Assembly (NCBI RefSeq): GCF_003334305.1
Contig: NZ_QOWS01000017.1
Strand: one strand, 5' to 3'
Length of the DNA stretch: 64,000 bases
Source of the DNA: Escherichia coli
Lineage (GTDB): Bacteria > Pseudomonadota > Gammaproteobacteria > Enterobacterales > Enterobacteriaceae
Part shown: in pieces, positions 1 to 64,000 of the stretch
Layout: the number at the start of each line of letters is the position of its first letter
How positions within the stretch are numbered: position 1 is the first letter of the stretch
The notes under the pieces: model-generated
What the model saw: the letters and a program-made list of their open reading frames with translations, nothing else
Told to the model about the DNA's origin: nothing
Databases searched by the model: none
Position numbers and translations under genes: made by a program

Positions 1-52
1 AGTTAATGCAACCGGCACGGAATGCAGTCATCTGTCACAGGGAGGAAAGCAA

Positions 53-373
53 ATGAAAACCCCCTTACCGCCCGTCTTACGCGCAGCCCTTTACCGTCGC
101 GCTGTCGCCTGTGCCTGGCTGACCGTGTGCGAACGTCAGCACCGCTACCCGCATCTCACCCTTGAATCACTGGAGGCGGCCATCGCCGCTGAGCTGGAAG
201 GCTTTTATCTGCGCCAGCACGGTGAGGAAAAAGGGCGTCAGATAGCCTGTGCCCTGCTGGAAGATTTAATGGAATCCGGCCCCCTGAAGGCCGCGCCGTC
301 GCTGTCCTTTCTCGGGCTGGTTGTGATGGATGAACTCTGTGCCCGTCACATAAAAGCGCCGGTACTGCACTGA
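53..373 (+). CDS. hypothetical protein, P4-like satellite early region (106 aa)
   Basis: ORF with GGAGG RBS a few nt upstream of ATG; co-directional with and 15 bp upstream of the alpha-type primase gene; no motif recognised. Confidence 0.5.
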
Positions 374-387
374 AGGAGAACAACACC

Positions 388-2721
388 ATGAAAATGAACG
401 TAACCGCCACCGTCAGCCATGCACTCGGCCACTGGCCGCGTATTCTCCCGGCGCTGGGGATTCAGGTGCTGAAAAACCGTCATCAGCCCTGTCCGGTCTG
501 TGGCGGGAGTGACCGCTTCCGTTTTGATGACAGGGAGGGGCGCGGCACCTGGTACTGCAATCAGTGTGGTGCCGGTGACGGCCTGAAACTGGTTGAAAAG
601 GTGTTTGGTGTTTCCCCGTCCGACGCGGCCGCAAAGGTGGCTGCCGTGACCGGCAGCCTGCCACCGGCTGACCCGGCAGTGACGGCCGCCGCCGTTGCTG
701 AAACAGACGCTGCCCGGAAGAACGCCGCCACACTGGCACAAACCCTGATGGCGAAAACCCGTACCGGAACCGGTAACGCCTACCTGACCCGCAAGGGCTT
801 TCCCGGCCGGGAATGCCGGATGCTGACCGGCACACACAGAGCCGGTGGCGTGAGCTGGCGCGCCGGTGACCTTGTGGTGCCACTGTATGACGACAGCGGC
901 GAACTGGTTAACCTTCAGTTAATCAGTGCTGACGGCCGTAAGCGCACCCTGAAAGGCGGACAGGTCAGGGGCACCTGTCACACCCTTGAAGGACAGAATC
1001 AGGCCGGAAAACGTCTGTGGATAGCGGAGGGATACGCGACCGCACTTACCGTACATCACCTGACCGGTGAAACGGTGATGGTGGCGCTTTCTTCCGTGAA
1101 CCTCCTTTCTCTGGCCAGCCTTGCCCGGCAGAAGCATCCGGCCTGTCAGATTGTCCTTGCCGCAGACCGTGACCTCAGCGGTGACGGCCAGAAAAAAGCC
1201 GCCGCAGCCGCAGATGCGTGTGAGGGCGTTGTTGCCCTGCCGCCGGTCTTCGGTGACTGGAATGATGCCTTCACGCAGTACGGCGGGGAGGCCACCCGTA
1301 AGGCCATTTACGATGCCATCCGGCCACCGGCTGAAAGCCCGTTCGACACCATGAGCGAAGCAGAGTTTTCCGCCATGAGTACCAGCGAAAAGGCCATGCG
1401 TATCTATGAGCATTACGGTGAGGCGCTCGCGGTCGATGCCAACGGCCAGCTTCTGTCTCGCTATGAAAATGGTGTCTGGAAGGTGCTGCCGCCACAGGAC
1501 TTTGCCCGGGATGTGGCCGGGCTGTTTCAGCGTCTGCGCGCGCCGTTCTCCTCCGGGAAGGTGGCCTCCGTGGTGGACACCCTGAAGCTGATTATTCCGC
1601 AGCAGGAAGCCCCCTCCCGCCGCCTGATTGGCTTTCGTAACGGTGTGCTCGACACACAGAACGGCACGTTCCACCCGCACAGTCCGTCACACTGGATGCG
1701 CACCCTGTGCGATGTGGATTTCACCCCGCCGGTGGACGGTGAAACGCTGGAGACCCACGCCCCCGCGTTCTGGCGCTGGCTTGACCGTGCCGCCGGTGGC
1801 CGTGCGGAAAAACGCGACGTGATTCTGGCCGCACTGTTTATGGTGCTGGCAAACCGCTATGACTGGCAGCTCTTTCTGGAGGTGACCGGTCCCGGCGGCA
1901 GCGGCAAAAGTATCATGGCCGAAATAGCCACCCTGCTGGCCGGGGAGGATAACGCCACGTCGGCCACCATTGAGACGCTGGAATCCCCGCGTGAACGTGC
2001 CGCGTTAACTGGCTTCTCACTGATACGCCTGCCGGACCAGGAAAAATGGAGCGGCGACGGTGCCGGACTCAAGGCCATCACCGGCGGCGATGCGGTGTCC
2101 GTTGACCCGAAATACCGGGATGCATACTCCACGCATATCCCGGCGGTGATTCTGGCCGTGAACAATAACCCGATGCGCTTCACCGACCGCAGCGGCGGCG
2201 TGTCACGCCGGCGGGTGATTATTCACTTCCCGGAACAGATAGCCCCGCAGGAGCGCGACCCGCAGCTTAAGGACAAAATCACCCGCGAGCTGGCGGTCAT
2301 CGTGCGTCACCTGATGCAGAAGTTCAGCGACCCGATGCTCGCCCGGTCACTGCTTCAGTCCCAGCAGAACTCAGACGAGGCGCTGAACATCAAACGGGAT
2401 GCCGACCCGACGTTTGATTTTATCGGCTATCTGGAAACCCTGCCGCAGACCAGCGGCATGTATATGGGGAACGCCAGTATCATCCCGCGTAATTACCGTA
2501 AATACCTCTATCACGCCTATCTGGCCTACATGGAGGCAAACGGCTACCGGAATGTACTCAGTCTGAAAATGTTCGGGCTGGGGCTGCCGGTGATGCTGAA
2601 GGAATACGGACTGAATTACGAGAAGCGCCATACCAAACAGGGGATACAGACCAACCTGACGCTGAAAGAGGAAAGCTACGGCGACTGGCTGCCAAAATGT
2701 GACGACCCTGCAACAACCTGA
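388..2721 (+). CDS. P4 alpha-type bifunctional primase/helicase
   Basis: 777-aa ORF with AAGGAG RBS; N-terminal zinc ribbon CPVCGG...YCNQCG; Walker A GPGGSGKS at about aa 500; architecture and length match satellite phage P4 alpha as I recall it. Confidence 0.9.
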   Translation: MKMNVTATVSHALGHWPRILPALGIQVLKNRHQPCPVCGGSDRFRFDDREGRGTWYCNQCGAGDGLKLVEKVFGVSPSDAAAKVAAVTGSLPPADPAVTAAAVAETDAARKNAATLAQTLMAKTRTGTGNAYLTRKGFPGRECRMLTGTHRAGGVSWRAGDLVVPLYDDSGELVNLQLISADGRKRTLKGGQVRGTCHTLEGQNQAGKRLWIAEGYATALTVHHLTGETVMVALSSVNLLSLASLARQKHPACQIVLAADRDLSGDGQKKAAAAADACEGVVALPPVFGDWNDAFTQYGGEATRKAIYDAIRPPAESPFDTMSEAEFSAMSTSEKAMRIYEHYGEALAVDANGQLLSRYENGVWKVLPPQDFARDVAGLFQRLRAPFSSGKVASVVDTLKLIIPQQEAPSRRLIGFRNGVLDTQNGTFHPHSPSHWMRTLCDVDFTPPVDGETLETHAPAFWRWLDRAAGGRAEKRDVILAALFMVLANRYDWQLFLEVTGPGGSGKSIMAEIATLLAGEDNATSATIETLESPRERAALTGFSLIRLPDQEKWSGDGAGLKAITGGDAVSVDPKYRDAYSTHIPAVILAVNNNPMRFTDRSGGVSRRRVIIHFPEQIAPQERDPQLKDKITRELAVIVRHLMQKFSDPMLARSLLQSQQNSDEALNIKRDADPTFDFIGYLETLPQTSGMYMGNASIIPRNYRKYLYHAYLAYMEANGYRNVLSLKMFGLGLPVMLKEYGLNYEKRHTKQGIQTNLTLKEESYGDWLPKCDDPATT

Positions 2722-2728
2722 CCCACCT

Positions 2729-2754
2729 GACCGGCATCTGCCGGTCTTTTTTTA
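2729..2754 (+). terminator. rho-independent terminator after primase gene
   Basis: GACCGGC-atct-GCCGGTC hairpin followed by T7 run, 8 bp after the stop codon. Confidence 0.65.
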
Positions 2755-2770
2755 TCCCTGAATTCCCCGA

Positions 2771-3070
2771 AGGTGAACAATCCACTGTTCACCCTTCACC
2801 GTATATTCACCCGTTATCACACTGAAATTAAAAGAGAAAAACGAAAGGTGAACAGTGTGAACAATCAAATCAAAAAAAACTTTTTTCTTCCTGAGTGATT
2901 TCAGCACGGGAAATTAATCCCCTGCACAAGTCACACCGGCAGAATGCCGGAGGTGAAGAATCGAATGTTCACCCTTCACCCATTATTCACCACCTATCCA
3001 ACTGAAATAAAAGGAGAAAACAGAAAGGTGAACAGTGTGAACAGTTCTTTCGAAAAAAAATTTTTTTCTT
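2771..3070. repeat. crr-like replication region: two ~120-bp direct repeats carrying TGTTCACC/GGTGAACA octamers
   Basis: Units at 2771-2890 and 2951-3070 (period 180 bp) align nearly base for base; each has at least three copies of the P4 type I iteron octamer in both orientations and ends in an A8/T8 tract. Confidence 0.75.
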
Positions 3071-3184
3071 ATTTTTAATTGTGCGAAAAACAAGCGACAC
3101 ACGCAGTGTGTATAGATATGTGTATAGTTATATTTTTTGAATATTATAATGTATTACAAATCAATGTGTTAGCTTGTAATATTC

Positions 3185-3203
3185 ACTCCTATTATCGGCA
3201 CCA
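3185..3203 (+). other. att core copy (tRNA-Thr 3'-end-like, ACTCCTATTATCGGCACCA)
   Basis: 19-nt string matching the T-arm-to-CCA end of thrW as I recall it; no full tRNA upstream; second copy at 15262-15279. Confidence 0.6.
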
Positions 3204-3808
3204 TCAAGAAAATCAATAACTTAGCTTAACTTCTCTAAGAAATTGTATCTTCTGTTATCACTTACAAACGCCTATACGTTGTTATGGGCTTTGGTAGTGT
3301 AACACGTATGGGCGAGTAGTTCCCAGGCTCAACCTCGTAACAAGTTCCTTTGAAGCTGGAAGACGTGCCACCGTCTCTAAACCTTCTACCAAAACTCTTA
3401 GCAAGATGTTCCACACCTGGCGCGGTGTCCAATGATGCTACACGTCGTGAGACGTTGCAGAGGATAAACAGGCTAAATGATGGGAAGAGTTTTAAGTGCA
3501 ATAGTGGATTAAAGCCCACCTCTTCAAAACCTAACTTGATCGGGAAAGAATCAAGCTCTAGCACGGTTTCGTCCACCGGAGTACAACGGGTGCCTGATAA
3601 GAGAAGAACTGCTAAGACTTCATAGCTTTTGTGAAAAAGCCCTTTTTAGTGGATACGCCTACGGCGCTTATTTTTTGGTATAACCATCAAAGGCGCTTTA
3701 TGGCTCCTATTGTCTTGAAAATGTATCTTTACTTGTATTGTGTTTTATGCGTAGTCTCCCTGTGTAGTATGTAACTTGTTAATTTTCATATGAATACAGA
3801 GGCACACG

Positions 3809-3967
3809 ATGAAAAACATTGCAGCTATCAAACGGAATAACCGCAAGATTCACGCTCGTAAGTTCCTGTCTACGCCAGAAGGAAAAGCCTGGCTAGAGCG
3901 TAAACAGAGAGAAAACGAAGAAAGAAAACTCCTTAGTGAGTTGAAATGGCTTAGAGAGGATTTCTGA
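3809..3967 (+). CDS. small basic protein (52 aa), hypothetical
   Basis: ATG with AGAGG-like RBS; Lys/Arg-rich; below the size cut-off of the ORF track; translated by hand. Confidence 0.3.
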   Translation: MKNIAAIKRNNRKIHARKFLSTPEGKAWLERKQRENEERKLLSELKWLREDF

Positions 3968-4260
3968 AAATCTCCAGAACGCAACAGGACGCATTCTAAC
4001 GCTGTTTTCATTACTCGGTATAGGGATTATAGGTGATGTGTGTTTAATGCGTCTGTGAGCTTGTTTTGTGCCTTATTTTGCATTTTCATAATGCAGGAGA
4101 GAACACGGAAAGCCTTAAAATTAATTATTGGGGTATTTAAGGCTATTTTTAGGTTATTTAAGGGTATTAAACTTGATTTAATTGATTGAAATATAAACAG
4201 ATAATTATGTATCTTATTGATTTATAAGGTTATTTTTAAATAAAGGTAAATAAAAAATAA

Positions 4261-4300
4261 ATAGCCATAAATAGCTATAAATACATCTAAATACCTATAT
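4261..4300. repeat. four tandem 10-bp A-rich units (ATAGCCATAA / ATAGCTATAA / ATACATCTAA / ATACCTATAT)
   Basis: Read directly; 10-bp period equals the helical repeat, suggesting bent DNA or a phased binding site. Confidence 0.6.
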
Positions 4301-4713
4301 CCCTTCCCTTATGGCTAGATTGCGAGAAGTGCTTAACGCGATTTTCAGCGCCCCCCGATCTGGAAAATCCAGAATCCCCAAATATCAGCAAGGAATTTTC
4401 TTGCGTAATCAACATCGTTTTTACCTATTAAATCATTACACAGAAAGCCTTTCTGTAATGTCTCTCACTAAACTTTCACTAAACACGAGAATGATCGGTT
4501 TTATGTCGGATCAGATGCTAGAAATAGCACCACGTCTCACAAGGGCTGTAAGCGATGAAACCAGTGTTTATGCGGGTGCAGGTCAAAATATAGGCCAAAA
4601 TACATTTAACATAATAAACGTAATATGCACTAAGGAACACATAGAACGCCTTGAGTTGATGTATCAGGGGAAAAGTGGTGGATTTTTTACGTAGGAGCAC
4701 GAGAGGGCTTCTA

Positions 4714-4741
4714 TTGACTTTTGTATGCTATGAAATATAAT
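4714..4741 (+). promoter_or_regulatory. candidate sigma70 promoter (TTGACT-16-TATAAT)
   Basis: Consensus-like hexamers with 16-bp spacer; no convincing ORF downstream, so it may drive a non-coding transcript through the repeat region. Confidence 0.35.
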
Positions 4742-5088
4742 AGAAGGTTTTTTTATGTTGATAGTGATTGCACATTAAAGATTGAAAGCAAATTTAAACA
4801 TAAATTTTCAACACGTGAAAGAGAACTTGTTCGACAAATGATAAAACGTTTATTGAGCAACAATTTTGCAGTGATGCGCTATATGCCGAATTACACAAGG
4901 CTTTGCGAAAGTGATGTAAAAGTGAAGAAAGTAAGAATTGCAACTTTAAGCTACTTTTCATTGAATTTTTTAGTATGGAATTACACAGGAATAAGTTAGG
5001 GATATTCTATGATTTACACAGGGAATATAGGGGGATTATGGCACACACATAGAAAGACATTACACAAAGTGCTATGTGACAAATGGAT

Positions 5089-5300
5089 GTAACGAGAGGT
5101 TACATTCAGCTATCTGAAATGCTCTCTGTAAGAAAGTTGGTAGTAACGATATGTTACATAGACTAATTATTGAATGTAACGATATTACACATCGGTAGTA
5201 ACGATACGTTACATCGACTAATTATTGAATGTAACGATATTACACATCGGTAGTAACGATACGTTACATCGACAGATGATTGGATGTAACGAAAGGTTAC
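5089..5300. repeat. array of seven 15-bp palindromic sites GTAACGA(t/a)A(t/c)GTTAC (iteron/operator/centromere-like)
   Basis: Sites start at 5089, 5143, 5176, 5198, 5231, 5253 and 5286; spacings 54/33/22/33/22/33 bp are all near multiples of 11 bp; includes a 56-bp unit repeated in tandem. Confidence 0.8.
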
Positions 5301-6398
5301 ACAATAAGACTATATTATTTATAATACTAAATAAAACTATATTAGATTATTAATTAGATCATAATAATATTCTTTATATCTATATATATGATCTTTTGCC
5401 TTCCGGCGTTAGCTTCACTCCCTGGCAAGCAGCCTTACTCCGCTACCTTTCGGGCTACGTTGGCTGGCCCGTTCCGCTCACACCGAAAGCAAAGCGTTAC
5501 TTTCTTCGTGTAACTATCGTGGCGGTAACGCCCACGAAGAAATACTATTGCGCTGTGCGCAGAAGAGTAATCACCTAACCAATCATAGATTGCTTATGTG
5601 TTAACTCTCTCTACCTCTTAATTCCACTTCCTACATTTAATAACTCTGTTATTCTCTGTAGTTGTGTAATTACTCGAAGAGAGAGCGGCTAAAGCTCAAT
5701 TACACTCTGCTTTCCTCGTGTAAGTTCACTAAGCCTCAATACAATTTCACTTCCTACATTCTGTAGTCGTGTAATTGTTTTCGGTGGAAAAGCCAGAGGC
5801 GACACCGAAAGAGAATTCTGATCTTATTAATCTTATCTATCTTAGTTAATCTTCTTACTTTATCTACTTTATTATTAATAATAGCTTTATAAGCTCTGTG
5901 TAGCTCTCTGACGCAAGAAACAGCATTCAGGAAGGGAATCACCTTAGAAAAGGTGTTCTTTGCGTCATAATGTGTTTTATGAAGGATTCAGAGGTGTTTC
6001 ATAACAGGAATGTATAGAGGATATTTTAATTAATTAAAAATAAGGGGTCTAAATGCTTCTCTAACAACATTAAGCAGGGTAGGGAATGGAAACGCATTGC
6101 CTACATATAATAAGCTCACTACAGGGCTTTACAGAGCGTTTTATAAAGTGACTCTCTGTTTTATATTTACCATTACCTTTTCATATACCTAACAAATACA
6201 AAATAAGCCCCTTCAATAAGCCTCTGGCGAGCGAAACAGCCATTAGATAAGGGAATGTATTGCTTTTATCAAAATCTCGTCAGAATGCGATTGAGAGTGT
6301 TTTAGCGGATAATGAAGAATAGCACTACATAGAAGAGCACGAATTGTTAAGCAAAATCATAACATACTGAAAAAGATCAGTTTTTTTGTGAAAAGGTA

Positions 6399-6427
6399 TT
6401 GACAAACGTCTCTTTCTGTGCAATAAT
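6399..6427 (+). promoter_or_regulatory. candidate sigma70 promoter (TTGACA-17-AATAAT) for the cargo operon
   Basis: Consensus -35 and near-consensus -10; about 125 nt upstream of the first RBS-preceded ORF, with a hairpin-rich leader. Confidence 0.5.
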
Positions 6428-6554
6428 AGGTATTAGAGGGGACAGGAATAGATTCTTATCCTCTAAATAATTAAACCAATGCACCGCACTTTGAAGCCCA
6501 AGAGGCTTGCAAGGTGTTTTTTCTTTTAACCAAATCGAATAAGGAGGCTAATTA

Positions 6555-6731
6555 ATGAAATATTTCACTCCACAGGATGTAGTAGAAGCCTGGAAACGTG
6601 GTGAGATCAACCGCTTTAAAGTAAGGATGTATAGAAACACCGCTCGCCGTTGTGGTTATCCAGAGCGTGAAAAATGTTTTGACGATGCACTGAAAATTAT
6701 TGATGAACTGCGTAAAGCTGAGAAAGAATAA
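6555..6731 (+). CDS. hypothetical small protein (58 aa)
   Basis: AAGGAGG RBS 6 nt upstream of ATG; first gene after the promoter; translated by hand. Confidence 0.5.
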   Translation: MKYFTPQDVVEAWKRGEINRFKVRMYRNTARRCGYPEREKCFDDALKIIDELRKAEKE

Positions 6732-6753
6732 TAGACAAGAGAAGGAGAAAACT

Positions 6754-6921
6754 ATGAGCGAAACTAAGAAACCAATTCCGCGCACTTACCTTCACGTTGA
6801 CCCTGAAATCTTCAAGGTTTTATTTGCTGAAGCCAAGAAAAGGCAAATTATGGTCAGTGATTTGATGTTAGAAATCATTACTGAAGCAGCAGAGAACATC
6901 AAACAAAAAAAGGGTAAGTGA
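6754..6921 (+). CDS. ribbon-helix-helix-like DNA-binding protein (55 aa)
   Basis: GAAGGAG RBS; N-terminal beta-strand-like segment (RTYLHV) followed by two short helices, an Arc/CopG-type pattern; inferred from sequence pattern only. Confidence 0.5.
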   Translation: MSETKKPIPRTYLHVDPEIFKVLFAEAKKRQIMVSDLMLEIITEAAENIKQKKGK

Positions 6922-6974
6922 TCCTCATTCACTTTAGTAGCGCATTAAGCGTGATTTATAAGGAGATGATTCTA

Positions 6975-7718
6975 ATGTCTAAAATTAAATTGATTCGTGA
7001 AAAATACCAGTATGTTGATAAACAAACAGGAGAAATTAAAGACCGAACTTTGAATATACCGCATTACTTTTGTGAGATTGAATTTATCTACTCCTCAAGT
7101 GTTGATGGTGGAAAAGTTAAGTTTAGTGCAGAAATGCAAAAATTATATTGCTATGTTTCAGATTGGGAGAAATCAGGGGGGATATGTTTTGAAACACAAA
7201 CGAAGTTAAGTAAAGTTTGTGGCTGTAGCCGTAAGACAGTTAATGAACTGATTGGTCTTATGATTAAAATCGGTCTTTTAGAAGAGGTCGGAGAACGAAT
7301 TCCAAAACGTCCTTTAAAATTACGTGCGCTACCTCTCACAGATGCACATATTACTCCCCCAGGAGAATCATCACTCTCTGATCTTTCTGAGGCAGAAGAA
7401 GCACAGGAACAACCTAAAGGCCATAAACAGCCTTCTTTTGATGTTCTTGATGATTGGGATGCGCCTTTACCGTGGGAGACGGAAGAAACACCTGTTTCAT
7501 CAAGTGAAAAGGTAGCTAATGATAATGAGGAGGATGTATTAGAGAATTTTGCCTCTCTTATCATCCAGGAGAAACACACAAGAACAGGAGGAGCATCATT
7601 TATTGAGTTTGCAAATTCACTAGCTTATAGATACGGGCTAAAACGACCAAATGGTATTGAGGCATATTTTTCTAAGAATTACCCAAATGTATATGATGAA
7701 TTTGATATTCCCTTTTAA
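6975..7718 (+). CDS. winged-helix DNA-binding protein with acidic linker (247 aa), possible replication initiator or regulator
   Basis: AAGGAG RBS; helix-turn-helix-like segment LSKVCGCSRKTVNELIGLMIKIGLLEE; Asp/Glu-rich middle; stop overlaps the next RBS. Confidence 0.55.
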   Translation: MSKIKLIREKYQYVDKQTGEIKDRTLNIPHYFCEIEFIYSSSVDGGKVKFSAEMQKLYCYVSDWEKSGGICFETQTKLSKVCGCSRKTVNELIGLMIKIGLLEEVGERIPKRPLKLRALPLTDAHITPPGESSLSDLSEAEEAQEQPKGHKQPSFDVLDDWDAPLPWETEETPVSSSEKVANDNEEDVLENFASLIIQEKHTRTGGASFIEFANSLAYRYGLKRPNGIEAYFSKNYPNVYDEFDIPF

Positions 7719-7748
7719 TAAGGAGGACTATGATTCAATATTTAGTAA

Positions 7749-8009
7749 AAAAATCAAGTAGACAGAATTCAGTGTAATGACACAGGAAAACGCATCTACG
7801 AAACACTTGCTTACCTCTATAAAGGAAAGCCAACACCGCTAAAATATAGCGATGTGTTACATCGAGCAGGGTGCTCTGAAGCTGGTTTAAAATTCTGGCT
7901 GAAACAGCTATCAAATTTCGGTGTTATTGAAATGAAAGAGCTGTCTTTTTCTACATTCAATCTCAAAAGATTAGATAAAGAAATAGAATTCATCTATTCC
8001 ACTCTCTAA
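7749..8009 (+). CDS. second winged-helix-like ORF lacking a canonical start (frameshift/slippage or pseudogene candidate)
   Basis: Open frame encoding ...YSDVLHRAGCSEAGLKFWLKQLSNFGVIEM...; an AGGAGG-ATG at 7730 opens a 15-codon ORF in another frame that crosses an A7 run (7747-7753) directly before this frame opens. Confidence 0.3.
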   Translation, partial: KNQVDRIQCNDTGKRIYETLAYLYKGKPTPLKYSDVLHRAGCSEAGLKFWLKQLSNFGVIEMKELSFSTFNLKRLDKEIEFIYSTL

Positions 8010-8141
8010 AATCTCTCTATGTAATTAAAATATAAAAGGAAAACATTATTATGATAGTAGCTATGTATTGGTTATTGTTCTTTCTCACGTTAGAAGCATA
8101 CTTTGGGGTGTTTTCCTTTAAAAGAAAAGGAAAAGTAAATA

Positions 8142-8558
8142 ATGGCAAAAAGAAAAAACAACGTTGTTAAGAAAATCGGTGATTCAGCTTCTCTTCTAAG
8201 TAAACCTAAACCTAAATCTATTCTAAGACGTAAAGACTTTAAAGAGCTAGTTACGCTCACCAAGCAAAATAGCGCCCCTGGCGAATGGAAAACAGAGATC
8301 ATAGAACATTCTCCCTCTGTGCCTTGTGGAGATGAATTTAACGCCTTGCAAGAAATCTTATCTTCAACACCTGGCGTATTCTGGAAACCTAGAAAAAGAA
8401 AAGAGTATATCGTTGATAGCTCTGATTTACGCAAATACCAGATTTTAGGATTTGAAGATTATAACCACTACGTCGGTTATCTCGCCACCAATGGCCTAAA
8501 TAATTTAGTTCCTGAATTCCAAATTTTAGATAATGCTGATCACTATGGAGACTTTTAA
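8142..8558 (+). CDS. hypothetical protein (138 aa), basic N-terminus
   Basis: ATG preceded by AAAGGAAAAG; no motif recognised. Confidence 0.5.
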   Translation: MAKRKNNVVKKIGDSASLLSKPKPKSILRRKDFKELVTLTKQNSAPGEWKTEIIEHSPSVPCGDEFNALQEILSSTPGVFWKPRKRKEYIVDSSDLRKYQILGFEDYNHYVGYLATNGLNNLVPEFQILDNADHYGDF

Positions 8559-8559
8559 T

Positions 8560-8898
8560 ATGAACAAAAACACGTATGACACAATTTATTCACTAATTAA
8601 TTATTATGAGGATGATTACCTCCTGCCTTTAAACCGCGCTGAACTTGAAGCATACAAAGAAAACACGCCAGGGGCGCTAAATGAGGCGTTTAAACACTGG
8701 GATTTAGCTGTGAATGCCTTTGAGCACCTTTCTAAAAGAGTAGAGATGCTCTGTAAGCGTGAAAACGCATACCTGACAGCCGATCAGATATGGGAGCTAT
8801 CAAACTGGATAGAAGATATTGAATCTGATGTTCGCTATGTAGGGGATGGCCTGGTTGAATTAGCTCAACGCTTAGGCGCTACTATCACAGAAGAATAA
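8560..8898 (+). CDS. hypothetical acidic protein (112 aa)
   Basis: ATG 8560 with GGAG 7 nt upstream, 1 nt after the previous stop; an in-frame upstream ATG at 8533 would overlap the previous gene. Confidence 0.5.
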   Translation: MNKNTYDTIYSLINYYEDDYLLPLNRAELEAYKENTPGALNEAFKHWDLAVNAFEHLSKRVEMLCKRENAYLTADQIWELSNWIEDIESDVRYVGDGLVELAQRLGATITEE

Positions 8899-8927
8899 AA
8901 AAAGCAACAAAAAAGTTGTAAAATATC

Positions 8928-8956
8928 TTGACATTCCATCTATTGTATGTTAATAT
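8928..8956 (+). promoter_or_regulatory. candidate sigma70 promoter (TTGACA-17-TAATAT)
   Basis: Consensus -35; located in a 350-bp gap inside the operon. Confidence 0.45.
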
Positions 8957-9093
8957 AATTATATAGGGGTGATTATTTTTCCTTTATTGGTTCGATATTA
9001 AAAATTCTTCCTGTCATTAAAGGGGAGTAAAATCTCCGCTCCCCGCTTCTCCTCCTTAAGTAAATACTGTGTCATTATACCTCTTTTTTCCTT

Positions 9094-9125
9094 TGTTATG
9101 CATACATCTTGGAGTATGCATAACA
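9094..9125. promoter_or_regulatory. 12-bp perfect inverted repeat TGTTATGCATAC-N8-GTATGCATAACA (operator or RNA hairpin)
   Basis: Read directly; lies between the 8928 promoter and the next gene. Confidence 0.6.
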
Positions 9126-9165
9126 TAGGGTAATTACATAGGTATGAGTTAATAAAAGGCGGCTC

Positions 9166-9189
9166 TAAATGCTGCCTTTTATTTTGCCC
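9166..9189 (+). terminator. weak intrinsic terminator or attenuator
   Basis: AGGCGGC-tctaaat-GCTGCCT stem with one G-U pair, followed by TTTTATTTT. Confidence 0.4.
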
Positions 9190-9247
9190 GTTATGCAACT
9201 TAAAAGTTGTATTTCTTACTTTAAAAAAGGTAACAAGGTTTATATAA

Positions 9248-9460
9248 ATGTTGTTTTTAAACGATAAAGAGCAAATCATCAAGTATAAAGATGAAATGCT
9301 GAAAATTAATCCACAAATTACCGAAATGGTAGCTAAATACGCTGGGTGTTCTGTCGAGGAAGTAGAAAGATGTGTTGAAAAATATTTTTCTCCTTCTACT
9401 CCGTCTACACCTTCCCTTAATGAATTAATCAAATTAAAAGCTAAGGAGATTACTAAATGA
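9248..9460 (+). CDS. hypothetical protein (70 aa)
   Basis: ATG with AAGG upstream; stop overlaps the start of the next gene (ATGA). Confidence 0.5.
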   Translation: MLFLNDKEQIIKYKDEMLKINPQITEMVAKYAGCSVEEVERCVEKYFSPSTPSTPSLNELIKLKAKEITK

Positions 9461-9819
9461 TTATTGATTTAGACACTCTGTTTCCAGTTAGAAAGACTTT
9501 CACAGATATTGTAAGTTATTGTACTGATCCGTTTGCCTCTGTAGAAAGCAAGGTTTTTGCTTCTCTTCCTGCTGATGTTGAGTGCGGCGACTTGATCACC
9601 AGTACTGGCGCTAAATATGAATCAGGAGATGATATCTATGTTGTTATGAGTGAATTTGTAACGGCTGGAGAAAACAAGCCTGTAGATGTGCTACGTAGTA
9701 ATGCTGGTCTTGTCTGCATCAAAGCTGATGCGCTGAATGCTGTAAGTGAAGCAGCAAAAACAGCATTAATTAAAAAAGGCTTCCAGCTTGAAGGGTTCCA
9801 TTCTGTTTTCACTTCTTAA
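9457..9819 (+). CDS. hypothetical protein (120 aa)
   Basis: AAGGAG RBS; translationally coupled to the upstream ORF. Confidence 0.55.
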   Translation: MIIDLDTLFPVRKTFTDIVSYCTDPFASVESKVFASLPADVECGDLITSTGAKYESGDDIYVVMSEFVTAGENKPVDVLRSNAGLVCIKADALNAVSEAAKTALIKKGFQLEGFHSVFTS

Positions 9820-9837
9820 TAAAAGGAATAATAATAA

Positions 9838-10869
9838 ATGATTCTAGGTAATGATTACGTTGATTTAGCTCCGCTTTTCCAGGCACACAGCACTAGAAAC
9901 TTTCTGCTCTCTACCCTCGACTTCACTGATCCGGTGGGCGTTAGTTCTCATAAAGTAGCTGTTTCTCAGCTTGTCGAAAGCAACGAATCTCTGTTCAACA
10001 AAGAAACCTCTCGTTTCTCTTCTGAACACAATGTTACTAAGCGTGAACAAGGTAAAGAATGGCTGATTGAAATCCCGTATTTTCTTCGTGAAGATGTGAT
10101 CCGTCCTTCTGATGTTCAAGGCAAGCGTAAGCCTGGCACTGATTTTCAGGAAACACTCACTGATATCTATGCGGAATATATCGCTAAACACCACGTAGCG
10201 TATCAGCGTACAAAAGAGAGCGTGTTGGCTGCATCTCTGTTTAGCGGTAAAACTTACACGCCTAAAACTGATGATGTTCTTATCGAGTGGGGCAAGCTGT
10301 TTAACGTGGCACCTATGAAAGCCACCTTGAACGCTTCCAGCACTGACACAATGACCGTTTTCAAGCAATTTGACCAGCTTGCTACGGATATGATTGCTAA
10401 GGCACAAAACCAGGCTGCAACCATTGAGCGTGTTGTTGTGTTCTGTAAACCTGCGGCATTCAACGCTATTCGTTACAGTGTTGGTATGGTCAATGCTTTC
10501 CAATATGCAAGCCCTGTAGACGATGCCAACGTGGTGTTTAATGTGCGTTCCCTGCTACCAGGTGTAACTACTTTCACCATTCCAGGAACTAACATTGACC
10601 TGATCAAAGTGACTGATCCGCTACACCTTGCACATATGGCTTCTGATGCGGTTGCTGTGCCTAAATTCGCTAAGGGGGCAGGTGTTTACCAATCTATCTA
10701 TGGGGCAGCTTCCAGCACCTTTGAACTGATCAATGCCGCTCCTGCTGAGGTGTATAGCTATAGCTATGAATCTTCTTCTCGTGGTGATGCTGTTAACGTT
10801 GTTACAGAGAATAGCCAGATGGTGGTAAACCACGGCGTTGGTTTCTCCGTTCAAATCACTGTTAAATAA
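9838..10869 (+). CDS. hypothetical protein (343 aa), no motif recognised
   Basis: Long ORF in AT-rich DNA with AAGGA RBS; followed by a strong terminator. Confidence 0.65.
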   Translation: MILGNDYVDLAPLFQAHSTRNFLLSTLDFTDPVGVSSHKVAVSQLVESNESLFNKETSRFSSEHNVTKREQGKEWLIEIPYFLREDVIRPSDVQGKRKPGTDFQETLTDIYAEYIAKHHVAYQRTKESVLAASLFSGKTYTPKTDDVLIEWGKLFNVAPMKATLNASSTDTMTVFKQFDQLATDMIAKAQNQAATIERVVVFCKPAAFNAIRYSVGMVNAFQYASPVDDANVVFNVRSLLPGVTTFTIPGTNIDLIKVTDPLHLAHMASDAVAVPKFAKGAGVYQSIYGAASSTFELINAAPAEVYSYSYESSSRGDAVNVVTENSQMVVNHGVGFSVQITVK

Positions 10870-10887
10870 TATTTTAACGTGTAATAG

Positions 10888-10925
10888 AGGCGTGGCGTGA
10901 ATAACACGCTTCGCCTTTTTTTATT
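10888..10925 (+). terminator. rho-independent terminator
   Basis: Nested hairpin AGGCG-tg-GCGTG-aataa-CACGC-tt-CGCCT followed by a T-rich run. Confidence 0.65.
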
Positions 10926-10955
10926 TATTTTTAAATTTTGAGAGGTGATTAAAAT

Positions 10956-11159
10956 ATGGAAGTGATTCTGAAATCAAAAAATGGTGTACACGTTTATTTA
11001 GATGCTAATGATTCAAGAGGCTTGTTAAATCTGAAATATCTATGTTCTCTCTTGGATGTTCCATATGAAGGCGTAAAAGCCCGAATGTTCAGATTAAACG
11101 AGAGTATTGATCAAGCTCTACACCATTTCTTAAGCAAAGAAGGTGGTAAAAATGATTAA
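10956..11159 (+). CDS. hypothetical protein (67 aa)
   Basis: GAGAGGTGA RBS; 15 bp upstream of the 612-aa gene. Confidence 0.45.
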   Translation: MEVILKSKNGVHVYLDANDSRGLLNLKYLCSLLDVPYEGVKARMFRLNESIDQALHHFLSKEGGKND

Positions 11160-11173
11160 TAAGGGGATTTTAA

Positions 11174-13012
11174 ATGTTAGAAATTAACACTTCTAAAATT
11201 AAGAACACAGTAACATTTAGTGTAGATAAAGACAGCTTGAAAAAAGCGAAAGACTCTATTACAGGCTTAAAGGAATTCACAGAAAACATCAAGCCAGCTA
11301 AATTAAGGTTTGATAGTGTCACTAAAGGCTATAAGAAAGCACAAAGCGAAGTAGACAAGATTGCTCAACAGAAAGCTAAAACAGAAAAGCAGAATCAAAG
11401 AGCACAAGCTGCCGCAGCAAGAGCACAGGCAAGGCAACAGACACAAATAGCAGCACGTAAAGAGAAAGCAGAATTAAAGCTCCTCGATGTGTCAAGCTCT
11501 ATCAGTGCAATGCACCGCCTCTCTGTAGCGGAACAATACAAAGCTATTGCACAGGCTAGAGAGATAGCAAAACAATATGAGCAAGGGGCTATCTCGCTTG
11601 CACGTATGAATAGTCAGATGAAACGCCTACAACAGCAACAACGTAAGATTAATGGCAACAGAAAAGCTCAATTAGCCCCCGTTAAGGGAGGAGGATCAGG
11701 GAATTCCGCCACGATGGGTGCTCTGTTATTTGGAGGCGCTACAGCGGCTGCTGGCGTGATGGCTGTTAGTAAAGCGTCGGAGTTTGTTAGTAACAGTTTC
11801 GCTAACGCAGAGACACAAGGTGAGCTAATTCAACGTGCAAGGCTTGGCGGTGTAGACGTTAACCAGATGTACAACATTACAGAATGGGCCTATAGAAACG
11901 GCGTTGACTCTATGATGGGTGATCAAGGGGCTAGGAAATACCTGGATCAGATGAAAGATGTTAGGGAACGTGCCGCAAAATCCTATAGTGAAGCTGAATA
12001 TGTAGTCGATAAAAAAACTGGTAAAGGCGGCGAATGGAAAGGCGGTGATAACGCTATTAATGAACTTCTAAACATCGGTGTTATTAACAAGAGCGACCTT
12101 AAAAAATTTGCTGATAATCCAGCCGGATTAATTTCTAAGGCTGTTAATGGAATGATGAAAAAAGGGTTTTCAGACTCCCAAATTGGACAACGTTTAGAAG
12201 ACCTGGGTGATGATTTGATGCTTACATCAAAATATTGGCAACGTTCCGTTAAAGATGTACAAACAAGCATCGAGCAGCAAAAAGCCTCTGGAAAATGGCT
12301 AACAGAAACACAGCAAGATTCTATTGTTAAATTCAGAGAACTAAACAGACAGCTTTCACAGCTTTCTGATGCAAGACAAGTAGCATTTGTAGACGGCTTT
12401 ATGAAATCTCTCGATCCAAAAGTAACGGAAGAGTTTATGAAAAACCTTTCTAATCTCACTCCGTATTTTACAAAGCTGGGAGAAGCTACAGGAAGTCTCT
12501 TTGAAGCTATTATGAAGATTGTAAACTGGTTTAATCGTAATGATGATAAGACAGATGCTATTCAGAAAAATTTAGGTGATGCACCGCCATTAAGCAATGA
12601 AGGAATGAAACAGAATCTTTCTAATCTCGTTCCTGATCAATATAAAGGCGCTGGCACCGGAACAACTAAGCCAGATAACAGCAATTCCCTGTTTAACACT
12701 ATTAAGGGATTGCTTTTCGATGATAAGTCTTCTTCTGTGTCAGATGTAAAAATGTCAGTCAGCGAAGCACCGATAACCAATCTCAAACAGGGCGCTTTAA
12801 ATAATCTTGCAATGACAACTCCGGCTTATAATTTATCTCCTGTGTTTAATCTGAATCCTACATTTGAAGTGGTAACAGAGGTTCCTCTTACTATTAATTC
12901 TGACACATCAAGATTAAGCGATTATGTGGATTTTACAGCGAGATCAAGTCGGGATAGCTTCTTGAAATCATTAACATTAACCAGCTTATCAGGACAATCT
13001 AACGGCGGGTAA
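11174..13012 (+). CDS. large coiled-coil protein with central Gly-rich hydrophobic segment (612 aa); tape-measure-like or membrane-interacting, function unknown
   Basis: AAGGGG RBS; N-terminal approx. 150 aa rich in Q/A/R/K/E; segment GGGSGNSATMGALLFGGATAAAGVMAV; no NTP-binding or catalytic motif seen. Confidence 0.7.
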   Translation: MLEINTSKIKNTVTFSVDKDSLKKAKDSITGLKEFTENIKPAKLRFDSVTKGYKKAQSEVDKIAQQKAKTEKQNQRAQAAAARAQARQQTQIAARKEKAELKLLDVSSSISAMHRLSVAEQYKAIAQAREIAKQYEQGAISLARMNSQMKRLQQQQRKINGNRKAQLAPVKGGGSGNSATMGALLFGGATAAAGVMAVSKASEFVSNSFANAETQGELIQRARLGGVDVNQMYNITEWAYRNGVDSMMGDQGARKYLDQMKDVRERAAKSYSEAEYVVDKKTGKGGEWKGGDNAINELLNIGVINKSDLKKFADNPAGLISKAVNGMMKKGFSDSQIGQRLEDLGDDLMLTSKYWQRSVKDVQTSIEQQKASGKWLTETQQDSIVKFRELNRQLSQLSDARQVAFVDGFMKSLDPKVTEEFMKNLSNLTPYFTKLGEATGSLFEAIMKIVNWFNRNDDKTDAIQKNLGDAPPLSNEGMKQNLSNLVPDQYKGAGTGTTKPDNSNSLFNTIKGLLFDDKSSSVSDVKMSVSEAPITNLKQGALNNLAMTTPAYNLSPVFNLNPTFEVVTEVPLTINSDTSRLSDYVDFTARSSRDSFLKSLTLTSLSGQSNGG

Positions 13013-13046
13013 TTCCCGCCATAACATTACAAGGAAAATTATTATT

Positions 13047-13760
13047 ATGGCGACCGCCGGGATTTTAACCATACGTGCAGCAAATACTCCAGAACAACAC
13101 GTTCAGGCTGTTTACAAAGCAGAACAAGATATAAATTCTACAAAAAACGAAAATAGCAAAGCTAATAAAACAAAAGGAGAGAACGGATTTGCTATTGTTA
13201 CCAGTGGCTTGGCATCTTCTGGCAATGACGTTTATGAAAATTATATGGCCCTGGCCTTTGACAGTGTAGACGATGTGAACGTGAGACGTTCGGCAGATGT
13301 CACAAGCTACCCCGTAGAAAATGGTGCTACTGTGTCTGATCACGTTCAAATTAAAAACAATAAGTTTTCTCTTAAAGGAAGGATCACTGAAACACCGATT
13401 AAAAGCGATCCTGGCTTGTTAAAGAGTGCAGGGGTGAACGGGAACAGAAGATCATTAGCCATAGACTACTTGAATCAGATTATGGACAGTAGACAGCCTT
13501 TTCTTCTTGTTACAGAAAATAAAACTTTTGAGAACGTTGTTTTAACAGGCATCGAATACACAGAAGAGGCAAGCGAATCCCTGGTATTTGATCTTAGCTT
13601 TGAGCAGATCAGATTAGTTTCTTATGGCACTGTATCCACTATTGCACTTAAAACACAACCATCTAAGAACATCGGGGCGAATATGAAAAAACGTGTTAAC
13701 ACTGAAAAATCAAGTAGTGAAGGTGAAGACACTATTACTCCTGCCTTTAAGCAGAAATAG
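13047..13760 (+). CDS. hypothetical protein (237 aa)
   Basis: AAGGA RBS; last gene of the + strand operon, convergent with the integrase. Confidence 0.6.
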   Translation: MATAGILTIRAANTPEQHVQAVYKAEQDINSTKNENSKANKTKGENGFAIVTSGLASSGNDVYENYMALAFDSVDDVNVRRSADVTSYPVENGATVSDHVQIKNNKFSLKGRITETPIKSDPGLLKSAGVNGNRRSLAIDYLNQIMDSRQPFLLVTENKTFENVVLTGIEYTEEASESLVFDLSFEQIRLVSYGTVSTIALKTQPSKNIGANMKKRVNTEKSSSEGEDTITPAFKQK

Positions 13761-13803
13761 CCGTAAACGCCTCTAAAACGCTCTGTAACGATGTAATTAT
13801 AAA

Positions 13804-13840
13804 AGAGGCTGCCAATCTATGTTGAAGCCTCTTTATTGTG
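13804..13840. terminator. bidirectional terminator between convergent operon and integrase
   Basis: AGAGGCT-N15-AGCCTCT hairpin flanked by T-rich runs on both strands. Confidence 0.5.
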
Positions 13841-13841
13841 T

Positions 13842-15176
13842 TTATGGCGTTGTTTTACGCCTTAAATTTGATTTTTTATTGATTGATAAGCCTTTCTCTA
13901 TTTCAGGGTAGCGTAGAAGCTCAATATAGTTTTTAAGCTCTACTGGAGAAGCTGCATTCTTGCTATATGTGCGGAATGTCTCTGTATTGCCGCGTGTATG
14001 GCCCAGGAGAAGGGCGATCCTGTCTTCTGGAATTTGATTTCGATCAAGAAGCTGTGCTACTCCGTGTCTCAGAGAATGAAACACTTTCCTTTCTGTTCCC
14101 TTTTCCCCTAAAGCCTTTCGTTTAGCTCTTGTAAATCTCTGCGTGTGCCACGTGGAACGTTTACCATCAGCACGCTCTGTAATGCTGGCGTGATAGAACA
14201 AAAAGCCATTATGAGGCTTTTCACGCAGCGACAACACCAACGGAGTGATAAGGCTATGTACAGGCACAACACGTGCCGCAGCTTTCGTTTTTCCCTGTGT
14301 GATTTCAAAACACAGCACACCTTCGATCTCTTTCACATCGTCTATTGTGAGACTTGCTATCTCATTGATCCGCATACCTGTATATAAACCGATAAGACAC
14401 AAAGCCATCATTTCTTTGTTTTCTGCTGAATTACCGGAAAATACTTGCAACACCTGCAATAGCTCTTTGTTAGAAAATGCCTCGTAGCTCTCTCTACTTT
14501 GTGCCACATCAAGCCTATGCCCTCGCCAGGGGGAGAGCGCCCTTTCTGGCGCATCGTGGTAACGTGATGAAGCTAACTCCCATAGCTGGGCTATTGGGCT
14601 GATATAATTTGCAATTGATTGTTGTGAAAGAGTTTTTTGCATGTGTTCTATCCAGCCTGTAACAGTGGTGCGGCTCACATCTTGCAATGCAATATCAGGC
14701 TTTTTACGGTAGGAGAGAAACATCTCTACCGCTTTTCTTGCCTTAGCTAAAGTGGCTGGCTTCTTCTTCGTGCTGTTAATTGTCAGGTAGATTTCAAGAA
14801 TTTTAAGCAATGACGGACACGAAGACGCTGTATCTTGCATTCTGGTAGCTGTTTTGGCGTATTTAGCCTTACTGCGTAACAGCTCCAGCGTGTTCTCTAT
14901 TGTGCTGTTTACAGGGGCGACACTCTCCCGTAGGCAATGGTATTCATCTGCAATCTGATCACGCTTTCTACGTGCAACACGAAGATTATTTGTGTGTAGA
15001 CTTCTGACAAACGTCCTTTTTCCTTCAAAAAAGGGCTGCATATACACAGGCAGCGTGATCCTTAAATAGTAGTTACCGTAAGAATCACAGATTAAGTATT
15101 GGTTAGGCTTGTATCTCATAAAATCTCCGGCTAAAGTGTCGGAGCGTTTGTAATGTGAAAATTGATTGTAACGCAT
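13842..15176 (-). CDS. tyrosine-type site-specific integrase
   Basis: Box I GMRINE, box II HSLRHG, LLGH, and a C-terminal tyrosine in TFRTYS; ATG at 15176 (a TTG at 15206 gives the 454-aa track ORF); sits directly inside the right att copy. Confidence 0.85.
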   Translation of the reverse strand: MRYNQFSHYKRSDTLAGDFMRYKPNQYLICDSYGNYYLRITLPVYMQPFFEGKRTFVRSLHTNNLRVARRKRDQIADEYHCLRESVAPVNSTIENTLELLRSKAKYAKTATRMQDTASSCPSLLKILEIYLTINSTKKKPATLAKARKAVEMFLSYRKKPDIALQDVSRTTVTGWIEHMQKTLSQQSIANYISPIAQLWELASSRYHDAPERALSPWRGHRLDVAQSRESYEAFSNKELLQVLQVFSGNSAENKEMMALCLIGLYTGMRINEIASLTIDDVKEIEGVLCFEITQGKTKAAARVVPVHSLITPLVLSLREKPHNGFLFYHASITERADGKRSTWHTQRFTRAKRKALGEKGTERKVFHSLRHGVAQLLDRNQIPEDRIALLLGHTRGNTETFRTYSKNAASPVELKNYIELLRYPEIEKGLSINKKSNLRRKTTP

Positions 15177-15218
15177 AGAAAATGATAATTTTTCTATAAG
15201 ATTCAATCAATTAGTAAT

Positions 15219-15279
15219 GGTCGTAGGTGATGGCATTAACACGAGATTAATCGAGTGTTTTACTCCTATTATCGCACCA
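15219..15279 (+). pseudogene. tRNA-Thr 3'-half remnant (ptwF-like) containing the right att core copy
   Basis: GGTCGTAGGT, then a 33-nt unrelated insert, then ACTCCTATTATCG-CACCA; not a foldable tRNA. Confidence 0.55.
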
Positions 15280-15405
15280 TTAAAATCAAAGAGTTACCCC
15301 ATATTTAAATACACCACGTTTCCTCCTGTGCCGCATTTGTGCCATTGTAACCTTGGCAATTCATCAAAATACTGTTCTGACATCAGGCAGTGCAGGTGCA
15401 GCTAT

Positions 15406-15816
15406 TTAAACCAATTGCTGCCGCCATTCTTTGACGTAGTCAATCAGGGCGCGGAGCTTTGGTGCAATATTGCGACGCTGTGGGAAATACAGATAGAAGC
15501 CCGGAAATTGTGGAAGAAAGTCATCAAGCAGCGATACAAGCTTACCGCTTTCAATATATGGCCTGAAAGTTTCCTGAGTGGCAATTGTTATTCCTCCGCC
15601 GGCAAGAGCCAGCCTCAACATCAGACGCAGATCATTAGTCGTAATCTGCGGTTCAATCGCAAGGTCGAAAGTTCTCCCGTTTTCTTCAAATGGCCAGCGA
15701 TAAGGCGCAACCTCCGGGGACTGACGCCAGCCGATACACTTATGGGTATTTCCCCCGGAGGCGAGAAAGCGCTCTCCACGCCCGGCCGCAAGGATCAGGA
15801 CGACGGGGGCAGGCAT
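15406..15816 (-). pseudogene. yagP: LysR-family regulator fragment (C-terminal substrate-binding domain only)
   Basis: 136-aa reading frame from MPAPVV... matching the yagP remnant as I recall it; no N-terminal HTH domain present; overlaps the paoD 3' end. Confidence 0.6.
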
Positions 15817-16751
15817 GAATCCTCCTCCTGATGGAGACGTACAGAGGCGACTTCTGCCAGCACGGAGAGTGCCAGAGTATGCGCATCCCGGGCTTTGGGG
15901 AATATCCCGACGGGTGCCCGGATTTGCGTTGTTTCCTCCCTGGACCATCCCAGCTCGTGGAGCTTTTGCAGACGTAACGTGTGGGTTCGATAGCTGCCCA
16001 ATGCGCCGAGATAAAAGGGTTTTGCTTCTCGCGCGGCCTGCAACACTGGCAGCTCCCGGTTGAGATCATGGCACAGCAAAATGACCGCCGTATCGGTATC
16101 GATCTGAGCGCTGGCTGAGGCCGGAAAAAGATCGAAGATATGGCTGTCATAGCCTGTGGCTGCTGCAAGACTCGCAGTTGCCTGCGCCTCAAGAGAACGT
16201 CCGTAAATCATCAGCCTGACGCATGGCCTGAACCCCACCTCAAAGCCATTGAGATTCCAGCCCGTTCGGGTTTGCGTGGGCAGGCACACCAGCGATTGTG
16301 CTTGCGGATCGTAGCGCAGCCCCGCCGGTTTTCTCTGTTCCAGACGGTTCAGCACGGCGAGCAGAGGCTGTGCCGAGCGTAGTTTATGGAGCGTCAGCGT
16401 GATCCCACCGCCGCAGGGCAGAACGATGTCAAACCACGGCGAACCTTCGCCATAGCGAATTTCGCGATCGCGGCCTGAGCCCATCATCTCCAGCGCTTCA
16501 AAAGCGGCAGCGGCCTCCACGCAGCCGCCAGAGACAAAACCGCAGTAACGACCATCTTCGCGAACCACCATCTGCGCCCCGAGCGGGCGCGCTGCGCCGC
16601 CGCGTATCTCCACCAGCGTCACCAGCACCGCTCCTTTACCGGACATTAGCGCCTCTACGGCGAAGCGCAGAATGGTCCGGTGGTCATCGGTGAGAAACGC
16701 CTGCTCTGGCTTATGCCAGTGTTCGTCTTTATCAAAAAGCGGGTATGACAT
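15795..16751 (-). CDS. paoD: XdhC-like molybdenum cofactor insertion chaperone
   Basis: 318 aa; position directly downstream of paoC in the paoABCD operon. Confidence 0.85.
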   Translation of the reverse strand: MSYPLFDKDEHWHKPEQAFLTDDHRTILRFAVEALMSGKGAVLVTLVEIRGGAARPLGAQMVVREDGRYCGFVSGGCVEAAAAFEALEMMGSGRDREIRYGEGSPWFDIVLPCGGGITLTLHKLRSAQPLLAVLNRLEQRKPAGLRYDPQAQSLVCLPTQTRTGWNLNGFEVGFRPCVRLMIYGRSLEAQATASLAAATGYDSHIFDLFPASASAQIDTDTAVILLCHDLNRELPVLQAAREAKPFYLGALGSYRTHTLRLQKLHELGWSREETTQIRAPVGIFPKARDAHTLALSVLAEVASVRLHQEEDSCLPPSS

Positions 16752-16760
16752 TGTTTCTCC

Positions 16761-18959
16761 TTAAACCACATCCGGCAGCTTATCGAGCAGCTTATCCAGA
16801 GTGATGGGATAATCCCGTACCCGAATACCGGTGGCGTTATACACCGCGTTGGCGATAGCCGCGCTCACGCCGCACAGGCCCAGCTCACCGACACCTTTGG
16901 CCTTCATCGGGGAGGATATGGGGTCGGTATCATCCAGGAAAATCACCTCCTGTTTTGGGATATCCGCATGGACCGGCACCTCATACCCCGCCATATCGTG
17001 ATTAACGAAGTAGCCCAAACGGTCATCCACCGCCAGCTCCTCCATCAGTGCCGCGCCCATGCCCATAGTCATTGCGCCAATGACCTGGCTGCGCGCAGTT
17101 TTCGGATTCAGGATGCGTCCTGCAGCACACACAGCGAGCATACGCCGGACCCGAACTTCTCCCGTCGCGCTATGCACGCCGACCTCCACAAAATGCCCGG
17201 CAAAGGTCGACTGCTGGTACTCTTTGCTCAGTGTTCCGAATTCAATGCTCTCTTCCGCTGTCAGTCTGCCGCCTGCGGTGGCTTCATGTAGCGTGGCGCT
17301 TCGGGTACCGTTGGTAATCTTGCCGTCGGCAAACTGCGACTGCTCAGGATCAAACCCGACTGCCGAGGCAATCATTTCGCGAAGCTTCATACAGGCGGCG
17401 TAAACGCCGGAGGTGGAGGTATTCGCGCCCCATTGTCCACCAGAACCCGCAGAAACCGGGAAACTGGAATCGCCGAGGTGAACCGCAACCTGCTCCAGCG
17501 GTACGCCAAGCATTTCCGCTGCCGTCTGGGCCAGAATGGTGTAGCTGCCGGTGCCAATGTCGGTCATGTCCGTTTCTACGGTAACGGTGCCGTTTTGTTC
17601 GAGGTGAACCCGAGCACCCGATTTTTCCAGCAGATTATTGCGAAAGCCCGCCGCAACACCGTGGCCGACTAGCCACTCCCCGTCGCGCACCTGTCCGGGT
17701 GTGGCGTTGCGCTGCTTCCAGCCAAATTTATCCGCTCCGGTGCGCAAGCACTCGATAAGCTGACGGCGAGAGAAGCAGCGCGTCGGGTCGGCGGGGTCAA
17801 CCTGAGTGTCATTCAGGATGCGAAACTCGACGGGATCGATGCCCGCTTTTTCCGCCAGTTCGTCGATCGCGATTTCGAGCGCCATCAGACCGGGGGCTTC
17901 GCCGGGCGCACGCATGGCGTTCCCTTCCGGCAAATCAAGCGTGGCGAGCCGCAGGCCGGTATGACGATTCGCCCCGGCGTAGAGTAATTCGCTTTGCTGT
18001 ACCGCCGTTTCCGGCGTGCCGCCGGGCAGGTTTCCAGACCAGCTTTCATGTGAGATAGCGGTGATTTTCCCGCTCTGGTCGGCACCGATACGCAAGTGCT
18101 GAAGGGTGGCGGGGCGGTGCGTGGTGTTATTGGGAATAGAGGGGCGGGGGAGCATCACTTTAACCGGACGTTTCACCGCTCGGGCGGCGAGGGCCGCCAG
18201 CAGCGCATCGCTTCTCAGGAACAGCTTGCCGCCAAACCCTCCGCCGATATACGGGGAGATAATACGCACATTCTCCACGGGAACTTTCAGCGTTTTTGCC
18301 AGATCGGTGCGGCACCAGTCAATCATCTGATTTGAGGTCCAGAGGGTAAGCTTATTTCCATCCCAGACGGCCATCGAGGCATGCGGCTCCATCGCCATAT
18401 GGCTCTGGTCCGGGGTCGTGTAGGTAGCATCAATCTTCACCGCAGCGGAGGTGAAAGCCCCGTCAAAGTCACCGACGTTTTTGTCGGGCGTGTCTTCCGG
18501 CGGCTGATTGACGGCCTGTTTTTCGTCCGCCAGGGGGTAAGCTCCTTTATTACGGCGATAGTGTGCCTGCACCAGCGAGGCCGCCGCTCGCGCCTGTTCG
18601 AAGGTCTCGGCCACTACCAGCGCAATGGCCTGATGATAGTGCTCAATAGTGGGGCCGCCTAACAGCCTGGCGGTGTTTTTGTCGCCTTTGCCGAGTGCCC
18701 CGGCGTTACTGGCGGTAATGACAGCCAGTACGCCCGGCGCTTTTTGCGCGGCGTCCGTATCAAGGGCGGTGAGGCGTCCTTTGGCAATGGCGGAACCGAC
18801 GATATAGCCATAGGCGGCGTTGGGGGCCTCTTCATGCCATTCGTAGGCGTAGCGTGCCGTGCCGGTAGTTTTCAGCGGTCCGTCGATGCGGTCATGGGGA
18901 CGACCGACAACCTTCAGCTGATCGATCGGGTTTTCCCCTGCGGGTTTATCAAATTTCAT
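16761..18959 (-). CDS. paoC: periplasmic aldehyde oxidoreductase, molybdopterin subunit
   Basis: 732 aa; operon context. Confidence 0.9.
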
Positions 18960-19912
18960 GCCTGTGCCCTCGCTTCAGCCAGTACGGAGGCAAGCGTTCG
19001 CTTCGCCAACAGGAGTTTAAAGGTGTTTTCAGCGGTGGGATGGGCGCTGGCGAACAGCGTGTCATATACGGCCTGCGCCCCCTGGGATAGCTGAGCATCC
19101 GCAGCCTCAATGCGCCAGGGCTTATGTGCTACTCCGCCCAGCGCGACGCGCCCGCTGCCGTCAGGCTGAATAATCGCCGCGACCGATACCAGGGCAAAGG
19201 CGTAGGAGGCGCGATCGCGCACCTTACGGTAGATATGTTTTCCGCCGAGCGGTGGAGGTAACGTCACCGCAACGATAAGCTCACCGGGAAGCAGGGCGGT
19301 TTCAATGTGCGGCGTTTTCCCCGGTGGGTGATAAAAATCAGCCAGTGTGATACTGCGAGTCTTTCCCTCCGGCGTGATGGTTTCCACCACCGCATCCAGC
19401 AACCGCATTGCGACCGCCATATCGCTCGGATGGGTGGCTATGCAGGCTTCACTTACGCCTACCACCGCGTGCTGACGGCTAAAGCCTTCAAGCGCCGCGC
19501 AGCCGCTCCCGGGCAGGCGCTTATTGCAGGGCTGATTGGTGTCGTAAAAATAGGGGCAGCGCGTGCGCTGGAGCAGATTACCTGCGGTGGTTGCCTGATT
19601 ACGTAACTGACCAGATGCGCCAGCGAGCAGGGCGCGGGAGAGTACCGCGTAATCACGACGCACGCGCTCGTGAGCCGCCAGGTCGGTGTTCCGTACCAGT
19701 GCGCCGATGCGCAGCCCACCCGCGTCGGTCACTTCAATCTTATCGAGCCCGAGGCCGTTCACATCGATAAGGTGGGTGGGCGTTTCAATTTCCAGCTTCA
19801 TCAGGTCCAGCAGATTGGTCCCGCCCGCGATAAATTTTGCGCCGGGTACGCGCTGAGCGCTAAGTGCCGCCTCGGCTGGGGTGTTCACTCGTTCATAGGT
19901 AAACGCCTTCAT
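18956..19912 (-). CDS. paoB: periplasmic aldehyde oxidoreductase, FAD-binding subunit
   Basis: 318 aa; 4-bp overlaps with paoA and paoC. Confidence 0.9.
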
Positions 19913-20598
19913 GATTTTATCTCCCCCGCAGCATCTTCAATGGCGGCAAGGATGTTAGCGTATGCACCACAGCGACAGATGTTGCCGCTCATACGTTCAC
20001 GGATCTCATCGGCAGTTGTTTCTGGAGCGGAAACCAAATCGACCGTGACGTGACTGGGAATGCCGTCCTGAATCTCTTTTAGCACCGCTACTGATGAGCA
20101 AATTTGCCCGGAGGTGCAGTAGCCGCACTGGAAGCCATCATGCTTGATAAAGGCCGCCTGCATGGGGTGAAGATTATCTGGCGAACCCAGGCCTTCAATG
20201 GTGGTGATCTCGGCCCCCTGATGCATGACTGCAAGCGTCAGGCAGGCATTAAGCCTGCGACCATTGACCAGCACGGTACAGGCTCCGCACTGTCCGTGAT
20301 CGCAACCTTTCTTGGTACCGATCAAATGCAGATTTTCACGCAAAGCGTCCAGTAGCGTGGTTCGGGTATCCACCTCAAGCTGCTCGGTTTTGCCGTTCAC
20401 CTTCAGTGTCAGGGGCATTATCTCTGGCGCGGGTGTAGCTGCCGGAACGCTTGCCGCCAGCGTAGAATGAGGATAAACCACGGCGGTCGCCGCTGTTGCG
20501 GCGCTCACTTTAATCAGATCGCGACGGGTCAAACTTAAATCGTGCGGCTCGTGCTTCCCAACCCGATTATCTTCGGGGTATTCGCCTTGGTTGCTCAT
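19909..20598 (-). CDS. paoA: periplasmic aldehyde oxidoreductase, 2Fe-2S subunit with Tat signal
   Basis: 229 aa; twin-arginine motif [17 protein letters not shown]; Cys clusters [10 protein letters not shown] and CGYC. Confidence 0.9.
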
Positions 20599-21015
20599 AC
20601 CAGGCCTCCGGTATTCTAAAGGGGAAAATAAGAGTGCGTTGCGAGAGTGCTGATGCTTTTTTAAATGTTAAGCATAGTCGGCGACAGCAGGAGGATTATT
20701 CTTAAAACGCGAATGCAGCTATGAGCCCGGCTAATAAATTCATGTTCGCCGGGATGTTGATGATGATGGGAGCTGGTTTATTGCTTTAGTTGTACGATGC
20801 AAAAACCAATAAGGAAACCTGTGATTTTCAGCTCTGCATCACCCTGCAAATCTCTGTCACTTCTAATATAAAAATAGGGAGAAATGATGGAGCTTATATT
20901 CATTGGCGATTAGGAAACCATCTTGTTATACAAAACAATACAGTTCTTTACATTTGCCTTGTTTTATGAATACTCCTGAAGAGGTGTATAACATAATGGT
21001 ACAAGCAGGGTAGAT

Positions 21016-21630
21016 ATGAATATATTTGAACAAACTCCACCGAACCGCAGACGTTATGGTCTTGCTGCATTCATTGGGCTGATTGCTGGCGTTGTTTCCG
21101 CATTCGTGAAGTGGGGGGCTGAAGTTCCATTGCCGCCACGTAGCCCGGTGGATATGTTTAATGCAGCGTGTGGCCCGGAATCATTAATCAGGGCTGCAGG
21201 CCAAATTGATTGCTCGCGTAATTTTCTCAATCCACCGTATATTTTTCTTCGAGACTGGTTGGGGCTGACAGATCCCAATGCGGCTGTTTATACCTTTGCC
21301 GGGCATGTCTTTAACTGGGTTGGTGTTACGCACATTATCTTTTCGATAGTGTTTGCTGTCGGTTATTGTGTGGTCGCTGAAGTATTTCCAAAAATTAAAC
21401 TCTGGCAGGGCTTACTGGCAGGTGCTTTAGCCCAACTTTTTGTTCATATGATTTCATTCCCTCTCATGGGACTGACGCCACCTCTGTTTGATCTCCCGTG
21501 GTATGAGAATGTTTCTGAAATTTTTGGACATTTAGTCTGGTTCTGGTCTATTGAAATTATTCGCAGAGATTTACGAAACAGAATTACTCATGAGCCAGAC
21601 CCTGAGATCCCTTTAGGCTCAAACAGATAA
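21016..21630 (+). CDS. yagU: inner membrane protein YagU
   Basis: 204 aa with several hydrophobic segments; divergent from the pao operon. Confidence 0.85.
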
Positions 21631-21644
21631 TGCATTGAATGATA

Positions 21645-21672
21645 AAAATGGCGCAAATACAGCGCCATTTTT
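21645..21672 (+). terminator. rho-independent terminator after yagU
   Basis: GGCGC-aaataca-GCGCC hairpin followed by ATTTTTA. Confidence 0.55.
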
Positions 21673-21877
21673 ATAGGTTAAAAACATTGCTTTTTATATT
21701 CTGATGCAGATAGTCAGTGAGTATATCGCGCTACTTCAGGATGATGTAGATCCGAAGAACGCTACAGAAGAGAGGCATTGTTGCTGGCAAATAGAAGAAG
21801 TATCGGGTTTTGTTACCCCTGAAAAACGAAGCCCCGCTATTATCGCTGGCGGGGCATTGCAATTAATTATTGTATGT

Positions 21878-22207
21878 TTATAACGGTGTCAGCCCGTATT
21901 TAGCCCTTGCACGATTGCAAGCCTCATTGACGACTCCGTTCTCACCAGACATGGCGAATTCTCTGCATGTGGACGATCGATTTTTATATATCGTGCAGCA
22001 GGCATTTTTGCCCGGGGTTCCTGCAAGGGCAATACATCGGGGGTTTTTCTGATTGGTACCGCTCATGCATCGGTGAAAAGGGGATATTTGTTCAGTGAGC
22101 CTGGCGGGAATAGTACCGCCAGCATCGTCGGCTTCGGCCCAGTAAAAAGAGACGCGGAAAAATGCACAACAGGCACCACACGTCATGCATGGATTCAGAT
22201 TGCTCAT
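21878..22207 (-). CDS. ykgJ: Cys-rich ferredoxin-like protein YkgJ
   Basis: 109 aa with CMTCGACC and further Cys pairs. Confidence 0.8.
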
Positions 22208-22519
22208 AATTCACCAGTACAGCTAAAAATCGTAAAGAGAACAGCGGTACATCGTATGTAAGAACGTACCGCGGTTGGCTGGGGAACTTTCGATAGTGTG
22301 AGTATTGAATGATTTCCAGCCGTTACCGATTTTACGTACTAATTCGTGATTAAACCACTCGTTAGCAGGCTGCCTGATACCTTTCCGTGTCTCCTGAACA
22401 CTATGGTGTGCATATGAGAAAGCCCATCGTTACAGGTGATATTGACGATCGCTTCCACATCATTTAAACGATTTTTGGGGCTCTGAGGTGGAATTCTTCC
22501 CTCGACCGATGGATAAGTC

Positions 22520-23230
22520 TTAGTCCGCCGAAGGGGGCTTAGCCGGACAGGAATCGCTAATCTTAATGAATTTGTCGTTATAGACCAGATAATGATTCCC
22601 CGGCTGACGTAACTCAGGCTGATGAACCACGTCTCCCGGACGTAGATACCAGGCATCGCCTTCCTCTTCGGTCGAATCACATCCTGGCTTAATCAGTAGC
22701 TTAAACCATGTGTTGCCAGTGTTACTTACCGTTCCTGTCACCTTGTCGAAGGACCATTTAAACTGAACCTGACGTGGTCGTACTACCAGAATGGTATCCA
22801 TCACCACCACCGGCTCCGTGCTGACCTCGCCGCCGGTTGGGCTACGTCTTGTCTGGTTACGAGTGGGGACTTCGCGAAATGAGACCCGGTAGTAGCGCTC
22901 GCGGTTATCCCGTGGACCATGATAGTAAAATTTAAAATACTCGCTCTCACCAGCCTGCAACGCCAGTTGGCGGGGGGCGAAAAGCAGTTCACCATCCACC
23001 GGTCGGGTGCGCAATTCACTGCTGCCCGGGCTATCAATAGCACTGATGGCAATACGGTATATCCGTGCGCTTTTGTTGTTATTCACTACACGTTTGCTGA
23101 CAAAGTCAGTCTCGGACGGCAGCGAAAATGTCAGATTGCCGACCGAAATCGCCTGTGTCAAAGGTGCCGCCAGCATACAGACCGCTGTCAGCAGGGCTTT
23201 AGTTAATGTTACGCCACGTCGCCTGAACAT
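22520..23230 (-). CDS. ecpE: E. coli common pilus chaperone EcpE
   Basis: Start taken at MFRRRG (236 aa) with signal peptide; last gene of the ecp operon. Confidence 0.85.
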
Positions 23231-24842
23231 GAATCTCTCCTGAAGCGCTGACTTCGCCAAACCAGCCGTTATCATCTACCGTACGCAGCGAAATGGCGTT
23301 ATCCATTGGAATCGAAAATTTGACTGTGGTCTTATCCATCTGCCCCACTTCGCCAGAGATATCAGTCCACGGTGTGGTCAACCACAGCGCATCGGTCATA
23401 TCCCGCCAGCTATCATCGCACCCGGCATCGTAGGTTTTTGTAGCTCCGTTGCGGGTAATAAAGGAAAGTGTCGCCGGGAACGGTACTTTCGCCTTACCGT
23501 CATCGGAGCTGAAGACACAATAGGAGCGCCCGCCAATCACCTGCGCGGGTCCGGTCACCTTGATCAGCACTTCGTCGGCAGCTGTTTTACCGCTGGTGGT
23601 TACGATATAGCCGAAATCGAGTGCCGACTCGCCGCTGCCAACATATCCCTCCCGCGACGGTGTCTGAGTATATTCATCGGAGATAATACTGATGCTGAAA
23701 TCACGGGGTTTGATAATCAGCGTGTTGGAGGTAGAAAATTCATACCAGCCAGACTCCGGTGATGTGGTGTTCTGAAAGCGAAAGTTGAATAGATCTTTGG
23801 TGTTGATATCGCTGATCCCGAGGTTCACCATCTGCTTAAAGAAGTTGCTCGAGAAGAAAACATAGATCGAGTCTGCGCTCTTCATCTCGTTGAAGGTGTA
23901 GTAATAGGCGGTATTGCTCACCGGTTTCCATGAACTGCCATTCAGACTGAACTGCATATCGTACGCCCCGACGGCCGAGGCTAACGACGAGTTGGCGATC
24001 GCCGGGAATATATGGATTGAGGTGTTGCTGAGTCCGTTTGTTTGCAGGGTATAGTTGACCATCTTACAACTTAATCCTGAAAGGCTGCCGATGGTCTGTG
24101 TCCGGCAGTCGGCGTTCCCTTCGCCCAGAGTCGGTACTCCGTCGCTGTTGATAAATACCTCCGCCAGCGAGTGGGTATTTATTAACCGCAGATTTGCTGC
24201 TTTCGTATGGGTGACGTTGCGAACATACCAGTTGCCGGTGGCCTGATCCTTACAGCGTGCGCCGCTGCTGGCGTCATAGTTCACAGAGGTCTGGCAGGCA
24301 TTGATGGTCATTGTAAAGCTGCTGCCGACGGGCATTTGTTGCAGATACTGGTAAAACGCGTCTGACAACATGCCGTGCATCCACTTCGCGCCGCCGCTGG
24401 TCACCGTCGCGCCATAAAATCCACTGGCGTCGGTGGTTTGCGGCAGGATAAGACTGGTGGTCATATTACACCCAGCGTACCAGTTGATGCAGCGCAAGCC
24501 AGTTAAAGGAGATGAAACTGGTGAATTTTCCAGCCACATATCAAACTTCCAGTTGGTATAAAGGCCGGTGTTGTAACCGTTATCAATGTAGCCGAGGCTT
24601 TGCTGATAGATGGTTCCTGAACCAGTGTATTTTAAACCGGTCCAGCGGTTGGCACCGGTCAGGCGCGGATCCAGCGCCCCGCCAGGAGTGACGAAAAAGT
24701 TGTCGTCTGAGTTGTTTTCGACAAACACAAACTCGCGTGCCGGTGCATCCGCCCAGGTTGTTTTGCTCACTGCCGCTCTGAGCTCAGTTACTGGCCAGAT
24801 TAGCGCGAAAATTATCATCGTTATTAGTAGGTTAACTCTCAT
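23199..24842 (-). CDS. ecpD: E. coli common pilus tip adhesin EcpD
   Basis: 547 aa with signal peptide; operon order. Confidence 0.9.
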
Positions 24843-27357
24843 TCTCTTCTCCTGTCTGCGTCACCGCCGCCCACGATGAGAGGCCGCTGCAGACCACATC
24901 ACCGACCCAGACGGCACCGCGCGCCTGGTTGAGTTCCAGTGCCACTTCGCAGGTTTTATTGCCACTGTAGCGAAAATCGATAGTGGGATATTTCTTATCC
25001 ACGTCCATGACAAACTCGCCGTTTTCATCGGTTCGGGTTCGGCCGATATGGTTGTTAATCCGTGCGTTAGCCAGCAGTGTGCCGTCTTCCGCACGGATAC
25101 GACCGGAGACGGTAACCATCTGCTTCACCTCTGGCTCAATGACAGCGACATTGCCTGGATAGAGAGTCAGATGGCTTTTGCGGCCGCTGACGATATCGTA
25201 GCTGTCGAGTGAGTTTTTGCTGTTCTGTAACTCCACCTCATATCTTCCATAGGGAGAGAGCGGGAGATAGTTACGCTTGCCGTTAAGCGGGAAAATCCGC
25301 CCGTTGATTTTGGCGCTGATCTGACCGTCGTCCTCCAGCCCGGTGTTGAATATCACCCCAGCGTTGCCATCAGTCCGCCCGCTGGCAGCGATGTTTTTAC
25401 CCTGCCAGCCGACGCTGCCATTGGCGGTCAAGTTGGTATTGATGTAGCCGTCCGCCGCGCTATTGACGTTCAGCGTTCCGCTGGCGTAACGAGCGTCGAA
25501 CTGTGCATACGCCCCACCGCTGAGGGTTTTGTCATCACCGGTATCGCCGGAGATGGCACGTGACAGATTGGCACCAACAGTGCGAATGGTTCCTTCATCA
25601 AACTGTTTGCGTGCTGACAGGTTTGCCATGGTGTAGCCGTTTTGATGGGTCATCCCTGCGCTAAACCAGTTGCCCAGTGGTAGCGAGAGATCGAGAGCGA
25701 TATATTTCCCTGTATTGGCGTTGCTGTCGCCGTTGTTATAGCGCTGAATACCGGCCCGCAGGCCAAGCGAACCAAAGGTACCGCTGTAGACATTTTGATA
25801 GTAATCTGCCGTGTAATAATGGCTGTTGTAACGGCGGTCATCATTGTAGCTGATGCTGAATGTGCCCAGCTTCGACCACAGTGAGTTCAGGTTGAGTGTG
25901 CCGCCGATTGCACGGTTGTCGGCATCGCTACGTCGCAATTGATTGCCAATGCGGGTTTTTTCCTGGTTAACCCACAGCGAACTAAAGCCTCCCGGTAGAG
26001 TGGCGCTGATGCTGCCGATGCTGCTCCATGAGCTGTCACTGGCCAGCATATTTTGCAGGTTAACGTTGATCGCCCCCCCAAGCGGCAGCGTCAGACGGGT
26101 TTCACCCACCGCCTGATTATCGTATCCATATCCCGTTGCCGCCCAGCTAAGCGTACTCAATGAGCCGGAGGTCGAGGCACCTGCTAGCCAACTCTCTTTA
26201 GCTGGTCGCGTCTTTTTCCCGTTTTCCGACCAGCGATCCATATGAAAGCTACCGCCCCATACCTGCCACGCCAGTGGTGCACCGACGCCGCGCCCCCGGC
26301 TAAACAGCTTATTGACCCGCTGGGGGCGTTTGCTGATCACGCGACCGTTAACGATCACCTCAACTTCCACATCGTAAATCCCGTACGGTAGACCCCGGGT
26401 ATCCACTTCATGATTGCCCATAGTGAAGTTCTGAACGCTTAGTAGCCGCCCATCACGGGTGAGATGTACTTCGCCCGCCGCCGGTAAAAAGGCGATCACT
26501 GGCGTGGCTGACTGGCTGCTGTCGAAGATGGTGGAGCTGGCCTGGTTTCCCCAGGAAAGGCCGTAAATCTTCCCTGCTGAAATGGCGGTCATCGGCCCTA
26601 AGGACTGCAAGTTCCAGGTGTCGAGCATTCCACCGGCAAATCGGTGACCGGCAAAATCGCGTTCATACATCGCTTTATATAATTCACTGTCCTGTTGACC
26701 GCTACCGATCCCGTACAGCGAGCCGTCGAGCACCACATGATGTTCGCGCAGCGCAGTAACGTTATTCAGCGACAGATAGCTGGATGTGTTGCTCCCGCCG
26801 TTACGCAACTGGTTGTTATAGACGCCCAAGTTATAGCTCAGATTACTGCTGAGGGTGTTAACACTGGACTGCCCGATGTCTTCGCTACGTGAGCGTAGTA
26901 CGGTGCCCAGCGCTTCGCGCTTGACCACCAGCTGCAGCAGCAGTTGGCGCAAGCTGAGATCCAGCTGCGCGTTGTCAGTCAGGGGGATGGTAAGGGCCTC
27001 ATTGAACGGGGCGTTGGCCAGAGCCATCAGCTGCTGTCGAGTTTGTTCGCTGACACTGGCGTTATCTTCACTCTCTTCCAGCTGTATTTTCCGGATGCGT
27101 AGCTGTCCATCATCCAGCCAGATAAAAGCGCTGCCGATTCGCTGATCGTCCTGGCGACCCTGGCTACCGGCGAGATGAATATAGAGCGGGACGCTCATGC
27201 CGTCCTGAAGCGCCTGACTGAAGGCCTGCGGAATAATCACCCCACCTATTTGCTGCGCACTTATGTCAGCAGCGCTGGCATCGGGTTGAACGAACAAAAA
27301 GACCATGCCGAAGGCAAACTGGGCTTTCAGTCCTGGGGAGAACCGTCGTAAAGGCAT
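24832..27357 (-). CDS. ecpC: E. coli common pilus usher EcpC
   Basis: 841 aa; operon order. Confidence 0.9.
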
Positions 27358-27382
27358 TGTCGTTATCCATCTGCACAGCTAT

Positions 27383-28051
27383 CTATTTCACGGGAATGAA
27401 CTTATCACCCTGCCAAAGTGCAACCCGTCCTTTGTTATCCGCAGTGTCCACACGGGTAAAACGACGCGACTTGCCCGGCATCAGGTAGTAATTCTCTTTA
27501 CACTCCTTACCGTTGGCGGCTTTCAGGCAAGGGCCGTAGGCGAGGATCCGCAGCGTCGCATTTCCTGTATTTGTCAGGGAGCCGTTGGCGTACTGAAAGT
27601 GGTAGTTCGCCTGGCGAGGGGCGACGACCAGAATGGTGCCGATGCGGGCGGAAGCAGTGGCCACAGCGCTGCGGTTGGCATTATCGCGCTGCGCATCACT
27701 GAGGGCCTGATCAAACCAGACAATGCGGTAGTAGCGCTCTTTTTCATCTGCGGGTCCCTTATAGAAGAAGCGGATCACTTCGCTGGCTTGGGCGGGTAGC
27801 AGCAAGCTGGCGGGAGTGAGTAGCAACTCATCCGGCTTGTCCATTGAGATAACCTGCCCGTCGTCAAGCGGTGAAGAGAGCCGTTCGAGACGGATATTGA
27901 TAAGGCGACCACTGTCGGTACTGTTTTTGATCGTTTTGCTCAGCGTGCTGCTGTCACTGTTCATAAACGATGATATATCGCCGACATCCAGCGCCTGGGC
28001 CGGAGGTATTCCGGAAAACAGCAGAGCGAGAGGCAGAAGGTGCTTTTTCAT
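27383..28051 (-). CDS. ecpB: E. coli common pilus chaperone EcpB
   Basis: 222 aa with signal peptide. Confidence 0.9.
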
Positions 28052-28108
28052 AACAATTCCGTCCAGGAATAAAGCAGGGGGGCTACCCCTGCTGGTACAT
28101 CAGAGAGA

Positions 28109-28696
28109 TTAACTGGTCCAGGTCGCGTCGAACTGTACGCTAACGTCGCCGCTCCAGATGCCTTCCGGTAGAGTGCTGTAATCGGTTACTGCGGTGGTAC
28201 CATTGGTGGTGCCGCTGATGATGGTGAAGGTGAAACCATCCTGTGCGGTGGTACGATTGCTGGCATTGTAACCGTTAGCCAGCGGGCTAAGGTTGCCGCC
28301 CAGTACGCCGTTGGCGGTATCGATCATCACGGTATCGCCAGTTTTTTCGACTGCCGCGCCGTTATAATCCACGCCCACATTCAGTGTGGAACCTGAGGTA
28401 TCCAACTGGGTTAATGTGTTGGTGATAAGACGTGAGGTCAGTTTAAAGGCGGTAGCCGTTGAGTCACCCTCGATAGCCACGTCAAATAGACCTTTCTGTG
28501 AGTTAAAACCTTTAATGCCTTCGGCATACTGGAACGCCAGGCTACCGAGTGGCGTCACAACCAGCTTACTGGTGGTGTCTTTTTTGGCTGTTGCCGACCA
28601 GGTCGCTACAGCCTGAGCTGTTACGTCAGCAGCCTGCGCCACACCCATGCCGGTAAACACCGTTACCAGAGCTATTGCCAGAACCTTTTTTTTCAT
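28109..28696 (-). CDS. ecpA: E. coli common pilus major subunit EcpA (MatB)
   Basis: 195 aa starting [22 protein letters not shown]. Confidence 0.9.
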
Positions 28697-28770
28697 TGCA
28701 TTTCTTCCCGAGTTGAATTGAGGACGTGATGTCCCAGTGAGTCATTTTTTAAAACTAACTTGCCTGGAGT

Positions 28771-29382
<612 letters not shown>

Positions 29383-30399
29383 TTACAGGTGCATTCAGTT
29401 TCCTTAGTAAACCGGAAGTAAATAAGATACGTAGTACATATCAATAAAGGTTAAACGAGATTAAGTTTAATTATTTTCGATTGGGCTTAAATTTATGTTT
29501 TTTTCCCGATGAGTGTCAATATGTGAACGGAAAAGGAATTCAATGGTTAAGTCAATATTTAGAAAAACTGAAAATATTGCTTTTTTGATAAGAAGAAAAA
29601 GACATTTGGTTTCATAAGGTTATTGGCAATATAACGTTCAATTCTTACTTGCATTTTATATTGGTCAGGAACTTTGCCCTGAAGTGTTAGGAATAGTCTT
29701 AATGCGCTGTGTGATGGACTAGTAAAAAAAACAAGTTTTAAGGGTAAGGGATAGAATATAAAACTATAATGAGCTGTCATTGAAGATGATTTGCCAATCA
29801 GTAAGAAATTTTAATGGATTAACATGCCGCACAAAATGGTTATAGGTGTTCATTACAATAAGTGATGGAAAATTGAACGGGCGTATGTACGTCATCTGTT
29901 CGGTAAGACCCCCAAGAGCCAGATTAAGTGAAGTTAAACGAAGGCTGCCAGCTGTCACAGGAACGATGGCCTCTTTGTCAGGGCACTGAGTGCAGTTATC
30001 TGTGCGCGTTACTCTAACTGGCACTCGAACGTCGGCGATGGGCTTACCGGTGGATCAAACTGTTCCTGTGGCGTAAACGTTTTTATGTTAGTACCAACAG
30101 ATTTACCACATTTATCATCTTAACAGTTTGAGTGAAAACGCAGGCTGCGCCGCAAAGGGAGGAGACTGAGTGGCGTGTTCAGTCTAAAAGAGGGTTGATG
30201 CCAGCATACAGGGGCGAAGCTGGTCAACAAGTCAACATTAAGATAATGGAATATTCGGAGAGAAACGTCAGGCAGTTGGCCTCAAATGAACAGGAAGAAT
30301 ATATCCCCAGGAAAATTAATGTTGGTGTTATAAACACACCAACATTAATCCGATCTGATTATTAATCAGACAAATATCGTTAATTCGTCGAATTTTGAA

Positions 30400-30540
30400 T
30401 CAACGTTTTTTCTTACGACCCTGAACGGCCTTAAAACGTGGATTAGATTTACAAATCACATACAACCGTCCTTTTCGCTTCACAATCTGACAGTCTTGAT
30501 GGCGTTCTTTTGCGGTACGCAGAGAGTTAAGAACTTTCAT
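30400..30540 (-). CDS. rpmJ2: ribosomal protein L36 paralog
   Basis: 46-aa [49 protein letters not shown] translated by hand; start overlaps the rpmE2 stop. Confidence 0.8.
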
Positions 30541-30806
30541 TACGCCCCCTTTTTCGTGCTAACAAAACGACCAAAACGTTGGGTGAACCGTGCAACATTT
30601 CCTTCTGATGCCACTGTTCTCAGCTTCCCTGTATAGAACGGGTGCGATTTCGAAGAGACATCAATTGTTACGTACGGATACGTTACGCCATCCAGCTCAA
30701 TCTCACGGTCTGTTTTGATAGTCGAGCCGATTTTAAAGTACTCATCAACACTGGTGTCGTGGAACACCACAGTACGATACTCAGGATGGATATTGGGCTT
30801 CATCAT
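30540..30806 (-). CDS. rpmE2: ribosomal protein L31 paralog (zinc-independent)
   Basis: 88 aa starting [18 protein letters not shown]. Confidence 0.85.
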
Positions 30807-30820
30807 TTTTACCTGTTATG

Positions 30821-30843
30821 TTATAACATAACCATAAAGATAC
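30821..30843. promoter_or_regulatory. Zur box upstream of rpmE2-rpmJ2
   Basis: Perfect palindrome ATGTTATAACAT at 30827-30838 within TGTTATGTTATAACATAACC, about 20 bp upstream of the rpmE2 start. Confidence 0.6.
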
Positions 30844-32382
30844 ATGCTCATCCGGATCATTTCAACACCCAATCCCTGTGACTCTTTGTGGATGTGGAAT
30901 TTTCGCAACGGGGAACTCTGGCATTGTTAGCAGCCATTGGTGACGCTCCCATAAACGCCTGGATGAGTGATTGATGATGGTTTTGCTGAGAGTATGGATT
31001 TTTCGACAATGGAGGTTATCTCCACTTTACTGGCCGATGATTTATCGCAGTATGATTGATTACCTGACAGCGTGTATTCCTCTCCCACGGATATAATAAT
31101 TACTTACAAAAAGGGAGAGGATGCATATTTTAAATATCACTGAAGTGAACAGTTTATTGCCGTTATTAATAGAAATGGAGAAATAAATAGGCGTATTCTA
31201 CAATTGCGACAAAAACAACGATATTAATCAGTTTATGACTGATTTGTTGTACTTTATTCTCTTTCATTGGTACTTCCTCGCTTTAAAAAAGAGCGCACTT
31301 CGTAAGTGCCCTTATATAAATAACGAGTTTGGTCAACCAATTTTTTGACATGTATCACAAATTTGAATAGATGTATTACATCGGCTATCTTTTATTGCAC
31401 CAACGTCATTGATATATGTCGCCTGAAGTCAGTTCCGGGAATGAGTCTGATCTCAAGACTGGCCCAGTCCGGGCGTTGATTGGCGCTGAGGAGCATATCG
31501 CATCTCATCATAATGTCGTATCTCCTGGGGTGTTATACAAGATATCGTTGTTGGTGACCTGGGAGAGGAATTGAGTTCTATTAAACCGTCAACTATGCCG
31601 GATACATACTGGATTACACTGCAGGCACGCCTTACGAGAGAACGTGCCGCAGTGACGGGTTAATTATCTGAAAGAATTTGTGAGGCTGTATCGGTTACTC
31701 ATTGATTTGATAGTTTTACTCTCGGGAGAGTAATAGATATTTAATCTATTAACGGAAACCAGCCAGTTCCTTTCGATGCCTGAATTTGATTCCATAGTTT
31801 ATCCGGAATGGTTAATTCATGAATAAGTTGTGTTCTCGTTCATGAGAAGCATAACGTAAAGGGAAAAGCTCGATTAGACGGCAGGATTTGTCAGGGGTTA
31901 TGAACGAAATTCATAAATCTGTTTGAGTGTTGCGATGGGTAGTGCAAGTTCGAAATCTCCGCAATTTACAGTCCGATGAAGGAAAATGAATATCCATAAA
32001 AAATATATCGATTTATTCTGGCGTATATACCTACTTCGACGTATTTCCAATAGTTGTTAATTAAAGGCAGGCCATTATTATTCACTCTGAATAATGAATT
32101 ATTCACTGTCCGCAGAGTAAAAAATATAACTTAGGTGTCTATTTAATGACTTGCACAAAAAGCTAAATTTTCACCCATAAATAAAAATATAATCCCGCGC
32201 CCAACCACCTGATGAGTGGCTACAGACACTGGATATATTAGGTGGCGGTGCACTTTCTTACATAAAGGTATTTCCTTTTCTGCGGAAAAGGAAATCGGGA
32301 AATCCCCGGTTTTTCTGACAAGCAGACGCCATTATTTGTGTCTGCCTATGTTCGTTAATTCGTTCATCAGGAAATTATCTCA

Positions 32383-35300
32383 ATGTCGCGTTATAAAACA
32401 GGTCATAAACAACCACGATTTCGTTATTCAGTTCTGGCCCGCTGCGTGGCGTGGGCAAATATCTCTGTTCAGGTTCTTTTTCCACTCGCTGTCACCTTTA
32501 CCCCAGTAATGGCGGCACGTGCGCAGCATGCGGTTCAGCCACGGTTGAGCATGGGAAATACTACGGTAACTGCTGATAATAACGTGGAGAAAAATGTCGC
32601 GTCGTTTGCCGCAAATGCCGGGACATTTTTAAGCAGTCAGCCAGATAGCGATGCGACACGTAACTTTATTACCGGAATGGCCACAGCTAAAGCTAACCAG
32701 GAAATACAGGAGTGGCTCGGGAAATATGGTACTGCGCGCGTCAAACTGAATGTCGATAAAGATTTCTCGCTGAAGGATTCTTCGCTGGAAATGCTTTATC
32801 CGATTTATGATACGCCAACAAATATGTTGTTCACTCAGGGAGCAATACATCGTACCGACGATCGTACTCAGTCAAATATTGGTTTTGGCTGGCGTCATTT
32901 TTCAGGAAATGACTGGATGGCGGGGGTGAACACCTTTATCGACCATGATTTATCCCGTAGTCATACCCGCATTGGTGTTGGTGCGGAATACTGGCGCGAT
33001 TATCTGAAACTGAGCGCCAATGGTTATATTCGGGCTTCTGGCTGGAAAAAATCGCCGGATATTGAGGATTATCAGGAACGCCCGGCGAATGGTTGGGATA
33101 TCCGCGCAGAGGGCTATTTACCTGCCTGGCCGCAGCTTGGCGCAAGCCTGATGTATGAACAGTATTATGGCGATGAAGTCGGGCTGTTTGGTAAAGATAA
33201 GCGCCAGAAAGACCCGCATGCTATTTCTGCCGAGGTGACCTATACGCCAGTGCCTCTTCTGACACTGAGCGCCGGGCATAAGCAGGGCAAGAGCGGTGAG
33301 AATGACACTCGCTTTGGCCTGGAAGTTAATTATCGGATTGGCGAACCTCTGGAGAAACAACTCGATACAGACAGCATTCGCGAGCGTCGAATGCTGGCAG
33401 GCAGCCGCTATGACCTGGTTGAGCGTAATAACAACATCGTTCTTGAGTACCGCAAATCTGAAGTGATCCGTATTGCTCTGCCTGAGCGTATTGAAGGTAA
33501 GGGCGGTCAGACACTTTCCCTGGGGCTTGTGGTCAGCAAAGCAACTCACGGACTGAAAAATGTGCAGTGGGAAGCGCCGTCATTACTGGCTGAAGGTGGC
33601 AAAATTACCGGTCAGGGTAGTCAGTGGCAAGTAACGCTCCCGGCTTATCGTCCAGGCAAAGACAATTATTATGCGATTTCTGCGGTTGCCTACGATAACA
33701 AAGGCAATGCCTCAAAACGCGTGCAGACAGAGGTGGTCATTACCGGAGCAGGTATGAGTGCCGATCGCACGGCGTTAACGCTTGACGGTCAGAGCCGTAT
33801 TCAAATGCTTGCTAACGGTAATGAGCAAAGACCGCTGGTGCTGTCTCTGCGCGACGCCGAGGGCCAGCCAGTCACGGGCATGAAAGATCAGATCAAGACT
33901 GAACTAACTTTCAAACCGGCTGGAAATATTGTGACTCGTACCCTGAAGGCCACTAAATCACAGGCAAAGCCAACACTGGGTGAGTTCACCGAAACTGAAG
34001 CCGGGGTGTATCAGTCTGTCTTTACTACCGGAACGCAGTCAGGTGAGGCAACGATTACTGTTAGCGTTGATGGCATGAGCAAAACCGTCACTGCAGAACT
34101 GCGGGCCACGATGATGGATGTGGCAAACTCCACCCTGAGCGCTAACGAGCCGTCAGGTGACGTGGTTGCTGATGGTCAGCAAGCCTATACGTTGACGTTG
34201 ACTGCGGTGGACTCCGAGGGTAATCCGGTGACGGGAGAAGCCAGCCGCTTGCGATTTGTTCCGCAAGACACTAATGGTGTAACCGTTGGTGCCATTTCGG
34301 AAATAAAACCAGGCGTTTACAGCGCCACGGTTTCTTCGACCCGTGCCGGAAACGTTGTTGTGCGTGCTTTCAGCGAGCAGTATCAGCTGGGCACATTACA
34401 ACAAACGCTGAAGTTTGTTGCCGGGCCGCTTGATGCAGCACATTCGTCCATCACCCTGAATCCTGATAAACCGGTGGTTGGCGGTACAGTTACGGCAATC
34501 TGGACGGCAAAAGATGCTAATGACAACCCTGTAACTGGTCTCAATCCGGATGCACCGTCATTATCGGGCGCAGCTGCTGTAGGTTCTACGGCATCAGGCT
34601 GGACGGATAATGGCGACGGGACCTGGACTGCGCAGATTTCTCTCGGCACTACGGCGGGTGAATTAGAGGTTATGCCGAAGCTAAATGGACAGGATGCGGC
34701 AGCGAATGCGGCTAAAGTAACCGTGGTGGCTGATGCGTTATCTTCAGGCCAGTCGACAGTGTCTGTAGCCGCAGATCGCGTAAAAGCAGGCGAAAGCACA
34801 ACCGTGACGCTTATTGCAAAAGATGCACATGGCAACGCTATCAGTGGTCTTTCCCTGTCGGCAAGCCTGACGGGTGCTGCGTCTGAAGGGGCGACTGTTT
34901 CTGGTTGGACCGAAAAAGGTGATGGTTCCTATGTCGCTACGCTGACAACAGGTGGAAAGACGGGTGAGCTTCTCGTCATGCCGCTATTCAACGGCCAGCC
35001 AGCAGCCACCGAAGCCGCGCAGTTGACTGTCATTGCGGGGGAGATGTCATCAGCGAACTCTACGCTTGTTGCTGACAATAAGGCTCCGACCGTCAAAACG
35101 ACGACGAAACTCACCTTCACCGTGAAGGATGCGTACGGGAACCTTGTCACCGGGCTGAAGCCAGATGCACCGCAGTTTAGTGGTGCCGCCAGCACGGGGA
35201 CAGAGCGACCTTCAACAGGAGACTGGACAGAAACAAGTAATGGGGTCTACGTGGCGACCTTGACTCTGGGATCTGCCGCGGGCCAGTTGTCTGTGATGCC

Positions 35301-36636
35301 GCGAGTGAACGGCCAAAATGCCGTTGCTCAGCCACTGGTGCTGAATGTTGCTGGTGACGCATCTAAGGCTGAGATTCGTGATATGACGGTGAAGGTTGAT
35401 AACCAGCTGGCTAATGGACAATCGACTAACCAGGTAACCCTGACCGTTGTGGACACCTATGGTAACCCGTTGCAGGGACAAAATGTGACGCTGACTCTGC
35501 CGAAAGGTGTGACCAGCAAGACGGGGAATACGGTAACAACCGATGCGGCAGGTAAAGCCGACATTGAGCTGATGTCAACGGTTGCCGGGGAACACAGCAT
35601 CACGGCCTCAGTGAATAATGCTCAGAAGACGGTTACGGTGAAATTCAAGGCGGATTTCAGTACCGGTCAGGCGAGTCTGGAGGTTGATAGCGCCGCGCCA
35701 AAAGTAGCAAACGGCAAAGATGCCTTTACGCTGACGGCGACCGTTGAGGATAAAAATGGTAACCCTGTTCCAGGGAGCCTGGTGACCTTTAATCTGCCCC
35801 GGGGTGTCAAGCCGCTTACAGGCGATAATGTCTGGGTGAAAGCCAACGATGAGGGGACAGCAGAGTTGCAGGTGGTTTCAGTGACTGCCGGAACGTATGA
35901 GATCACGGCATCGGCGGGGAATAGCCAGCCTTCGGATACGCAGACTATAACGTTTGTAGCCGATAAGGCTACCGCAACCGTCTCCGGTATTGAGGTGATT
36001 GGCAACTATGCGCTGGCGGACGGCAAAGCCAAACAAACGTATAAAGTTACGGTGACTGATGCCAATAACAATTTGGTGAAAGATAGCGACGTGACGCTGA
36101 CTGCCAGCCCGGCTTCGTTAAACCTGGAACCGAATGGCACTGCGACAACGAATGAGCAAGGGCAGGCTATTTTCACCGCTACCACTACTGTTGCGGCGAC
36201 ATACACACTCAAGGCGCAAGTGAGTCAGACCAACGGTCAGGTATCAACGAAAACTGCCGAATCTAAATTCGTTGCGGATGATAAAAACGCGGTACTCACC
36301 GCATCATCTGATATGCAATCTCTGGTGGCGGATGGGAAATCGACTGCGAAGCTGGAGGTGACACTGATGTCGGCAAACAACCCCGTTGGCGGGAATATGT
36401 GGGTCGACATTCAGACGCCGGAAGGGGTGACGGAGAAGGATTATCAGTTCCTGCCGTCGAAAAATGACCATTTCGTGAGCGGAAAAATCACGCGTAAATT
36501 TAGTACCAGCAAGCCTGGTGTCTATACGTTCACATTTAACGCCCTGACCTATGGCGGGTACGAAATGAAGCCAGTGACGGTGACCATTACCGCGGTGGAT
36601 GCCGATACGGCAAAGGACGAGGAGGCGATGAAATAA
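32383..36636 (+). CDS. fdeC: intimin/invasin-like adhesin with Ig-like repeats, apparently intact
   Basis: 1417 aa; N-terminal MSRYKTGHKQPRFRYSVLARCVAW; position between rpmE2 and ykgA where K-12 carries the disrupted eaeH. Confidence 0.8.
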   Translation: MSRYKTGHKQPRFRYSVLARCVAWANISVQVLFPLAVTFTPVMAARAQHAVQPRLSMGNTTVTADNNVEKNVASFAANAGTFLSSQPDSDATRNFITGMATAKANQEIQEWLGKYGTARVKLNVDKDFSLKDSSLEMLYPIYDTPTNMLFTQGAIHRTDDRTQSNIGFGWRHFSGNDWMAGVNTFIDHDLSRSHTRIGVGAEYWRDYLKLSANGYIRASGWKKSPDIEDYQERPANGWDIRAEGYLPAWPQLGASLMYEQYYGDEVGLFGKDKRQKDPHAISAEVTYTPVPLLTLSAGHKQGKSGENDTRFGLEVNYRIGEPLEKQLDTDSIRERRMLAGSRYDLVERNNNIVLEYRKSEVIRIALPERIEGKGGQTLSLGLVVSKATHGLKNVQWEAPSLLAEGGKITGQGSQWQVTLPAYRPGKDNYYAISAVAYDNKGNASKRVQTEVVITGAGMSADRTALTLDGQSRIQMLANGNEQRPLVLSLRDAEGQPVTGMKDQIKTELTFKPAGNIVTRTLKATKSQAKPTLGEFTETEAGVYQSVFTTGTQSGEATITVSVDGMSKTVTAELRATMMDVANSTLSANEPSGDVVADGQQAYTLTLTAVDSEGNPVTGEASRLRFVPQDTNGVTVGAISEIKPGVYSATVSSTRAGNVVVRAFSEQYQLGTLQQTLKFVAGPLDAAHSSITLNPDKPVVGGTVTAIWTAKDANDNPVTGLNPDAPSLSGAAAVGSTASGWTDNGDGTWTAQISLGTTAGELEVMPKLNGQDAAANAAKVTVVADALSSGQSTVSVAADRVKAGESTTVTLIAKDAHGNAISGLSLSASLTGAASEGATVSGWTEKGDGSYVATLTTGGKTGELLVMPLFNGQPAATEAAQLTVIAGEMSSANSTLVADNKAPTVKTTTKLTFTVKDAYGNLVTGLKPDAPQFSGAASTGTERPSTGDWTETSNGVYVATLTLGSAAGQLSVMPRVNGQNAVAQPLVLNVAGDASKAEIRDMTVKVDNQLANGQSTNQVTLTVVDTYGNPLQGQNVTLTLPKGVTSKTGNTVTTDAAGKADIELMSTVAGEHSITASVNNAQKTVTVKFKADFSTGQASLEVDSAAPKVANGKDAFTLTATVEDKNGNPVPGSLVTFNLPRGVKPLTGDNVWVKANDEGTAELQVVSVTAGTYEITASAGNSQPSDTQTITFVADKATATVSGIEVIGNYALADGKAKQTYKVTVTDANNNLVKDSDVTLTASPASLNLEPNGTATTNEQGQAIFTATTTVAATYTLKAQVSQTNGQVSTKTAESKFVADDKNAVLTASSDMQSLVADGKSTAKLEVTLMSANNPVGGNMWVDIQTPEGVTEKDYQFLPSKNDHFVSGKITRKFSTSKPGVYTFTFNALTYGGYEMKPVTVTITAVDADTAKDEEAMK

Positions 36637-36756
36637 TTTTAAGAATATGAAAGTAACATTCTAATAAACAATAATGGCGTTGACATCTTCAACGCCATTA
36701 TTTATTGAATTTCCTGACAGTAGTCTCGTTATAAATTCATTTAGATATAGCGAAAA

Positions 36757-37647
36757 CTAAACCGGACGAACGGGGATAAAAATTTCGCAAACAACATCAT
36801 TGCTATCCTTTTCTACGAAATCTTCATTGTAATAAAACCGCTCAATATCACTGCCGTTCACTCTGGCTAACCCCCTGGCGGGTAATTCCATCAGATAGAG
36901 GTTTCGCGCCCATTCAGGGTAGTGCTCCCACTCACCTTCATAGCGGAAAGAGGCATACAGTCCTCGGTTAATTGTCCACTCTTTCGGCATCTCTGAATCG
37001 GTTTGTTTGCATACCGTACCGGCAAAAGTTTCAACCGTGAGCAAATCGACCGATTTTGTTGACGGTTCAAACGTGGAGACGAAATAGATATCCGTCTTAA
37101 AATTATTCATACATCTGGCTAAATGATGACGTCGCAGTTTGACTTCTTCATCCGGTGATTTATTCGACACTTCAATGTCATATTTAAATGAGTTGCCAAA
37201 AATAGGTGTCTCAGGAAAATTGACTAATCTACACTCCGTCTTTTGCTGTTGACGTATTAAAAAAGAAGGGAAGATATTTGCGAGATCCCAATAATCACGG
37301 TGGCGGTATTCACGGGGAGAGCAGCCGAATAACTTTTTAAATTCGCGGCTGAATGACTGCTGTGAATCAAAATGCAAAGAGAGTGCAATATCAAGCATAG
37401 ATTTCGCGGTGAGCCGGACAAGAATGGCGGCACGACAAAGCCTTCGTTTGCGAATGTATTCTCCCAAAGGCACATGCATGAAATTTCGGAACAGAAGCTG
37501 GATGTTGCGTCTGCTGTAGCCAGATTTCTGTGCGATATCTTCGATTGAAATAGGGTGCTCAAGATTGCACTCAATCCACTTCAGGAGCTGCTGTAGAATC
37601 TTCTGCCTGATCATCACATTCTCCATTGATTCTTCGTCATATCGCAC
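36757..37647 (-). CDS. ykgA: AraC-family transcriptional regulator
   Basis: 296-aa ORF with AraC-type HTH near the N-terminus; exact start uncertain. Confidence 0.7.
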   Translation of the reverse strand: MRYDEESMENVMIRQKILQQLLKWIECNLEHPISIEDIAQKSGYSRRNIQLLFRNFMHVPLGEYIRKRRLCRAAILVRLTAKSMLDIALSLHFDSQQSFSREFKKLFGCSPREYRHRDYWDLANIFPSFLIRQQQKTECRLVNFPETPIFGNSFKYDIEVSNKSPDEEVKLRRHHLARCMNNFKTDIYFVSTFEPSTKSVDLLTVETFAGTVCKQTDSEMPKEWTINRGLYASFRYEGEWEHYPEWARNLYLMELPARGLARVNGSDIERFYYNEDFVEKDSNDVVCEIFIPVRPV

Positions 37648-37862
37648 ATTTTCGTTATGCCCTGGGCCCTAAGTGTATCAAAAACAGCAAGGGCGAAGGC
37701 AAAAGCACTGGTAGCGTCTGCTTCGTTGTCCCCGAAAATAGAGAGGTTTCAGTCCTGCATTATTAATGAATTTTTTGCATAAGTGATATCAAAATCCACG
37801 TACTAATTTGAGGTTACGTTTTAACGTAGACTCATTGTTCATGCCTAATGGAGGGACTGACA

Positions 37863-38732
37863 GTGGAATTTTCCGTATTAAGTAACAATCTGAAAATGTC
37901 GATGATGGGATTTGGTGTTTTTCAGGTTACCGATAAAAACGTGTGCAAACAGTCAGTGTTGAACGCTATCCGCACAGGTTATCGACTCATCGACACTGCA
38001 GCGGTATACGGTAATGAAGATGCCGTCGGTGAAGCCGTTCGTGAAGCTATATCTGAAGGTTTATGTACCCGAGATGAGTTATTTATAACGTCTAAATTGT
38101 GGGTGCAGGATATGTTGAATCAGGATACGGCAGCAGCAGGTATTGAAGCATCATTAAAAAAATCGGGACTAGAGTACTTCGACCTCTATTTATTGCACCA
38201 GGCTATGCGCGATTATTTCAGTGCGTGGCGTGCACTCGAAGATGCCTATGAAGAGGGCAAATTAAAAGCAATTGGGGTTTCCAATTTCTATCCTCATGTT
38301 CTGGCGAACTTTTGTGAAACGGTAAGAGTTAAACCGATGGTCAACCAGGTCGAGTTGCATCCCTATTTTGCCCAACCAGAGGCGCTGGCAACCATGAAGT
38401 ATTATAACGTGCAGCCTGAAGCATGGGCTCCGTTAGGTGGTGGACGACATAAACCCTTTGAAAATAATCTGCTTCAGAGTATTGCAGATGCCCATCAAAA
38501 ATCGATTTCTCAAGTCATTCTGCGTTGGAATATTCAACGGGGAGTGGTCGTTATTCCGAAATCGACACATCAACAGCGTATCGAAGAAAATTTTGCTATC
38601 TGGGATTTCTCACTGACAGAGAAAGAAATGGCACAAATTAGTTCGCTTGATTTGGGTTATGTTGGGGAGTCGGTAAAACATTTTAATCCTGAATTTGTTC
38701 GTGGTTGTCTTGCTGTAAAAATACATGATTGA
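37863..38732 (+). CDS. aldo-keto reductase
   Basis: GTG start 7 nt after GGAGGG; AKR-like N-terminus MSMMGFGVFQ and conserved IDTAAVYGNE; the track ORF begins at an upstream ATG (37848) lacking an RBS. Confidence 0.8.
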   Translation: MEFSVLSNNLKMSMMGFGVFQVTDKNVCKQSVLNAIRTGYRLIDTAAVYGNEDAVGEAVREAISEGLCTRDELFITSKLWVQDMLNQDTAAAGIEASLKKSGLEYFDLYLLHQAMRDYFSAWRALEDAYEEGKLKAIGVSNFYPHVLANFCETVRVKPMVNQVELHPYFAQPEALATMKYYNVQPEAWAPLGGGRHKPFENNLLQSIADAHQKSISQVILRWNIQRGVVVIPKSTHQQRIEENFAIWDFSLTEKEMAQISSLDLGYVGESVKHFNPEFVRGCLAVKIHD

Positions 38733-38891
38733 TATTAATCATATATTTTACCTGAGACGACAAGAATCTTTTAACAGGGGAGTGATATTGATCTTCACTC
38801 TGTCATATCTCCGGTAATATGGCGTCAGGCTTCATCATCAGAAAGGGGGCCTGACGCCTGAAAAAGTGAACAACAGACAGTGTTCGGATTA

Positions 38892-39485
38892 TCAATATTC
38901 AGTTTTTAACGTTGAACTGGATTCATTACTGCGTTGTTTAAGAATTTCCCGCGCCGAATCTGCCATTATCATGACAGCACCTGCCAGCATCAGAGTATCT
39001 TTCAATACCAGGCGACCAGCACCGGATAAATAAGGGAAACCATGATGAGCGTCACCCAATGCGGGTACCCATGCCTCCGGGGTGGTGATTAAAAATGAGA
39101 GTGTTACCAGCGGCGTGGTAAATGCCATCAGTCCTCCCAATAAACCTAACCAGCGATTGACAGGATTAGCCAAAACCAGCAGAGCAATAATCACCTCCAC
39201 GACGCCAAGACCGTTGGAAAAACCATAGGTATTATTGGCCGTTTGCCATGCCCTTGCTTCTGGTTTGTATTCGCCTTCGTGAGTCAGATACTGTTTATAG
39301 TCTTCCGGGTGTTCATAAAAGAACGACATTAGTGGACTGTTTGCGACGAATGGTGTAATGCTGTCTGCCTCGTAAGGGACAAACTTTAATAACCCAATCC
39401 ACATAAAAACAATTGCAATACTCAGACGAATCAATGTCAGGCCAATTTTATCTCCCCGACTTAACAGGTGCAGGTATTTTTCCAT
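38892..39485 (-). CDS. rclC: reactive chlorine resistance inner membrane protein RclC
   Basis: 197 aa from MEKYLHLLS with multiple TM segments; operon with rclB and rclA. Confidence 0.8.
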   Translation of the reverse strand: MEKYLHLLSRGDKIGLTLIRLSIAIVFMWIGLLKFVPYEADSITPFVANSPLMSFFYEHPEDYKQYLTHEGEYKPEARAWQTANNTYGFSNGLGVVEVIIALLVLANPVNRWLGLLGGLMAFTTPLVTLSFLITTPEAWVPALGDAHHGFPYLSGAGRLVLKDTLMLAGAVMIMADSAREILKQRSNESSSTLKTEY

Positions 39486-39496
39486 TGTGAACATCC

Positions 39497-39733
39497 TTAT
39501 TTATACAATACTGCTGTTGCGGTTGAATTATTATCAATTCGCATCGATGTGACTTTCCAGGATGAAGCATTATATTTTCTGGCTATATCAGCAATGGTAT
39601 CCTCCAGAACTGTCGGTGATGCTGATACTGACGAGACGCTGATATGTTTCAGAATTATTTTATCATCTGCATTGGTGGAAAATGCCATAACGCCAGATAA
39701 TAGTGTTGCAAATAAAACAGATTTTTTAAACAT
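39497..39733 (-). CDS. rclB: small periplasmic protein RclB
   Basis: 78 aa from MFKKSVLFATLLSGVMAFSTNA (signal peptide). Confidence 0.8.
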   Translation of the reverse strand: MFKKSVLFATLLSGVMAFSTNADDKIILKHISVSSVSASPTVLEDTIADIARKYNASSWKVTSMRIDNNSTATAVLYK

Positions 39734-39841
39734 ATAAAATACCATCAATGAAGTGATTAAGAAGTTATAGAGTAACAGGGAATTAATAAGATTCTTTTCT
39801 CTGAGACGCCAGAATATTTGTTCTTGCGTCTGATTTTGAGT

Positions 39842-41167
39842 TTATTTGACTAATGAAAATAGATCATTGAGTGATTCGCTCATCGACGGATGAGTAAATA
39901 TCTGATCGCGTAATATGCTATAAGGCAGCCCGGCATCCATCACCATTTTCACTATATTGATCATCTCGTGGGAGTCAACACACAGCAGTGATGCCCCTAA
40001 TATACGTTGGGTTTTATTATCAACAATCGCTTTTAATACCCCACGAGTATCATTCATCACTCTGGCACGCGGAATTGCAGCTACAGGCAATGTCACCACC
40101 TGAATATCAGCACCACTCTCTCTGGCCTGTTCTTCTGTCATACCAACCCTGGACAGTGGCGGTGTCATGAATACGGAATAAGGCACATTTTTCCGATCAT
40201 CAGTACTACGTCTGCCTTCTCCCAGCAACTCATCACGCACAATGCGGTAATCATCCAGTGAAATATAAGTAAATTGCAGCCCGCCGGTAACATCTCCCAT
40301 CGCCCAAATATTGTCTGCGGTGGTATGTAATTGCTTGTCAACGACAATTGCCCCGCGCTCGTTTACTGCGATACCGGCATTTTCTGGATGTAACGAAGCG
40401 GTAGCCGGTTGACGACCGGAAGCTATTAACAGTGCATCCACCGCCAGTTGGGCGTGCTCGCTATGCACTTGCACTTGATTTTCATTGTGACTGATTCGCT
40501 CCACATGGGCATTGAGGATAATATCGACGCCCTGATCGCGTAAAATCGTCGCGATATTATCAGCAATATCCCGATCTTCCCGAGGCAAAAACAGCGAAGC
40601 TGCTTCTAAAATGGTTACCTTGCTGCCAAAATTAGCGAACATAGAGGCGAACTCAACGCCAATATATCCGCCGCCCAAAATACCTAAATGCCCAGGCAAT
40701 TCTTTTAGATTAAGTAATCCGGTGCTGTCATATACACCAGGCGTGGTGGTAATTCCAGGAATTGGCGGAACCACGGTTTGTGCACCGGTATTAATAAAAA
40801 TTTTCTCGCCATGAATTTCCAGATTTCCCTCAGGCCGATGAACACGCAGGCTATGATTATTGATAAACTCCGCCTGGCCGTCGATCACGTCGATATTGGG
40901 CATATCCGCAAGATTATGAAAATTCTTATTACGTAAAAAATTAACCACTTCATTTTTACGCTGTATGGCACGGACAAAATCTGTGTGCTGCTGTGCGTCA
41001 TGAACCAATGTTTTGGTTGGGATGCAGCCGATATTAATACAGGTCCCGCCATACATTGCATTTGATTGTTCGATGAGAGCCACTCGCCAACCTGCTTTTG
41101 CCAGCGTGACGGCTAATGTTTTTCCAGCCTTGCCAAAACCAATAATCACTGCCTGATATTTATTCAT
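39842..41167 (-). CDS. rclA: pyridine nucleotide-disulfide oxidoreductase RclA
   Basis: 441 aa from MNKYQAVIIGFGKAGK (FAD-binding GxGxxG); redox-active CINIGC. Confidence 0.85.
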   Translation of the reverse strand: MNKYQAVIIGFGKAGKTLAVTLAKAGWRVALIEQSNAMYGGTCINIGCIPTKTLVHDAQQHTDFVRAIQRKNEVVNFLRNKNFHNLADMPNIDVIDGQAEFINNHSLRVHRPEGNLEIHGEKIFINTGAQTVVPPIPGITTTPGVYDSTGLLNLKELPGHLGILGGGYIGVEFASMFANFGSKVTILEAASLFLPREDRDIADNIATILRDQGVDIILNAHVERISHNENQVQVHSEHAQLAVDALLIASGRQPATASLHPENAGIAVNERGAIVVDKQLHTTADNIWAMGDVTGGLQFTYISLDDYRIVRDELLGEGRRSTDDRKNVPYSVFMTPPLSRVGMTEEQARESGADIQVVTLPVAAIPRARVMNDTRGVLKAIVDNKTQRILGASLLCVDSHEMINIVKMVMDAGLPYSILRDQIFTHPSMSESLNDLFSLVK

Positions 41168-41392
41168 GATGATTTCCTGTCGAAACGCGTTCATTTGACA
41201 TCATGACTATAGACGCAAAAGAGCAAATACCATTTCTTCACAACGCTTGATATTTTGTCTTATCGTCTGGTATTTTCTTTTTCTTAATCAGAATCACAAA
41301 ACAAAAATCATGATTAACCATTTGATGGTATTAGATTAGTTATTTACTAAGATTGTTGGTGTTTGTAATCAAAAACCACTCAGGAGTCTGAT

Positions 41393-42247
41393 ATGGATGC
41401 CCTTAGCCGTTTGTTGATGCTTAACGCTCCACAAGGAACGATCGATAAGAATTGCGTGTTAGGAAGTGACTGGCAGCTTCCACATGGTGCCGGGGAATTA
41501 TCGGTTATTCGTTGGCATGCGTTAACGCAAGGAGCGGCGAAGCTGGAAATGCCGACGGGAGAGATTTTTACATTACGCCCGGGAAATGTGGTCCTGCTAC
41601 CACAAAATTCAGCTCATCGCCTGAGTCATGTCGATAATGAATCGACCTGTATTGTCTGCGGCACTCTTCGGTTGCAACATTCGGCGCGTTATTTTTTAAC
41701 GTCTTTGCCGGAAACGCTGTTTTTAGCACCGGTTAACCACAGCGTGGAATATAACTGGCTGAGGGAGGCGATCCCGTTTTTACAACAGGAATCCAGATCG
41801 GCGATGCCGGGAGTGGATGCACTGTGTAGCCAGATCTGCGCTACATTCTTTACCCTCGCGGTGCGTGAGTGGATTGCACAGGTTAATACTGAGAAAAACA
41901 TTCTCAGTTTGCTTCTGCATCCACGTCTTGGTGCGGTAATACAGCAAATGCTGGAAATGCCAGGACACGCCTGGACCGTCGAATCGCTGGCCAGCATCGC
42001 TCACATGTCCCGGGCAAGTTTTGCCCAGCTTTTCCGTGATGTTTCCGGAACCACGCCGCTGGCTGTATTAACAAAGTTGCGTCTACAAATAGCGGCCCAG
42101 ATGTTTTCCCGGGAAATGCTCCCTGTTGTGGTGATCGCTGAGTCAGTAGGCTATGCCAGTGAATCATCTTTTCACAAGGCGTTTGTCCGCGAGTTTGGTT
42201 GTACTCCGGGAGAATATCGGGAAAGGGTCAGACAGCTTGCACCCTGA
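41393..42247 (+). CDS. rclR: AraC-family redox-sensing regulator RclR
   Basis: 284 aa; divergent from rclA; C-terminal AraC HTH. Confidence 0.85.
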   Translation: MDALSRLLMLNAPQGTIDKNCVLGSDWQLPHGAGELSVIRWHALTQGAAKLEMPTGEIFTLRPGNVVLLPQNSAHRLSHVDNESTCIVCGTLRLQHSARYFLTSLPETLFLAPVNHSVEYNWLREAIPFLQQESRSAMPGVDALCSQICATFFTLAVREWIAQVNTEKNILSLLLHPRLGAVIQQMLEMPGHAWTVESLASIAHMSRASFAQLFRDVSGTTPLAVLTKLRLQIAAQMFSREMLPVVVIAESVGYASESSFHKAFVREFGCTPGEYRERVRQLAP

Positions 42248-42774
42248 ATAAAACCGCCAGAAATCAGGGCAAAGATAATCCGCATTCCGGGAGTTGTGAG
42301 CCTTTCAACTATTTCTATTTCCAACGGTGGTTTGGGCTTTATATATTTTTTTTCTGATGGACTCTAGCTCAGTTTTTAAATAAAAATGCAAACTAAATTG
42401 CTTCAATTAAATAAAACCCCGACTATTACTTGATACGTGATTATTGTCGGTGATTTTTTTGTACACCATCAGTGTATATCTCAATAACCCCTGAATAAGT
42501 AGCTCTGAATAGGTATAAGGGATGTAGCCTTTTTAAATGGATTTCTTATGCCAAAAATGAACGTCGATTTCCCCATAAAATGTGAGCGATGCCGAAAGAA
42601 ATAAAATTAGTTATTGCATTTGAAGTTTGGATGAAAGATCATCATTTGTCATACAAATGAGGGGTGGTATGTTGCTAGCCAATTAAAAAAGAACGCCATA
42701 TTTATTGATGATTGATCCCCCGGTGGGGGGGAAACATCGGGCATAAATGGGCATGAAGTAATGGAGTATTAGTT

Positions 42775-64000: not shown

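What the first reader, a model, noticed from the sequence alone, without database searches (positions are those of the whole stretch)
6754..8009. RHH plus winged-helix pair, with a second winged-helix ORF stranded behind stops and an A7 run
A 55-aa RHH-like protein and a 247-aa protein with a wHTH-like segment and acidic linker are translationally coupled. Downstream, an ORF encoding a second wHTH-like segment with a similar ...GCS...L...K.G..E pattern is open from 7749 to 8009 but has no ATG/GTG/TTG near its 5' end. An AGGAGG-ATG at 7730 opens a short frame across an A7 tract (7747-7753) that ends one nucleotide out of register. Two winged-helix domains are typical of iteron-binding Rep initiators, so this may be a Rep gene split by mutation, or a product made by slippage.
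Basis: partly seen in the sequence, partly recalled or inferred. Interest (0 to 1): 0.45.

Follow-up and report, generated by a model that had tools for sequence, protein, structure and literature searches.

The report
Frameshifted small gene beside satellite-type replication initiator
The "stranded" reading frame is an ordinary small gene broken by one extra A, but the 247-aa protein next to it looks like the replication initiator of an apparently undescribed 12-kb E. coli island that resembles a phage satellite, and whose DNA-binding domain has been copied into a nuclease gene of a virulent coliphage.

Summary
The sequence features are real. The "split Rep / slippage" reading is wrong.

- **The stranded ORF.** ORF 7730-8009 is an independent 92-aa winged-helix gene with its own AGGAGG-ATG. 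Related islands carry A6 or AAAAAG there and encode it intact. Only 2 of 156 E. coli genomes carry A7. Other lineages have lost the gene by deletion.
- **Candidate origin.** Five GTAACG-N4-GTTAC palindromes plus an AT-rich stretch lie 1.7 kb upstream. In a sister island only this repeat block and the N-terminal domain are replaced.
- **The island.** The locus sits in a 12.1-kb att-flanked island (about 3182-15280). The island carries capsid, tape-measure and Dit homologues of phi92-like virulent phages.
- **The phage link.** Phage inny carries this N-terminal domain (96% aa identity) fused to a T5orf172/MUG113-type nuclease, as in ICP1 Odn versus PLE.

The functions are inferred, not shown.

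The parts
3182..15280 (.). 12.1-kb integrative island that contains the finding. Imperfect att direct repeats ACTCCTATTATCG(G)CACCAT lie at 3185 and 15262.
   Evidence: Homology to copies at tRNA-Thr (L008) and tRNA-Gly (L007) starts and stops at these points, and the direct repeat was found there. Synteny is the same. G+C is 38.0% against 49% for the rest of the window.
5084..5303 (+). Iteron-like array: five palindromes GTAACG-N4-GTTAC (5089, 5143, 5198, 5253, 5286) plus two degenerate copies, in 55-nt units. Candidate origin and binding sites for the initiator's N-terminal domain.
   Evidence: 10 strand-matches against 0.72 expected, all in this stretch. Conserved in island copies. Part of it is swapped together with the N-terminal domain in L007.
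5305..5390 (.). Very AT-rich stretch directly after the array. Candidate DNA-unwinding element.
   Evidence: Read from the sequence. Its role is inferred.
6399..6427 (+). Sigma-70-like promoter (TTGACA-17-TG-AATAAT, 11 of 12 matches) ahead of the 58-aa / 55-aa / 247-aa / 92-aa gene string.
   Evidence: This is a consensus match only.
6555..6731 (+). 58-aa ORF of unknown function, first gene of the string.
   Evidence: no family hit. A homologous position is kept in L009 and L013.
6754..6921 (+). 55-aa putative ribbon-helix-helix DNA-binding protein. Function inferred: autoregulator or partner of the initiator.
   Evidence: weak match to antitoxin MazE7, E 0.015. No Pfam hit. The gene is 97-99% identical in nucleotides in phages inny and muut.
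6975..7358 (+). Initiator N-terminal domain (residues 1-128): beta-hairpin plus winged helix, ending in the conserved ALPLTDAHITPP motif.
7359..7526 (+). Acidic disordered linker (residues 129-184).
   Evidence: pLDDT below 50 for residues 140-182. 15 D/E against 3 K/R.
7527..7691 (+). Small helical C-terminal domain (residues 185-239), of unknown partner.
   Evidence: pLDDT 88-96. It varies between family members.
7692..7718 (+). C-terminal tip YDEFDIPF plus stop codon. It resembles the SSB C-terminal tail.
   Evidence: 102 of 120 close homologues end in DIPF and 8 in DLPF. Divergent family members end in [DE]F[DE][ILP]PF whatever their C-terminal domain. SSB-Ct is DDDIPF (PMC5872125 abstract). 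It is the only such tip among the ORFs of the window, and phage inny has none.
7730..8009 (+). Small winged-helix gene (92 aa when intact), inactivated here by a +1 A insertion. The frame changes within A7 at 7747-7753.
   Evidence: Alignment with intact alleles. Only 2 of 156 genomes match the A7 allele exactly. Distant 93-aa homologue with its own ATG. Repaired protein models at pLDDT 89 as a generic winged helix.
9838..10869 (+). Island major-capsid-protein homologue (Phage_cap_E).
   Evidence: 19% identity to the inny major head protein, E 4e-6.
11174..13012 (+). Homologue of the tape-measure protein of phi92-like phages.
   Evidence: phrog_16051, E 4e-54. The best phage hits are Stephanstirmvirinae tape-measure proteins. 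Alignment to inny gp105.
13047..13760 (+). Dit-like tail or baseplate protein.
   Evidence: PF21821. 61% identity to inny gp106, E 1e-91.
13842..15119 (-). Tyrosine integrase of the island.
   Evidence: Annotation and Pfam.

Best explanation
Window 6754-8009 is the replication and regulation module of a 12.1-kb integrative island (about 3182-15280). The island looks like a satellite of phi92-like virulent phages (Stephanstirmvirinae).

**Shown by comparison**
- The third ORF is a stand-alone 92-aa winged-helix gene.
- In this strain it is broken by one extra A (A6 to A7).
- It is dispensable, because other lineages have deleted it.
- It is neither a piece of Rep nor a slippage product.

**Inferred**
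- The 247-aa protein is a RepA_N-type (PLE-RepA-like) initiator.
- Its N-terminal winged-helix domain binds, probably as a dimer, the GTAACG-N4-GTTAC palindromes at 5089-5300, next to an AT-rich unwinding region.
- Its acidic flexible linker and conserved ...DEFDIPF tip imitate the C-terminal tail of host SSB. In this way the protein would bring SSB-binding replication proteins (for example PriA, DnaG primase or the chi subunit of Pol III) to that origin.
- The 55-aa protein is a small ribbon-helix-helix DNA binder that regulates the operon.

**Also inferred from comparison**
- The virulent phage inny has captured the 55-aa gene and the initiator's N-terminal domain and fused the domain to a T5orf172/MUG113-type nuclease.
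- By analogy with ICP1 Odn, that nuclease would cut the island's origin.
For: **Frameshift**
- A6 or AAAAAG alleles encode an intact 92-aa ORF with its own AGGAGG and ATG/TTG.
- Only 2 of 156 genomes match the A7 allele exactly.
- A 93-aa homologue follows an initiator that is only 40% identical.
- The gene is reduced to a 17-aa remnant in L009 (no gene called there in L010/L011). Database variants carry in-frame deletions.

**Initiator**
- PHROG hits to replication-initiation families, E 7.5e-7 to 4e-3.
- HTH_36 in 18 of 25 family members.
- The model has pLDDT 79.8.

**Origin**
- The palindromes are unique to 5089-5300 within the 64-kb window and are conserved in island copies.
- Between window 4858-13866 and L007, the only two unaligned segments are the repeat block (about 5250-5321) and the N-terminal-domain cassette (6967-7325).
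- L007 carries a different iteron, TAGKTCAYWRTGARCTA, six times.
- All 7 copies with N-terminal-domain type A have no type-B iterons. Both intact type-B copies have six.
- Two further initiator alleles sit beside their own distinct repeats.

**SSB-like tip**
-, and PMC5872125.

**Satellite-like island and helper group**
-.

**Phage capture**
- 97.6% nucleotide identity over window 6742-7367, and 124 of 129 residues identical.
- This N-terminal domain is found in only 1 of 50,697 phage records.
- The phage protein's C-terminal domain matches MUG113 (E 5e-4) and phrog_681 'endonuclease' (E 4e-18). It is also homologous to ICP1 'putative homing endonucleases'.
- Odn precedent: PMC8263062.
Against: - No experiment stands behind any functional step.
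- Sequence models do not place the protein in Pfam RepA_N. Only HTH_36 and generic winged-helix matches appear.
- The structural match is to a predicted model and covers a fold that many transcription factors share.
- PGAP annotates the protein as a 'transcriptional regulator'.
- The palindromes lie 1.7 kb from the gene, and two of them persist in islands with the other N-terminal-domain type. They could therefore belong to the 55-aa protein, which is identical in both types.
- The copies used for the co-variation count are related to each other, not independent.
- The SSB-tail resemblance is an 8-residue motif. Which partner it binds is unknown.
- Absence of the palindrome from the phage genome is what chance predicts.
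- The island's capsid protein is only remotely related to the phage's.
- No induction, packaging or interference has been shown.
- The phage nuclease could simply be a homing endonuclease.
Confidence: 0.7

Rival explanations
1. Split Rep gene or recoding. The 247-aa ORF and the downstream winged-helix ORF are two halves of one two-winged-helix initiator. They were separated by mutation, or are joined in vivo by ribosomal or transcriptional slippage on the A7 run.
For: Two winged-helix segments lie in tandem, and an A7 run sits exactly where the frames change. A short shared peptide, EIEFIYS, occurs in both proteins.
Against: - The 247-aa ORF ends with the family's conserved C-terminal tip and TAA-TAA. 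No homologue continues into a second winged helix.
- The small gene has its own Shine-Dalgarno sequence and start, and is in frame, in all sampled relatives. 154 of 156 matching genomes do not carry the exact A7 allele.
- A7 shifts only the small gene's own frame. It does not join the small gene to the 247-aa frame.
- The shift required is +1/-2.
- Some lineages have deleted the small gene altogether.
Confidence: 0.02
2. The A7 run is an assembly or sequencing error in a homopolymer, and the 92-aa gene is intact in the real strain.
For: Homopolymer miscounts are common in long-read assemblies (general knowledge). The allele is rare, 2 of 156 genomes.
Against: The same A7 is present in two assemblies from different hosts and countries, orangutan in the USA and chicken in South Africa. 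These are 99.9% identical across the 1.8-kb query. A 52-aa product 100% identical to the last 40% of the repaired protein, as the remnant GTG-started ORF of a disrupted allele would be, is on record from 5 member sequences from Logan assemblies (P0146).
Confidence: 0.07
3. The 55-aa and 247-aa proteins are ordinary transcription regulators of the island (a repressor and activator of the structural operon) and have no role in replication. The palindromes are operators.
For: - PGAP annotates the 247-aa protein as a 'transcriptional regulator'.
- Only HTH_36 and MarR/ArsR-like sequence matches are found.
- The sites are palindromic, as operators are.
- A ribbon-helix-helix partner is typical of regulators. 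No ATPase or helicase domain is present.
Against: - The best structural neighbours are initiator N-terminal domains (PLE RepA, RepA_N, DnaD), and the match includes the N-terminal beta-hairpin extension.
- All seven PHROG hits are in the 'DNA, RNA and nucleotide metabolism' category: six replication-initiation families and one DnaD-like helicase loader.
- The array is multi-copy, regularly spaced and followed by an AT-rich block, far from the promoter.
- The conserved SSB-like tail has no obvious use in a repressor.
- PLE RepA likewise lacks enzymatic domains (PMC7145576).
Confidence: 0.2
4. The island is a decaying prophage fragment or defence island, not a satellite. The phage inny gene is a homing endonuclease that picked up a DNA-binding domain by chance recombination.
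For: - The island has structural-gene homologues but no terminase or portal was recognised.
- Truncated relatives sit in islands with defence genes.
- T5orf172-type domains are typical of phage homing endonucleases.
- Close orthologues of the nuclease occur in only about 6 phage records.
Against: - The same 12-kb gene order, with an intact integrase and att repeats, is found at three or more chromosomal sites and in hundreds of genomes.
- The island's G+C equals the phage's.
- The tape-measure and Dit homologues point to one particular virulent phage group, and that same group carries the captured N-terminal domain.
- The muut nuclease carries two N-terminal-type domains that resemble two other island alleles: 75% to P0187 and 43% to P0176. 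inny carries the P0187-like domain as its second domain.
Confidence: 0.25

Closest known systems
RepA of the Vibrio cholerae PLE satellite (RepA_N family; N-terminal-domain structure PDB 4RO3)
   Same: - It is encoded on an integrative, satellite-type island.
- It has no helicase or primase domain.
- Its cognate semi-palindromic repeats lie in a non-coding region.
- Initiator allele and origin behave as one exchangeable module (PMC7145576, PMC8263062).
   Different: - Only 17% identity, and no Pfam RepA_N hit.
- Different host (E. coli), and a tyrosine rather than a serine recombinase.
- This protein carries an acidic linker and an SSB-like DIPF tip. I could not check whether PLE RepA has one.
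- The island encodes its own capsid, tape-measure and Dit homologues.
Staphylococcal multiresistance-plasmid RepA (pSK41 / pTZ2162; RepA_N; PDB 4PTA, 4PT7, 4PQL, 5KBJ) and the DnaD N-terminal domain
   Same: Same N-terminal winged-helix fold with an N-terminal extension. Architecture of an iteron-binding N-terminal domain plus a host-specific C-terminal domain (as summarised in PMC7145576).
   Different: These are plasmid, Gram-positive proteins. Their C-terminal domains are unrelated and no SSB-like tail has been reported for them. The similarity is structural only (15-18% identity).
ICP1 Odn (Gp88), the origin-directed nuclease
   Same: Phage inny gp184 and muut gp154 combine N-terminal domains of the satellite-initiator type with a T5orf172/MUG113 (GIY-YIG superfamily) domain. 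The inny domain is 96% identical to this island's initiator N-terminal domain. Odn is 42% identical to PLE1 RepA_N (PMC8263062).
   Different: The coliphage proteins carry two tandem N-terminal-type domains, and a ribbon-helix-helix gene lies upstream. Cleavage of the island origin is untested. The T5orf172 Pfam match itself is weak (E 0.13; MUG113 E 5e-4).
C-terminal tail of E. coli SSB (SSB-Ct, DDDIPF)
   Same: An acidic stretch followed by I-P-F at the extreme C-terminus, preceded by a disordered linker (PMC5872125).
   Different: It is attached to a sequence-specific double-strand DNA-binding winged helix, not to an OB-fold tetramer. Binding to SSB partner proteins is not shown.
   Same: Iteron-type repeats lie near an AT-rich region, and DNA binding is through a winged helix.
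   Different: This polypeptide has a single winged helix. There is no Rep_3 match. The second winged helix belongs to a separate, dispensable gene.

Membership tests
RepA_N-type initiators (including PLE RepA) | N-terminal domain with the RepA_N / DnaD-N-terminal-domain fold | tested here: met
   [not shown]
RepA_N-type initiators (including PLE RepA) | Match to the Pfam RepA_N (PF06970) sequence model | tested here: not met
   Only HTH_36 and generic HTH families match, for the protein and for 25 family members. The paper on PLE RepA likewise reports no BLASTP-level similarity to the staphylococcal proteins.
RepA_N-type initiators (including PLE RepA) | Cognate semi-palindromic iterons at an origin, specific to the initiator allele | tested here: inconclusive
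   An array unique to 5089-5300 plus an AT-rich block. The array block and the N-terminal domain are replaced together in L007. Other alleles have other repeats. Two type-A palindromes persist in type-B islands, and binding is untested.
RepA_N-type initiators (including PLE RepA) | Drives replication from its origin | not testable with these tools
   Needs an origin-plasmid or qPCR assay.
Two-winged-helix Rep (RepE / pi / Rep_3) | Two tandem winged-helix domains in one polypeptide and a Rep_3-type sequence match | tested here: not met
   The model shows one winged helix, then a disordered linker and a helical C-terminal domain. No Rep_3 hit. The second winged helix is a separate gene.
Programmed frameshift / transcriptional-slippage genes | Slippery run and out-of-frame arrangement conserved among homologues | tested here: not met
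   Homologues are in frame with A6 or AAAAAG. Only 2 of 156 genomes match the A7 allele exactly.
Ribbon-helix-helix (MetJ / Arc / CopG) proteins | N-terminal beta-strand followed by two helices; family sequence match | tested here: inconclusive
   No Pfam hit even at E <= 10. A profile of 7 homologues gives weak hits to antitoxins MazE7 (E 0.015) and MazE6 (E 1.1) over the whole motif.
Proteins carrying an SSB-Ct-type tail | Acidic residues followed by [IL]-P-F at the extreme C-terminus after a flexible linker | tested here: met
   ...YDEFDIPF. 110 of 120 close homologues end in D[IL]PF, and divergent members keep [DE]F[DE][ILP]PF. The linker is disordered.
Proteins carrying an SSB-Ct-type tail | Binds SSB partner proteins through the tip | not testable with these tools
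   Needs pull-down or peptide-competition experiments.
Odn-like origin-directed nucleases (phage inny gp184) | DNA-binding domain derived from the satellite initiator, plus a T5orf172 / GIY-YIG-superfamily domain | tested here: met
   124 of 129 residues identical to the island N-terminal domain. MUG113 E 5e-4, T5orf172 E 0.13, phrog_681 'endonuclease' E 4e-18. Homology to ICP1 putative homing endonucleases.
Odn-like origin-directed nucleases (phage inny gp184) | Cleaves the satellite origin in an iteron-dependent way | not testable with these tools
   Needs an in vitro cleavage assay or plaque assays.
Phage satellites | Integrative element with integrase and att sites, lacking a full virion gene set but carrying helper-related genes | tested here: met
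   Integrase and att repeats. Only capsid, tape-measure and Dit homologues were recognised, no terminase or portal. The tape-measure and Dit homologues match phi92-like phages.
Phage satellites | Helper-dependent induction, replication and packaging | not testable with these tools
   Needs infection experiments.

The most novel reading that the evidence does not exclude
The island is an E. coli counterpart of the Vibrio PLE-ICP1 system.
- It would be an undescribed family of 12-kb satellites of virulent phi92-like myoviruses.
- It would replicate through a RepA_N-type initiator that recruits the replisome by imitating the SSB C-terminal tail.
- It would be locked in an arms race in which the phages assemble origin-directed nucleases from captured initiator DNA-binding domains. 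Phage inny's domain is 96% identical to this island's. Phage muut's two domains resemble two other island alleles.
Probability: 0.4. Interest if true: 0.85.

Novelty: new variant of a known kind. Interest (0 to 1): 0.55.

Why it matters
The frameshift matters little. It is a lineage-specific knockout of a dispensable accessory gene, and it should be annotated as a pseudogene rather than as recoding.

The neighbouring genes matter more.
- If the reading is right, RepA_N-type satellite replicons and phage "origin-directed nucleases" are not a peculiarity of Vibrio cholerae. So far both are documented only for PLE and ICP1. This case would place them in E. coli and in coliphages of a group isolated against ESBL/AmpC and avian-pathogenic E. 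coli (titles and abstracts listed).
- The phage-defence and host-range consequences would then be testable in a tractable host.
- The conserved SSB-like tip offers a concrete answer to an open question raised for RepA_N proteins: how an initiator with no enzymatic domain recruits a replisome (discussion of PMC7145576).
- The island occurs in roughly one in eight complete E. coli genomes (671 of 5,426 match part of the locus). It is annotated almost entirely as hypothetical proteins.

Tried and rejected
**Searches that found nothing useful**
1. A 61-nt query across the A-run gave no megablast hit because of low-complexity masking. It was repeated with 96 nt.
2. NCBIfam and PADLOC gave nothing for the ten island proteins apart from a spurious JetC hit.
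3. Rfam and the tRNA search over 1-16000 found nothing.
4. BLASTP of the 247-aa protein against the 92-aa protein found only the short EIEFIYS peptide. The winged helices themselves are not detectably similar in sequence.
5. A PDB profile search with the initiator family found only generic winged-helix regulators.
6. A single-sequence PDB search hit only designed repeat proteins and is spurious.
7. The origin region has no match in the phage collection.
8. The island capsid protein has no close phage relative. The best is 23-25% identity to Pseudomonas and Limnohabitans phages. The 120-aa protein shows no significant match to the inny decoration protein.
9. Literature searches found nothing linking Stephanstirmvirinae to satellites, no DIPF-tipped initiators and no E. 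coli PLE-like elements. This covers the held library only.

**Tests that proved uninformative**

10. The inny genome contains no GTAAC-N5-GTTAC palindrome, but chance predicts only about 0.1-0.3 occurrences. This shows only that there is no array.
11. The 12.3-kb Logan contigs end in 17-23-nt tRNA-derived repeats. This does not distinguish an excised circle from an integrated copy.

**Readings considered and rejected**

12. Fusion of the 247-aa ORF with the downstream ORF.
13. -1 frameshifting.
14. A GTG start at 6918 that overlaps the 55-aa stop. ATG 6975 has the Shine-Dalgarno sequence and is the annotated start.
Full report
**Where the window comes from.** Window 6400-8200 is 100% identical to the chromosome of E. 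coli strain A7, NZ_CP028767.1. In that record the 55-aa and 247-aa ORFs are annotated as "hypothetical protein" and "transcriptional regulator". Nothing is annotated between the 247-aa gene and the next gene. The locus lies between a P4-like satellite and a tyrosine integrase next to the pao operon. The satellite's alpha primase is at window 388-2721. Its two 120-nt repeats with TGTTCACC-type inverted repeats, at 2767-3066, are recognised from memory as P4's crr.

**Checking the observation.** All the described features are present.
- The 55-aa ORF is at 6754-6921.
- The 247-aa ORF is at 6975-7718, preceded by its own AAGGAG.
- TAA-TAA at 7716-7721 overlaps an AGGAGG.
- The ATG at 7730 opens MIQYLVKKSSRQNSV*, which runs across A7 (7747-7753).
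- An 87-codon frame is open from 7749 to 8009 and has no early start codon.

"Translationally coupled" is too strong for the first pair, which is separated by 53 nt. The winged helix is confirmed by Pfam HTH_36, residues 57-102. The acidic linker is confirmed by composition (15 D/E against 3 K/R in residues 129-184) and by disorder in the model. The ribbon-helix-helix label is weakly supported. There is no Pfam or PHROG hit. A profile of seven homologues matches the antitoxins MazE7 (E 0.015) and MazE6 (E 1.1) over strand, helix and helix. That these are ribbon-helix-helix proteins is from memory.

**The stranded ORF is a separate gene with a one-base insertion.**
- In four related E. coli islands a 91-92-aa "hypothetical protein" is annotated right after the 247-aa gene.
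- The alignment shows the same AGGAGG and ATG (or TTG), followed by A6 (STK78-E, Res13) or AAAAAG (E14, TUM1881). The window and strain VTB96935v have A7.
- Removing one A gives MIQYLVKNQVDRIQCNDTGKRIYETLAYLYKGKPTPLKYSDVLHRAGCSEAGLKFWLKQLSNFGVIEMKELSFSTFNLKRLDKEIEFIYSTL.
- A 96-nt query across the run matches 156 complete genomes. Only the two A7 genomes match exactly, and every other listed hit is one base shorter.
- The two A7 genomes come from an orangutan (USA) and a chicken (South Africa) and are 99.9% identical over the 1.8-kb query. A real, inherited mutation is therefore more likely than a sequencing error.
- In a metagenomic relative whose initiator is only 40% identical, the gene order 61 aa, 55 aa, 249 aa, 93 aa is kept. 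The 93-aa gene has its own ATG and aligns with the 92-aa protein at 28% identity.
- The gene is dispensable. In L009 it is reduced to a 17-codon remnant by an internal deletion, and no gene is called at that position in L010 or L011. Several database variants carry different in-frame deletions in the first helix.
- The repaired protein models confidently (pLDDT 89, pTM 0.79) as a beta-hairpin plus winged helix. It has only generic neighbours: the CodY C-terminal domain, ArsR and PefI.
- Its family is narrow and restricted to E. coli (27 clusters).
- Programmed slippage is excluded as a conserved mechanism. The shift needed is +1/-2, and the out-of-frame state is not conserved.

**The 247-aa protein is complete and looks like a RepA_N-type initiator.**
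- Close homologues are 247-251 aa and are named "transcriptional regulator".
- An exhaustive search of 1.84 billion representative proteins finds only 41 relatives.
- Their alignment shows a variable N-terminal winged-helix domain, an almost invariant ALP(L/F)TDAH(I/V)xPP motif, an acidic low-complexity linker and one of several C-terminal domains.
- PHROG gives weak hits to seven families. Six are annotated as replication initiation (protein or O-like) and one as a DnaD-like helicase loader (E 7.5e-7 to 4e-3).
- The AF2 model (pLDDT 79.8) has a confident N-terminal domain (1-126), a disordered stretch (140-182) and a helical C-terminal domain (185-241).
- The Foldseek top hits are 4PQL, 4PT7, 5KBJ and 4PTA, the staphylococcal RepA_N initiators.
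- 4RO3 is the N-terminal domain of RepA of the Vibrio cholerae PLE satellite. Barth et al. assigned it to the RepA_N family on the same structural grounds (PMC7145576).
- Sequence models do not reach RepA_N. Membership therefore rests on a predicted fold.

**A candidate origin that co-varies with the N-terminal domain.**
- The palindrome GTAACG-N4-GTTAC occurs five times in the 64-kb window, all between 5089 and 5300. Counting both strands that is 10 matches against 0.72 expected.
- The copies sit in 55-nt units with two degenerate extra copies, and are followed by an extremely AT-rich 85 nt.
- The array is conserved in other island copies.
- Strain MS6192 (L007) has the same 55-aa protein and the same initiator C-terminal half, but a different N-terminal domain.
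- Within window 4858-13866, blastn against L007 leaves only two segments unaligned. These are about 5250-5321, inside the array, and 6967-7325, the N-terminal-domain cassette ending at the ALPLTDAH motif.
- In place of the first segment, L007 carries six copies of another palindrome, TAGKTCAYWRTGARCTA, mostly at 22-nt spacing. That motif is absent from the window.
- Across the sampled copies, seven of seven type-A islands have 3-5 type-A palindromes and no type-B iterons. Both intact type-B islands have six type-B iterons plus two residual type-A palindromes. A third type-B copy has lost the region to IS3.
- Two further initiator alleles sit beside their own distinct repeats.
- This is the pattern described for PLE RepA and origin modules (PMC8263062).
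- Caveats: the copies are not independent, and the residual type-A palindromes in type-B islands leave room for the 55-aa protein as their binder.

**An SSB-like C-terminal tip.**
- Whatever their C-terminal domain, full-length family members end in [DE]F[DE][ILP]PF. Examples are ...YDEFDIPF here, and DDFDIPF, EFELPF, DEFDPIPF and EFEDLPF elsewhere.
- 102 of 120 close homologues end in DIPF and 8 in DLPF.
- The conserved C-terminal hexapeptide of E. coli SSB, through which it binds many partner proteins including DnaG, is DDDIPF (PMC5872125 abstract).
- The initiator is the only ORF in the window with such a tip, and phage inny has none.
- I infer that the protein places an SSB-like tail at a specific double-stranded site in order to recruit SSB-binding replication proteins.
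- This addresses a question left open for RepA_N proteins, namely what they recruit and how (PMC7145576 discussion). It is entirely untested, and I found no precedent in the held literature.

**The surrounding element.**
- Homology to copies at tRNA-Thr and tRNA-Gly delimits the island to about 3182-15280. Imperfect direct repeats ACTCCTATTATCG(G)CACCAT lie at 3185 and 15262.
- The gene order is constant. After an ORF-poor left arm containing the array come the 58-aa, 55-aa, 247-aa and 92-aa genes. These are followed by four small genes, a Phage_cap_E capsid protein, a 67-aa gene, a 612-aa protein, a Dit-like 237-aa protein and the integrase.
- 671 of 5,426 complete E. coli genomes match part of the locus.
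- The 612-aa protein's best phage homologues are the tape-measure proteins of phi92-like Stephanstirmvirinae. Against phage inny gp105 the first 66 residues align at 56% identity, with the first 25 nearly identical, and the rest at 26%.
- The Dit-like protein is 61% identical to inny gp106, the gene that follows the tape-measure gene.
- The capsid protein is a remote homologue of inny's, E 4e-6.
- Island G+C (38.0%) matches inny (37.4%), not the chromosome (49%).
- No terminase or portal was recognised.
- Together this is the profile of a satellite, or of an interference island, aimed at phi92-like virulent phages. No induction or packaging data exist.

**Capture by a phage.**
- Window 6742-7367 is 97.6% identical in nucleotides to phage inny. 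Window 6742-6983, the 55-aa gene only, is 99% identical to phage muut.
- inny gp184 (367 aa) is identical to the island initiator at 124 of its first 129 residues and diverges immediately after TDAHITPP.
- It continues with a second N-terminal-type domain. In muut gp154 that domain is 75% identical to island allele P0187.
- Its C-terminal domain matches Pfam MUG113 (E 5e-4), T5orf172 (E 0.13) and phrog_681 "endonuclease" (E 4e-18). The domain is homologous to ICP1's "putative homing endonucleases".
- The first domain of muut gp154 resembles yet another island allele, 43% to P0176.
- Alleles P0176 and P0182 are encoded in chromosomal islands or island-like contigs. Where P0187 is encoded was not looked up.
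- Among 50,697 phage records only inny carries the type-A N-terminal domain.
- This is the architecture of ICP1 Odn, a RepA_N-like N-terminal domain fused to T5orf172 that cuts the PLE origin (PMC8263062).
- Searches of the held literature found no report of such a system in E. coli.

**Verdict.** The finding as written is a mundane pseudogene plus a misjoined interpretation. The guess that an iteron-binding initiator is present was right. My confidence in each part of the explanation is as follows.

| Claim | Confidence |
|---|---|
| Frameshift in a separate gene | about 0.95 |
| RepA_N-like initiator with its origin at 5084-5390 | about 0.7 |
| SSB-tail recruitment | about 0.4 |
| Satellite of phi92-like phages, with Odn-like counter-defence | about 0.4-0.5 |

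Noticed in passing
window 388-3066 (and upstream in L001 1-8322): A P4-like satellite lies in tandem, directly left of the island: psu, delta, sid-like, Icd-like, derepression protein and alpha primase at 388-2721. The two 120-nt repeats with TGTTCACC-type motifs at 2767-3066 are recognised from memory as the P4 crr. A UvrD-helicase-domain gene, possibly defence cargo, lies beyond psu.
   Followed up: partly
window 3182-6500: The left arm of the island is 3.3 kb with almost no annotated ORFs. It is dense in repeat families, including ATTACACA repeats at 4888-5070 and 21-nt tandem repeats at 4124-4165. Other copies carry a resolvase gene in this arm (L008 11608-12147, also L009-L011, L025, L026). 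The window copy has a different 470-nt segment there instead (4387-4858).
   Followed up: partly
L007 12652-12750 and L019 1691-1887: The replaced origin cassette of strain MS6192 also contains TACCCCTATCAA-type repeats. These resemble the ACCCCTATTAATCCTGATAGGGGT palindromes next to a third initiator allele (P0176). The origin regions therefore look like mosaics of several iteron sets.
   Followed up: partly
window 7325-7364 (residues 118-130, ALPLTDAHITPP): This near-invariant motif coincides with both recombination breakpoints seen. Homology to the type-B island resumes at 7325, and identity to phage inny ends at 7367. It may be a functional hinge, a hotspot for swapping the N-terminal domain, or both.
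   Followed up: no
L016 2513-2680 (phage muut) and L012 3013-3195 (phage inny): Both phages carry the island's 55-aa gene at 97-99% nucleotide identity, directly upstream of their nuclease gene. In muut the N-terminal domain that follows is of a different type. The shared gene could be a regulator of the nuclease or a homology arm for cassette exchange.
   Followed up: partly
window 7032-7097 and 7937-8002: The peptide EIEFIYS(S/T) occurs near the N-terminus of the initiator (residues 34-41) and at the C-terminus of the 92-aa protein (residues 84-91). In both models it lies in a beta-strand (BLASTP E 0.005). This could be a shared oligomerisation strand or chance.
   Followed up: no
proteins P0122, P0123, P0128, P0131, P0132: Database variants of the 92-aa protein carry five different in-frame deletions of 4-13 residues, all within helix 1 (TGKRIYETLAYLYKGK). 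This looks like repeated decay, or a deletion-prone stretch.
   Followed up: no
window 8928-8956: A second strong sigma-70-like promoter (TTGACA-17-TG-TAATAT) lies ahead of the 70-aa / 120-aa / capsid / tape-measure / Dit gene string. This suggests separate early (replication) and late (structural) transcription units.
   Followed up: no
L017 and L018 (islands carrying initiator allele P0182): Truncated relatives of the replication module sit in islands beside known defence or satellite genes: HamA plus a helicase (Hachiman-like), Phage_P4_cII, Peptidase_M78 and a resolvase.
   Followed up: no
L008 17419-19783: In strain TUM1881 the island's capsid gene is interrupted by an IS3-family element. 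In strain 165 (L023) an IS3 has removed the origin array. Individual copies are decaying.
   Followed up: no

What the first reader, a model, noticed from the sequence alone, without database searches (positions are those of the whole stretch)
8928..9189. Internal promoter, 12-bp palindrome and terminator define a possible ~220-nt RNA or attenuator inside the operon
A TTGACA-17-TAATAT promoter (8928-8956) is followed by a perfect inverted repeat TGTTATGCATAC-N8-GTATGCATAACA (9094-9125) and a hairpin plus T-run (9166-9189), with no ORF longer than about 10 codons before the next gene at 9248. This could be a small RNA, a riboregulated leader, or an operator controlling the downstream half of the operon.
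Basis: seen in the sequence. Interest (0 to 1): 0.4.

Follow-up and report, generated by a model that had tools for sequence, protein, structure and literature searches.

The report
Terminator-gated leader before capsid genes
A strong promoter, a tightly folded ~220-nt untranslated RNA and a terminator sit just in front of the capsid genes of an uncharacterised phage-like island in E. coli. The same layout recurs in relatives from seven other genera, so it most likely keeps those genes off until transcription reads through the terminator.

Summary
TTGACA-17-TGtTAATAT (8928-8956), a perfect 12-bp inverted repeat (9094-9105/9114-9125, 16 bp with flanks) and a hairpin plus T-run (stem 9151-9183, Ts 9177-9185) lie in the 349-nt gap between two same-strand gene modules.

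The window is E. coli A7. The gap lies inside an ~11-kb AT-rich integrative element carrying an O-like replication initiator, a gpE-type capsid gene, tape-measure-like and Dit-like genes and an integrase.

In ten lineages of this family (E. coli groups A and B, Klebsiella x2, Enterobacter, Citrobacter, Cronobacter, Dryocola, Sodalis, one metagenome) the equivalent gap always has the same three features:
- It opens with TTGACA-17/18-TAnnnT and then A(U)RGGG.
- It holds a 220-950 nt non-coding stretch that folds far better than shuffles (z -5.5 to -9.5).
- It ends with a canonical intrinsic terminator 45-75 nt before the first structural gene, with no promoter in between.

Pairing is RNA-like and plus-strand (G.U much commoner than A.C; compensatory changes).

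Best reading: a promoter-proximal, terminator-gated leader like lambda PR'-6S RNA-tR'. The short RNA is the default product and the capsid module needs read-through. No antiterminator was identified. The palindrome is most likely an RNA hairpin, not an operator. Interest is moderate.

The parts
8904..8919 (.). O1: small inverted repeat GCAAC-AAAAAA-GTTGT, 9 bp upstream of the -35 hexamer; candidate protein-binding site
   Evidence: (D1). This and O2 are the only two exact matches to GCAACNNNNNNGTTGT in the 64-kb window. It is invariant in group A apart from a 1-nt spacer deletion in L016.
8928..8956 (+). Sigma-70 promoter: -35 TTGACA (8928-8933), 17-nt spacer, extended -10 TGtTAATAT (8948-8956)
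   Evidence: 10/12, TG present. Hexamers invariant in 19 distinct E. coli copies. The same architecture opens the gap in 10 of 10 lineages, with a perfect TTGACA in 9.
8963..8969 (+). Predicted transcription start and conserved 5' motif AUAGGGG (family consensus A(U)RGGG, starting about 7 nt after the -10)
   Evidence: The block -10 / 6 nt / A(T)RGGG is kept even where the upstream genes and the rest of the leader are unrelated. The start point is inferred, not measured.
8963..9185 (+). Predicted ~220-nt untranslated leader / short RNA
   Evidence: MFE -69.2 kcal/mol, z -5.9, against -56.5 and z -4.0 for the minus strand. No Rfam family reaches its threshold.
9022..9044 (+). Hairpin H1: GGGGAGU / GCUCCCC
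   Evidence: -12.2 kcal/mol, z -2.5. It lies in the near-invariant block 8963-9056.
9046..9060 (+). Single-stranded CU-rich stretch CUUCUCCUCCUUAAG; CCUCCUUA matches the 3' end of 16S rRNA (own knowledge)
   Evidence: Unpaired in the fold. A C(C/U)UCCU motif recurs upstream of the terminator in 7 of the 10 leaders sampled, and CUCC is 47:7 plus:minus over the ten leaders. Function untested; no predicted pairing to the first-gene ribosome-binding site.
9090..9129 (+).
   Evidence: (I3). The only variant, A9116G, gives U.G in plus-strand RNA. The sequence occurs in IMG/VR only in copies of this same element.
9138..9154 (+). Dispensable linker between H2 and the terminator (17-nt deletion in 7 of 19 distinct copies)
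9151..9185 (+). Intrinsic terminator: 13-bp stem (GC core GGCGGC/GCUGCC), 7-nt loop, U-tract UUUUAUUUU
   Evidence: (I5). Stem invariant; the only change is C9165T in the loop. A canonical terminator lies 45-75 nt before the start codon in 9 of 10 lineages, and a weaker large-loop hairpin plus T-run in group B.
9195..9210 (.). O2: second copy GCAAC-TTAAAA-GTTGT between the terminator and the ribosome-binding site
   Evidence: G9195A in four copies makes the palindrome more symmetric. Other lineages also carry a small inverted repeat at this position.
9248..9460 (+). First gene (70 aa) of the structural module. It is followed by a 120-aa ORF at 9457-9819 (gpD-like by position and size only), the gpE-type capsid gene at 9838-10869, a 67-aa ORF, a tape-measure-like gene at 11174-13012 and a Dit-like gene at 13047-13760
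   Evidence: No sigma-70-like promoter lies between the terminator and this start codon in any lineage.

Best explanation
This is the regulatory junction between the replication/regulation module and the structural (capsid, tape-measure-like, Dit-like) module of an integrative, phage-like element.

Host sigma-70 RNA polymerase starts at a near-consensus extended -10 promoter (8928-8956). It transcribes an untranslated, strongly folded leader consisting of a 5' AUAGGGG motif, hairpin H1, a CU-rich single strand and the long hairpin H2 (the 'palindrome'). By default it then stops at the intrinsic terminator (9151-9185) and releases an RNA of about 220 nt. The same terminator also ends any transcripts arriving from the upstream operon.

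The capsid module has no promoter of its own. It is therefore expressed only when polymerase reads through the terminator, either at a low basal rate or after modification by an antitermination factor. That factor could come from the element's early genes or from a helper phage. It works like lambda PR'-6S RNA-tR'.

Shown: the sequence elements, their order, their conservation, and plus-strand RNA-type pairing. Inferred: the start site, the termination efficiency, the need for read-through, and the existence of an antiterminator.
For: (1) The order promoter, leader, terminator, first structural gene is present in 10 of 10 lineages, whose capsid proteins are down to 41% identical. The leader sequences are otherwise unrelated between lineages.

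(2) A scan of each whole gap finds the conserved promoter at its start and no promoter-like site between the last terminator and the start codon.

(3) The promoter lies upstream of the terminator every time. That order makes no sense if the terminator only closed the early operon.

(4) Several lineages carry two terminators in tandem (L031, L004, lineage C).

(5) All leaders fold far better than shuffles: z -5.9, -8.2, -5.5, -6.9 and -9.5.

(6) In lineage C, 91% of cells are paired against 83.5% in shuffles (0/500) and 42-48% when partners are slid. 35 pairs carry compensatory changes against 21 in shuffles and 9-15 slid. There are 102 G.U against 15 A.C cells on the plus strand, and every plus-strand MFE is 13-30 kcal/mol lower than the minus strand.

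(7) In the window's own group the hexamers, H2 and the terminator stem are invariant. Indels are confined to the linkers 9056-9090 and 9138-9154, and the one stem change is U.G.

(8) For most E. coli copies the gap is more conserved (95-99% identity) than the surrounding 2.5 kb (90-95%).
Against: No antiterminator was identified. The two conserved proteins just upstream (138 aa and 112 aa) have no Pfam, PHROG, PADLOC or PDB-fold match. The 112-aa protein is a generic three-helix bundle.

No similarity to lambdoid PR' regions or to any GenBank phage was found.

The role of H2 is unexplained, and the window has only one terminator.

There are no expression data, so the terminator could be leaky enough for constitutive expression.

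The covariation evidence comes from a sister lineage, not from the window's own near-invariant sequence. The structure tested was predicted on the same five sequences.
Confidence: 0.5

Rival explanations
1. A stand-alone, trans-acting small RNA. The ~220-nt transcript is the functional product, for example binding Shine-Dalgarno regions of host, helper-phage or element mRNAs through its CU-rich single strand. The capsid genes would be transcribed independently of it. This is not exclusive with the main explanation, since lambda 6S RNA is also a terminated leader.
For: It has its own strong promoter and a terminator with a U-tail. A single-stranded CUCCUCCUUAA stretch is present, and CUCC is biased 47:7 to the plus strand across the ten leaders. 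Structure is plus-strand-specific. There is a weak resemblance to the Hfq-binding RNA STnc250 (19.1 bits, E 0.36).
Against: Length (220-950 nt) and sequence are not conserved between lineages, which is unusual for an sRNA with a fixed target. It is always placed immediately 5' of the structural genes with no intervening promoter. The STnc250 score is far below the gathering threshold of 42. No target was identified.
Confidence: 0.2
2. DNA-level control. The 12-bp palindrome, and/or the O1/O2 pair, is an operator bound by a dimeric regulator of the element. It would repress the promoter by looping or block elongation as a roadblock.
For: The 12-bp symmetry is perfect. O1 and O2 are the only exact GCAAC-N6-GTTGT sites in 64 kb, and they bracket the promoter, leader and terminator 291 bp apart. 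L028 has similar GTAAAC-A6-GTTAC and GTAAC-N6-GTTAT sites at equivalent positions. The element encodes small candidate DNA-binding proteins (55 and 58 aa; the ribbon-helix-helix reading of the 55-aa ORF is my own and was not confirmed).
Against: For the large palindrome: A9116G in 7 of 19 distinct copies breaks the DNA symmetry but keeps RNA pairing. It lies about 130-160 nt downstream of the start site. There are no further copies of the half-site in the window beyond chance, and it is absent from other lineages. The family-wide excess of G.U over A.C argues for selection on RNA. O1/O2 remain a plausible extra layer and are compatible with the main explanation.
Confidence: 0.12
3. A classical cis-attenuator or riboswitch. 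A ligand, a stalled ribosome or a tRNA would switch the leader between antiterminator and terminator folds.
For: A structured leader ends in a terminator in front of the genes it would control.
Against: No sequence is able to compete with either terminator arm except weak AU-only pairings. No conserved leader peptide exists; the small ORFs differ between lineages and are broken by indels. No Rfam riboswitch or leader family matches, even at E up to 10. The 17 nt directly upstream of the terminator are dispensable.
Confidence: 0.08
4. A DNA site for packaging (cos/pac), replication or recombination. It would lie at the head of the structural module, as cos lies before Nu1 in lambda.
For: Its position is just upstream of the capsid genes. 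It contains a long perfect dyad, and the element lacks its own terminase, so it would need a site recognised by a helper.
Against: The dyad sequence occurs in IMG/VR only in copies of this element. The gap has no match in 50,697 GenBank phage records. The dyad is not conserved across the family, whereas the promoter and terminator are. The strand-asymmetric G.U pattern points to RNA. No inversion or excision variants were seen among the copies examined.
Confidence: 0.05

Closest known systems
Lambdoid late control: PR' promoter, 6S RNA, tR' terminator, Q antiterminator
   Same: A strong constitutive sigma-70 promoter is placed just after the last early gene. A short (~200 nt) terminated transcript is the default product. 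The late/structural genes have no promoter of their own and depend on read-through.
   Different: No Q-family protein is encoded: the 112-aa and 138-aa upstream proteins match nothing. No sequence similarity to any phage PR' region was found. The leaders here are much more structured and reach 950 nt. A Q-binding element or sigma-dependent pause was not demonstrated.
Satellite P4 immunity region (PLE leader, CI RNA, premature termination)
   Same: In a satellite-like element, a constitutive promoter is followed by a structured leader in which transcription termination decides whether the downstream operon is expressed. The leader RNA itself is a stable product.
   Different: P4 termination is triggered by pairing of the processed CI RNA (seqB) with two complementary sites (seqA, seqC). 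No such triple complementarity is present here. P4 controls replication genes, whereas this leader precedes capsid genes. There is no sequence or Rfam similarity.
RNA-hairpin-dependent processive antitermination (lambda N-nut boxB; HK022 put)
   Same: Stable hairpins in the nascent leader lie upstream of terminators. The 138-aa upstream protein has a basic, low-confidence (probably disordered) N-terminus, which is loosely reminiscent of N.
   Different: H2 has a 12-16 bp stem and an 8-nt loop, unlike the 5-bp boxB with its pentaloop or the two-stem put fold. I recognised no boxA outside a terminator arm on reading the sequences (no pattern search was run). There is no homology to N.
Rho-independent, Hfq-type enterobacterial sRNAs (e.g. 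Rfam RF01409 STnc250)
   Same: Own promoter, an internal hairpin followed by a terminator hairpin with a U-tail, and a single-stranded pyrimidine-rich segment.
   Different: The Rfam score is 19.1 bits against a gathering score of 42. It is not an independent intergenic gene but is fixed 5' of an operon. It is not conserved in sequence across the element family.

Membership tests
Lambdoid Q-dependent late promoter region (PR'-tR') | Strong constitutive sigma-70 promoter immediately downstream of the early operon | tested here: met
   TTGACA-17-TGtTAATAT lies 30 nt after the upstream stop codon. The equivalent promoter lies 13-93 nt after the stop in 10 of 10 lineages.
Lambdoid Q-dependent late promoter region (PR'-tR') | Intrinsic terminator within a few hundred nt, giving a short leader RNA, with no other promoter before the late genes | tested here: met
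   The terminator at 9151-9185 is about 220 nt from the predicted start. No promoter-like site lies between 9186 and 9247. This is in silico only.
Lambdoid Q-dependent late promoter region (PR'-tR') | A Q-family antiterminator gene (Pfam Antiterm, Phage_antitermQ or Phage_antiter_Q) directly upstream | tested here: not met
   The upstream 112-aa and 138-aa proteins have no Pfam, PHROG or PDB-fold match.
Lambdoid Q-dependent late promoter region (PR'-tR') | Q-binding element in the promoter and a sigma-70-dependent promoter-proximal pause | not testable with these tools
   -10-like A/T-rich hexamers follow the conserved GGG at about +8 to +17 in most lineages. In DNA with 36% G+C this is not informative. 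It needs KMnO4 or pause mapping.
P4-type RNA immunity (CI RNA) | A leader segment (seqB) complementary to two other leader sites (seqA, seqC) | tested here: not met
   The repeat and inverted-repeat inventory of 8850-9300 shows only the H2 and terminator dyads and short AU-rich matches.
Riboswitch or classical attenuator | Mutually exclusive antiterminator/terminator pairings, or a match to a known aptamer or leader family | tested here: not met
   No Rfam match at E up to 10 other than chance-level hits. There is no competing pairing. The 17 nt upstream of the terminator are deletable.
Rfam RF01409 STnc250 (Hfq-binding sRNA) | Score at or above the family gathering threshold (42 bits) | tested here: not met
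   19.1 bits, E 0.36, at 9092-9188.
Structured cis-regulatory RNA under selection (generic) | Base pairs maintained by compensatory and G.U changes, specific to one strand | tested here: inconclusive
   In the window's own group there is only one informative change (A9116G, giving U.G). In sister lineage C the test is clearly met: 35 compensated pairs, 0/500 shuffles, 102 G.U against 15 A.C. That is a different sequence, and the structure was predicted on the same five sequences.
Invertible promoter switch (inverton) | Both orientations of the segment between the flanking repeats found among genomes | tested here: not met
   O1 and O2 are in direct orientation. The listed 2.5-kb matches are single co-linear pieces, and the 19 distinct copies aligned have the same orientation.

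The most novel reading that the evidence does not exclude
The gap encodes a member of an undescribed class of long, highly structured leader RNAs (220-950 nt). This class would be specific to a widespread, uncharacterised satellite-like element family of Enterobacterales, whose members carry their own lambda-E-type capsid gene plus phi92-like tape-measure and Dit genes but no terminase or portal. The RNA would act as the switch that senses helper-phage infection, for example through a helper-encoded or element-encoded factor that binds the conserved 5' A(U)RGGG motif or the hairpins and makes polymerase terminator-resistant. That would couple capsid-module expression to the helper's cycle.
Probability: 0.15. 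Interest if true: 0.75.

Novelty: new variant of a known kind. Interest (0 to 1): 0.42.

Why it matters
The element occurs in 6-8% of complete E. coli genomes and in at least seven other enterobacterial genera. Three searches of the literature library found no description of it. It carries capsid and tail-related genes but lacks a packaging machine, so when and how those genes are switched on is the key to what the element does (satellite, assembly-poisoning defence, or decaying prophage). The promoter-leader-terminator junction is the obvious control point and gives a simple experimental handle. The predicted outcomes are a ~220-nt RNA in uninfected cells and read-through on induction or helper infection. 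Finding the factor that causes read-through would identify either a new antiterminator or the helper phage. On its own, a terminator-gated late operon is a familiar design.

Tried and rejected
- Rfam: the gathering search on the window gave only IS009 elsewhere. The E-value search on 8700-9400 gave only chance-level hits, the best being STnc250 at 19 bits.
- Megablast and blastn of the region against GenBank phages and PLSDB plasmids found nothing.
- An exact-pattern scan of IMG/VR for the palindrome, looking for a shared cos/pac site in a helper, found only copies of the same element.
- The anti-SD idea, that the CCUCC stretch sequesters the ribosome-binding site of the first gene: RNAduplex of leader against the translation-initiation region in ten lineages gave z between -1.4 and +1.1, and the best sites did not involve the motif. 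Rejected.
- Leader peptide: the small ORFs are not conserved (sequences).
- Q-like or N-like antiterminator. The 112-aa protein is a confident three-helix bundle (pLDDT 91) but returns only generic helical-bundle matches. The 138-aa protein gave a poor model (pTM 0.30) and no matches. Pfam, PHROG, NCBIfam and PADLOC were all negative.
- The 55-aa and 58-aa ORFs as ribbon-helix-helix or other regulators: no Pfam support.
- Inverton idea for O1/O2: no inverted copies.
- T4-type late promoter TATAAATA overlapping the start codon: the conserved TTATATAAATG occurs only in groups A and B and would start transcription inside the ORF.
- Three literature searches for the element found nothing specific.

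Full report
**Where the window comes from**

The 2.5 kb around the finding is 100% identical to the chromosome of E. coli strain A7. It is present in 416 of 5,426 complete E. coli genomes, always on the chromosome, and in no GenBank phage or PLSDB plasmid.

The finding lies inside an AT-rich (~36% G+C) integrative element of about 11 kb. I place its left end at roughly 3460-3970, from the homology limits, and its right end at 15206. The element encodes the following:
- small ORFs at 6555-6921;
- an O-like/HTH_36 replication initiator at 6918-7718;
- two conserved hypothetical proteins, 8142-8558 (138 aa) and 8560-8898 (112 aa);
- the 349-nt gap of the finding, 8899-9247;
- a 70-aa ORF and a 120-aa ORF, the latter in the position of lambda gpD;
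- a lambda gpE-type major capsid protein (PF03864) at 9838-10869;
- a 67-aa ORF;
- a tape-measure-like protein at 11174-13012, 33-36% identical to the tape measure of phi92/Phapecoctavirus phages;
- a Dit-like protein at 13047-13760;
- a tyrosine integrase on the other strand at 13842-15206.

The integrase abuts the yagP/paoD site, which is the right end of CP4-6 in K-12. There is no terminase, portal or protease.

**Check of the observation**

All three elements exist. Details and corrections:
- Promoter: TTGACA (8928-8933), 17 nt, TAATAT (8951-8956) with an upstream TG. It scores 10/12.
- Palindrome: the inverted repeat is perfect over 12 bp (9094-9105/9114-9125) and 94% over 16 bp. Block shuffles of the window give 0.07 such repeats per 64 kb.
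- Terminator: a 13-bp stem, 9151-9163/9171-9183, with GC core GGCGGC/GCUGCC and a 7-nt loop, followed by TTTTATTTT at 9177-9185.
- Stability: as RNA the two hairpins are -21.3 and -18.1 kcal/mol (z -6.5 and -5.3). The 233-nt stretch 8963-9195 folds at -69.2 kcal/mol, z -5.9. The minus strand gives -56.5, z -4.0.
- ORFs: the gap has + strand ORFs of 19 and 32 codons. They lack ribosome-binding sites, and the region tolerates indels that are not multiples of three.

**Variation within E. coli**

Nineteen distinct copies of the gap were aligned. The results:
- Both promoter hexamers, hairpin H2 and the terminator stem are invariant.
- Indels are confined to two linkers, 9056-9090 and 9138-9154. 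The second is a 17-nt deletion found in seven copies.
- The terminator's single change is in its loop.
- The only change in the palindrome, A9116G in seven copies, breaks the DNA symmetry but gives a U.G pair in plus-strand RNA. On the minus strand it would be an A.C mismatch.
- The gap is 95-99% identical in most genomes, whereas the surrounding 2.5 kb is 90-95% identical.

**The family-wide pattern**

Relatives of the capsid protein were traced to a second E. coli group (B: L003, L004, L022, L024-26), two Klebsiella lineages (L028, L029), Enterobacter (L030), Sodalis (L031), a metagenome contig (L044), Citrobacter (L045), Dryocola (L046) and Cronobacter (L048). Gene order is the same throughout. 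In every case a non-coding gap of 450-990 nt separates the ~112-aa gene from the ~70-aa gene.

The gap sequences are unrelated between lineages apart from short blocks, yet their architecture is constant:
1. 13-93 nt after the upstream stop codon there is TTGACA (9 of 10 lineages; TTTGCA in group B), then a 17-18-nt spacer that ends in TG one base before the -10 in 8 of the 10 lineages, then TAnnnT, six A/T-rich bases, and A(T)RGGG.
2. Next comes a long untranslated stretch.
3. One or two canonical intrinsic terminators follow. The last is 45-75 nt before the start codon.
4. No sigma-70-like promoter lies between that terminator and the gene.

Between the window and group B, the gene upstream of the promoter is not homologous and the first structural gene is only 27% identical. 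Even so, the block ATATAATnATA(T)TAGGGGT(A)GAT at the -10 and start site is kept. The promoter is always upstream of the terminator. That order would be pointless if the terminator merely closed the early operon and the promoter drove the late genes directly.

**RNA-level structure**

Every leader tested folds far better than dinucleotide shuffles:

| Leader | z-score |
|---|---|
| window | -5.9 |
| L004 | -8.2 |
| L031 | -5.5 |
| L029 | -6.9 |
| L030 | -9.5 |

The five lineage-C leaders are divergent enough to test covariation:
- Of 148 consensus pairs, 91.1% of cells are paired. Column shuffles give 83.5% (0 of 500 reach the observed value) and slid partners give 42-48%.
- 35 pairs carry compensatory changes, against 21.3 in shuffles (0/500) and 9-15 when slid.
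- One internal terminator hairpin even has its G-run and C-run arms exchanged between members.
- G.U cells outnumber A.C cells 102 to 15 on the plus strand. For a structure predicted on the minus strand the counts are 49 to 36. Every plus-strand MFE is 13-30 kcal/mol lower than the minus strand.

Caveat: the consensus was predicted on the same five sequences, and this is a sister lineage, not the window's own near-invariant sequence.

**Interpretation**

The simplest mechanism consistent with all of this is a terminator-gated late operon. Host polymerase fires constitutively, or under element control through the small O1/O2 sites. It makes a ~220-nt structured RNA and terminates. The capsid, tape-measure-like and Dit-like genes are expressed only on read-through. 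This is how the lambdoid PR'-6S RNA-tR' region works, and it is conceptually close to termination control in the P4 PLE leader.

It is not a member of either system:
- No Q-family protein is encoded. The 112-aa protein is a confident but generic three-helix bundle. The 138-aa protein has a basic, low-confidence N-terminus and a poorly modelled core. Neither matches Pfam, PHROGs, PADLOC or the PDB.
- No P4-like seqA/B/C complementarity exists.

The antiterminator, if there is one, is therefore unknown and could be supplied by a helper phage.

**What the palindrome is**

It is most likely an RNA hairpin (H2) in the leader. The reasons are:
- its only variant preserves RNA pairing but not DNA symmetry;
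- it lies about 130-160 nt inside the transcript;
- its half-site does not recur in the window beyond chance;
- its sequence occurs in IMG/VR only in copies of this element;
- other lineages have different long hairpins at comparable positions.

Its specific role (stability, protein binding, or pausing before the terminator) is open.

A better operator candidate is GCAAC-N6-GTTGT, which occurs exactly twice in 64 kb. One copy is 9 bp upstream of the -35 (8904-8919). The other lies between the terminator and the ribosome-binding site (9195-9210). L028 has related sites at both positions.

**Other features and negative results**
- A single-stranded CU-rich stretch at 9046-9060 contains CCUCCUUA, the 3' end of 16S rRNA (from my own knowledge). 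A C(C/U)UCCU motif recurs upstream of the terminator in 7 of the 10 leaders sampled (by eye from the sequences, typically about 40-110 nt upstream). CUCC is 47:7 plus:minus across the ten leaders.
- This stretch is not predicted to pair with the ribosome-binding site of the first gene.
- No riboswitch or attenuator family, leader peptide or alternative antiterminator fold was found.

**Verdict**

The 'operator' reading of the large palindrome is not.

The design is a known one (a promoter-proximal terminator gating late genes) in a new setting: an apparently undescribed element family, unusually long and structured leaders, and no recognisable antiterminator. I rate it as a new variant of a known kind, of moderate interest (0.42). 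The element itself is probably more interesting than this junction.

Noticed in passing
window ~3460-15206: An ~11-kb AT-rich integrative element with an O-like replication initiator, a gpE-type capsid gene (preceded by a 120-aa ORF in the gpD position), a phi92-like tape-measure-like protein, a Dit-like protein and an integrase, but no terminase, portal or protease. It has the same synteny in E. coli (307-416 of 5,426 genomes), Klebsiella, Enterobacter, Citrobacter, Cronobacter, Dryocola and Sodalis. Three literature searches found no description. It could be a new satellite family or an assembly-interference element.
   Followed up: partly
window 3971-6550: A ~2.6-kb stretch with no convincing ORF (only a 52-aa ORF is annotated just to its left, at 3809-3967). 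It is conserved at 88-95% among E. coli copies and partly in group B. Comparable non-coding stretches of 1.1-2 kb sit at the same position in other genera. In strain ML775 a yagL-like serine recombinase gene is inserted in it.
   Followed up: partly
window 8904-8919 and 9195-9210: Two copies of GCAAC-N6-GTTGT, the only exact matches in the window, bracket the promoter, leader and terminator 291 bp apart. This is a candidate operator pair. L028 has GTAAAC-A6-GTTAC and GTAAC-N6-GTTAT at equivalent positions.
   Followed up: partly
window 9046-9060; equivalent sites in most of the other leaders (L004, L028, L029, L045, L046, L048): A CU-rich single strand containing CCUCCUUA, identical to the 3' end of 16S rRNA. 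A C(C/U)UCCU motif recurs upstream of the terminator in 7 of the 10 leaders sampled, and CUCC is 47:7 plus:minus over the ten leaders. No pairing to the first-gene ribosome-binding site is predicted.
   Followed up: partly
L011 (E. coli MLI104K2) around the window 8966 equivalent; hit H79 (UTME-14) around the window 8919 equivalent: Two independent IS insertions (IS3 family and IS481 family) lie at or just upstream of the promoter and start site, separating the leader and capsid module from the promoter or from upstream transcription.
   Followed up: no
window 21636-21835 (+): A full-length match to Rfam RF02111 IS009 (202 bits, gathering score 117), in the core-genome part of the window downstream of paoABCD.
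   Followed up: no
window 1-2721: P4-like satellite genes (Icd-like, derepression protein, DUF5375, primase-helicase; ~61% G+C) lie directly to the left of the AT-rich element. Two unrelated mobile elements therefore sit in tandem at this locus.
   Followed up: no
L028/L045 versus L030/L044, alignment A4 columns 506-548: An internal leader terminator keeps its hairpin and T-run while the G-run and C-run arms are exchanged between members. This is a striking compensatory replacement.
   Followed up: yes
L004 4409-5400 (E. coli group B): The equivalent gap is 992 nt long with no ORF of 55 aa or more, and folds at z -8.2. It has a terminator-like hairpin about 270 nt from the promoter and a second large-loop hairpin plus T-run 30 nt before the gene. 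This may be a large structured RNA.
   Followed up: partly
window 9169-9267 (+): A 32-codon ATG ORF starts in the terminator loop and overlaps the start of the 70-aa gene in another frame. It has no ribosome-binding site and no equivalent in other lineages, so it is probably spurious.
   Followed up: partly

What the first reader, a model, noticed from the sequence alone, without database searches (positions are those of the whole stretch)
9838..10869. 343-aa ORFan ending at the strongest terminator of the operon
This is the largest soluble-looking protein of the cargo and is followed by a nested hairpin plus T-run, suggesting it is a major end product of the upstream transcript, as major structural proteins or abundant effectors often are. 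I do not recognise it; naming it a capsid or tail protein would be guesswork.
Basis: inference. Interest (0 to 1): 0.35.

Follow-up and report, generated by a model that had tools for sequence, protein, structure and literature searches.

The report
Capsid protein of a phage satellite
The "unknown" 343-residue protein is the shell (major capsid) protein of a 12-kb hitch-hiking element in E. coli that appears to parasitise large phi92-like viruses; both the protein's annotation and this exact element were already published in 2023, though never tested at the bench.

Summary
The ORF (9838-10869, +, 343 aa) and the hairpin plus T-run after it (10886-10922) are real. The hairpin is the strongest terminator-like site on that strand of the island. 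The protein is not an ORFan. It matches Pfam Phage_cap_E end to end, its model hits only HK97-fold capsid proteins, and RefSeq already calls it "major capsid protein". It is under purifying selection (dN/dS 0.08-0.14).

It lies in a 12.1-kb island at tRNA-Thr (thrW; att repeats 3185-3203 and 15262-15279). The island carries an integrase, a Rep-like protein with iterons, a likely decoration protein, this capsid protein, a tape-measure homologue and a baseplate-type protein. It has no portal, protease or terminase.

The tail genes are homologues of phi92-like (Justusliebigvirus) genes. The virulent phage Inny carries a nuclease whose DNA-binding domain is 97.6% nucleotide-identical to the island's Rep gene.

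Barth, Dunham and Seed (2023) described this family as putative satellites, and their Table S6 lists this very locus.

Possibly new:
- a 40-mer in the island matches the boundary of phi92's terminal repeat, so it is a candidate packaging signal;
- the nuclease's second DNA-binding domain also has a satellite cognate.

The parts
3185..3203 (+). attL, a copy of the 3' end of tRNA-Thr (thrW): ACTCCTATTATCGGCACCA
   Evidence: It forms a direct repeat with 15262-15279. It is identical to the 3' end of thrW in strain C6.
4320..4359 (-). A 40-mer, 39/40 identical to phi92 positions 318-357. That stretch spans the inner boundary of phi92's left direct terminal repeat (1-343). Candidate packaging or end-cleavage signal.
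   Evidence: It is conserved in 13 other E. coli island loci with one mismatch to the window copy; 12 of them carry the 40-mer 40/40 identical to phi92, and L026 differs at one position.
5084..5303 (+). Iteron array (GTAACGnnnnGTTAC units, 55-nt period), followed by an AT-rich stretch to about 5400. Probable replication origin.
   Evidence: Its function is inferred.
6754..6921 (+). 55-aa ORF upstream of Rep. It lies inside the 97.6%-identical block shared with phage Inny (inny_185).
6975..7718 (+). Rep-like protein of 247 aa with an HTH_36 winged-helix domain. Its C-terminus ends ...FDIPF.
   Evidence: Pfam HTH_36. PHROG replication-initiator families. 88% aa identity over 145 aa to the N-terminus of phage Inny gene 184.
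8142..8898 (+). Two conserved small genes of unknown function (138 aa and 112 aa).
   Evidence: The 138-aa gene is syntenic in most related loci and the 112-aa gene in about two thirds. Neither has a Pfam or PHROG match.
8928..9185 (+). A conserved sigma-70-like promoter (TTGACA, 17 nt, TAATAT, with TG), about 230 nt of structured untranslated leader, then a hairpin plus T-run ahead of the capsid genes.
9248..9460 (+). 70-aa conserved gene of unknown function.
9457..9819 (+). 120-aa protein, probably the capsid decoration protein.
   Evidence: The AF2 model (pLDDT 65) best matches the non-MCP ~122-146-residue capsid chains (which I take to be the decoration proteins) of the Sf14, Bas63 and phiTE capsids: prob 0.89-1.0, TM 0.44-0.51. 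dN/dS is 0.06-0.17. Barth et al. 2023 also label it Dec.
9838..10869 (+). Major capsid protein, 343 aa, HK97 fold, Pfam Phage_cap_E. This is the finding.
10886..10922 (+). Intrinsic-terminator-like hairpin plus T7 run directly after the capsid gene.
10956..11159 (+). 67-aa conserved protein of unknown function.
   Evidence: A homologue sits at the same position in most related loci and in the distant locus L013. No Pfam match.
11174..13012 (+). Tape-measure-protein homologue, 612 aa.
   Evidence: phrog_16051 at 4.4e-54. It is 26% identical to phi92 gp134 overall, with 56% over the first 66 aa. tblastn hits are confined to 134 phage records; the listed top hits are ~130-151 kb phi92-like/Phapecoctavirus phages.
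13047..13760 (+). Baseplate or tail-tube-initiator homologue (Dit_like), 237 aa.
   Evidence: 61% identical to phi92 gp135. Pfam Dit_like is recorded on its orthologues.
13842..15119 (-). Tyrosine integrase.
   Evidence: phrog_1. RefSeq annotation.
15262..15279 (+). attR: ACTCCTATTATCGCACCA.

Best explanation
The ORF encodes the HK97-fold major capsid protein of a 12.1-kb putative phage satellite integrated at thrW. The satellite's helpers, or targets, are virulent phi92-like myophages of about 148 kb (Justusliebigvirus).

Proposed mechanism. On infection the island excises by its integrase. It then replicates from its iterons with its own Rep. The capsid operon is expressed from a conserved promoter and leader. 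The capsid protein and its cognate decoration protein build a small shell sized for about 12 kb. The helper supplies the portal, scaffold, protease and terminase. The helper terminase is recruited through a copied 40-nt piece of the helper's terminal-repeat boundary. The satellite's own tape-measure and baseplate homologues enter helper-made tails. The terminator after the capsid gene keeps capsid transcripts in excess over the downstream tail genes, as in phi92.

What is shown: capsid-protein identity and fold, gene content, att sites, homology to phi92 tail genes, recent DNA exchange with Justusliebigvirus phages, and purifying selection.

What is inferred: induction by the phage, formation of small capsids, the packaging signal, and the role of the terminator.

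The confidence of 0.6 is for the whole mechanism. That the protein is an HK97-fold major capsid protein I put at about 0.97, and that the island belongs to the published putative-satellite family at about 0.95.
For: Protein identity:
- Pfam Phage_cap_E matches full length at 4.4e-14.
- phrog_29 'major head protein' matches.
- The Pakpunavirus P7-1 capsid protein (PDB 9zbi) matches at 1e-9.
- The top Foldseek hits of the AF2 model are the capsid proteins of ICP1, phiTE, Bas63 and Sf14, at E 3e-8 to 2e-5.
- The protein is 20% identical to phi92 gp124, pairwise E 1e-7.

A working capsid pair:
- The upstream 120-aa protein folds like the decoration proteins of the same phages.
- Capsid, decoration and tape-measure genes all have dN/dS near 0.1.

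Element:
- att repeats lie 12.1 kb apart.
- The core gene order (capsid, then tape-measure homologue, then a reverse-strand integrase, usually with the decoration gene upstream) holds in nearly all of the 39 related loci. These come from E. coli, Klebsiella and Sodalis contigs plus unnamed IMG/VR and Logan contigs, and they sit at several integration sites.
- None of these loci has a phi92-type terminase, portal, scaffold, sheath or tube gene.

Link to the helper:
- The baseplate-type protein is 61% identical to phi92 gp135, and the tape-measure N-terminus is 56% identical to gp134.
- Tape-measure variants from three islands each hit 134 phage records with the same organism breakdown, whose listed hits are Justusliebigvirus/Phapecoctavirus-type phages.
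- Window 6742-7367 is 97.6% nucleotide-identical to phage Inny.
- There it forms the DNA-binding domain of an HTH_36 + HTH_36 + MUG113/T5orf172 nuclease. This is the architecture of ICP1 Odn, which cuts the origin of its PLE satellite (PMC8263062).
- The island's 40-mer equals the phi92 terminal-repeat boundary.

Published record: Barth et al. 2023 describe these islands as putative satellites and list CP028767.1 1011648:1037040.
Against: - There are no experimental data. Excision, replication, small capsids and transduction have never been shown, and I found no follow-up paper.
- The capsid protein is only 20% identical to the helper's. Compatibility with the helper's portal and scaffold is therefore not evident.
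- No scaffold was recognised in the island.
- The capsid model is mediocre (mean pLDDT 58; N-arm and E-loop below 50), and TM-scores are only 0.35-0.45.
- The IMG/VR loci are longer contigs in which the island sits with extra flanking DNA, so they give no evidence of packaging.
- Why a satellite would need its own tape measure is unexplained.
Confidence: 0.6

Rival explanations
1. Size-redirecting capsomer, as with SaPIbov5 Ccm. The protein does not build the whole shell. It co-assembles with the helper's capsid protein, for example at the pentamers, and forces small capsids.
For: It is a distant homologue of the helper capsid protein (20% identity). Ccm is 24% identical to its helper's capsid protein and fills the pentamers of T=4 shells (PMC8569155). 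The island has no scaffold, portal or protease of its own.
Against: The island keeps a cognate decoration protein under purifying selection. That fits a complete shell made of the satellite's own subunits better than 60 pentamer subunits. The capsid gene recombines between island lineages as a unit of the island, not with phage genes.
Confidence: 0.2
2. Assembly poison or decoy. The capsid, tape-measure and baseplate homologues act mainly to spoil the phage's head and tail assembly. The result is abortive defence of the clone without efficient transfer of the island.
For: Satellites commonly interfere with their helpers. Tail-assembly interference is a known defence strategy (PMC11364771). The conserved ends of the tape-measure homologue would let it dock on phage tail parts. 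The phage nuclease implies that the island harms the phage.
Against: PADLOC finds no defence family. The element occurs in several enterobacterial genera and at several integration sites, so it does move. The terminal-repeat mimic and the decoration protein are hard to explain without packaging. Interference and transfer do not exclude each other.
Confidence: 0.12
3. Decaying prophage remnant. The gene is a leftover with no present function.
For: The site (thrW / paoD) is the same as that of cryptic prophage CP4-6 in K-12. About 3.3 kb of the island has almost no annotated genes.
Against: dN/dS is near 0.1. Full-length relatives are all 341-349 aa, down to 29% identity. The same minimal gene set recurs across genera. 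378 of 5426 complete E. coli genomes carry a full-length copy. Sequence was exchanged recently with virulent phages.
Confidence: 0.03

Closest known systems
[quoted passage not shown]
   Same: It is the same element family. It has att sites at a tRNA, an integrase, Dec, MCP, TMP, a baseplate gene and a RepA_N-type Rep matched by a phage odn-like nuclease. It lacks a terminase, protease, alpA, and a Pri-Rep. This exact locus is in their Table S6.
   Different: Nothing differs in kind. What this work adds:
- the 40-mer shared with the phi92 terminal-repeat boundary;
- a satellite cognate for the nuclease's second DNA-binding domain;
- direct homology of the tail genes to phi92 gp134 and gp135;
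- relatives in Klebsiella, Citrobacter, Enterobacter, Cronobacter, Sodalis and Serratia;
- selection estimates.
Capsid-forming PICIs (cfPICI)
   Same: A chromosomal satellite that encodes its own HK97-fold capsid protein and takes other virion parts from a helper.
   Different: cfPICIs carry a complete head and packaging module (portal, protease, connectors, terminase) plus alpA and pri-rep, and they steal only tails. This island has the capsid and decoration genes only, and adds tail genes.
SaPIbov5 Ccm (PMC8569155)
   Same: A satellite-encoded distant homologue of the helper's capsid protein: 24% identity there, 20% here.
   Different: Ccm fills only the pentamers and cannot form shells alone. 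It has no cognate decoration protein. Its helper is a temperate siphophage of S. aureus.
Vibrio cholerae PLE and ICP1 Odn (PMC8263062)
   Same: A satellite of a virulent myophage. The phage counters with a chimeric T5orf172-type nuclease that carries the satellite Rep's DNA-binding domain. Rep and origin modules are swapped among satellites.
   Different: PLE uses the helper's capsid protein with its own external scaffold (PDB 8g1r title) and, as far as I recall, has no capsid gene of its own. The hosts and phage families differ.
EPIP satellites of Mycolicibacterium (bioRxiv 10.64898/2025.12.02.691453)
   Same: Satellites reported to encode both a major capsid protein and a tape-measure protein.
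   Different: EPIPs also encode a small terminase, adaptor, stopper and scaffold. They use a serine integrase and a temperate helper.
Capsid proteins phi92 gp124 and Pakpunavirus P7-1 (PDB 9zbi)
   Same: Same Pfam family and fold, similar length (333-344 aa). In phi92 a decoration gene sits upstream and a terminator downstream.
   Different: Only 20-23% identity. The island's capsid lineage is old and is not a recent copy of a known phage gene.

Membership tests
HK97-fold major capsid protein, Pfam Phage_cap_E (PF03864) | Full-length match to the family profile | tested here: met
   i-Evalue 4.4e-14, query 24-342, model 19-329 of 329. PF03864 is precomputed on nearly all listed homologues (48 of 50).
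HK97-fold major capsid protein, Pfam Phage_cap_E (PF03864) | HK97 fold (spine helix, A- and P-domains, N-arm, E-loop) | tested here: met
   All top 31 Foldseek PDB hits of the AF2 model are phage capsid proteins (one of them a phage-related protein crystal structure), with encapsulins following from rank 32; best E is 3e-8. The A- and P-domains and the spine helix are modelled at pLDDT 70-90. The N-arm and E-loop are below 50.
HK97-fold major capsid protein, Pfam Phage_cap_E (PF03864) | Assembles into icosahedral shells that hold DNA | not testable with these tools
   This needs particle purification, mass spectrometry and EM.
Barth et al. 2023 putative satellites of Justusliebigvirus phages | Flanking att repeats with a tyrosine integrase next to a tRNA | tested here: met
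Barth et al. 2023 putative satellites of Justusliebigvirus phages | Carries Dec, MCP, TMP and a baseplate component; lacks terminase, protease and most tail genes | tested here: met
Barth et al. 2023 putative satellites of Justusliebigvirus phages | The Rep N-terminal domain is shared with a phage T5orf172 nuclease | tested here: met
   97.6% nucleotide identity over 625 bp with phage Inny. Domain architecture.
Barth et al. 2023 putative satellites of Justusliebigvirus phages | Listed by the authors | tested here: met
   CP028767.1 1011648:1037040 is in the supplementary table.
Barth et al. 2023 putative satellites of Justusliebigvirus phages | Helper-dependent induction and transfer (what makes it a satellite in fact) | not testable with these tools
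   No experiment exists in the literature I could search.
cfPICI | Own portal, prohead protease, head-tail connectors and terminase, plus alpA and pri-rep | tested here: not met
   No unassigned ORF is long enough to be a portal or large terminase. No PHROG, Pfam or tblastn hit to such genes.
SaPIbov5 Ccm-type capsid redirection | Satellite-encoded distant homologue of the helper's capsid protein | tested here: met
   20% identity to phi92 gp124, pairwise E 1e-7.
SaPIbov5 Ccm-type capsid redirection | Occupies the pentamers of a mixed shell and cannot assemble alone | not testable with these tools
   This needs cryo-EM.
P4-like satellite | alpha primase, sid, psu and delta genes inside the element | tested here: not met
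   The alpha-like primase (388-2721) lies upstream of attL in a separate element with 62% GC.

The most novel reading that the evidence does not exclude
The island uses a capsid-hijack mode not yet demonstrated for any satellite. It supplies only the shell (capsid plus decoration protein) and two tail-core proteins. It takes the portal, scaffold, protease, terminase and the rest of the tail from a virulent phage with direct terminal repeats. It gets packaged because it carries a 40-nt copy of the helper's terminal-repeat boundary.
Probability: 0.4. Interest if true: 0.7.

Novelty: already known. Interest (0 to 1): 0.3.

Why it matters
The gene itself is routine: RefSeq already annotates it as a capsid protein.

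The element it belongs to is more interesting. It would be an E. coli counterpart of the Vibrio PLE/ICP1 system, a satellite locked in an arms race with a virulent phage. It occurs in about 7% of complete E. coli genomes (393 of 5426). It brings its own shell and tape measure, which is an unusual combination.

That picture was published in silico in 2023. The remaining value is therefore experimental.

The 40-mer shared with the phi92 terminal-repeat boundary gives a concrete, mutable candidate for the packaging signal. The matched Rep and nuclease domains predict which phage should be blocked by which island. Because phi92-like phages are candidates for phage therapy, islands of this kind could affect host range.

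Tried and rejected
- NCBIfam gave nothing for any island protein except weak integrase matches.
- PADLOC found no defence family, only a coiled-coil chance match.
- Rfam found nothing credible in the island or in the phage region that holds the 40-mer.
- Pfam found nothing for the 138-, 121- and 67-aa proteins.
- BLASTP of the 120-aa protein against phi92 gp123, and of the 67-aa protein against gp133, was negative. The decoration call therefore rests on fold only.
- The 138-aa protein is not the gp126-like adaptor seen in locus L013.
- K-12 CP4-6 shares only the integrase end of the site, not the cargo.
- The IMG/VR scan returned mostly proviruses inside longer contigs, so it does not show encapsidation.
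- A nucleotide search with island L011 found no terminal-repeat-like match, but that contig may lack the relevant region.
- Literature searches on satellites plus phi92, Stephanstirmvirinae or thrW found nothing. The search on origin-directed nucleases then led to Barth et al..
- I first considered this a possibly undescribed satellite family. I dropped that once the paper and its table were read.

Full report
**Observation.** The ORF at 9838-10869 (+) is present exactly as described and encodes 343 aa. It is followed by a hairpin at 10886-10918 that runs into seven T's at 10916-10922. The hairpin has MFE -20.6 kcal/mol and z = -4.7, and none of 200 shuffles folds as well. I scanned the + strand from 6400 to 13900 for hairpins followed by T-runs. 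This site ranked first at -19.7 kcal/mol. The next were a site at about 9157-9185 (-17.8) and one near 6500 (-16.2). So "strongest terminator of the operon" holds. Two parts of the description do not hold. The protein is not an ORFan, and it is not the largest protein of the island, because the 612-aa ORF at 11174-13012 is larger.

**What the protein is.**
- Pfam Phage_cap_E (PF03864) matches over model positions 19-329 of 329 at 4.4e-14.
- phrog_29 "major head protein" matches at 8.7e-14.
- The closest solved structure by sequence is the capsid protein of Pakpunavirus P7-1 (9zbi, 1e-9).
- An AlphaFold2 model built on 22 family members is only moderate: mean pLDDT 58. The core is at 70-90, and the N-arm and E-loop are below 50.
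- Even so, all its top Foldseek hits in the PDB are HK97-fold capsid proteins of virulent myophages: ICP1, phiTE, Bas63 and Sf14, at E 3e-8 to 2e-5.
- The window comes from E. coli A7 (NZ_CP028767.1), where RefSeq already names the gene "major capsid protein".
- The family is small. Only 70 representatives reach E ≤ 1e-3 among 1.84 billion proteins.
- Members are named in E. coli, Klebsiella, Citrobacter, Enterobacter, Cronobacter, Sodalis and Serratia.
- dN/dS is 0.08-0.14.
- 393 of 5426 complete E. coli genomes carry the gene, 378 of them at full length, and always on the chromosome.

**The element around it.**
- GC content drops from about 60% to 35-43% between roughly 2700 and 15400.
- Direct repeats of the 3' end of tRNA-Thr lie at 3185-3203 and 15262-15279, which bounds a 12.1-kb island.
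- A P4-like element lies in tandem upstream of attL.
- The island encodes, in order:
  - a tyrosine integrase (13842-15119, - strand);
  - an HTH_36 Rep-like protein (6975-7718);
  - an iteron array followed by an AT-rich stretch (5084-5400);
  - several small conserved genes;
  - a 120-aa protein just upstream of the capsid gene;
  - the capsid gene;
  - a 67-aa protein;
  - a 612-aa tape-measure homologue (phrog_16051, 4.4e-54);
  - a 237-aa Dit_like baseplate-type protein.
- The model of the 120-aa protein (pLDDT 65) best matches the non-MCP ~122-146-residue capsid chains, which I take to be the decoration proteins, of the Sf14, Bas63 and phiTE capsids (prob 0.89-1.0). These are the same phages whose capsid proteins best match the island's.
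- No portal, protease, scaffold, terminase, sheath or tube gene is present, and no unassigned ORF is long enough to be a portal or large terminase.
- The core order (capsid, then tape measure, then a reverse-strand integrase, usually with the decoration gene upstream) recurs in nearly all of the 39 related loci. These loci sit at several integration sites and in several genera. The order holds even where capsid identity falls to 29-37%.

**Link to phi92-like phages.**
- The tail genes are homologues of consecutive phi92 genes.
  - The 237-aa protein is 61% identical to gp135.
  - The tape-measure homologue is 26% identical to gp134 overall, with 56% over the first 66 residues and a conserved C-terminus.
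- Tape-measure variants from three island lineages each hit 134 phage records with the same organism breakdown. The listed hits are Justusliebigvirus/Phapecoctavirus-type phages of about 130-153 kb.
- phi92 has the gene order decoration gp123, capsid gp124..., gp133, tape measure gp134, gp135. It also has a hairpin plus T-run directly after its capsid gene.
- The island capsid protein is only 20% identical to gp124. It is therefore an old lineage, not a recent copy.
- One distant island (L013) also carries a homologue of phi92 gp126, a PhiTE-type adaptor, at 33% identity.

**Evidence of conflict with these phages.**
- Window 6742-7367 is 97.6% nucleotide-identical to the virulent Justusliebigvirus Inny.
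- In Inny this stretch encodes a small ORF and the first ~130 residues of gene 184.
- Gene 184 has the domains HTH_36, HTH_36 and a C-terminal MUG113/T5orf172 (GIY-YIG-type) nuclease.
- That is the architecture of ICP1 Odn, a phage nuclease that carries the DNA-binding domain of its satellite's RepA and cuts the satellite origin (PMC8263062).

[quoted passage not shown] They described the matching E. coli islands as putative satellites encoding Dec, MCP, TMP, a baseplate component and Int, and lacking terminase, protease, alpA and Pri-Rep. They catalogued 224 of them. Their supplementary table lists CP028767.1 1011648:1037040, which is this locus. I found no later experimental paper. Both the capsid call and the family are therefore already in the literature, but only as bioinformatic inference.

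**Possibly new details.**
1. Window 4320-4359 is 39/40 identical to phi92 positions 318-357.
   - Most other E. coli islands are 40/40 identical.
   - phi92 annotates its left direct terminal repeat as 1-343. The shared 40-mer therefore straddles the inner boundary of the repeat, which is a plausible site for end formation during packaging.
   - It occurs in 62 phage records, in one copy outside the terminal repeats (most records list a single place). The listed records are about 145-150 kb and mostly named Justusliebigvirus or phi92-like; four are labelled Campylobacter phages.
   - The Barth paper does not mention terminal repeats or satellite packaging signals.
   - A copied packaging signal would explain why the island needs no terminase.
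2. The paper states that the second RepA_N domain of each phage nuclease has no detectable satellite cognate.
   - I find it 75% identical in protein to the Rep of another E. coli island lineage, L011/L012.
   - At the nucleotide level it is 90.8% identical over 261 bp.
3. The capsid gene of strain A7 is a mosaic.
   - Codons ~155-290 match the L026 lineage, and the two ends match the L002 lineage.
   - dS is elevated in the central tract, but dN/dS stays at about 0.14, which indicates recombination rather than diversifying selection.
4. A conserved strong promoter is followed by about 230 nt of structured leader and a terminator (8928-9185), just ahead of the capsid genes. The layout recalls antitermination-controlled late operons.
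5. Most island Rep proteins examined (five of seven) end in ...DIPF...SIPF...EEPF or ...DCPF; the Klebsiella one does not. From memory, this resembles the C-terminal tip of E. coli SSB.

**Mechanism and confidence.**
- That the ORF is an HK97-fold major capsid protein is close to certain.
- That it belongs to the published putative-satellite family is established by the table entry.
- I favour the view that the capsid and decoration proteins build a satellite-specific small shell on helper parts. The reason is that a cognate decoration protein under purifying selection makes most sense with a complete shell of the satellite's own subunits.
- A Ccm-like mixed-shell role remains open, and so does a mainly poisoning role.
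- The terminator most simply sets a high ratio of capsid transcripts to downstream tail-gene transcripts, as the same layout in phi92 suggests. This is inference.

Noticed in passing
window 4320-4359 (- strand relative to phi92): A 40-mer is 39/40 identical to phi92 318-357, which spans the inner boundary of phi92's 343-bp left direct terminal repeat. Most other E. coli islands are 40/40. It occurs in 62 phi92-like phage records, in one copy outside the terminal repeats. It is a candidate packaging or end-cleavage signal, and the 2023 paper does not mention it.
   Followed up: partly
L011:2001-2261; phage Muut 81629-81889; phage Inny 119807-120067: The second HTH_36 domain of the phage odn-like nucleases is 90.8% nucleotide-identical (75% in protein) to the Rep of the L011/L012 island lineage. 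Barth et al. state that this second domain has no detectable satellite cognate.
   Followed up: partly
window 8928-9185: A strong sigma-70-like promoter, conserved across genera, is followed by a ~230-nt structured untranslated leader (z = -5.5) that ends in a hairpin plus T-run just upstream of the capsid genes. No Rfam family matches. The layout resembles an antitermination-controlled late operon.
   Followed up: partly
window 5084-5400: At least five GTAACGnnnnGTTAC-type iterons sit in a 55-nt periodic array, followed by an AT-rich stretch. This is probably the island's origin and the likely target of the phage nuclease.
   Followed up: no
window 7695-7718 and Rep C-termini in L002, L009, L011, L013, L006: These island Rep proteins end in ...FDIPF, ...SIPF, ...EEPF or ...DCPF; the Klebsiella Rep (L003) does not. 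From memory, this resembles the acidic C-terminal tip of E. coli SSB and may recruit host replication proteins.
   Followed up: no
window 10300-10700 (capsid codons ~155-290): The central third of the capsid gene is only 67-82% identical to otherwise ~95%-identical islands (L002, L009, L017, L022), but it matches the L026 lineage. dN/dS stays near 0.14, so this is a recombinant allele and not diversifying selection.
   Followed up: yes
window 11174-11300: The first 41 residues of the tape-measure homologue are about 78% identical to phi92 gp134, although the proteins are 26% identical overall. The C-terminal end is also conserved. This suggests the protein docks on helper tail parts at both ends.
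   Followed up: partly
L013:6563-7066: A distant member of the island family also encodes a 167-aa head-tail adaptor (Pfam Phage_Adaptor_PhiTE) that is 33% identical to phi92 gp126. The window's island has no such gene.
   Followed up: partly
window 1-3184: A separate P4-like element (alpha-type primase-helicase at 388-2721, 62% GC) lies in tandem upstream and shares the thrW att repeat. Two different satellites therefore occupy one tRNA site.
   Followed up: no
window 3204-6550: About 3.3 kb of the island has almost no annotated genes, although it contains ORFs of 127 and 92 aa (4311-4694 and 4721-4999). The first of these overlaps the 40-mer. This region is variable between islands, with a Dam methylase in the Klebsiella islands and resolvase genes in the E. 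coli loci L009/L010.
   Followed up: no
window 6754-6921; L011:1768-1934: The small ORF upstream of Rep is also shared with phages at 95-98% nucleotide identity (Inny gene 185; phages PaulScherrer and VEcB). It therefore travels together with the Rep or nuclease DNA-binding module.
   Followed up: no

What the first reader, a model, noticed from the sequence alone, without database searches (positions are those of the whole stretch)
11174..13012. 612-aa coiled-coil protein with a Gly-rich hydrophobic core but no accompanying virion genes
The N-terminal ~150 residues are Q/A/R/K/E-rich heptad-like sequence, followed by GGGSGNSATMGALLFGGATAAAGVMAV and a long polar C-terminal region. This recalls phage tape-measure or membrane-inserting pilot proteins, yet no terminase, portal, recognisable capsid, sheath or tube gene is nearby. 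It could be a membrane-associated effector or sensor of a novel system, or the remnant of a structural module.
Basis: partly seen in the sequence, partly recalled or inferred. Interest (0 to 1): 0.55.

Follow-up and report, generated by a model that had tools for sequence, protein, structure and literature searches.

The report
Tape-measure gene of a probable phage satellite
The 612-residue protein is a tail tape-measure protein carried, with a capsid gene and a tail-tube initiator gene, by a 12-kb island in the E. coli thrW tRNA gene that looks like an undescribed parasite (satellite) of the large lytic phi92-like phages.

Summary
The ORF is real (11174..13012, 612 aa), and so are its helical Q/A/R/K/E-rich N-terminus and Gly-rich hydrophobic segment. 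The claim that no virion genes accompany it is wrong. A Phage_cap_E major capsid gene ends 305 bp upstream. A Dit-like tube-initiator gene, 61% identical to phi92 gp135, starts 35 bp downstream.

The protein aligns end to end with the tape measure proteins (TMPs) of the virulent 145-150 kb Stephanstirmvirinae myoviruses (phrog_16051 4e-54; phi92 gp134 is a chain of PDB 21vq).

It sits in a 12.08-kb, 38.7% GC element bounded by thrW-derived att repeats. The element has an integrase, an iteron origin and a wHTH Rep-like protein, but no portal, terminase, sheath or tube gene.

This architecture recurs in deeply diverged lineages, with TMP dN/dS of 0.13-0.21. The TMP gene occurs in 481 of 5426 complete E. 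coli genomes.

The element also carries a 46-bp copy of the phi92 terminal-repeat boundary. Phage inny encodes a nuclease fused to near-identical copies of the islands' Rep DNA-binding domains, as ICP1 Odn does against PLE.

Best reading: a structural TMP of a new satellite family that parasitises phi92-like phages. No experiment supports this yet.

The parts
3181..3203 (+). Left attachment repeat (attL): a copy of the 3' end of tRNA-Thr thrW, ATTCACTCCTATTATCGGCACCA. It separates the upstream P4-like element from this island.
   Evidence: In L008 and L009 the same position is the 3' end of the intact thrW gene.
3809..3967 (+). Conserved 52-aa ORF at the left end of the island (WP_000788777); function unknown.
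   Evidence: Annotated in A7 and at the same position in L009; a near-identical ORF is present in L008 and L010. No PHROG hit.
4314..4359 (-). 46-bp block, 43/46 identical to phi92 nt 318-363, which straddles the right boundary (nt 343) of the phage's 343-bp direct terminal repeat. Candidate mimic of a terminase recognition or cleavage (pac-like) site.
   Evidence: blastn against phages, E 1e-8, found only in about 145-154 kb phi92-like phages. Alignment; DTR annotation. Present in L009 and L010. The phi92 ORF across it is only 30 aa, so the conservation is not coding.
5084..5395 (.). Probable replication origin: five copies of the palindromic iteron TGTAACGA-N3-5-GTTACA in 55-bp units (5084-5303), followed by a stretch of about 90 bp that is almost pure A+T.
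   Evidence: Other island variants carry different iterons at the same place, and these co-vary with the N-terminal domain of the Rep-like protein.
6555..6921 (+). Two small ORFs (58 aa at 6555..6731; 55 aa at 6754..6921) at the start of the early operon. A sigma-70-like promoter lies upstream at 6399-6427.
   Evidence: The 55-aa protein is 100% identical over 53 aa to phage inny gp185.
6975..7718 (+). 247-aa winged-HTH (HTH_36-type) replication-initiator-like protein. The N-terminal DNA-binding domain is variable between islands; the C-terminal domain is shared.
   Evidence: PHROG replication-initiation families, 9e-07 and weaker. Domain swapping. N-terminal 145 aa 88% identical to phage inny gp184.
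8142..8898 (+). Two ORFs of unknown function (138 aa at 8142..8558; 112 aa at 8560..8898).
   Evidence: No family hits. The 138-aa protein has a 29%-identical counterpart in the O104:H4-type island.
9248..9460 (+). 70-aa ORF, first gene of the capsid/tail operon. A promoter-like site lies at 8928-8956.
   Evidence: An ORF of similar size sits at this position in all lineages examined, although it is only about 25% identical between the two E. coli clades.
9457..9819 (+). 120-aa protein, probably a capsid decoration or cement protein.
9838..10869 (+). 343-aa major capsid protein of the lambda gpE-like (Phage_cap_E) family, followed by a terminator-like hairpin at 10894-10910.
   Evidence: Only 20% identical to phi92 gp124; best phage hits are Pakpunavirus at 23%. 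dN/dS 0.12.
10956..11159 (+). 67-aa protein always found immediately upstream of the TMP gene (abutting or overlapping it in other lineages). Function unknown; the C-terminal half looks HTH-like by eye.
   Evidence: Unrelated to phi92 gp133, which occupies the same position in the phage. dN/dS 0.09.
11174..13012 (+). THE FINDING: a 612-aa tail tape measure protein homologue.
   Evidence: phrog_16051 4.4e-54. End-to-end BLASTP against the phiWec188 TMP, 1e-59. PDB 21vq_V Phi92_gp134, 3.4e-201 with the family profile. dN/dS 0.13-0.21. Present in 481 of 5426 complete E. coli genomes.
13047..13760 (+). 237-aa Dit-like tail-tube initiator (baseplate hub ring protein).
   Evidence: 61% identical to phi92 gp135, 2e-92. 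PF21821 6.9e-29. PDB 21vq_N Phi92_gp135 3.1e-78; 9cuy_K 'tube initiator protein' and 7yfz_a 'Pam3 tube initiator gp17'.
13842..15119 (-). Tyrosine integrase (425 aa as annotated in RefSeq), 98-99% identical between island clades.
15258..15279 (+). Right attachment repeat (attR): TTTTACTCCTATTATCGCACCA, a thrW 3' fragment with a 1-bp deletion in this strain. The island spans 3204-15279, 12,076 bp, 38.7% GC.

Best explanation
The protein is a genuine tail tape measure protein (TMP). It is a core gene of a 12-kb integrative element in thrW that I interpret as a satellite of virulent Stephanstirmvirinae myoviruses (phi92/Justusliebigvirus, Phapecoctavirus).

Proposed mechanism, all of it inferred:
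1. When a helper phage infects, the island excises and replicates from its iteron origin using its own wHTH Rep-like protein.
2. It expresses its capsid operon: a decoration-like protein and its own MCP.
3. It expresses its tail-core pair: the TMP and the Dit-like tube initiator.
4. The TMP's N-terminal 30 residues and its C-terminal tail are the parts most conserved with the phage TMPs. This would let it dock with helper parts. By analogy with solved myophage tails, which I cite from memory, the C-terminus would sit in the hub and tube-initiator cavity and the N-terminus at the head-proximal end.
5. Helper tube and sheath subunits would then polymerise around a satellite-encoded ruler that is about 40 residues shorter than the phage's.
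6. The 12-kb genome would be packaged by the helper terminase through the copied terminal-repeat-boundary site.

My confidence by step:
- It is a TMP homologue: about 0.97.
- The element is a satellite-type parasite of these phages: about 0.75.
- The TMP is built into tails used by the satellite, rather than acting mainly as a poison: about 0.45-0.5.
The single confidence value given for this explanation (0.55) is for the whole chain taken together.
For: SHOWN BY TOOL RESULTS

(1) TMP homology.
- phrog_16051 'tail length tape measure protein', 4.4e-54.
- Full-length alignment to the phiWec188 TMP, 1e-59.
- The family profile hits PDB 21vq_V Phi92_gp134 at 3.4e-201 and 9cuy_W 'putative tape measure protein' at 8e-10.
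- Only 73 clusters at 50% identity among 1.84 billion proteins match; the full-length ones are 578-668 aa.

(2) Position-specific conservation.
- Residues 1-30 are 59% identical to phage TMPs, residues 241-300 and 331-360 about 36-47%, and residues 601-612 40%. The coiled-coil ruler region is 8-19% identical.
- Phage TMPs carry 45-aa and 21-aa insertions in the ruler region.
- Satellite clusters are 596-636 aa, the phage cluster 634-659 aa.

(3) Functional partner next door.
- The downstream gene is 61% identical to phi92 gp135, a chain of the same PDB entry as gp134. It belongs to the tube-initiator family.

(4) Element anatomy.
- att repeats derived from thrW.
- Integrase.
- Iterons plus an AT-rich stretch.
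- Rep-like wHTH protein.
- GC 38.7% against 52.8% for the chromosome and 38.1% for phi92.
- No portal, terminase, sheath or tube gene.

(5) The same architecture recurs in diverged lineages and other loci: L008, L009, L010, L011, L013, L014.

(6) Purifying selection: TMP dN/dS 0.13-0.21, MCP 0.12, Dit-like 0.20, the 67-aa protein 0.09.

(7) Links to the phage group at DNA level.
- A 46-bp block, 43/46 identical to the phi92 DTR boundary.
- 625 bp at 97.6% identity to phage inny.

(8) Signature of a phage counter-measure.
- Phage inny gp184 combines an HTH domain 88% identical to this island's Rep DNA-binding domain, a second HTH domain 89% identical to the O104:H4-type island's, and a GIY-YIG-clan nuclease domain (phrog_681 3.9e-18; Pfam MUG113 5e-4).
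- Island Rep N-domains and iterons are swapped as modules.
- This is the pattern shown experimentally for ICP1 Odn against PLE RepA and ori (PMC8263062).

INFERRED: induction by the helper, packaging, small capsids, and incorporation of the TMP into tails.
Against: - No experimental evidence of excision, replication, packaging or transfer.
- The excised-circle (attP) junction was not found in JGI metagenome contigs or IMG/VR.
- All IMG/VR hits are prophage-type predictions from isolate genomes, not virome particles.
- The island MCP is only 20% identical to the helper's. It is unclear how it would assemble on a helper portal without its own portal, scaffold or protease.
- The ruler is only about 6% shorter than the phage's, so changing tail length is not an obvious benefit.
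- Two lineages (L013, L014) keep the TMP but lack the Dit-like gene, so the two need not act as an obligatory pair.
- The 46-bp block copies only one of the two DTR boundaries. Its role in phage packaging is itself untested.
- No known satellite is reported to carry a TMP, so this reading has no precedent to lean on.
Confidence: 0.55

Rival explanations
1. Interference or decoy. The island TMP, with or without the tube initiator and MCP, acts mainly as a dominant-negative copy. It enters the helper's baseplate-hub and tube assembly through its conserved termini and yields defective or mis-sized tails. This lowers helper yield and protects the bacterial population, rather than building satellite tails.
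For: - The termini are conserved while the middle of the protein has diverged, which is what a competitor for the same binding partners would need.
- Satellites commonly interfere with helper assembly. Tail-assembly interference by PICI-borne systems is described in PMC11364771 (listed; I read only its abstract).
- Phage inny carries a nuclease apparently aimed at the island, which implies the island is costly to the phage.
Against: - A mobile 12-kb element with its own capsid gene and a pac-like site would still need working tails to spread.
- Purifying selection acts along the whole protein, including a confidently folded central domain at residues 205-390. This suggests more than terminal docking is needed.
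- No match to any PADLOC defence family.
- The two roles are not exclusive.
Confidence: 0.2
2. DNA-delivery adaptation. The TMP is structural, but what is selected is its role after adsorption. As the protein expelled ahead of the DNA, it would open or condition the envelope for the satellite genome, or evade an exclusion system aimed at the helper's TMP. Tail length would not be the point.
For: - The Gly-rich hydrophobic segment is conserved in satellite and phage TMPs alike.
- The ruler length barely differs between them.
- General knowledge, cited from memory: TMPs are ejected and assist DNA transit. This is also stated in the abstract of PMC5099701.
Against: Nothing in the sequence identifies an enzymatic or receptor-binding domain. 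There are no Pfam hits and no structural neighbours. The idea is speculative.
Confidence: 0.1
3. Inert remnant of a decayed prophage structural module, as the first reader suggested as one option.
For: Only a subset of structural genes is present. The locus is the CP4-6-type thrW prophage-graveyard site next to paoD.
Against: - All ORFs are intact.
- dN/dS is 0.09-0.21.
- The same gene set recurs in lineages whose TMPs are only 27-39% identical.
- The nearest phages are virulent 145-150 kb viruses; the regions of them I read hold no integrase, and a temperate relative would be needed to leave a prophage remnant.
- Island size is constant, at 12.08-12.96 kb in the three loci where both att repeats were located.
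Confidence: 0.04
4. Membrane-associated effector or sensor of a novel, non-viral system.
For: A hydrophobic Gly-rich segment at residues 172-198 with borderline membrane-helix hydrophobicity. No Pfam or NCBIfam annotation.
Against: - Full-length homology to virion TMPs.
- The same hydrophobic segment exists in the phage proteins.
- The flanking genes are capsid and tail genes.
Confidence: 0.02

Closest known systems
Tape measure proteins of Stephanstirmvirinae myoviruses (phi92 gp134, PDB 21vq chain V; the Phapecoctavirus phiWec188 TMP)
   Same: - Homologous from the first to the last residue.
- Same domain order: conserved N-terminal 30 aa, helical ruler, Gly-rich hydrophobic segment, conserved central helical domain, conserved C-terminal tail.
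- Followed by the same downstream gene, the gp135-type tube initiator.
   Different: - Only 24-28% identical overall.
- About 40 aa shorter, lacking 45-aa and 21-aa stretches of the ruler.
- Encoded in an integrated 12-kb island rather than a 148-kb virulent phage.
- No tail-assembly chaperone genes upstream. An unrelated 67-aa protein sits there instead.
PLE of Vibrio cholerae and its helper ICP1
   Same: - A small integrated island apparently tied to a virulent myovirus.
- A modular Rep N-domain and iteron replicon, swapped between variants.
- The phage side carries a chimeric protein that joins a copy of the island's Rep DNA-binding domain to a GIY-YIG-clan nuclease, as ICP1 Odn does (PMC8263062).
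   Different: - PLE uses ICP1 coat protein remodelled by TcaP (PMC10002752, abstract). As far as I know it encodes no MCP or tail structural genes of its own; this is from memory.
- This island brings its own MCP, TMP and tube initiator.
- Tyrosine integrase into a tRNA gene.
- No sequence relationship was observed.
Capsid-forming PICIs (cfPICI)
   Same: An integrated island of about 12 kb in Enterobacteria that encodes its own major capsid protein and depends on a helper for the rest of the virion.
   Different: - As I recall them, cfPICIs encode a complete head and packaging set (portal, protease, connectors, small terminase, HNH) and take only tails from temperate helpers.
- This island has no portal, protease or terminase gene, and it does encode tail-core proteins.
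- Its relatives are virulent phages.
P4-like satellites (one lies in tandem at window 1-3180)
   Same: Similar size (about 12 kb), integration into a tRNA gene, and dependence on a myovirus helper. Here both use the same thrW att site, in tandem.
   Different: P4 has no capsid or tail structural genes and resizes the helper capsid with Sid. None of the P4 marker genes (alpha primase, sid, psu, delta, epsilon) lies inside 3204-15279.

Membership tests
Phage tail tape measure proteins (rV5/phi92-type, phrog_16051) | Significant full-length sequence or profile similarity to proteins identified as TMPs | tested here: met
   phrog_16051 4.4e-54. BLASTP 1e-59 over residues 1-610 against the phiWec188 TMP. 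Profile against PDB 21vq_V Phi92_gp134, 3.4e-201.
Phage tail tape measure proteins (rV5/phi92-type, phrog_16051) | Long, mostly alpha-helical protein with a hydrophobic segment | tested here: met
   AlphaFold2 secondary structure is mostly helical, with the N-terminal helices at high confidence. A hydrophobic Gly-rich segment lies at 172-198 and at the aligned place in phage TMPs.
Phage tail tape measure proteins (rV5/phi92-type, phrog_16051) | Gene lies between tail-assembly chaperone genes and baseplate hub or tube-initiator genes | tested here: inconclusive
   The downstream neighbour is the expected tube initiator. The upstream chaperone genes (phi92 gp132/gp133) are absent, and the 67-aa upstream protein is unrelated to gp133.
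Phage tail tape measure proteins (rV5/phi92-type, phrog_16051) | Physically present inside the tail tube, with its length setting tail length | not testable with these tools
   Requires particle purification, mass spectrometry, electron microscopy and ruler-deletion mutants.
Phage satellites (general definition) | Integrative element with its own integrase and att sites, much smaller than a phage genome | tested here: met
   12,076 bp between thrW-derived repeats, with a tyrosine integrase.
Phage satellites (general definition) | Own replication module | tested here: met
   wHTH replication-initiator-like protein. Iterons plus an AT-rich stretch. Modular co-variation of the two. The function itself was not tested.
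Phage satellites (general definition) | Lacks the genes for an autonomous virion | tested here: met
   No portal, terminase, protease or scaffold, sheath, tube, or baseplate wedge or fibre gene was detected in any island ORF with PHROGs, NCBIfam or Pfam.
Phage satellites (general definition) | Induced by, packaged by and transferred with a specific helper phage | not testable with these tools
   Indirect evidence only: the DTR-boundary mimic, 97.6%-identical DNA shared with phage inny and the phage chimeric nuclease. The attP junction was not found in public contigs.
cfPICI | Complete head and packaging module (MCP plus portal, protease, head-tail connectors and small terminase) | tested here: not met
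   Only the MCP and a decoration-like protein are present.
P4-like satellites | alpha primase-helicase together with sid, psu, delta and epsilon | tested here: not met
   These genes occur only in the separate neighbouring element (window 1-3180 and upstream), not inside 3204-15279.

The most novel reading that the evidence does not exclude
Window 3204-15279 is a member of an undescribed family of E. coli/Enterobacteriaceae satellites that parasitise virulent phi92-like/Phapecoctavirus myoviruses, a group I recall being used in phage therapy. Uniquely among known satellites, it would bring both its own capsid protein and its own tail core (tape measure plus tube initiator). It would be locked in a PLE/ICP1-style arms race in which the phages deploy nucleases built from stolen copies of the satellites' Rep DNA-binding domains.
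Probability: 0.55. Interest if true: 0.85.

Novelty: new variant of a known kind. Interest (0 to 1): 0.78.

Why it matters
- If the satellite reading holds, about 9% of complete E. coli genomes (481 of 5426), including the O104:H4 outbreak strain, carry a dedicated parasite of a group of large lytic phages that, as I recall, is popular for therapy and biocontrol. That would affect phage efficacy, host-range tests and the composition of lysates.
- It would be the first satellite known to supply a tape measure and a tube initiator. That opens a direct way to ask what these proteins contribute besides length, such as tail nucleation, DNA delivery or interference.
- It would give E. coli a tractable counterpart of the Vibrio PLE/ICP1 system. 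This would include an apparent phage-encoded origin-directed nuclease with two stolen DNA-binding domains.
- For the narrower question asked, the 'orphan' coiled-coil protein is explained. It is a TMP with capsid and tail neighbours.

Tried and rejected
- Pfam and NCBIfam give nothing for the 612-aa protein.
- Foldseek of the AlphaFold2 model against the PDB returns only helical-repeat noise, with no hit at E <= 0.001.
- The PADLOC defence library returns only a coiled-coil artefact, JetC at 0.0015.
- Rfam finds nothing credible in 2700-15500.
- BLASTP of the 120-aa and 67-aa proteins against phi92 gp123 and gp133 finds no similarity. hhalign of the 67-aa family against the gp133 family gives probability 0.07. 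The positional analogy with gp133 is therefore dropped.
- The 18-kb 'Erwinia phage AnSW2-5-P-A' hit, which might have been a packaged satellite, is an unannotated partial genome and uninformative.
- IMG/VR relatives are all prophage-type predictions from isolate genomes.
- An exact search for the excised-circle junction (attP) found nothing in JGI metagenome contigs or IMG/VR. This is not decisive.
- Only the right DTR boundary of phi92 is matched in the island, not the left one.
- Eight literature searches found no description of a satellite of Stephanstirmvirinae or of a satellite-borne TMP. The library is incomplete, so prior description cannot be excluded.
- I considered whether the 46-bp block is conserved because it is coding: it overlaps the start of the unannotated ORF 4311..4694. 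I rejected this because the phi92 reading frame across it is only 30 aa.
Full report
**1. The observation**

An ATG ORF at 11174..13012 (+) encodes 612 aa. RefSeq annotates the same coordinates as a hypothetical protein in E. coli strain A7, whose chromosome is 100% identical to the window over 9000-15300.

- Residues 41-170 are 60% Q/A/R/K/E, and AlphaFold2 predicts them as long, confident helices.
- The Gly-rich hydrophobic stretch is at residues 172-198.
- The C-terminal third is polar and modelled with low confidence.

That part of the finding stands. The statement that no recognisable capsid gene is nearby does not.

- 9838..10869 is a Phage_cap_E major capsid protein (MCP) (Pfam 4.4e-14; phrog_29).
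- 13047..13760 is a Dit-like tail protein (PF21821 6.9e-29).
- It is true that no terminase, portal, sheath or tube gene is present.

**2. What the protein is**

It matches phrog_16051 'tail length tape measure protein' at 4.4e-54.

A tblastn search of 50,697 phage records finds it in 134 records, nearly all about 145-150 kb virulent myoviruses of the Stephanstirmvirinae: phi92/Justusliebigvirus and Phapecoctavirus. There the hit is the annotated tape measure protein (TMP) inside a complete tail module.

The alignment with the Phapecoctavirus phiWec188 TMP runs from residue 1 to 610 (1e-59). A profile of 35 family members hits PDB entry 21vq chain V, 'Phi92_gp134', at 3.4e-201. The phage homologue has therefore been modelled in a solved structure.

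The family is narrow. Only 73 clusters at 50% identity match among 1.84 billion proteins.

Conservation against the phage TMPs is uneven:

| Region of the 612-aa protein | Identity to phage TMPs |
|---|---|
| Residues 1-30 | 59% |
| Residues 241-300 and 331-360 | 36-47% |
| Residues 601-612 | 40% |
| Helical 'ruler' (31-120 and 151-180) | 8-19% |

The ruler lacks 45-aa and 21-aa stretches that the phage proteins have. The hydrophobic Gly-rich segment is present at the aligned position in the phage TMPs, so it is a family trait and not a sign of a different function.

**3. The neighbours**

- The downstream 237-aa protein is 61% identical to phi92 gp135 (2e-92). gp135 is chain N of the same PDB entry, 21vq. 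The protein also matches chains named 'tube initiator' in 9cuy and 7yfz. The island therefore encodes the ruler and the ring on which the tail tube starts.
- Upstream lie a 67-aa protein of unknown function, the MCP, and a 120-aa protein. The 67-aa protein is unrelated to phi92 gp133.
- The order decoration-like, MCP, small protein, TMP, tube initiator mirrors phi92 gp123, gp124 ... gp133, gp134, gp135. Everything in between is missing: head completion, sheath, tube and chaperone genes.

**4. The element**

- The window lies at the thrW/CP4-6 site next to paoD.
- A copy of the thrW 3' end sits at 3181-3203 and another at 15258-15279. They enclose 12,076 bp of 38.7% GC. The flanking chromosome is 52.8% GC and the phi92 structural region 38.1%.
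- A tyrosine integrase lies at the right end.
- Five palindromic iterons at 5084-5303, followed by an AT-rich stretch, look like an origin.
- A 247-aa winged-HTH protein matches replication-initiator families.
- The high-GC DNA to the left (1-3180) is a separate P4-like satellite, with an alpha primase and TGTTCACC-type repeats. In O104:H4 the two elements occur in the opposite order, so they are independent tenants of the same att site.

**5. It is a family, and it is maintained**

The TMP gene is in 481 of 5426 complete E. coli genomes, in two clades at about 93-100% and about 74% nucleotide identity. It also occurs in E. albertii and E. fergusonii.

The O104:H4 2011C-3493, ETEC-2264 and soil isolate SC455 copies have the same layout and size.

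Representatives only 31-39% identical (P0122, P0124, P0127) sit in the same architecture, one of them at a non-thrW locus. Some have a helicase-type replication gene, and two lack the Dit-like gene.

Pairwise dN/dS values:

| Gene | dN/dS |
|---|---|
| TMP | 0.13-0.21 |
| MCP | 0.12 |
| Tube initiator | 0.20 |
| 67-aa protein | 0.09 |

Modules are mosaic. The integrase is 98% identical between clades, the TMP about 64%, the tube initiator 60%, and the MCP only 19%. Both MCP types still match phrog_29.

Satellite TMPs cluster apart from phage TMPs and are shorter, at 596-636 aa against 634-659 aa.

A decaying prophage would not show this pattern. The nearest phages are also virulent 145-150 kb viruses, and the parts of them I read hold no integrase.

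**6. Direct DNA links to the phage group**

A blastn search of the island's left half against all phages gave two kinds of hit, both confined to phi92-like phages.

First, window 4314-4359 is 43/46 identical to phi92 nt 318-363. The phi92 record annotates a 343-bp direct terminal repeat, so the block straddles its right boundary...CGCGTTA | AGCACC....
- The block lies at the same distance from the left end in other end-defined records, PHB05, W22 and a Klebsiella phage.
- It is present in other island copies.
- It is not explained by coding, because the phi92 frame across it is only 30 aa.
- I read it as a candidate mimic of a terminase recognition or cleavage site. That role is inferred.

Second, window 6742-7367 is 97.6% identical to phage inny, which indicates recent DNA exchange.

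**7. An apparent phage counter-weapon (seen in passing; it supports the satellite reading)**

Phage inny gp184 (367 aa) has three parts:
- An HTH_36 domain 88% identical to this island's Rep-like N-terminal domain.
- A second HTH_36 domain 89% identical to the O104:H4-type island's Rep-like domain.
- A C-terminal GIY-YIG-clan nuclease domain (phrog_681 'endonuclease' 3.9e-18; Pfam MUG113 5e-4, T5orf172 0.13).

Only four phage records have long matches, which fits an accessory arms-race gene.

In the islands, the Rep N-terminal domain and the iterons change together while the C-terminal domain is shared.

This is the pattern shown experimentally for ICP1 Odn and the PLE RepA_N/ori modules (PMC8263062). 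There the nuclease's N-terminal domain is 42% identical to RepA_N, and cutting requires the iterons.

**8. How the TMP most likely works**

Shown: it is a TMP homologue with phage-compatible ends. It is paired with a phage-like tube initiator, in a compact integrative replicon that lacks the other virion genes. It is under purifying selection and tied by DNA identity to phi92-like phages.

Inferred: on helper infection the island replicates, makes its own capsid shell, and supplies the TMP and tube initiator. These nucleate tube and sheath assembly from helper subunits. The genome is then packaged through the terminal-repeat-boundary site.

I put about 0.75 on the satellite reading and about 0.45-0.5 on the TMP being incorporated into the tails the satellite uses.

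Rivals:
- The TMP acts mainly as a dominant-negative decoy (0.2).
- Its selected role is in DNA delivery or in evading exclusion (0.1).
- It is an inert remnant (0.04).
- It is a non-viral membrane effector or sensor (0.02).

Weak points:
- There is no evidence of excision or packaging.
- The MCP is only 20% identical to the helper's, and the island has no portal or scaffold gene.
- The ruler is only about 6% shorter than the phage's.
- Two lineages have no tube-initiator gene.

**9. Comparison with what is known, and novelty**

As a protein it is a new, divergent member of the phi92-type TMP family. As a system it works most like PLE/ICP1, but it fails the defining features of P4-like satellites and cfPICIs (see the membership table). 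As far as I know, PLE has no capsid or tail structural genes of its own.

I found no paper describing a satellite of Stephanstirmvirinae or a satellite-encoded TMP. The library is incomplete, so this is absence of evidence only.

I rate it a new variant of a known kind (phage satellites), with interest 0.78.

Noticed in passing
L006 4233-5336 (phage inny MN850601, gp184); related to window 6975-7409 and L008 5818-6096: A virulent phage protein joins two HTH_36 domains, 88% and 89% identical to the Rep-like DNA-binding domains of the two island types, to a GIY-YIG-clan nuclease domain. It looks like an Odn-type anti-satellite nuclease with dual specificity. Only inny, muut (partial), BI-EHEC and Mt1B1_P17 have long matches.
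   Followed up: partly
window 4314-4359 (minus strand): A 46-bp block 43/46 identical to the right boundary of the phi92 343-bp direct terminal repeat. It is conserved in other island copies and in phi92-like phages of Escherichia, Klebsiella and Citrobacter. Possible packaging-site mimic. It overlaps the start of an unannotated 127-aa ORF (4311..4694).
   Followed up: partly
window 5084-5395; L008 4290-4391; L009 4085-4249; L011 3835-3979: Each island variant has its own iteron set at the equivalent position. The iterons co-vary with the N-terminal domain of the Rep-like protein, while the C-terminal domain is shared (window and L009 81% identical; L008 and L010 also share theirs). This is replicon module swapping.
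   Followed up: partly
window 1-3180: A separate high-GC (57%) P4-like satellite lies in tandem at the same thrW att site. It has a 777-aa alpha primase-helicase at 388..2721 and two 120-nt repeats carrying TGTTCACC-type motifs at 2767-3066. Icd-like and derepression genes lie further upstream in strain A7. In O104:H4 the order of the two elements is reversed.
   Followed up: partly
window 5396-5830: A relatively GC-rich, apparently non-coding stretch inside the AT-rich left half. It carries an 18-nt direct repeat (AATTCCACTTCCTACATT at 5620 and 5743) that is also conserved in L009. There is no Rfam match. It could be a structured RNA or a protein-binding region.
   Followed up: no
window 3204-6550: About 3.3 kb at the left end of the island has almost no annotated genes. 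RefSeq annotates only a 52-aa ORF there, which is unusual for a compact 12-kb element. This stretch contains the terminal-repeat mimic and the origin.
   Followed up: partly
window 9838-10869 against L008 9310-10341: The two E. coli island clades share a 98%-identical integrase, but their 343-aa capsid proteins are only 19% identical. Both still match phrog_29. This points to cassette replacement of the capsid gene, possibly tracking different helpers.
   Followed up: partly
window 10956-11159: A 62-67 aa protein always lies immediately upstream of the TMP gene, abutting or overlapping it in some lineages. Its C-terminal half (LLNLKYLCSLLDVPYEGVKARMFR) looks like a helix-turn-helix by eye. It is unrelated to the phage chaperone-region protein gp133.
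   Followed up: partly
window 15258-15279 and 15406-15744: The right att repeat has a 1-bp deletion relative to other strains (CGCACCA instead of CGGCACCA). It is followed by a truncated LysR-family pseudogene before paoD.
   Followed up: no
phage records MG065639, MG065645, MG065656, MG065689: Several 146-kb records labelled 'Campylobacter phage' give the same match statistics as the Escherichia phi92-like phages in these searches. The host label looks doubtful.
   Followed up: no

What the first reader, a model, noticed from the sequence alone, without database searches (positions are those of the whole stretch)
15219..15816. tRNA remnant with a 33-nt insertion and a LysR fragment lacking its HTH mark the island-chromosome junction
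GGTCGTAGGT and ACTCCTATTATCGCACCA look like the two ends of the thrW 3' half separated by 33 unrelated nucleotides. The adjacent yagP reading frame contains only the LysR substrate-binding domain. Both look like scars of repeated integration or excision at this site.
Basis: partly seen in the sequence, partly recalled or inferred. Interest (0 to 1): 0.3.

Follow-up and report, generated by a model that had tools for sequence, protein, structure and literature searches.

The report
Island end and chimeric yagP pseudogene
This is the right-hand end of a 12-kb phage-like element inserted in the E. coli threonine tRNA gene thrW, lying next to a gene wreck left by an unrelated 6-kb deletion; both are ordinary kinds of feature, with two small new details.

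Summary
GGTCGTAGGT (15219-15228) and ACTCCTATTATCGCACCA (15262-15279) are thrW positions 45-54 and 58-76, with one G missing, split by 33 nt. The yagP frame lacks the LysR HTH.

The "scar" reading is mostly wrong. The 10-mer, the 33 nt and the 19-mer all travel with a ~12-kb integrase-bearing element (window 3204-15261). They form its attP-derived arm and core, so this is its attR. The same block sits beside the same integrase in about 442 of 5,426 E. coli genomes and in at least five right-flank contexts.

The "33 nt" is a 30-nt insert in the T-loop part of the block, plus TCG>TTT. A homologous insert occurs in Kluyvera and Citrobacter elements whose integrases are only 46-51% identical, so it is an old attP module. 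The 10-mer and a weaker anticodon-loop match are vestiges of a longer thrW identity block.

yagP is a chimera made by a 6.13-kb deletion at a 5-bp microhomology. It joins 26 codons of a lost fifth pao-operon gene (MobA-like) to LysR residues 188-299. The deletion is in 2,684 genomes, including one checked with an unoccupied thrW, so it does not depend on this island.

Known kind, low interest.

The parts
3185..3203 (+). Exact thrW 3' 19-mer ACTCCTATTATCGGCACCA. It is the junction between the P4-like satellite on the left and the 12-kb element E2, so it is the displaced fragment of the P4-like element and the left att site of E2.
   Evidence: In strain A33 the same E2 left arm (tcaagaaaatcaataac...) follows an intact thrW directly.
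3204..15261 (.). Body of the integrative phage-like element E2, about 12.06 kb. It carries a replication-initiator-like gene (6975-7718), a major head protein (9838-10869), a tape-measure-like protein (11174-13012), a tail/baseplate-like protein (13047-13760) and an integrase.
   Evidence: PHROG hits, PGAP annotation of the identical strain A7, and boundaries taken from comparison with A33 and VTB96935v.
13842..15119 (-). Tyrosine integrase of E2, 425 aa, reading inward from the att site.
   Evidence: phrog_1 integrase, E 1.5e-33. R250, K277, H348, R351, H374 and Y385 are invariant among relatives. It is only 24% identical to K-12 IntF over 162 aa.
15125..15144 (+). Inverted repeat CTCCGGCTAAAGTGTCGGAG that overlaps the integrase ribosome-binding site.
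   Evidence: By eye, a stem in the same place appears with different sequences in relatives; this was not tested formally.
15182..15210 (-). Promoter-like site TTGATT-17-TATCAT facing the integrase gene.
   Evidence: Consensus scan only; no functional evidence.
15210..15228 (+). Vestigial thrW-like stretch carried by the element. ATTAGTAATG matches thrW 31-40 at 9 of 10 positions. After a 5-nt gap comes GTCGTAGGT (thrW 46-54).
   Evidence: The Kluyvera and Citrobacter relatives keep CATTCGGTTGCGAAGGTCG... and TGCGAAGGTCGTAG in the same place.
15229..15261 (+). The '33 nt': a 30-nt insert in the T-loop part of the thrW-like block plus TCG>TTT. It contains the dyad ACAC-N12-GTGT.
   Evidence: Unique in the window. 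Invariant in 20 E. coli copies. Homologous to the inserts in L052 and L049, at 22/30 and 20/30 by my count from the alignment.
15262..15279 (+). Displaced thrW 3' end, positions 58-76 with one G of G70/G71 missing. This is the core of E2's attR, and the chromosome starts at 15280.
   Evidence: Most E. coli hits to this region start at about 15262. The single-G form occurs in 672 records.
15406..15816 (-). yagP chimeric ORF, 136 aa. 15406-15744 encodes LysR residues 188-299. 15740-15744 is the TTATG microhomology at the deletion junction. 15745-15816 holds the start and first ~24 codons of a lost MobA-like (NTP_transf_3) gene that overlapped the paoD stop.
15795..16751 (-). paoD, the last intact gene of the pao operon. 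Its stop overlaps the yagP start.

Best explanation
Region 15210-15279 is the attR junction of a ~12-kb thrW-specific integrative phage-like element, E2 (window 3204-15261).

Shown: the 10-mer, the 33 nt and the 19-mer next to the integrase all belong to the element. They are its attP arm plus core.

Inferred: the integrase exchanges strands inside the 19-bp block that is identical to thrW 58-76. The element's copy of that block rebuilds thrW at the left end. The old chromosomal 3' end is left at the right end, abutting the yagP flank.

Inferred: the 10-mer and the weaker ATTAGTAATG upstream are vestiges of an ancestral longer identity block that ran from the anticodon loop to CCA. This stretch never becomes part of the functional tRNA, so it is free to decay.

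Shown to be old and conserved, with function inferred: the 30-nt insert that splits the block. Its position is just upstream of the promoter-like site for int and beside the crossover region. My best guess is that it is a protein-binding module, either a core-proximal recombination site or a control site for int expression.

The single missing G is a widespread polymorphism of the displaced, unselected fragment.

Separately, yagP is a dead chimera. A 6.13-kb deletion between 5-bp microhomologies removed the 5' part of a 299-aa LysR gene, five annotated features after it, and the rest of an already truncated fifth pao gene. This fused 26 MobA-like codons in frame to LysR residues 188-299. The deletion does not depend on this island.
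For: Layout in the source genome: the window is identical to strain A7. There the order is proA, intact thrW, a P4-like satellite, the 19-mer, E2, attR, yagP.

The block is element-borne:
- In A33, E2 follows an intact thrW directly. Its right end carries the same 10-mer + 33 nt + 19-mer (with GG) but abuts the vat island.
- Twenty IMG/VR copies with 98-99% identical integrases carry the same block, with at least five different right flanks.
- About 442 of 5,426 genomes carry the arm, and in 311 it abuts the yagP flank.

The crossover lies right of thrW position 57: attL keeps the bacterial TCG while attR keeps TTT.

The insert is old: homologous inserts sit at the same T-loop position in Kluyvera georgiana (integrase 46% identical) and in a Citrobacter (51%), with thrW-like vestiges upstream of them.

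The longer block is ancestral: other relatives have 36 contiguous nt of thrW, and K-12 CP4-6 has 49.

An empty site exists in AQ15.

yagP:
- Deletion end points and the TTATG microhomology.
- The undeleted gene order in O145 and O157 strains.
- Pfam results.
- An NTP_transf_3 gene follows paoD directly in Leclercia and Sodalis.
- YagP residues 1-26 match its N-terminus at 24/26. Residues 24-135 are 96% identical to the LysR protein.
- The junction is present in 2,684 genomes.
Against: - No excision or integration was observed. The crossover position is inferred from sequence only.
- The function of the 30-nt insert is a guess. Two E. coli copies lack it, and one of them (VTB96935v) is 99.85% identical to the window's element and has an intact integrase. 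A 65%-identical Raoultella relative also lacks it. It may therefore be dispensable.
- How the TCG sequence is restored exactly in the copies without the insert is unexplained.
- The promoter and hairpin calls are consensus or energy predictions only.
- Whether the missing G arose once or repeatedly is unresolved.
Confidence: 0.85

Rival explanations
1. The split tRNA remnant and the LysR fragment are chromosomal scars left by repeated, imprecise integration and excision at thrW in this lineage.
For: thrW is a heavily used site, and tandem islands are present here. The displaced fragment carries a 1-nt deletion. Small lesions recur at the same spot: VTB96935v lacks GGC there.
Against: The 10-mer + 33 nt moves with the element into other contexts and other genera. 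AQ15, with an unoccupied thrW, has the same yagP truncation. The deletion ends lie inside LysR and after paoD, at a TTATG microhomology and not at an att core.
Confidence: 0.05
2. The 30-33 nt is the leftover arm of a second thrW element that once lay in tandem. A deletion fused it to E2's old attR, and the composite then became E2's working attP by excising from the outer core. On this view it is a fossil with no function of its own.
For: Tandem arrays at thrW are common. Other thrW islands have right arms that end ...TGTGTTTTG(C/T)TCCTATTATCGG, sharing GTGTTTT with the end of the 33 nt. The upstream thrW vestige looks like a buried older att fragment.
Against: Apart from GTGTTTT, the 33 nt does not match those arms. 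No source sequence was found in the window or in the phage collection. The 19 nt nearest the core are conserved at 15-16 of 19 positions (my count) across integrases only 46-51% identical, while by eye the neighbouring arm cannot be aligned. That pattern suggests constraint.
Confidence: 0.2
3. The 10-mer is a chance match. Only the 18-19-mer is truly derived from thrW.
For: Ten bases is short, and 1-mismatch copies occur elsewhere in the window at about the chance rate.
Against: There is only one exact copy in the window, and it is in the correct order and orientation 33 nt from the core. Two genomes join it to TCGACTCC... without interruption. Relatives keep up to about 25 nt of thrW-like sequence at the same place.
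Confidence: 0.01

Closest known systems
CP4-6 cryptic prophage right end in E. coli K-12 (intF, displaced thrW fragment, yagP). From memory, the fragment is annotated as the pseudo-tRNA ptwF.
   Same: The chromosomal site is the same. An integrase gene reads inward from a displaced thrW 3' fragment, followed by the identical flank and the same yagP pseudogene and paoD.
   Different: K-12 has an uninterrupted 49-nt thrW block, positions 28-76. IntF is only 24% identical over 162 aa. The DNA to the left of 15262 does not match K-12. The window's element is a different, 12-kb element.
tDNA genomic islands in general, as catalogued by Islander (PMC4383910)
   Same: Integration by a tyrosine integrase splits the tRNA gene. 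The island's own sequence restores the gene. The regenerated gene and its displaced fragment mark the island's two ends.
   Different: Here the island-borne tRNA-like block is interrupted by a conserved 30-nt insert, so only the last 19 nt are a usable identity block. The 5'-ward vestige is decaying.
P4-like satellite integrated at the same tRNA (the left neighbour in this window)
   Same: It uses the same 19-bp thrW block, ACTCCTATTATCGGCACCA, as its att core.
   Different: Its integrase lies at the thrW-proximal end, and its arm shows no thrW-like vestige or insert.
Five-gene pao operons of Leclercia and Sodalis (paoABCD plus an NTP_transf_3 gene)
   Same: The first 26 residues of YagP match the N-terminus of the fifth gene at 24/26. 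The start overlaps the paoD stop in the same way.
   Different: E. coli keeps only about 26 codons. In O145/O157-type strains these end at a stop codon. In the window they are fused to a LysR tail.
KplE1 intS, an integrase gene controlled from within its att region (PMC2951348, title and abstract only)
   Same: The integrase gene abuts the att site, so its control region lies inside the recombination region.
   Different: This is an analogy only. No regulator binding or promoter activity was tested for E2.

Membership tests
tRNA-gene-targeting integrative element (attR junction) | Encodes a tyrosine recombinase with the catalytic R-K-H-R-H-Y residues next to the att site | tested here: met
   phrog_1 integrase, E 1.5e-33. 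R250, K277, H348, R351, H374 and Y385 are invariant in the alignment. The gene starts 99 nt from the thrW-like block.
tRNA-gene-targeting integrative element (attR junction) | The target tRNA gene is regenerated intact at one end | tested here: met
   thrW is intact in A7. In A33 and VTB96935v it is intact and directly followed by the E2 left arm.
tRNA-gene-targeting integrative element (attR junction) | A displaced 3' fragment of the same tRNA forms a direct repeat at the other end | tested here: met
   The 19-mer lies at 3185-3203 and the 18-mer (one G missing) at 15262-15279.
tRNA-gene-targeting integrative element (attR junction) | An empty site exists in relatives, and the element occurs with varying neighbours | tested here: met
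   AQ15 has the empty site. At least five right-flank contexts were seen.
tRNA-gene-targeting integrative element (attR junction) | Excision and integration demonstrated | not testable with these tools
   This needs PCR or long reads for the attP and attB junctions.
CP4-6 prophage of K-12 | IntF-type integrase and CP4-6 DNA to the left of the junction | tested here: not met
   24% identity over 162 aa. K-12-type genomes match only from 15262 rightwards.
Functional tRNA gene | A cloverleaf detectable by ARAGORN or Rfam | tested here: not met
   No tRNA anywhere in the window. No Rfam hit in 1-17000.
LysR-type transcriptional regulator | N-terminal HTH_1 DNA-binding domain | tested here: not met
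   Absent from YagP. Present at residues 5-64 of the 299-aa homologue.
LysR-type transcriptional regulator | Complete LysR_substrate domain | tested here: not met
   Only model positions 103-207 of 209 are present.
MobA/MocA-like nucleotidyltransferase (NTP_transf_3) | Full domain of about 190 aa | tested here: not met
   Only 26 N-terminal residues remain, 24/26 identical to the Leclercia protein. Pfam finds no such domain in YagP.

The most novel reading that the evidence does not exclude
The 30-nt dyad-containing insert (ACAC-N12-GTGT) is a functional cassette placed inside the tRNA-like identity block of attP. It would supply a new core-proximal or regulatory protein-binding site. It would also have moved the usable crossover from the anticodon or T-loop region to the last 19 nt of thrW. 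It can be gained or lost between near-identical elements by an event templated on thrW. That would be a modular way of remodelling attP that has not, to my knowledge, been described for tRNA-targeting integrases.
Probability: 0.25. Interest if true: 0.4.

Novelty: new member of a known kind. Interest (0 to 1): 0.2.

Why it matters
Mostly as a correction. What looks like a chromosomal scar is the working end of a common mobile element, present in about 8% of complete E. coli genomes including O104:H4 strains. A tRNA-like block at an island end can carry old, conserved interruptions, and island-mapping tools that expect one contiguous displaced fragment would place this boundary 33-70 nt off. 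The comparison narrows the likely crossover to thrW 58-76 without any experiment. It also shows that yagP, which PGAP annotates only as a LysR fragment, starts with the remains of a fifth pao-operon gene that survives in other Enterobacterales. That is relevant to how PaoABC obtains its cytosine-dinucleotide cofactor in E. coli.

Tried and rejected
- ARAGORN and Rfam found no tRNA or other RNA family at the remnant. This is expected and not informative.
- I tested whether the integrase is an IntF or CP4-6 relative. It is not: 24% identity over 162 aa.
- I looked for a second copy or a source of the 33 nt in the window and in the phage collection. There is none. Shared words between the two arms are short, at most 10 nt, and I did not interpret them.
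- I first took the missing G for a strain-specific mutation or a sequencing error. This was rejected: the single-G form is in 672 records and beside three different left neighbours.
- I tried to show that the N-terminus of YagP is MobA-like by searching solved structures with the 26-aa peptide. There was no meaningful hit. Synteny in Leclercia and Sodalis settled the point instead.
- I tried to decide from near relatives whether the insert is ancestral or derived. The result is contradictory: outgroups are mixed, and the insert-less copies are nested among insert-bearing ones. I left this unexplained.
- By eye the insert resembles the IHF consensus only imperfectly, so I make no claim about IHF.

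Full report
**What is in the sequence**

The window is identical over 15100-15900 to E. coli strain A7. GGTCGTAGGT lies at 15219-15228, the only exact copy in the window. A unique 33-nt stretch follows at 15229-15261, and then ACTCCTATTATCGCACCA at 15262-15279.

Against an intact thrW (strain AQ15) the two pieces are positions 45-54 and 58-76 of the 76-nt gene. TCG (55-57) is missing and one of G70/G71 is deleted. ARAGORN and Rfam find no tRNA.

**Context**

In A7 the order is proA, intact thrW, a P4-like satellite, an exact thrW 19-mer (window 3185-3203), a ~12-kb element I call E2 (window 3204-15261), the split remnant, and then yagP-paoDCBA.

The P4-like satellite carries an integrase, a nuclease with a UvrD-type helicase, psu, delta, sid and a primase. 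E2 encodes:
- a replication-initiator-like protein;
- a major head protein;
- a tape-measure-like protein;
- a tail/baseplate-like protein;
- a 425-aa tyrosine integrase (13842-15119, minus strand) with the catalytic residues conserved.

The integrase starts 99 nt from the remnant. It is not IntF of K-12 CP4-6, being 24% identical over 162 aa.

**The split block belongs to the element, not the chromosome**

- In strain A33, E2 follows an intact thrW directly. Its far end carries the same 10-mer + 33 nt + 19-mer (with GG), but the next DNA is the vat island rather than yagP.
- Twenty IMG/VR copies with 98-99% identical integrases all carry the block. At least five different sequences follow CACCA.
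- About 442 of 5,426 complete E. coli genomes have this arm. In 311 it abuts the yagP flank, and these include O104:H4 strains.

New elements enter at the intact thrW, so different right-hand neighbours mean independent integrations by an attP that already contained the 10-mer and the 33 nt. This is the attR of E2. It follows the standard logic of tRNA-gene islands, in which the island restores the gene and a displaced fragment marks the far end (PMC4383910).

**What the 33 nt is**

Aligned with thrW and with relatives, it is a 30-nt insert in the T-loop part of the block plus TCG>TTT.

Two elements in other genera have homologous inserts at the same place. Their integrases are 46% (Kluyvera georgiana, L052) and 51% (a Citrobacter, L049) identical to E2's. 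By my count, 22/30 and 20/30 positions are shared, with a common dyad ACAC-N12-GTGT.

Upstream of the insert these relatives keep thrW-like sequence back to the anticodon loop: CATTCGGTTGCGAAGGTCG... in L052 and TGCGAAGGTCGTAG in L049. In the window, ATTAGTAATG (15210-15219) matches thrW 31-40 at 9 of 10 positions, with a 5-nt gap before GTCGTAGGT.

Other relatives carry 36 contiguous nt of thrW, and K-12 CP4-6 carries 49. I infer an ancestral long identity block of which the 10-mer is a vestige.

attL keeps the bacterial TCG while attR keeps TTT. Strand exchange must therefore lie to the right of position 57, inside the 19-mer. Everything to the left never enters the working tRNA and is free to change.

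**What the insert does is not shown**

It lies just upstream of a promoter-like site that faces int (15210-15182), and it lies next to the crossover region. Its core-proximal 19 nt are conserved at 15-16 of 19 positions (my count), while by eye the adjoining arm cannot be aligned between genera. My best guess is a protein-binding module for recombination or for int control.

Evidence against a necessary role:
- Two E. coli genomes have E2 arms joined to an uninterrupted GGTCGTAGGTTCGACTCC... (FDAARGOS_1300 and VTB96935v).
- VTB's element is 99.85% identical to the window's over 11 kb. It sits in the same context with an intact thrW and an identical integrase protein.
- A 65%-identical Raoultella relative lacks the insert.

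How the insert is gained or lost with exact restoration of TCG is unexplained (notebook).

**The missing G**

It is not peculiar to this window. The single-G fragment joined to the yagP flank occurs in 672 records. It is found beside E2, beside a different island in CREC-532, and as part of a full-length 75-nt thrW copy at the right end of yet another island. Most E2 copies have GG.

Either it is an old polymorphism of the displaced, unselected copy that survives island turnover, which would place crossovers left of G70, or it is recurrent slippage. I could not decide between these. Loss of thrW is tolerated in Salmonella (bioRxiv 10.1101/2024.04.04.588050).

**yagP**

The 136-aa frame (15406-15816, minus strand) matches only the second half of the LysR substrate domain, Pfam model positions 103-207 of 209, and has no HTH.

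O145 and O157 strains have a full 299-aa LysR gene next to thrW. It is followed by an SDR oxidoreductase gene, a small ORF, a ykgR fragment, a second LysR gene, a hydrolase gene, an MFS transporter gene and then paoD.

The window lacks 6.13 kb of this stretch (L035 639-6771). The junction lies at a TTATG microhomology, window 15740-15744.

The first 26 residues of YagP are not LysR. In Leclercia and Sodalis a 187-188-aa NTP_transf_3 (MobA-like) gene follows paoD with an overlapping start, and YagP 1-26 matches its N-terminus at 24/26. Undeleted E. coli strains keep only a 26-codon stub of this gene. Residues 24-135 are 96% identical to LysR 187-298.

The deletion junction is in 2,684 of 5,426 genomes. 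One of these, AQ15, has an unoccupied thrW. The deletion is therefore an old chromosomal event at non-att end points, not an integration scar.

**Verdict**

The "scar" interpretation is replaced by two things: the attR of a common thrW element, and an unrelated microhomology deletion. Both are known kinds of feature.

The modest new points are the conserved insert inside a tRNA-like att block, its erratic presence among near-identical elements, and the MobA-like head of yagP.

Noticed in passing
window 1-3184 (and A7 record 1008696-1020357, L004/L001): A P4-like satellite lies between thrW and E2. It carries an integrase, an ATP-dependent nuclease with a UvrD-type helicase as cargo, psu, delta, sid and an alpha primase (388-2721). 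Two ~180-nt direct repeats rich in TGTTCACC/GGTGAACA lie at about 2760-3060. From memory these look like P4 ori/crr iterons.
   Followed up: no
window 3204-6554 and 5139-5292: The first 3.3 kb of E2 has almost no annotated ORFs. It contains a 55-nt tandem repeat of 2.8 copies, upstream of a replication-initiator-like gene (6975-7718). This may be an iteron-type origin.
   Followed up: partly
window 15125-15144: The hairpin CTCCGGCTAAAGTGTCGGAG covers the integrase Shine-Dalgarno sequence. The 5' leader folds better than all 200 shuffles (z = -3.8). By eye, relatives in other genera have a stem in the same place with different sequences. This may be translational control of int.
   Followed up: partly
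L008 3099-3131; L037 4049-4077: Two of about 444 E2 copies lack the 30-nt insert and have an uninterrupted thrW 45-76 block. In VTB96935v the block also lacks GGC in the acceptor strand. In FDAARGOS_1300 the integrase gene is destroyed by an IS3-family insertion.
   Followed up: partly
L124 2442-2516; L039 2500-2525: The single-G thrW 3' end next to the yagP flank also occurs as a full-length 75-nt thrW copy at the end of another island. It also occurs after a different island arm (...GTGTTTTGTTCCTATTATCGCACCA). In all, 672 records carry the single-G form.
   Followed up: partly
loci L042, L051, L033, L034, and L043-L048, L050, L053: Relatives of the integrase have attP-side tRNA-like blocks that are interrupted in the anticodon loop by palindromic inserts of about 40 nt. 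One example is AGCGCATTCG + insert + CGAAGGTCG... Others sit beside a different tRNA 3' end (...GGTTCGAGTCCGGCCTTCGGCACCA), which from memory I take to be a tRNA-Leu. Interrupted tRNA-like blocks seem to be a trait of the whole family.
   Followed up: no
alignment, integrase residues ~303-351: A 49-residue stretch (HNGFLFYHASITERADGKRSTWHTQRFTRAKRKALGEKGTERKVFHSLR) is invariant between integrases that are otherwise only 48-49% identical. This suggests a recombinant, mosaic integrase gene.
   Followed up: no
proteins P0001, P0002, P0005, P0007: Some E. coli assemblies encode a 448-aa PaoD-LysR_substrate fusion protein, in which paoD reads through into the yagP frame.
   Followed up: no

Follow-up and report, generated by a model that had tools for sequence, protein, structure and literature searches.

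The locus at positions 30400–30843 of the window (the whole stretch of Escherichia coli DNA that was analysed, 64,000 nucleotides long) raises the question of whether two small ribosomal protein genes and the palindrome that precedes them form a switch operated by zinc starvation. A preliminary description, made from the letters of the sequence, had read the genes as rpmE2 and rpmJ2, zinc-independent paralogs overlapping by one nucleotide, and the palindrome as a Zur box through which zinc starvation would induce them; its range takes in the two genes, the operator and the predicted -10 hexamer but stops short of the predicted -35 hexamer (Table 1). We regard it as almost certain that the locus is the E. 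coli ykgM–ykgO operon, encoding Zur-repressed backup ribosomal proteins and acting as a zinc-starvation switch. The identity of the genes, the loss of zinc ligands, the match of the operator to Zur recognition patterns together with its conservation, and the gene overlap were obtained in this analysis, and nothing contradicts the operon explanation. The locus and its regulation are already known, and no new biology is added here.

Both genes were assigned by comparison with family models and structures. YkgM scores 122.8 bits against the NCBIfam model of type B L31 (NF002462, curated cut-off 86) and falls below the cut-off of 70 of the generic zinc-form equivalogs NF000612 and NF001809, and YkgO scores 89.7 bits against the type B L36 model (NF002021, curated cut-off 70). 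The corresponding Pfam families, PF01197 (L31) and PF00444 (L36), match the two proteins with values of 1.2e-24 and 2.6e-18, respectively. RefSeq names the genes ykgM (type B 50S ribosomal protein L31) and ykgO (type B L36) at identical coordinates, and since rpmE2 and rpmJ2 are synonyms of these names and both proteins score above the type B cut-offs, the original naming was correct. In the E. coli ribosome structure 6i7v, chain D7, which its depositors call L31 type B, is identical to YkgM (100% over 68 residues), and chain C5 is identical to YkgO except for Q15 in place of P15. Judged by the family models and by this structure, YkgM can be taken as a real ribosome component and a member of the type B bL31 family. 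The mechanical list of open reading frames begins the proximal frame with ATGATG and gives it 88 residues (30540–30806); the true start is the second ATG, at 30803, which yields the 87-residue protein on which RefSeq, chain D7 and a cross-genus alignment agree.

The entire window aligns one-to-one with strain 2012EL-2448, where the neighbours of the locus are ecpR, ykgL, ykgR and fdeC. A 701-nt portion of the window is 100% identical in several complete E. coli genomes, and the locus was found in 5045 of 5426 complete genomes of the species. Copies of ykgMO in records filed as plasmids turned out to lie on K-12 F-prime plasmids of ~230 kb or on megabase chromosome-like records, and do not indicate that the operon is spread by plasmid.

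Table 1. Positions of the genes and of the observed and predicted control features of the ykgM–ykgO locus, in window coordinates.
Feature	Position	Strand	Basis or remark
ykgM (rpmE2)	30540..30803	-	type B (Cys-less) bL31B, 87 aa
ykgO (rpmJ2)	30400..30540	-	type B bL36B, 46 aa
TAATG junction	30538..30542	-	ykgM stop and ykgO start have base 30540 in common
Zur operator, perfect 18-bp palindrome GTTATGTTATAACATAAC	30815..30832	.	match to Zur pattern, conservation
20-bp span of the Zur-box pattern	30814-30833		
12-mer ATGTTATAACAT	30818-30829		core of the 18-bp palindrome
Predicted -35, TTGAAA	30860..30865	-	consensus scan, 17-nt spacer to -10, conservation
Predicted -10, TATCTT	30837..30842	-	consensus scan, conservation; ends 4 nt upstream of the palindrome
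Shine-Dalgarno-like AGGT	30811..30814	-	read from the sequence; 7 nt before the ATG at 30803, abuts the operator
Probable terminator hairpin	30313..30351	-	strong fold downstream of ykgO

The zinc ligands of the two proteins were located by pairwise alignment with RpmE and RpmJ reference sequences that are each 100% identical to PDB chains. YkgM contains no cysteine and carries a 12-residue insertion relative to RpmE; the four RpmE ligands C16, C18, C37 and C40 align to T, V, S and S, and the CxC...CxxC site is thereby replaced at every position. The zinc independence of YkgM, which is also backed by a published metal analysis (Hensley 2012, as cited), is firmly supported. In YkgO, RpmJ residues C11, C14, C27 and H33 correspond to His14, Cys17, Cys30 and Phe36. 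The CxxC...C...H site of bL36A is thus broken, but potential ligands persist at three of its four positions; of the relatives of YkgO, those from Pseudoalteromonas lack the histidine and those from Actinobacteria lack both cysteines. The zinc independence of YkgO, as suggested by its motif, is less firmly shown than that of YkgM, and the term 'zinc-independent', earlier applied to both paralogs, holds for YkgM with its four lost ligands and needs qualification for YkgO, which keeps three. That YkgO is not fully zinc-independent, and might weakly bind zinc or another metal through His14, Cys17 and Cys30, is considered unlikely; if true, the L36 swap would save less zinc than assumed. Residue 15, within the HxDC remnant of the zinc motif, is Gln in the window strain (window 30497) and Pro in both K-12 and 6i7v.

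Upstream of ykgM, GTTATGTTATAACATAAC is the longest perfect palindrome of the window and ends 11 nt from the ykgM ATG. Allowing one mismatch, a search of the 64-kb window still finds its core ATGTTATAACAT at this place only (0.20 expected). Palindrome length was rejected as evidence, since a perfect palindrome of this length or more (arms of at least 9 bp) turns up in 27% of windows simulated with an order-2 Markov model, a frequency that lends some weight to the view that GTTATGTTATAACATAAC is a chance AT-rich intergenic feature devoid of a regulatory role. A location so near the ykgM start and a fit to an independently derived consensus speak against this view. Two patterns given by Gilston 2014 (PMC4219657) were used for that comparison, TGWNAYRWTATAWYRTNWCA, which represents structure-based recognition by two Zur dimers in E. 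coli, and RNNNYRNNRYNNYRNNNY, an 18-bp R/Y skeleton. The operator fits TGWNAYRWTATAWYRTNWCA at 17 of 18 constrained positions, with one mismatch, and is the only window site that matches this pattern with at most two mismatches (0.19 expected per window); from the expected counts we estimate the odds of a match of this grade in the ~100 nt upstream of ykgM at ~3e-4. The skeleton RNNNYRNNRYNNYRNNNY fits the palindrome exactly; used on its own as a detector it proved non-specific, with 219 matches in the window for 255 expected, and was discarded for that purpose, which leaves the fuller IUPAC pattern TGWNAYRWTATAWYRTNWCA as the informative one. The earlier reading of ATGTTATAACAT as part of a perfect Zur-box palindrome is borne out by the fit to TGWNAYRWTATAWYRTNWCA and by the identity of the site with that of the K-12 ykgM promoter.

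The operator also stands out by its conservation. In six E. coli strains picked across the divergence range, with upstream sequence differing by up to ~6%, the -35, the -10 and the palindrome show no variation; variable sites lie before the -35 and, in the gap from the -10 to the box, at two bases. An alignment of seven Enterobacterales (Escherichia, Citrobacter, Enterobacter, an Enterobacteriaceae isolate, Hafnia and two Photorhabdus) leaves GTTAT.TATAA, the core of the box, as the sole non-coding block without variation apart from a TT in the -35 region. A TTG at the -35 equivalent is kept in other Enterobacteriaceae, and the -10 position reads TATTTT, TAGTAT or CATAAT in Citrobacter, Enterobacter and Hafnia. 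Invariance of the palindrome within E. coli between varying flanks and its conservation across genera both count against a chance feature, and the combination of a unique Zur-pattern match, a distance of 11 nt from the start of a Cys-less L31 gene and conservation across species and strains exceeds chance.

Two observations concern the sequence around the box. The gap between the -10 and the palindrome reads TTTATGG, TTTACGG or TTTGTGG depending on the lineage (equivalents of window 30833–30836 in loci L124 and L125), and its two polymorphic bases might tune Zur affinity, promoter strength or the choice of start among strains, or alter the edge of the Zur footprint. In E. coli CEA106S an IS3-family element (L126:1638-2851) lies immediately upstream of the -35, that is, just upstream of the equivalent of window 30870, and promoter, operator and genes are all intact despite the insertion.

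A survey of L31 loci blind to the operator provides an independent view of the association between Cys-less L31 and Zur boxes. Loci were retrieved from one genome per species through the back-translated N-terminus MKPNIHP, which recovers both kinds of L31 and ignores upstream DNA; sites were counted when they matched the Zur pattern with at most two mismatches within 80 nt upstream, and L36 paralogs were found by tblastn. The 98 usable loci, the window's own included, comprise 50 zinc-form genes (at least four cysteines), 42 Cys-less genes and six genes of an alphaproteobacterial Cys-less type. Among gamma- and betaproteobacteria (window excluded), 19 of 28 Cys-less genes have a Zur box, as against none of 11 zinc-form genes (Fisher p = 1.5e-4) and none of the 50 zinc-form genes of all phyla (p = 1e-11). 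The sites lie 12–36 nt before the ATG, and control segments 300 nt downstream of the Cys-less genes contain nothing better than five mismatches to the pattern. With this distribution added to the position, the consensus match and the conservation, the probability that the palindrome is a chance feature becomes negligible, and the Zur operator remains the preferred reading.

An L36 paralog lies immediately downstream of 25 of the 42 Cys-less L31 genes and of none of the 50 zinc-form ones. Taken as a whole, the survey puts numbers on the established association of Cys-less L31 with an adjacent L36 paralog and a Zur box. Cys-less loci of Bacillus and Actinobacteria show 5–10 mismatches to the gammaproteobacterial pattern. 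Cys-less genes of Firmicutes, Actinobacteria and other groups are expected to miss this pattern, since their Zur boxes differ from the gammaproteobacterial type. In Pseudomonas protegens (L051), Sutterella (L022 and L024) and Methylovorus (L038), the Cys-less L31 genes lack both a gamma-type Zur box in the 80 nt upstream and an L36 gene at a distance of up to 600 nt; such genes may sit inside longer operons for zinc starvation or be under a different control.

The preliminary description had also proposed that the two genes overlap by one nucleotide through their stop and start codons. The minus-strand junction reads GGGGGCGTAATGAAAGTT, with the ykgM TAA at 30542–30540 and the ykgO ATG at 30540–30538; both codons contain base 30540, and the overlap is exactly one base as proposed. 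The same overlap occurs in nine of the 25 Cys-less L31–L36 pairs of the survey (the window's own pair counted), with examples in Neisseria, Kingella, Vibrio, Marinobacter and Arcanobacterium, and 21 of the 25 junctions fall within -4 to +3 nt. Such tight spacing argues for selection for translational coupling, and the TAATG arrangement suggests that ykgM and ykgO are probably coupled by reinitiation. Three actinobacterial loci, from Arcanobacterium and Bowdeniella (L026, L060 and L089), combine a Cys-less L31 with an L36 paralog in which both remaining cysteines are missing (...YVINK...), and at least two of these three junctions are equally tight (-1 and -4 nt).

The locus corresponds to ykgM–ykgO of E. 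coli K-12 (L31p/L36p, b0296/b4506), whose YkgM is identical to that of the window and whose neighbours are arranged in the same way (ecpR, ykgL, ykgO, ykgM, ykgR). The window equals K-12 base for base from 30676 to 30868, a segment that holds the -35, the -10, the operator, the Shine-Dalgarno sequence and the start codon. Ten SNPs separate the two strains over 631 nt, none of them in the operator and some of them silent or flanking; one, at 30869, is located just upstream of the -35. The ykgM stop codon is TAA in the window (30541) and TGA in K-12, where the junction reads TGATG, and the one-nucleotide overlap is present in both. The K-12 operon and its Zur operator are reportedly also treated in Panina 2003, Hemm 2010 and Hensley 2012.

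Because promoter and operator are identical, experimental results obtained in K-12 transfer directly to the window; these published results cover Zur binding, repression by zinc and Zur, and incorporation into the ribosome. The L31p operator is reported to be the most palindromic of four and the one bound most tightly, with an apparent Kd of 0.025e-18 M^2, two cooperatively bound Zur dimers, protection of ~30 bp by Zur and 560-fold repression in vivo (Gilston 2014, PMC4219657). Expression of a ykgM-lacZ fusion is described as negligible in the wild type and as rising ~1000-fold upon deletion of zur or addition of the zinc chelator TPEN (Aseev 2020, PMC7297116). The comparison with the characterised ykgM Zur site, suggested earlier as a check, thus returns an identical site; the expected induction by zinc starvation is on record for this very promoter, with 560- to ~1000-fold repression by Zur, and the possibility that Zur-dependent regulation might be missing is answered in the negative by the K-12 zur and TPEN data. 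Carried over from the identical K-12 sequence, binding of zinc-loaded Zur to the window operator and zinc-dependent repression would be expected.

The same data bear on whether the palindrome might be the operator of an unrelated regulator or of another member of the Fur family, such as Fur itself. Boxes of this family are all AT-rich inverted repeats and may resemble one another, which gives the idea its plausibility. However, the 19-bp Fur consensus finds no match in the window even with three mismatches, whereas the Zur-specific pattern fits the operator with a single one; derepression by zur deletion and gel shifts, both specific to Zur, are moreover published for the identical K-12 sequence. 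An operator for Fur or another regulator is extremely improbable on these grounds, and assignment to Zur is retained.

Related systems show both the generality of this arrangement and its variation. The ykgM–rpmJ2 genes of Yersinia pestis are likewise a Zur-repressed pair of Cys-less L31 and L36 paralogs (Li et al. 2009, PMC2706843), for which the transcription start site is reported as mapped and the footprinted Zur box as lying just upstream of ykgM, overlapping the -10. The Y. pestis box has a 9-1-9 arrangement (GATGTTACATTATAACATA), in contrast to the even-centred perfect palindrome of E. coli, and the repression of 4.7-fold reported from a lacZ fusion (PMC2706843) is much weaker than in E. 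coli. More distant counterparts are also found outside the Proteobacteria. In Bacillus subtilis the Cys-less L31 ytiA (rpmEB) and, in other Firmicutes and Actinobacteria, similar paralogs are regulated by Zur, derepressed at low zinc and displace the zinc form from the ribosome. Their regulatory logic is that of E. coli, although the consensus of their Zur box is different, and the Bacillus Cys-less L31 loci of the survey, unlike that of E. coli, have no adjacent L36 paralog.

How bound Zur would silence the operon depends on the position of the promoter. The consensus scan found one sigma-70-like site on the minus strand of the region, where 2.3 are expected by chance, and was rejected as stand-alone evidence; the predicted hexamers were retained for their conservation only. 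With the box beginning 4 nt past the predicted -10, transcription would be expected to start at about its upstream edge. Published accounts of Zur and ykgM were searched for the exact L31p gel-shift duplex and for a mapping of the ykgM transcription start in E. coli, and neither was found. Centred on the palindrome, a ~30-bp Zur footprint would span roughly 30809–30838, from the end of the predicted -10 to the Shine-Dalgarno sequence, a reach that points to promoter occlusion as the mode of repression. Hexamers, start site and occlusion, like the translational coupling and the terminator, were all inferred.

The proximity of the palindrome to the Shine-Dalgarno sequence also allows another interpretation, in which it would work at the RNA level, as a hairpin within the 5' untranslated region of ykgM that steers translation or mRNA stability, and not as a DNA operator. 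The 18-nt palindrome can indeed form a 7-bp stem with a 4-nt loop directly beside the Shine-Dalgarno sequence. Its predicted fold, however, reaches -8.1 kcal/mol with a z-score of -0.55, a stability equalled or surpassed by 51 of 200 shuffled sequences, and Rfam has no family in 29900–31500 at E values up to 1. In addition, the predicted -10 would place the start inside the palindrome, so that only part of it would be transcribed, and published Zur dependence together with in vitro binding of Zur to DNA accounts for the regulation. The hairpin interpretation is very unlikely, and the palindrome is best understood as a DNA operator for Zur.

Downstream of ykgO, the 121-nt segment 30290–30410 folds with a z-score of -5.9 and contains a stem of 15–16 bp followed by UUUUCC. 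A terminator scan of the region downstream of ykgO returned no element that passed the tool's thresholds, this hairpin included; a terminator is drawn after ykgO in the scheme of Aseev et al. (PMC7297116). Judged from its fold, the hairpin is probably the ykgMO transcription terminator. It overlaps the 3' end of a convergent annotated open reading frame, ykgL (30132–30365, plus strand), which encodes the uncharacterised 'protein YkgL'; either the coding sequence of ykgL also serves as a terminator, or its reading frame is doubtful.

Zur responds to sub-femtomolar concentrations of free zinc. In the mechanism proposed here, zinc-loaded Zur would occupy the palindrome as a cooperative dimer of dimers as long as zinc suffices and, by covering the region of the -10 and the start, would keep RNA polymerase off and the operon silent. 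When zinc drops, Zur would leave the DNA and a single mRNA for ykgM and ykgO would be produced, on which ribosomes that finish ykgM would probably reinitiate on ykgO owing to the TAATG overlap, so that both proteins are made together. YkgM (bL31B) and YkgO (bL36B) would then take the places of zinc-binding bL31A and bL36A in the ribosome, a swap expected to lower the demand for zinc and which may release zinc for other uses. YkgM would in addition repress translation of the zinc-form gene rpmE; in K-12, derepressed L31p is reported to repress zinc-form L31 (rpmE) via the 5' untranslated region (Rasmussen 2022, PMC9825181). The locus is a textbook case of zinc economy, in which ribosomal proteins that bind zinc are exchanged under starvation for versions without complete zinc motifs, and it is useful as a positive control, given that genes, overlap and operator were all correctly identified from the raw sequence alone.

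Two further features of the window lie outside the operon. The inverse-autotransporter adhesin gene fdeC (eaeH; window 32383–36636) is intact and encodes 1417 residues; its K-12 counterpart is, we assume, disrupted. A direct repeat of ~55 bp, with two copies each of GTAACGATATTACACATC and GTAACGATACGTTACATC at a spacing of 55 nt, is located at about 5176–5270, within a GNAT pseudogene fragment that neighbours an IS1 insertion and lies upstream of rtcB and prfH.

Follow-up and report, generated by a model that had tools for sequence, protein, structure and literature searches.

The eaeH pseudogene of Escherichia coli K-12 is a textbook annotation. At the corresponding position the stretch analysed here (the window, 64,000 nucleotides of one E. 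coli contig) has a long open reading frame, and the question is whether this is an intact gene and which adhesin it encodes. A sequence-only reading had claimed a single unbroken frame encoding 1417 amino acids, with an invasin/intimin-type organisation and Ig-like regions, free of IS elements and frameshifts, where K-12 has a disrupted eaeH.

An intact reading frame and its identification

The reading frame is listed first, followed by the region within it that corresponds to a crystallised FdeC fragment.

32383..36636, plus strand: fdeC (eaeH) coding sequence, 1417 amino acids plus stop, 149.7 kDa (ORF list and translation)
34165..35406, plus strand: region equivalent to PDB 4E9L, aa 595-1008 (phmmer)

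The frame starts with ATG, has an AGGA Shine-Dalgarno sequence about 10 nt upstream, and contains no internal stop in either the ORF listing or the translation. The window is identical over all 64000 bases to positions 1017174-1081173 of NZ_CP028767.1, from E. coli strain A7 (orangutan faeces), where the frame is annotated by RefSeq as WP_000092602.1, "inverse autotransporter adhesin FdeC" (gene fdeC). AMSHJX01 and A7 both carry a gene 100% identical to it, and in both its start and stop are those of the RefSeq fdeC annotation and its product is WP_000092602.1. AMSHJX01 was ruled out as a match to the whole window, since the similarity is limited to window positions 15262-64000, at 99.58%.

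The single unbroken frame is therefore borne out by the ORF list, the translation and the RefSeq start and stop. The absence of an IS element or frameshift was confirmed with five intact alleles of fdeC (1416-1418 aa), to which the protein is collinear. Alignment to intact alleles, which had been suggested as the check for a frameshift, gave only a 1-aa indel and, at the C-terminal tail, a length difference of 2 aa. Five RefSeq FdeC alleles are 90.7-97.8% identical in amino acids to the protein, and residues 595-1008 align end-to-end with the crystallised fragment 4E9L (phmmer, E 9e-244; E 1e-242 for the PDB match), with 391 of 414 residues (94.4%) identical. A frame of 4.25 kb with domain matches of this strength (E 6.5e-109 for IAT_beta, in addition to the 4E9L match) is far from a chance occurrence.

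The RefSeq annotation, the synteny and the identity to the FdeC crystal fragment together make it virtually certain that the frame is an intact allele of fdeC/eaeH, an inverse autotransporter (type Ve secretion) adhesin of E. coli, and in view of the solved structures and the annotation we regard the identity as settled. In the NCBIfam search no equivalog cut-off was reached. This says nothing against FdeC, because there was no FdeC-specific model among the matches. The top match was the IatC N-terminal model, which raises the reading that the gene is another inverse-autotransporter paralogue of E. coli (YeeJ, IatA-D, SinH or YchO). The scores are, however, well short of the respective cut-offs, at 652 bits against 2400 for IatC, 304 against 999 for SinH and 285 against 508 for YchO, and the YeeJ model was absent among the NCBIfam matches of the protein. 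The locus is that of eaeH/fdeC, and the RefSeq name is fdeC. Synteny and near-identity to FdeC refute the paralogue reading, to which we give almost no credence.

Domain organisation

Matches to Pfam, which was run on two overlapping pieces of the protein, and to known structures divide FdeC as follows.

32383..32523, plus strand: predicted long Sec signal peptide, aa 1-47 (hydropathy scan)
32608..33432, plus strand: inverse-autotransporter beta-barrel translocator, aa 76-350 (Pfam IAT_beta, PF11924)
33454..33804, plus strand: first Ig-like domain outside the cell, counterpart of intimin D00, aa 358-474 (6TQD match)
33802..36594, plus strand: nine more Ig-like (Big_1 / Invasin_D3) domains, aa 474-1404 (Pfam)

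In the hydropathy scan the N-terminus has a basic n-region, a hydrophobic core at about aa 19-45 and an A-R-A|Q motif at aa 45-47, and by the AXA rule the signal peptide would be cleaved after A-R-A. PF11924 is covered from model position 3 to 279 of 279 (E 6.5e-109). The barrel structures of invasin and intimin, 4E1T and 4E1S, match aa 113-357 (E 1e-82 and 1e-70), and the intimin D00-D0 structure 6TQD matches aa 358-474 (E 3e-12). The invasin/intimin-type organisation with Ig-like regions was thus correctly read, as an N-terminal barrel with some 10 Ig-like domains after it. The length, the mass and the series of barrel, D00-like domain and nine Big_1/Invasin_D3 domains fit the known description of FdeC, for which 10 Big domains are reported (Heinz 2016, PMC4943183).

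The same layout is shared by intimin (Eae) and invasin proper, ie a Tir- or integrin-binding protein with a lectin-like tip, and the barrel matches quoted above, at E 1e-70 to 1e-82, are to those proteins. The NCBIfam intimin model NF033627 also matches, but at 379.5 bits it is far under its cut-off of 1400. Pfam found neither a LysM nor a C-terminal (C-type-lectin-like) lectin domain in the protein, 10 Ig-like domains are present where 4 would be expected, and the surroundings are ecp, ykg and rcl genes rather than the LEE island. With the defining domains missing and in this genomic context, the frame has a negligible chance of being intimin or invasin, and that reading is refuted in favour of FdeC.

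The Ig modules recur in the DNA with a periodicity of about 306-309 nt. In pairwise comparison the most similar are Ig3-5 and Ig6-7, at 41-44% amino acid identity. The formation of in-frame length variants by recombination between modules was considered and rejected, since the modules are only 16-44% identical in amino acids and long DNA repeats are absent; the 528-bp deletion in AHB21 is flanked by a microhomology of only 2 nt.

The K-12 remnant

The fdeC locus is the same as that of the K-12 remnant, and the sequences on either side align collinearly with K-12 at 98.9-99.2% identity. As shown by blastn and by the junction sequences, the K-12 lineage (BW25113) keeps fdeC nt 1-876, at 98.5% identity, after which IS3 follows.

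33259..36953, no strand: segment missing from the K-12 lineage, with IS3 in its place (blastn against BW25113, junctions and annotation)

The disruption of eaeH in K-12 is therefore real, but it is not a simple interruption by an IS element. The 3695 bp lost comprise fdeC nt 877-4254, an intergenic hairpin and, from the convergent helix-turn-helix (HTH) gene, the 3' end, so that the end of the barrel and the entire passenger are gone and the HTH gene is truncated. The K-12 pseudogene (b0297, 295 aa) has the same gene start and the same upstream neighbours as fdeC, and its frame runs on past residue 292, within the barrel, for 3 codons of IS3. An additional 725 bp is missing in K-12 from the aldo/keto reductase gene. 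The K-12 eaeH is the leftover of fdeC after an IS3-associated deletion of 3.7 kb.

Flanking sequences

In the annotated A7 and AMSHJX01 sequences fdeC lies between the ykgMO/ykgR side and a convergent HTH regulator, an aldo-keto reductase and rclCBA; ecp, ykg and rcl genes surround it.

31831..32382, plus strand: A+T-rich upstream intergenic region (GC 0.35 at 31800-32199)
32054-32081, plus strand: candidate -35/-10 (consensus scan)
36670..36702, no strand: palindromic hairpin with a 14-bp stem and T-runs flanking on both strands
36757..37614, minus strand: convergent helix-turn-helix regulator gene (ykgA position), whole here and C-terminally truncated in K-12

The upstream intergenic region is presumed to be the promoter and silencing region. 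The consensus scan upstream of fdeC found sites no more numerous than in shuffled sequence, and for that reason no promoter is claimed. The hairpin is a candidate bidirectional intrinsic terminator between the convergent fdeC and HTH genes.

Variation among alleles

Near-full-length fdeC was found in 4571 of 5426 complete E. coli genomes, the gene being lost or truncated in roughly 16%. A complete fdeC has been reported in 67% of 126 genomes and in 83% of ECOR strains (PMC6714894). The present allele, taken at a nucleotide identity of at least 99%, accounts for 88 of 5078 matching records and is thus a minority allele.

Alleles hardly differ in the translocator and the proximal domains, the barrel being 98-100% conserved, and the surface-distal domains are the most variable, with identity down to 71% of amino acids per domain. 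Ig6-Ig9 differ from other alleles at 6-29% of amino acids and the 13-residue tail at up to 54%, in a mosaic pattern with distal blocks shared patchily between strains. Synonymous divergence reaches 0.47 in Ig6-Ig9, compared with about 0.04-0.2 in the translocator. In the informative comparisons the translocator has a dN/dS of 0.06-0.10 and the distal domains one of no more than 0.30, and these values, 0.06-0.30 along the gene, indicate purifying selection on a functional gene. Positive selection on the distal domains is unsupported: wherever dS is high enough for the ratio to be informative, dN/dS stays at or below 0.30, and the two ratios above this, 0.64 and 1.02, were obtained in segments whose dS is just 0.006-0.007.

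These values also bear on whether the gene, although intact, is cryptic in the source strain, ie transcriptionally silent or decaying and contributing nothing. The A+T-rich upstream region and the proportion of genomes that have lost the gene would agree with this, as would the scant expression of fdeC reported in vitro (PMC3324786) and the reported repression by H-NS; for regulation by H-NS and temperature, Heinz 2016 (PMC4943183) cites Easton et al. 2014. Against it stand the purifying selection over the entire gene, the conservation of the barrel and the retention of the full-length gene in most genomes, and silencing in culture reflects regulation and is no loss of function. A cryptic gene is thus unlikely, and a functional fdeC is preferred.

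It is a long shot that Ig6-Ig9 represent old recombining allelic classes, maintained by balancing or host-specific selection and differing in ligand or antigenic specificity, with the orangutan- and panda-associated minority allele as one class. FdeC subtypes, with 60-95% conservation, were already depicted by Heinz 2016 (PMC4943183), so that only a functional difference between classes would be new. The comparison of alleles, a minor by-product, is relevant to FdeC-based vaccines.

Probable function

The steps that follow are drawn from published work on FdeC orthologues. The predicted long N-terminal signal peptide would direct passage through Sec, and BAM, assisted by TAM, would then place the 12-stranded barrel (aa ~76-350) in the outer membrane. 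For the FdeC of CFT073, BAM/TAM-dependent assembly in the outer membrane and surface exposure of the passenger have been reported (PMC4943183). The C-terminal passenger would leave through the barrel and form a surface rod of about 10 Ig-like domains. This rod would probably attach the bacterium to epithelial cells and bind collagens I, III, V and VI, as the FdeC of IHE3034 does (PMC3324786), and may also promote cell-cell aggregation and biofilm formation. Expression would be expected to be low in laboratory culture, under H-NS, and to be induced by contact with host cells. The ligand specificity of the present allele is one we would infer, as its distal domains differ from those of other alleles at up to ~29% of amino acids.

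FdeC is a published vaccine-candidate adhesin carried by most E. coli, and as a vaccine antigen it protects against UTI (PMC3324786). The same study describes a protein of 1416 aa, a pseudogene in K-12, binding to collagen and cells, and the solved structure of a fragment. Earlier papers (Nesta 2012; Heinz 2016; Goh 2019) already cover the intact gene and its pseudogene in K-12, the adhesion and binding to collagen, TAM-assisted assembly and the subtypes with variable distal domains. The gene is an ordinary one, there is nothing new in the intact fdeC or in its K-12 remnant, and the discovery value is small.

Comparison with known systems

Known FdeC (ECOK1_0290 of IHE3034, c0415 of CFT073 and EaeH of ETEC H10407) is found at the same locus. 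It has 1416 aa compared with 1417 here, and shares the IAT barrel and the 10 Big domains, and a signal peptide like that of FdeC is predicted here; like the present protein it is without LysM and without a lectin tip. The differences between the two are allelic only.

Intimin (Eae) and Yersinia invasin are also of type Ve, with a homologous barrel and an Ig-like passenger, and the first passenger domain of FdeC is D00-like. Both, however, have a periplasmic LysM and a C-terminal lectin-like receptor-binding domain, and FdeC has neither. FdeC has 10 Ig-like domains compared with 4 in intimin, and the genomic context differs. The reported ligand of FdeC is collagen, whereas those of intimin and invasin are Tir or integrin.

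Identity of the reading frame

The gene fdeC (eaeH) occupies 32383..36636 on the + strand as a single open reading frame of 1417 codons, with an ATG start and no internal stops. The remaining frames that overlap it, on both strands, would encode 88-150 aa and are unsupported. The sequence-only reading had described an uninterrupted 1417-aa frame with invasin/intimin-type organisation and Ig-like repeats, and both parts are borne out: the translation is stop-free, and an inverse-autotransporter barrel is followed by ten Ig-like domains. When 5426 complete E. coli genomes were searched with megablast, a 100% identical gene was found in strain AMSHJX01 (giant panda), whose match to the window begins at 15262 with an identity of 99.58%. 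Strain A7, from orangutan faeces, equals the window at 64000/64000 positions (NZ_CP028767.1:1017174-1081173). In both strains RefSeq labels the gene fdeC, inverse autotransporter adhesin FdeC, WP_000092602.1, with identical start and stop. The feature is the known, widespread gene fdeC in its usual intact state.

Protein architecture

Domains of the window protein
aa 76-350: inverse-autotransporter beta-barrel, full-length domain (Pfam, E 6.5e-109)
aa 358-474: D00-like domain (match to intimin D00-D0 structure 6TQD)
between aa 474 and 1404: nine Invasin_D3/Big_1 Ig-like domains (Pfam)

The D00-like domain and the nine found by Pfam give ten Ig-like domains, which is the published number for FdeC, and the calculated mass of 149.7 kDa agrees with the reported 150 kDa (PMC4943183). 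The crystallised FdeC fragment 4E9L aligns end to end with aa 595-1008 (E 9e-244), 391/414 residues being identical. The N-terminus combines a basic stretch with a hydrophobic core and has the motif A-R-A|Q at residues 45-48, features that suggest a putative long Sec signal peptide. Pfam detected neither a LysM domain in the short segment before the barrel nor a C-terminal lectin-like domain. Pairwise identity among the Ig modules is 16-44%, closest among Ig3-5 and Ig6-7, and a weak DNA periodicity of 306-309 nt is seen in Ig3-5; the modules are old duplicates.

Other members of the family were considered and rejected. Intimin is excluded by its NCBIfam model, which scores 379 bits where the cut-off is 1400, by the absence of LysM and lectin domains, and by a genomic context that is not LEE. 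The NCBIfam scores for IatC, SinH and YchO all fall far under their cut-offs, and no YeeJ model is among the NCBIfam matches.

The K-12 locus

Window segments compared with K-12 (blastn)
24382-33258: present in K-12, 98.85% identity
33259-36953 (3695 bp): missing from K-12, IS3 in place
36954-37878: present again in K-12
37879-38603 (725 bp): also missing from K-12

The further claim that the K-12 copy is disrupted also holds. At the same locus BW25113 keeps 876 bp from the 5' end, which its annotation calls an incomplete inverse-autotransporter beta-domain protein. Next come IS3, an HTH gene shortened at its C-terminal end and an aldo/keto reductase gene shortened at its N-terminal end. In K-12 the frame continues as far as residue 292 (...TYTPVPL), then enters IS3 and stops there after TQQ, giving the 295-aa eaeH product; the remnant therefore ends within the barrel and lacks the entire passenger. 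This state is an IS3-associated deletion, not a simple insertion.

A second K-12-specific loss, separate from the IS3-associated deletion, takes the 725 bp at 37879-38603 out of the aldo/keto reductase gene that lies beyond the HTH regulator on the downstream side; in BW25113 approximately 38 bp of unrelated sequence takes their place.

Allelic variation

At 99% identity or more the window allele has only 88 matching records, with 3479 in the 90-95% band. Five intact alleles were compared. Protein identity is 94-100% in the signal/pre-barrel segment, barrel, D00 and Ig1-2, falling to 71-94% in Ig6-Ig9 and to 46-85% in the 13-residue tail. The O45:H2 allele is nearly identical to the window in Ig6-9 (dS 0.007) and divergent in Ig3-5 (dS 0.21), and the MA11 allele differs little in Ig1-2 (dS 0.006) and is divergent in other parts; the pattern is mosaic. 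The translocator has a dN/dS ratio of 0.06-0.10, and for the distal domains the ratio is 0.23-0.30 in comparisons with an informative dS. The results indicate that the gene is functional and under purifying selection and that its old alleles have recombined within the gene, rather than positive selection or decay.

The bloodstream isolate AHB21 (NZ_OZ547226.1 1001-4729) has an in-frame deletion of 176 aa (aa 373-548, most of D00 and Ig1), with a junction microhomology of just 2 nt. For the resulting 1242-aa protein, RefSeq drops the name FdeC.

Flanking regions

A palindrome at 36670-36702, with a 14-bp stem and T-runs on either side, sits in the gap between fdeC and the HTH gene convergent with it and looks like a candidate bidirectional terminator. 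The 552-bp upstream intergenic region is A+T-rich (GC 0.35 over 31800-32199 vs 0.52-0.56 within the gene). Sites found there by a promoter scan were no commoner than in shuffled sequence, and therefore no promoter is claimed.

The upstream neighbour varies by lineage (loci L008, L010 and L011 from other strains vs window 31382-31831). In MA11, DETEC-P881 and 2016C-3878 the neighbour, about 565 bp upstream of fdeC, is an aldo/keto reductase gene, and similarity to the window begins only about 551 bp before the ATG; in A7, K-12, O45:H2 and MB1 the ykgR side is found upstream. Surface adhesins are densely packed around fdeC. Less than 30 kb away are the ecpRABCDE common-pilus operon (22520-29313), the autotransporter HyxB (46715-49012) and EhaA, an autotransporter adhesin of 1327 aa (59221-63204), each annotated intact in the strain.

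Other features of the window

A phage-related integrative element has inserted at the thrW tRNA-Thr site, and positions 1-15279 are its right-hand part.

Genes of the element
53-373: DUF5375 protein
388-2721: P4-alpha-like primase-helicase
6975-7718: replication-initiator-like regulator
9838-10869: major head protein
11174-13012: tape-measure-like protein
13047-13760: tail-fiber/endolysin-like protein
13842-15119, minus strand: tyrosine integrase

It terminates at 15262-15279, where the 3' end of tRNA-Thr recurs as a degenerate 18-nt copy, one G short, and ARAGORN finds no intact tRNA within the 64-kb window. In AMSHJX01 the site is without the element and tRNA-Thr is intact. At least 80% of 1-15279 is present in only 6/5426 genomes. 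The approximately 3.8 kb at 2722-6554 has a low coding density: its sole annotated gene is a 52-aa frame (3809-3967), and no PHROG matches the longest other frame (127 aa, 4311-4694). In other strains, related elements (genome matches H32-H36) have a second integrase and an RNA-directed DNA polymerase annotated somewhere in the matched stretch. The region may be a hotspot for variable cargo or defence, the decayed remains of one, or non-coding DNA.

The tyrosine DNA invertase gene ipbA (hbiF/fimX; 51035-51655, - strand), beside hyxR, is a pseudogene with a nonsense codon in place of Arg161 (DYLGH-stop-NIQH); the AMSHJX01 protein is intact at 187 aa, and the adjacent hyxR-hyxA-hyxB are annotated intact. 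IS009 (RF02111, 202 bits; 21636-21835, +), in the yagU-ykgJ intergenic region, is the sole Rfam match over the gathering score in the window.

Proposed mechanism and comparison with published FdeC

Identity and architecture are shown for the window gene itself, and the mechanism is borrowed from work on orthologues. By analogy, export would be Sec-dependent, and BAM, assisted by TAM, would insert the N-terminal barrel into the outer membrane; when tamA is mutated, FdeC assembly is reduced and the barrel fragment becomes protease-sensitive (PMC4943183). The C-terminal passenger would then pass out through the barrel and form a rod of Ig-like domains, and may bind epithelial cells and collagens I, III, V and VI, as published for FdeC with a Kd around 1e-8 M (PMC3324786). 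The same study reports induction upon host-cell contact, a contribution to kidney and bladder colonisation, and efficacy as a vaccine antigen. H-NS repression and temperature control are attributed to Easton et al. 2014, as cited in Heinz 2016 (PMC4943183).

A match to fdeC, nearly always chromosomal and single-copy, is present in 5073/5426 complete genomes and covers at least 80% of the gene in 4571. Plasmids carry 11/5088 matching places, and the O157:H7 strain Vac_07.1 keeps only the first 144 bp. Our counts agree with the published prevalence, given as about 99% of ExPEC and 83% of commensal/faecal strains (PMC3324786), and as 67% of 126 complete genomes and 83% of ECOR strains (PMC6714894). 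Nor is the allelic variation new, because Heinz et al. 2016 (PMC4943183) already depict FdeC subtypes, with colours along the rod marking identities of 95% down to 60%.
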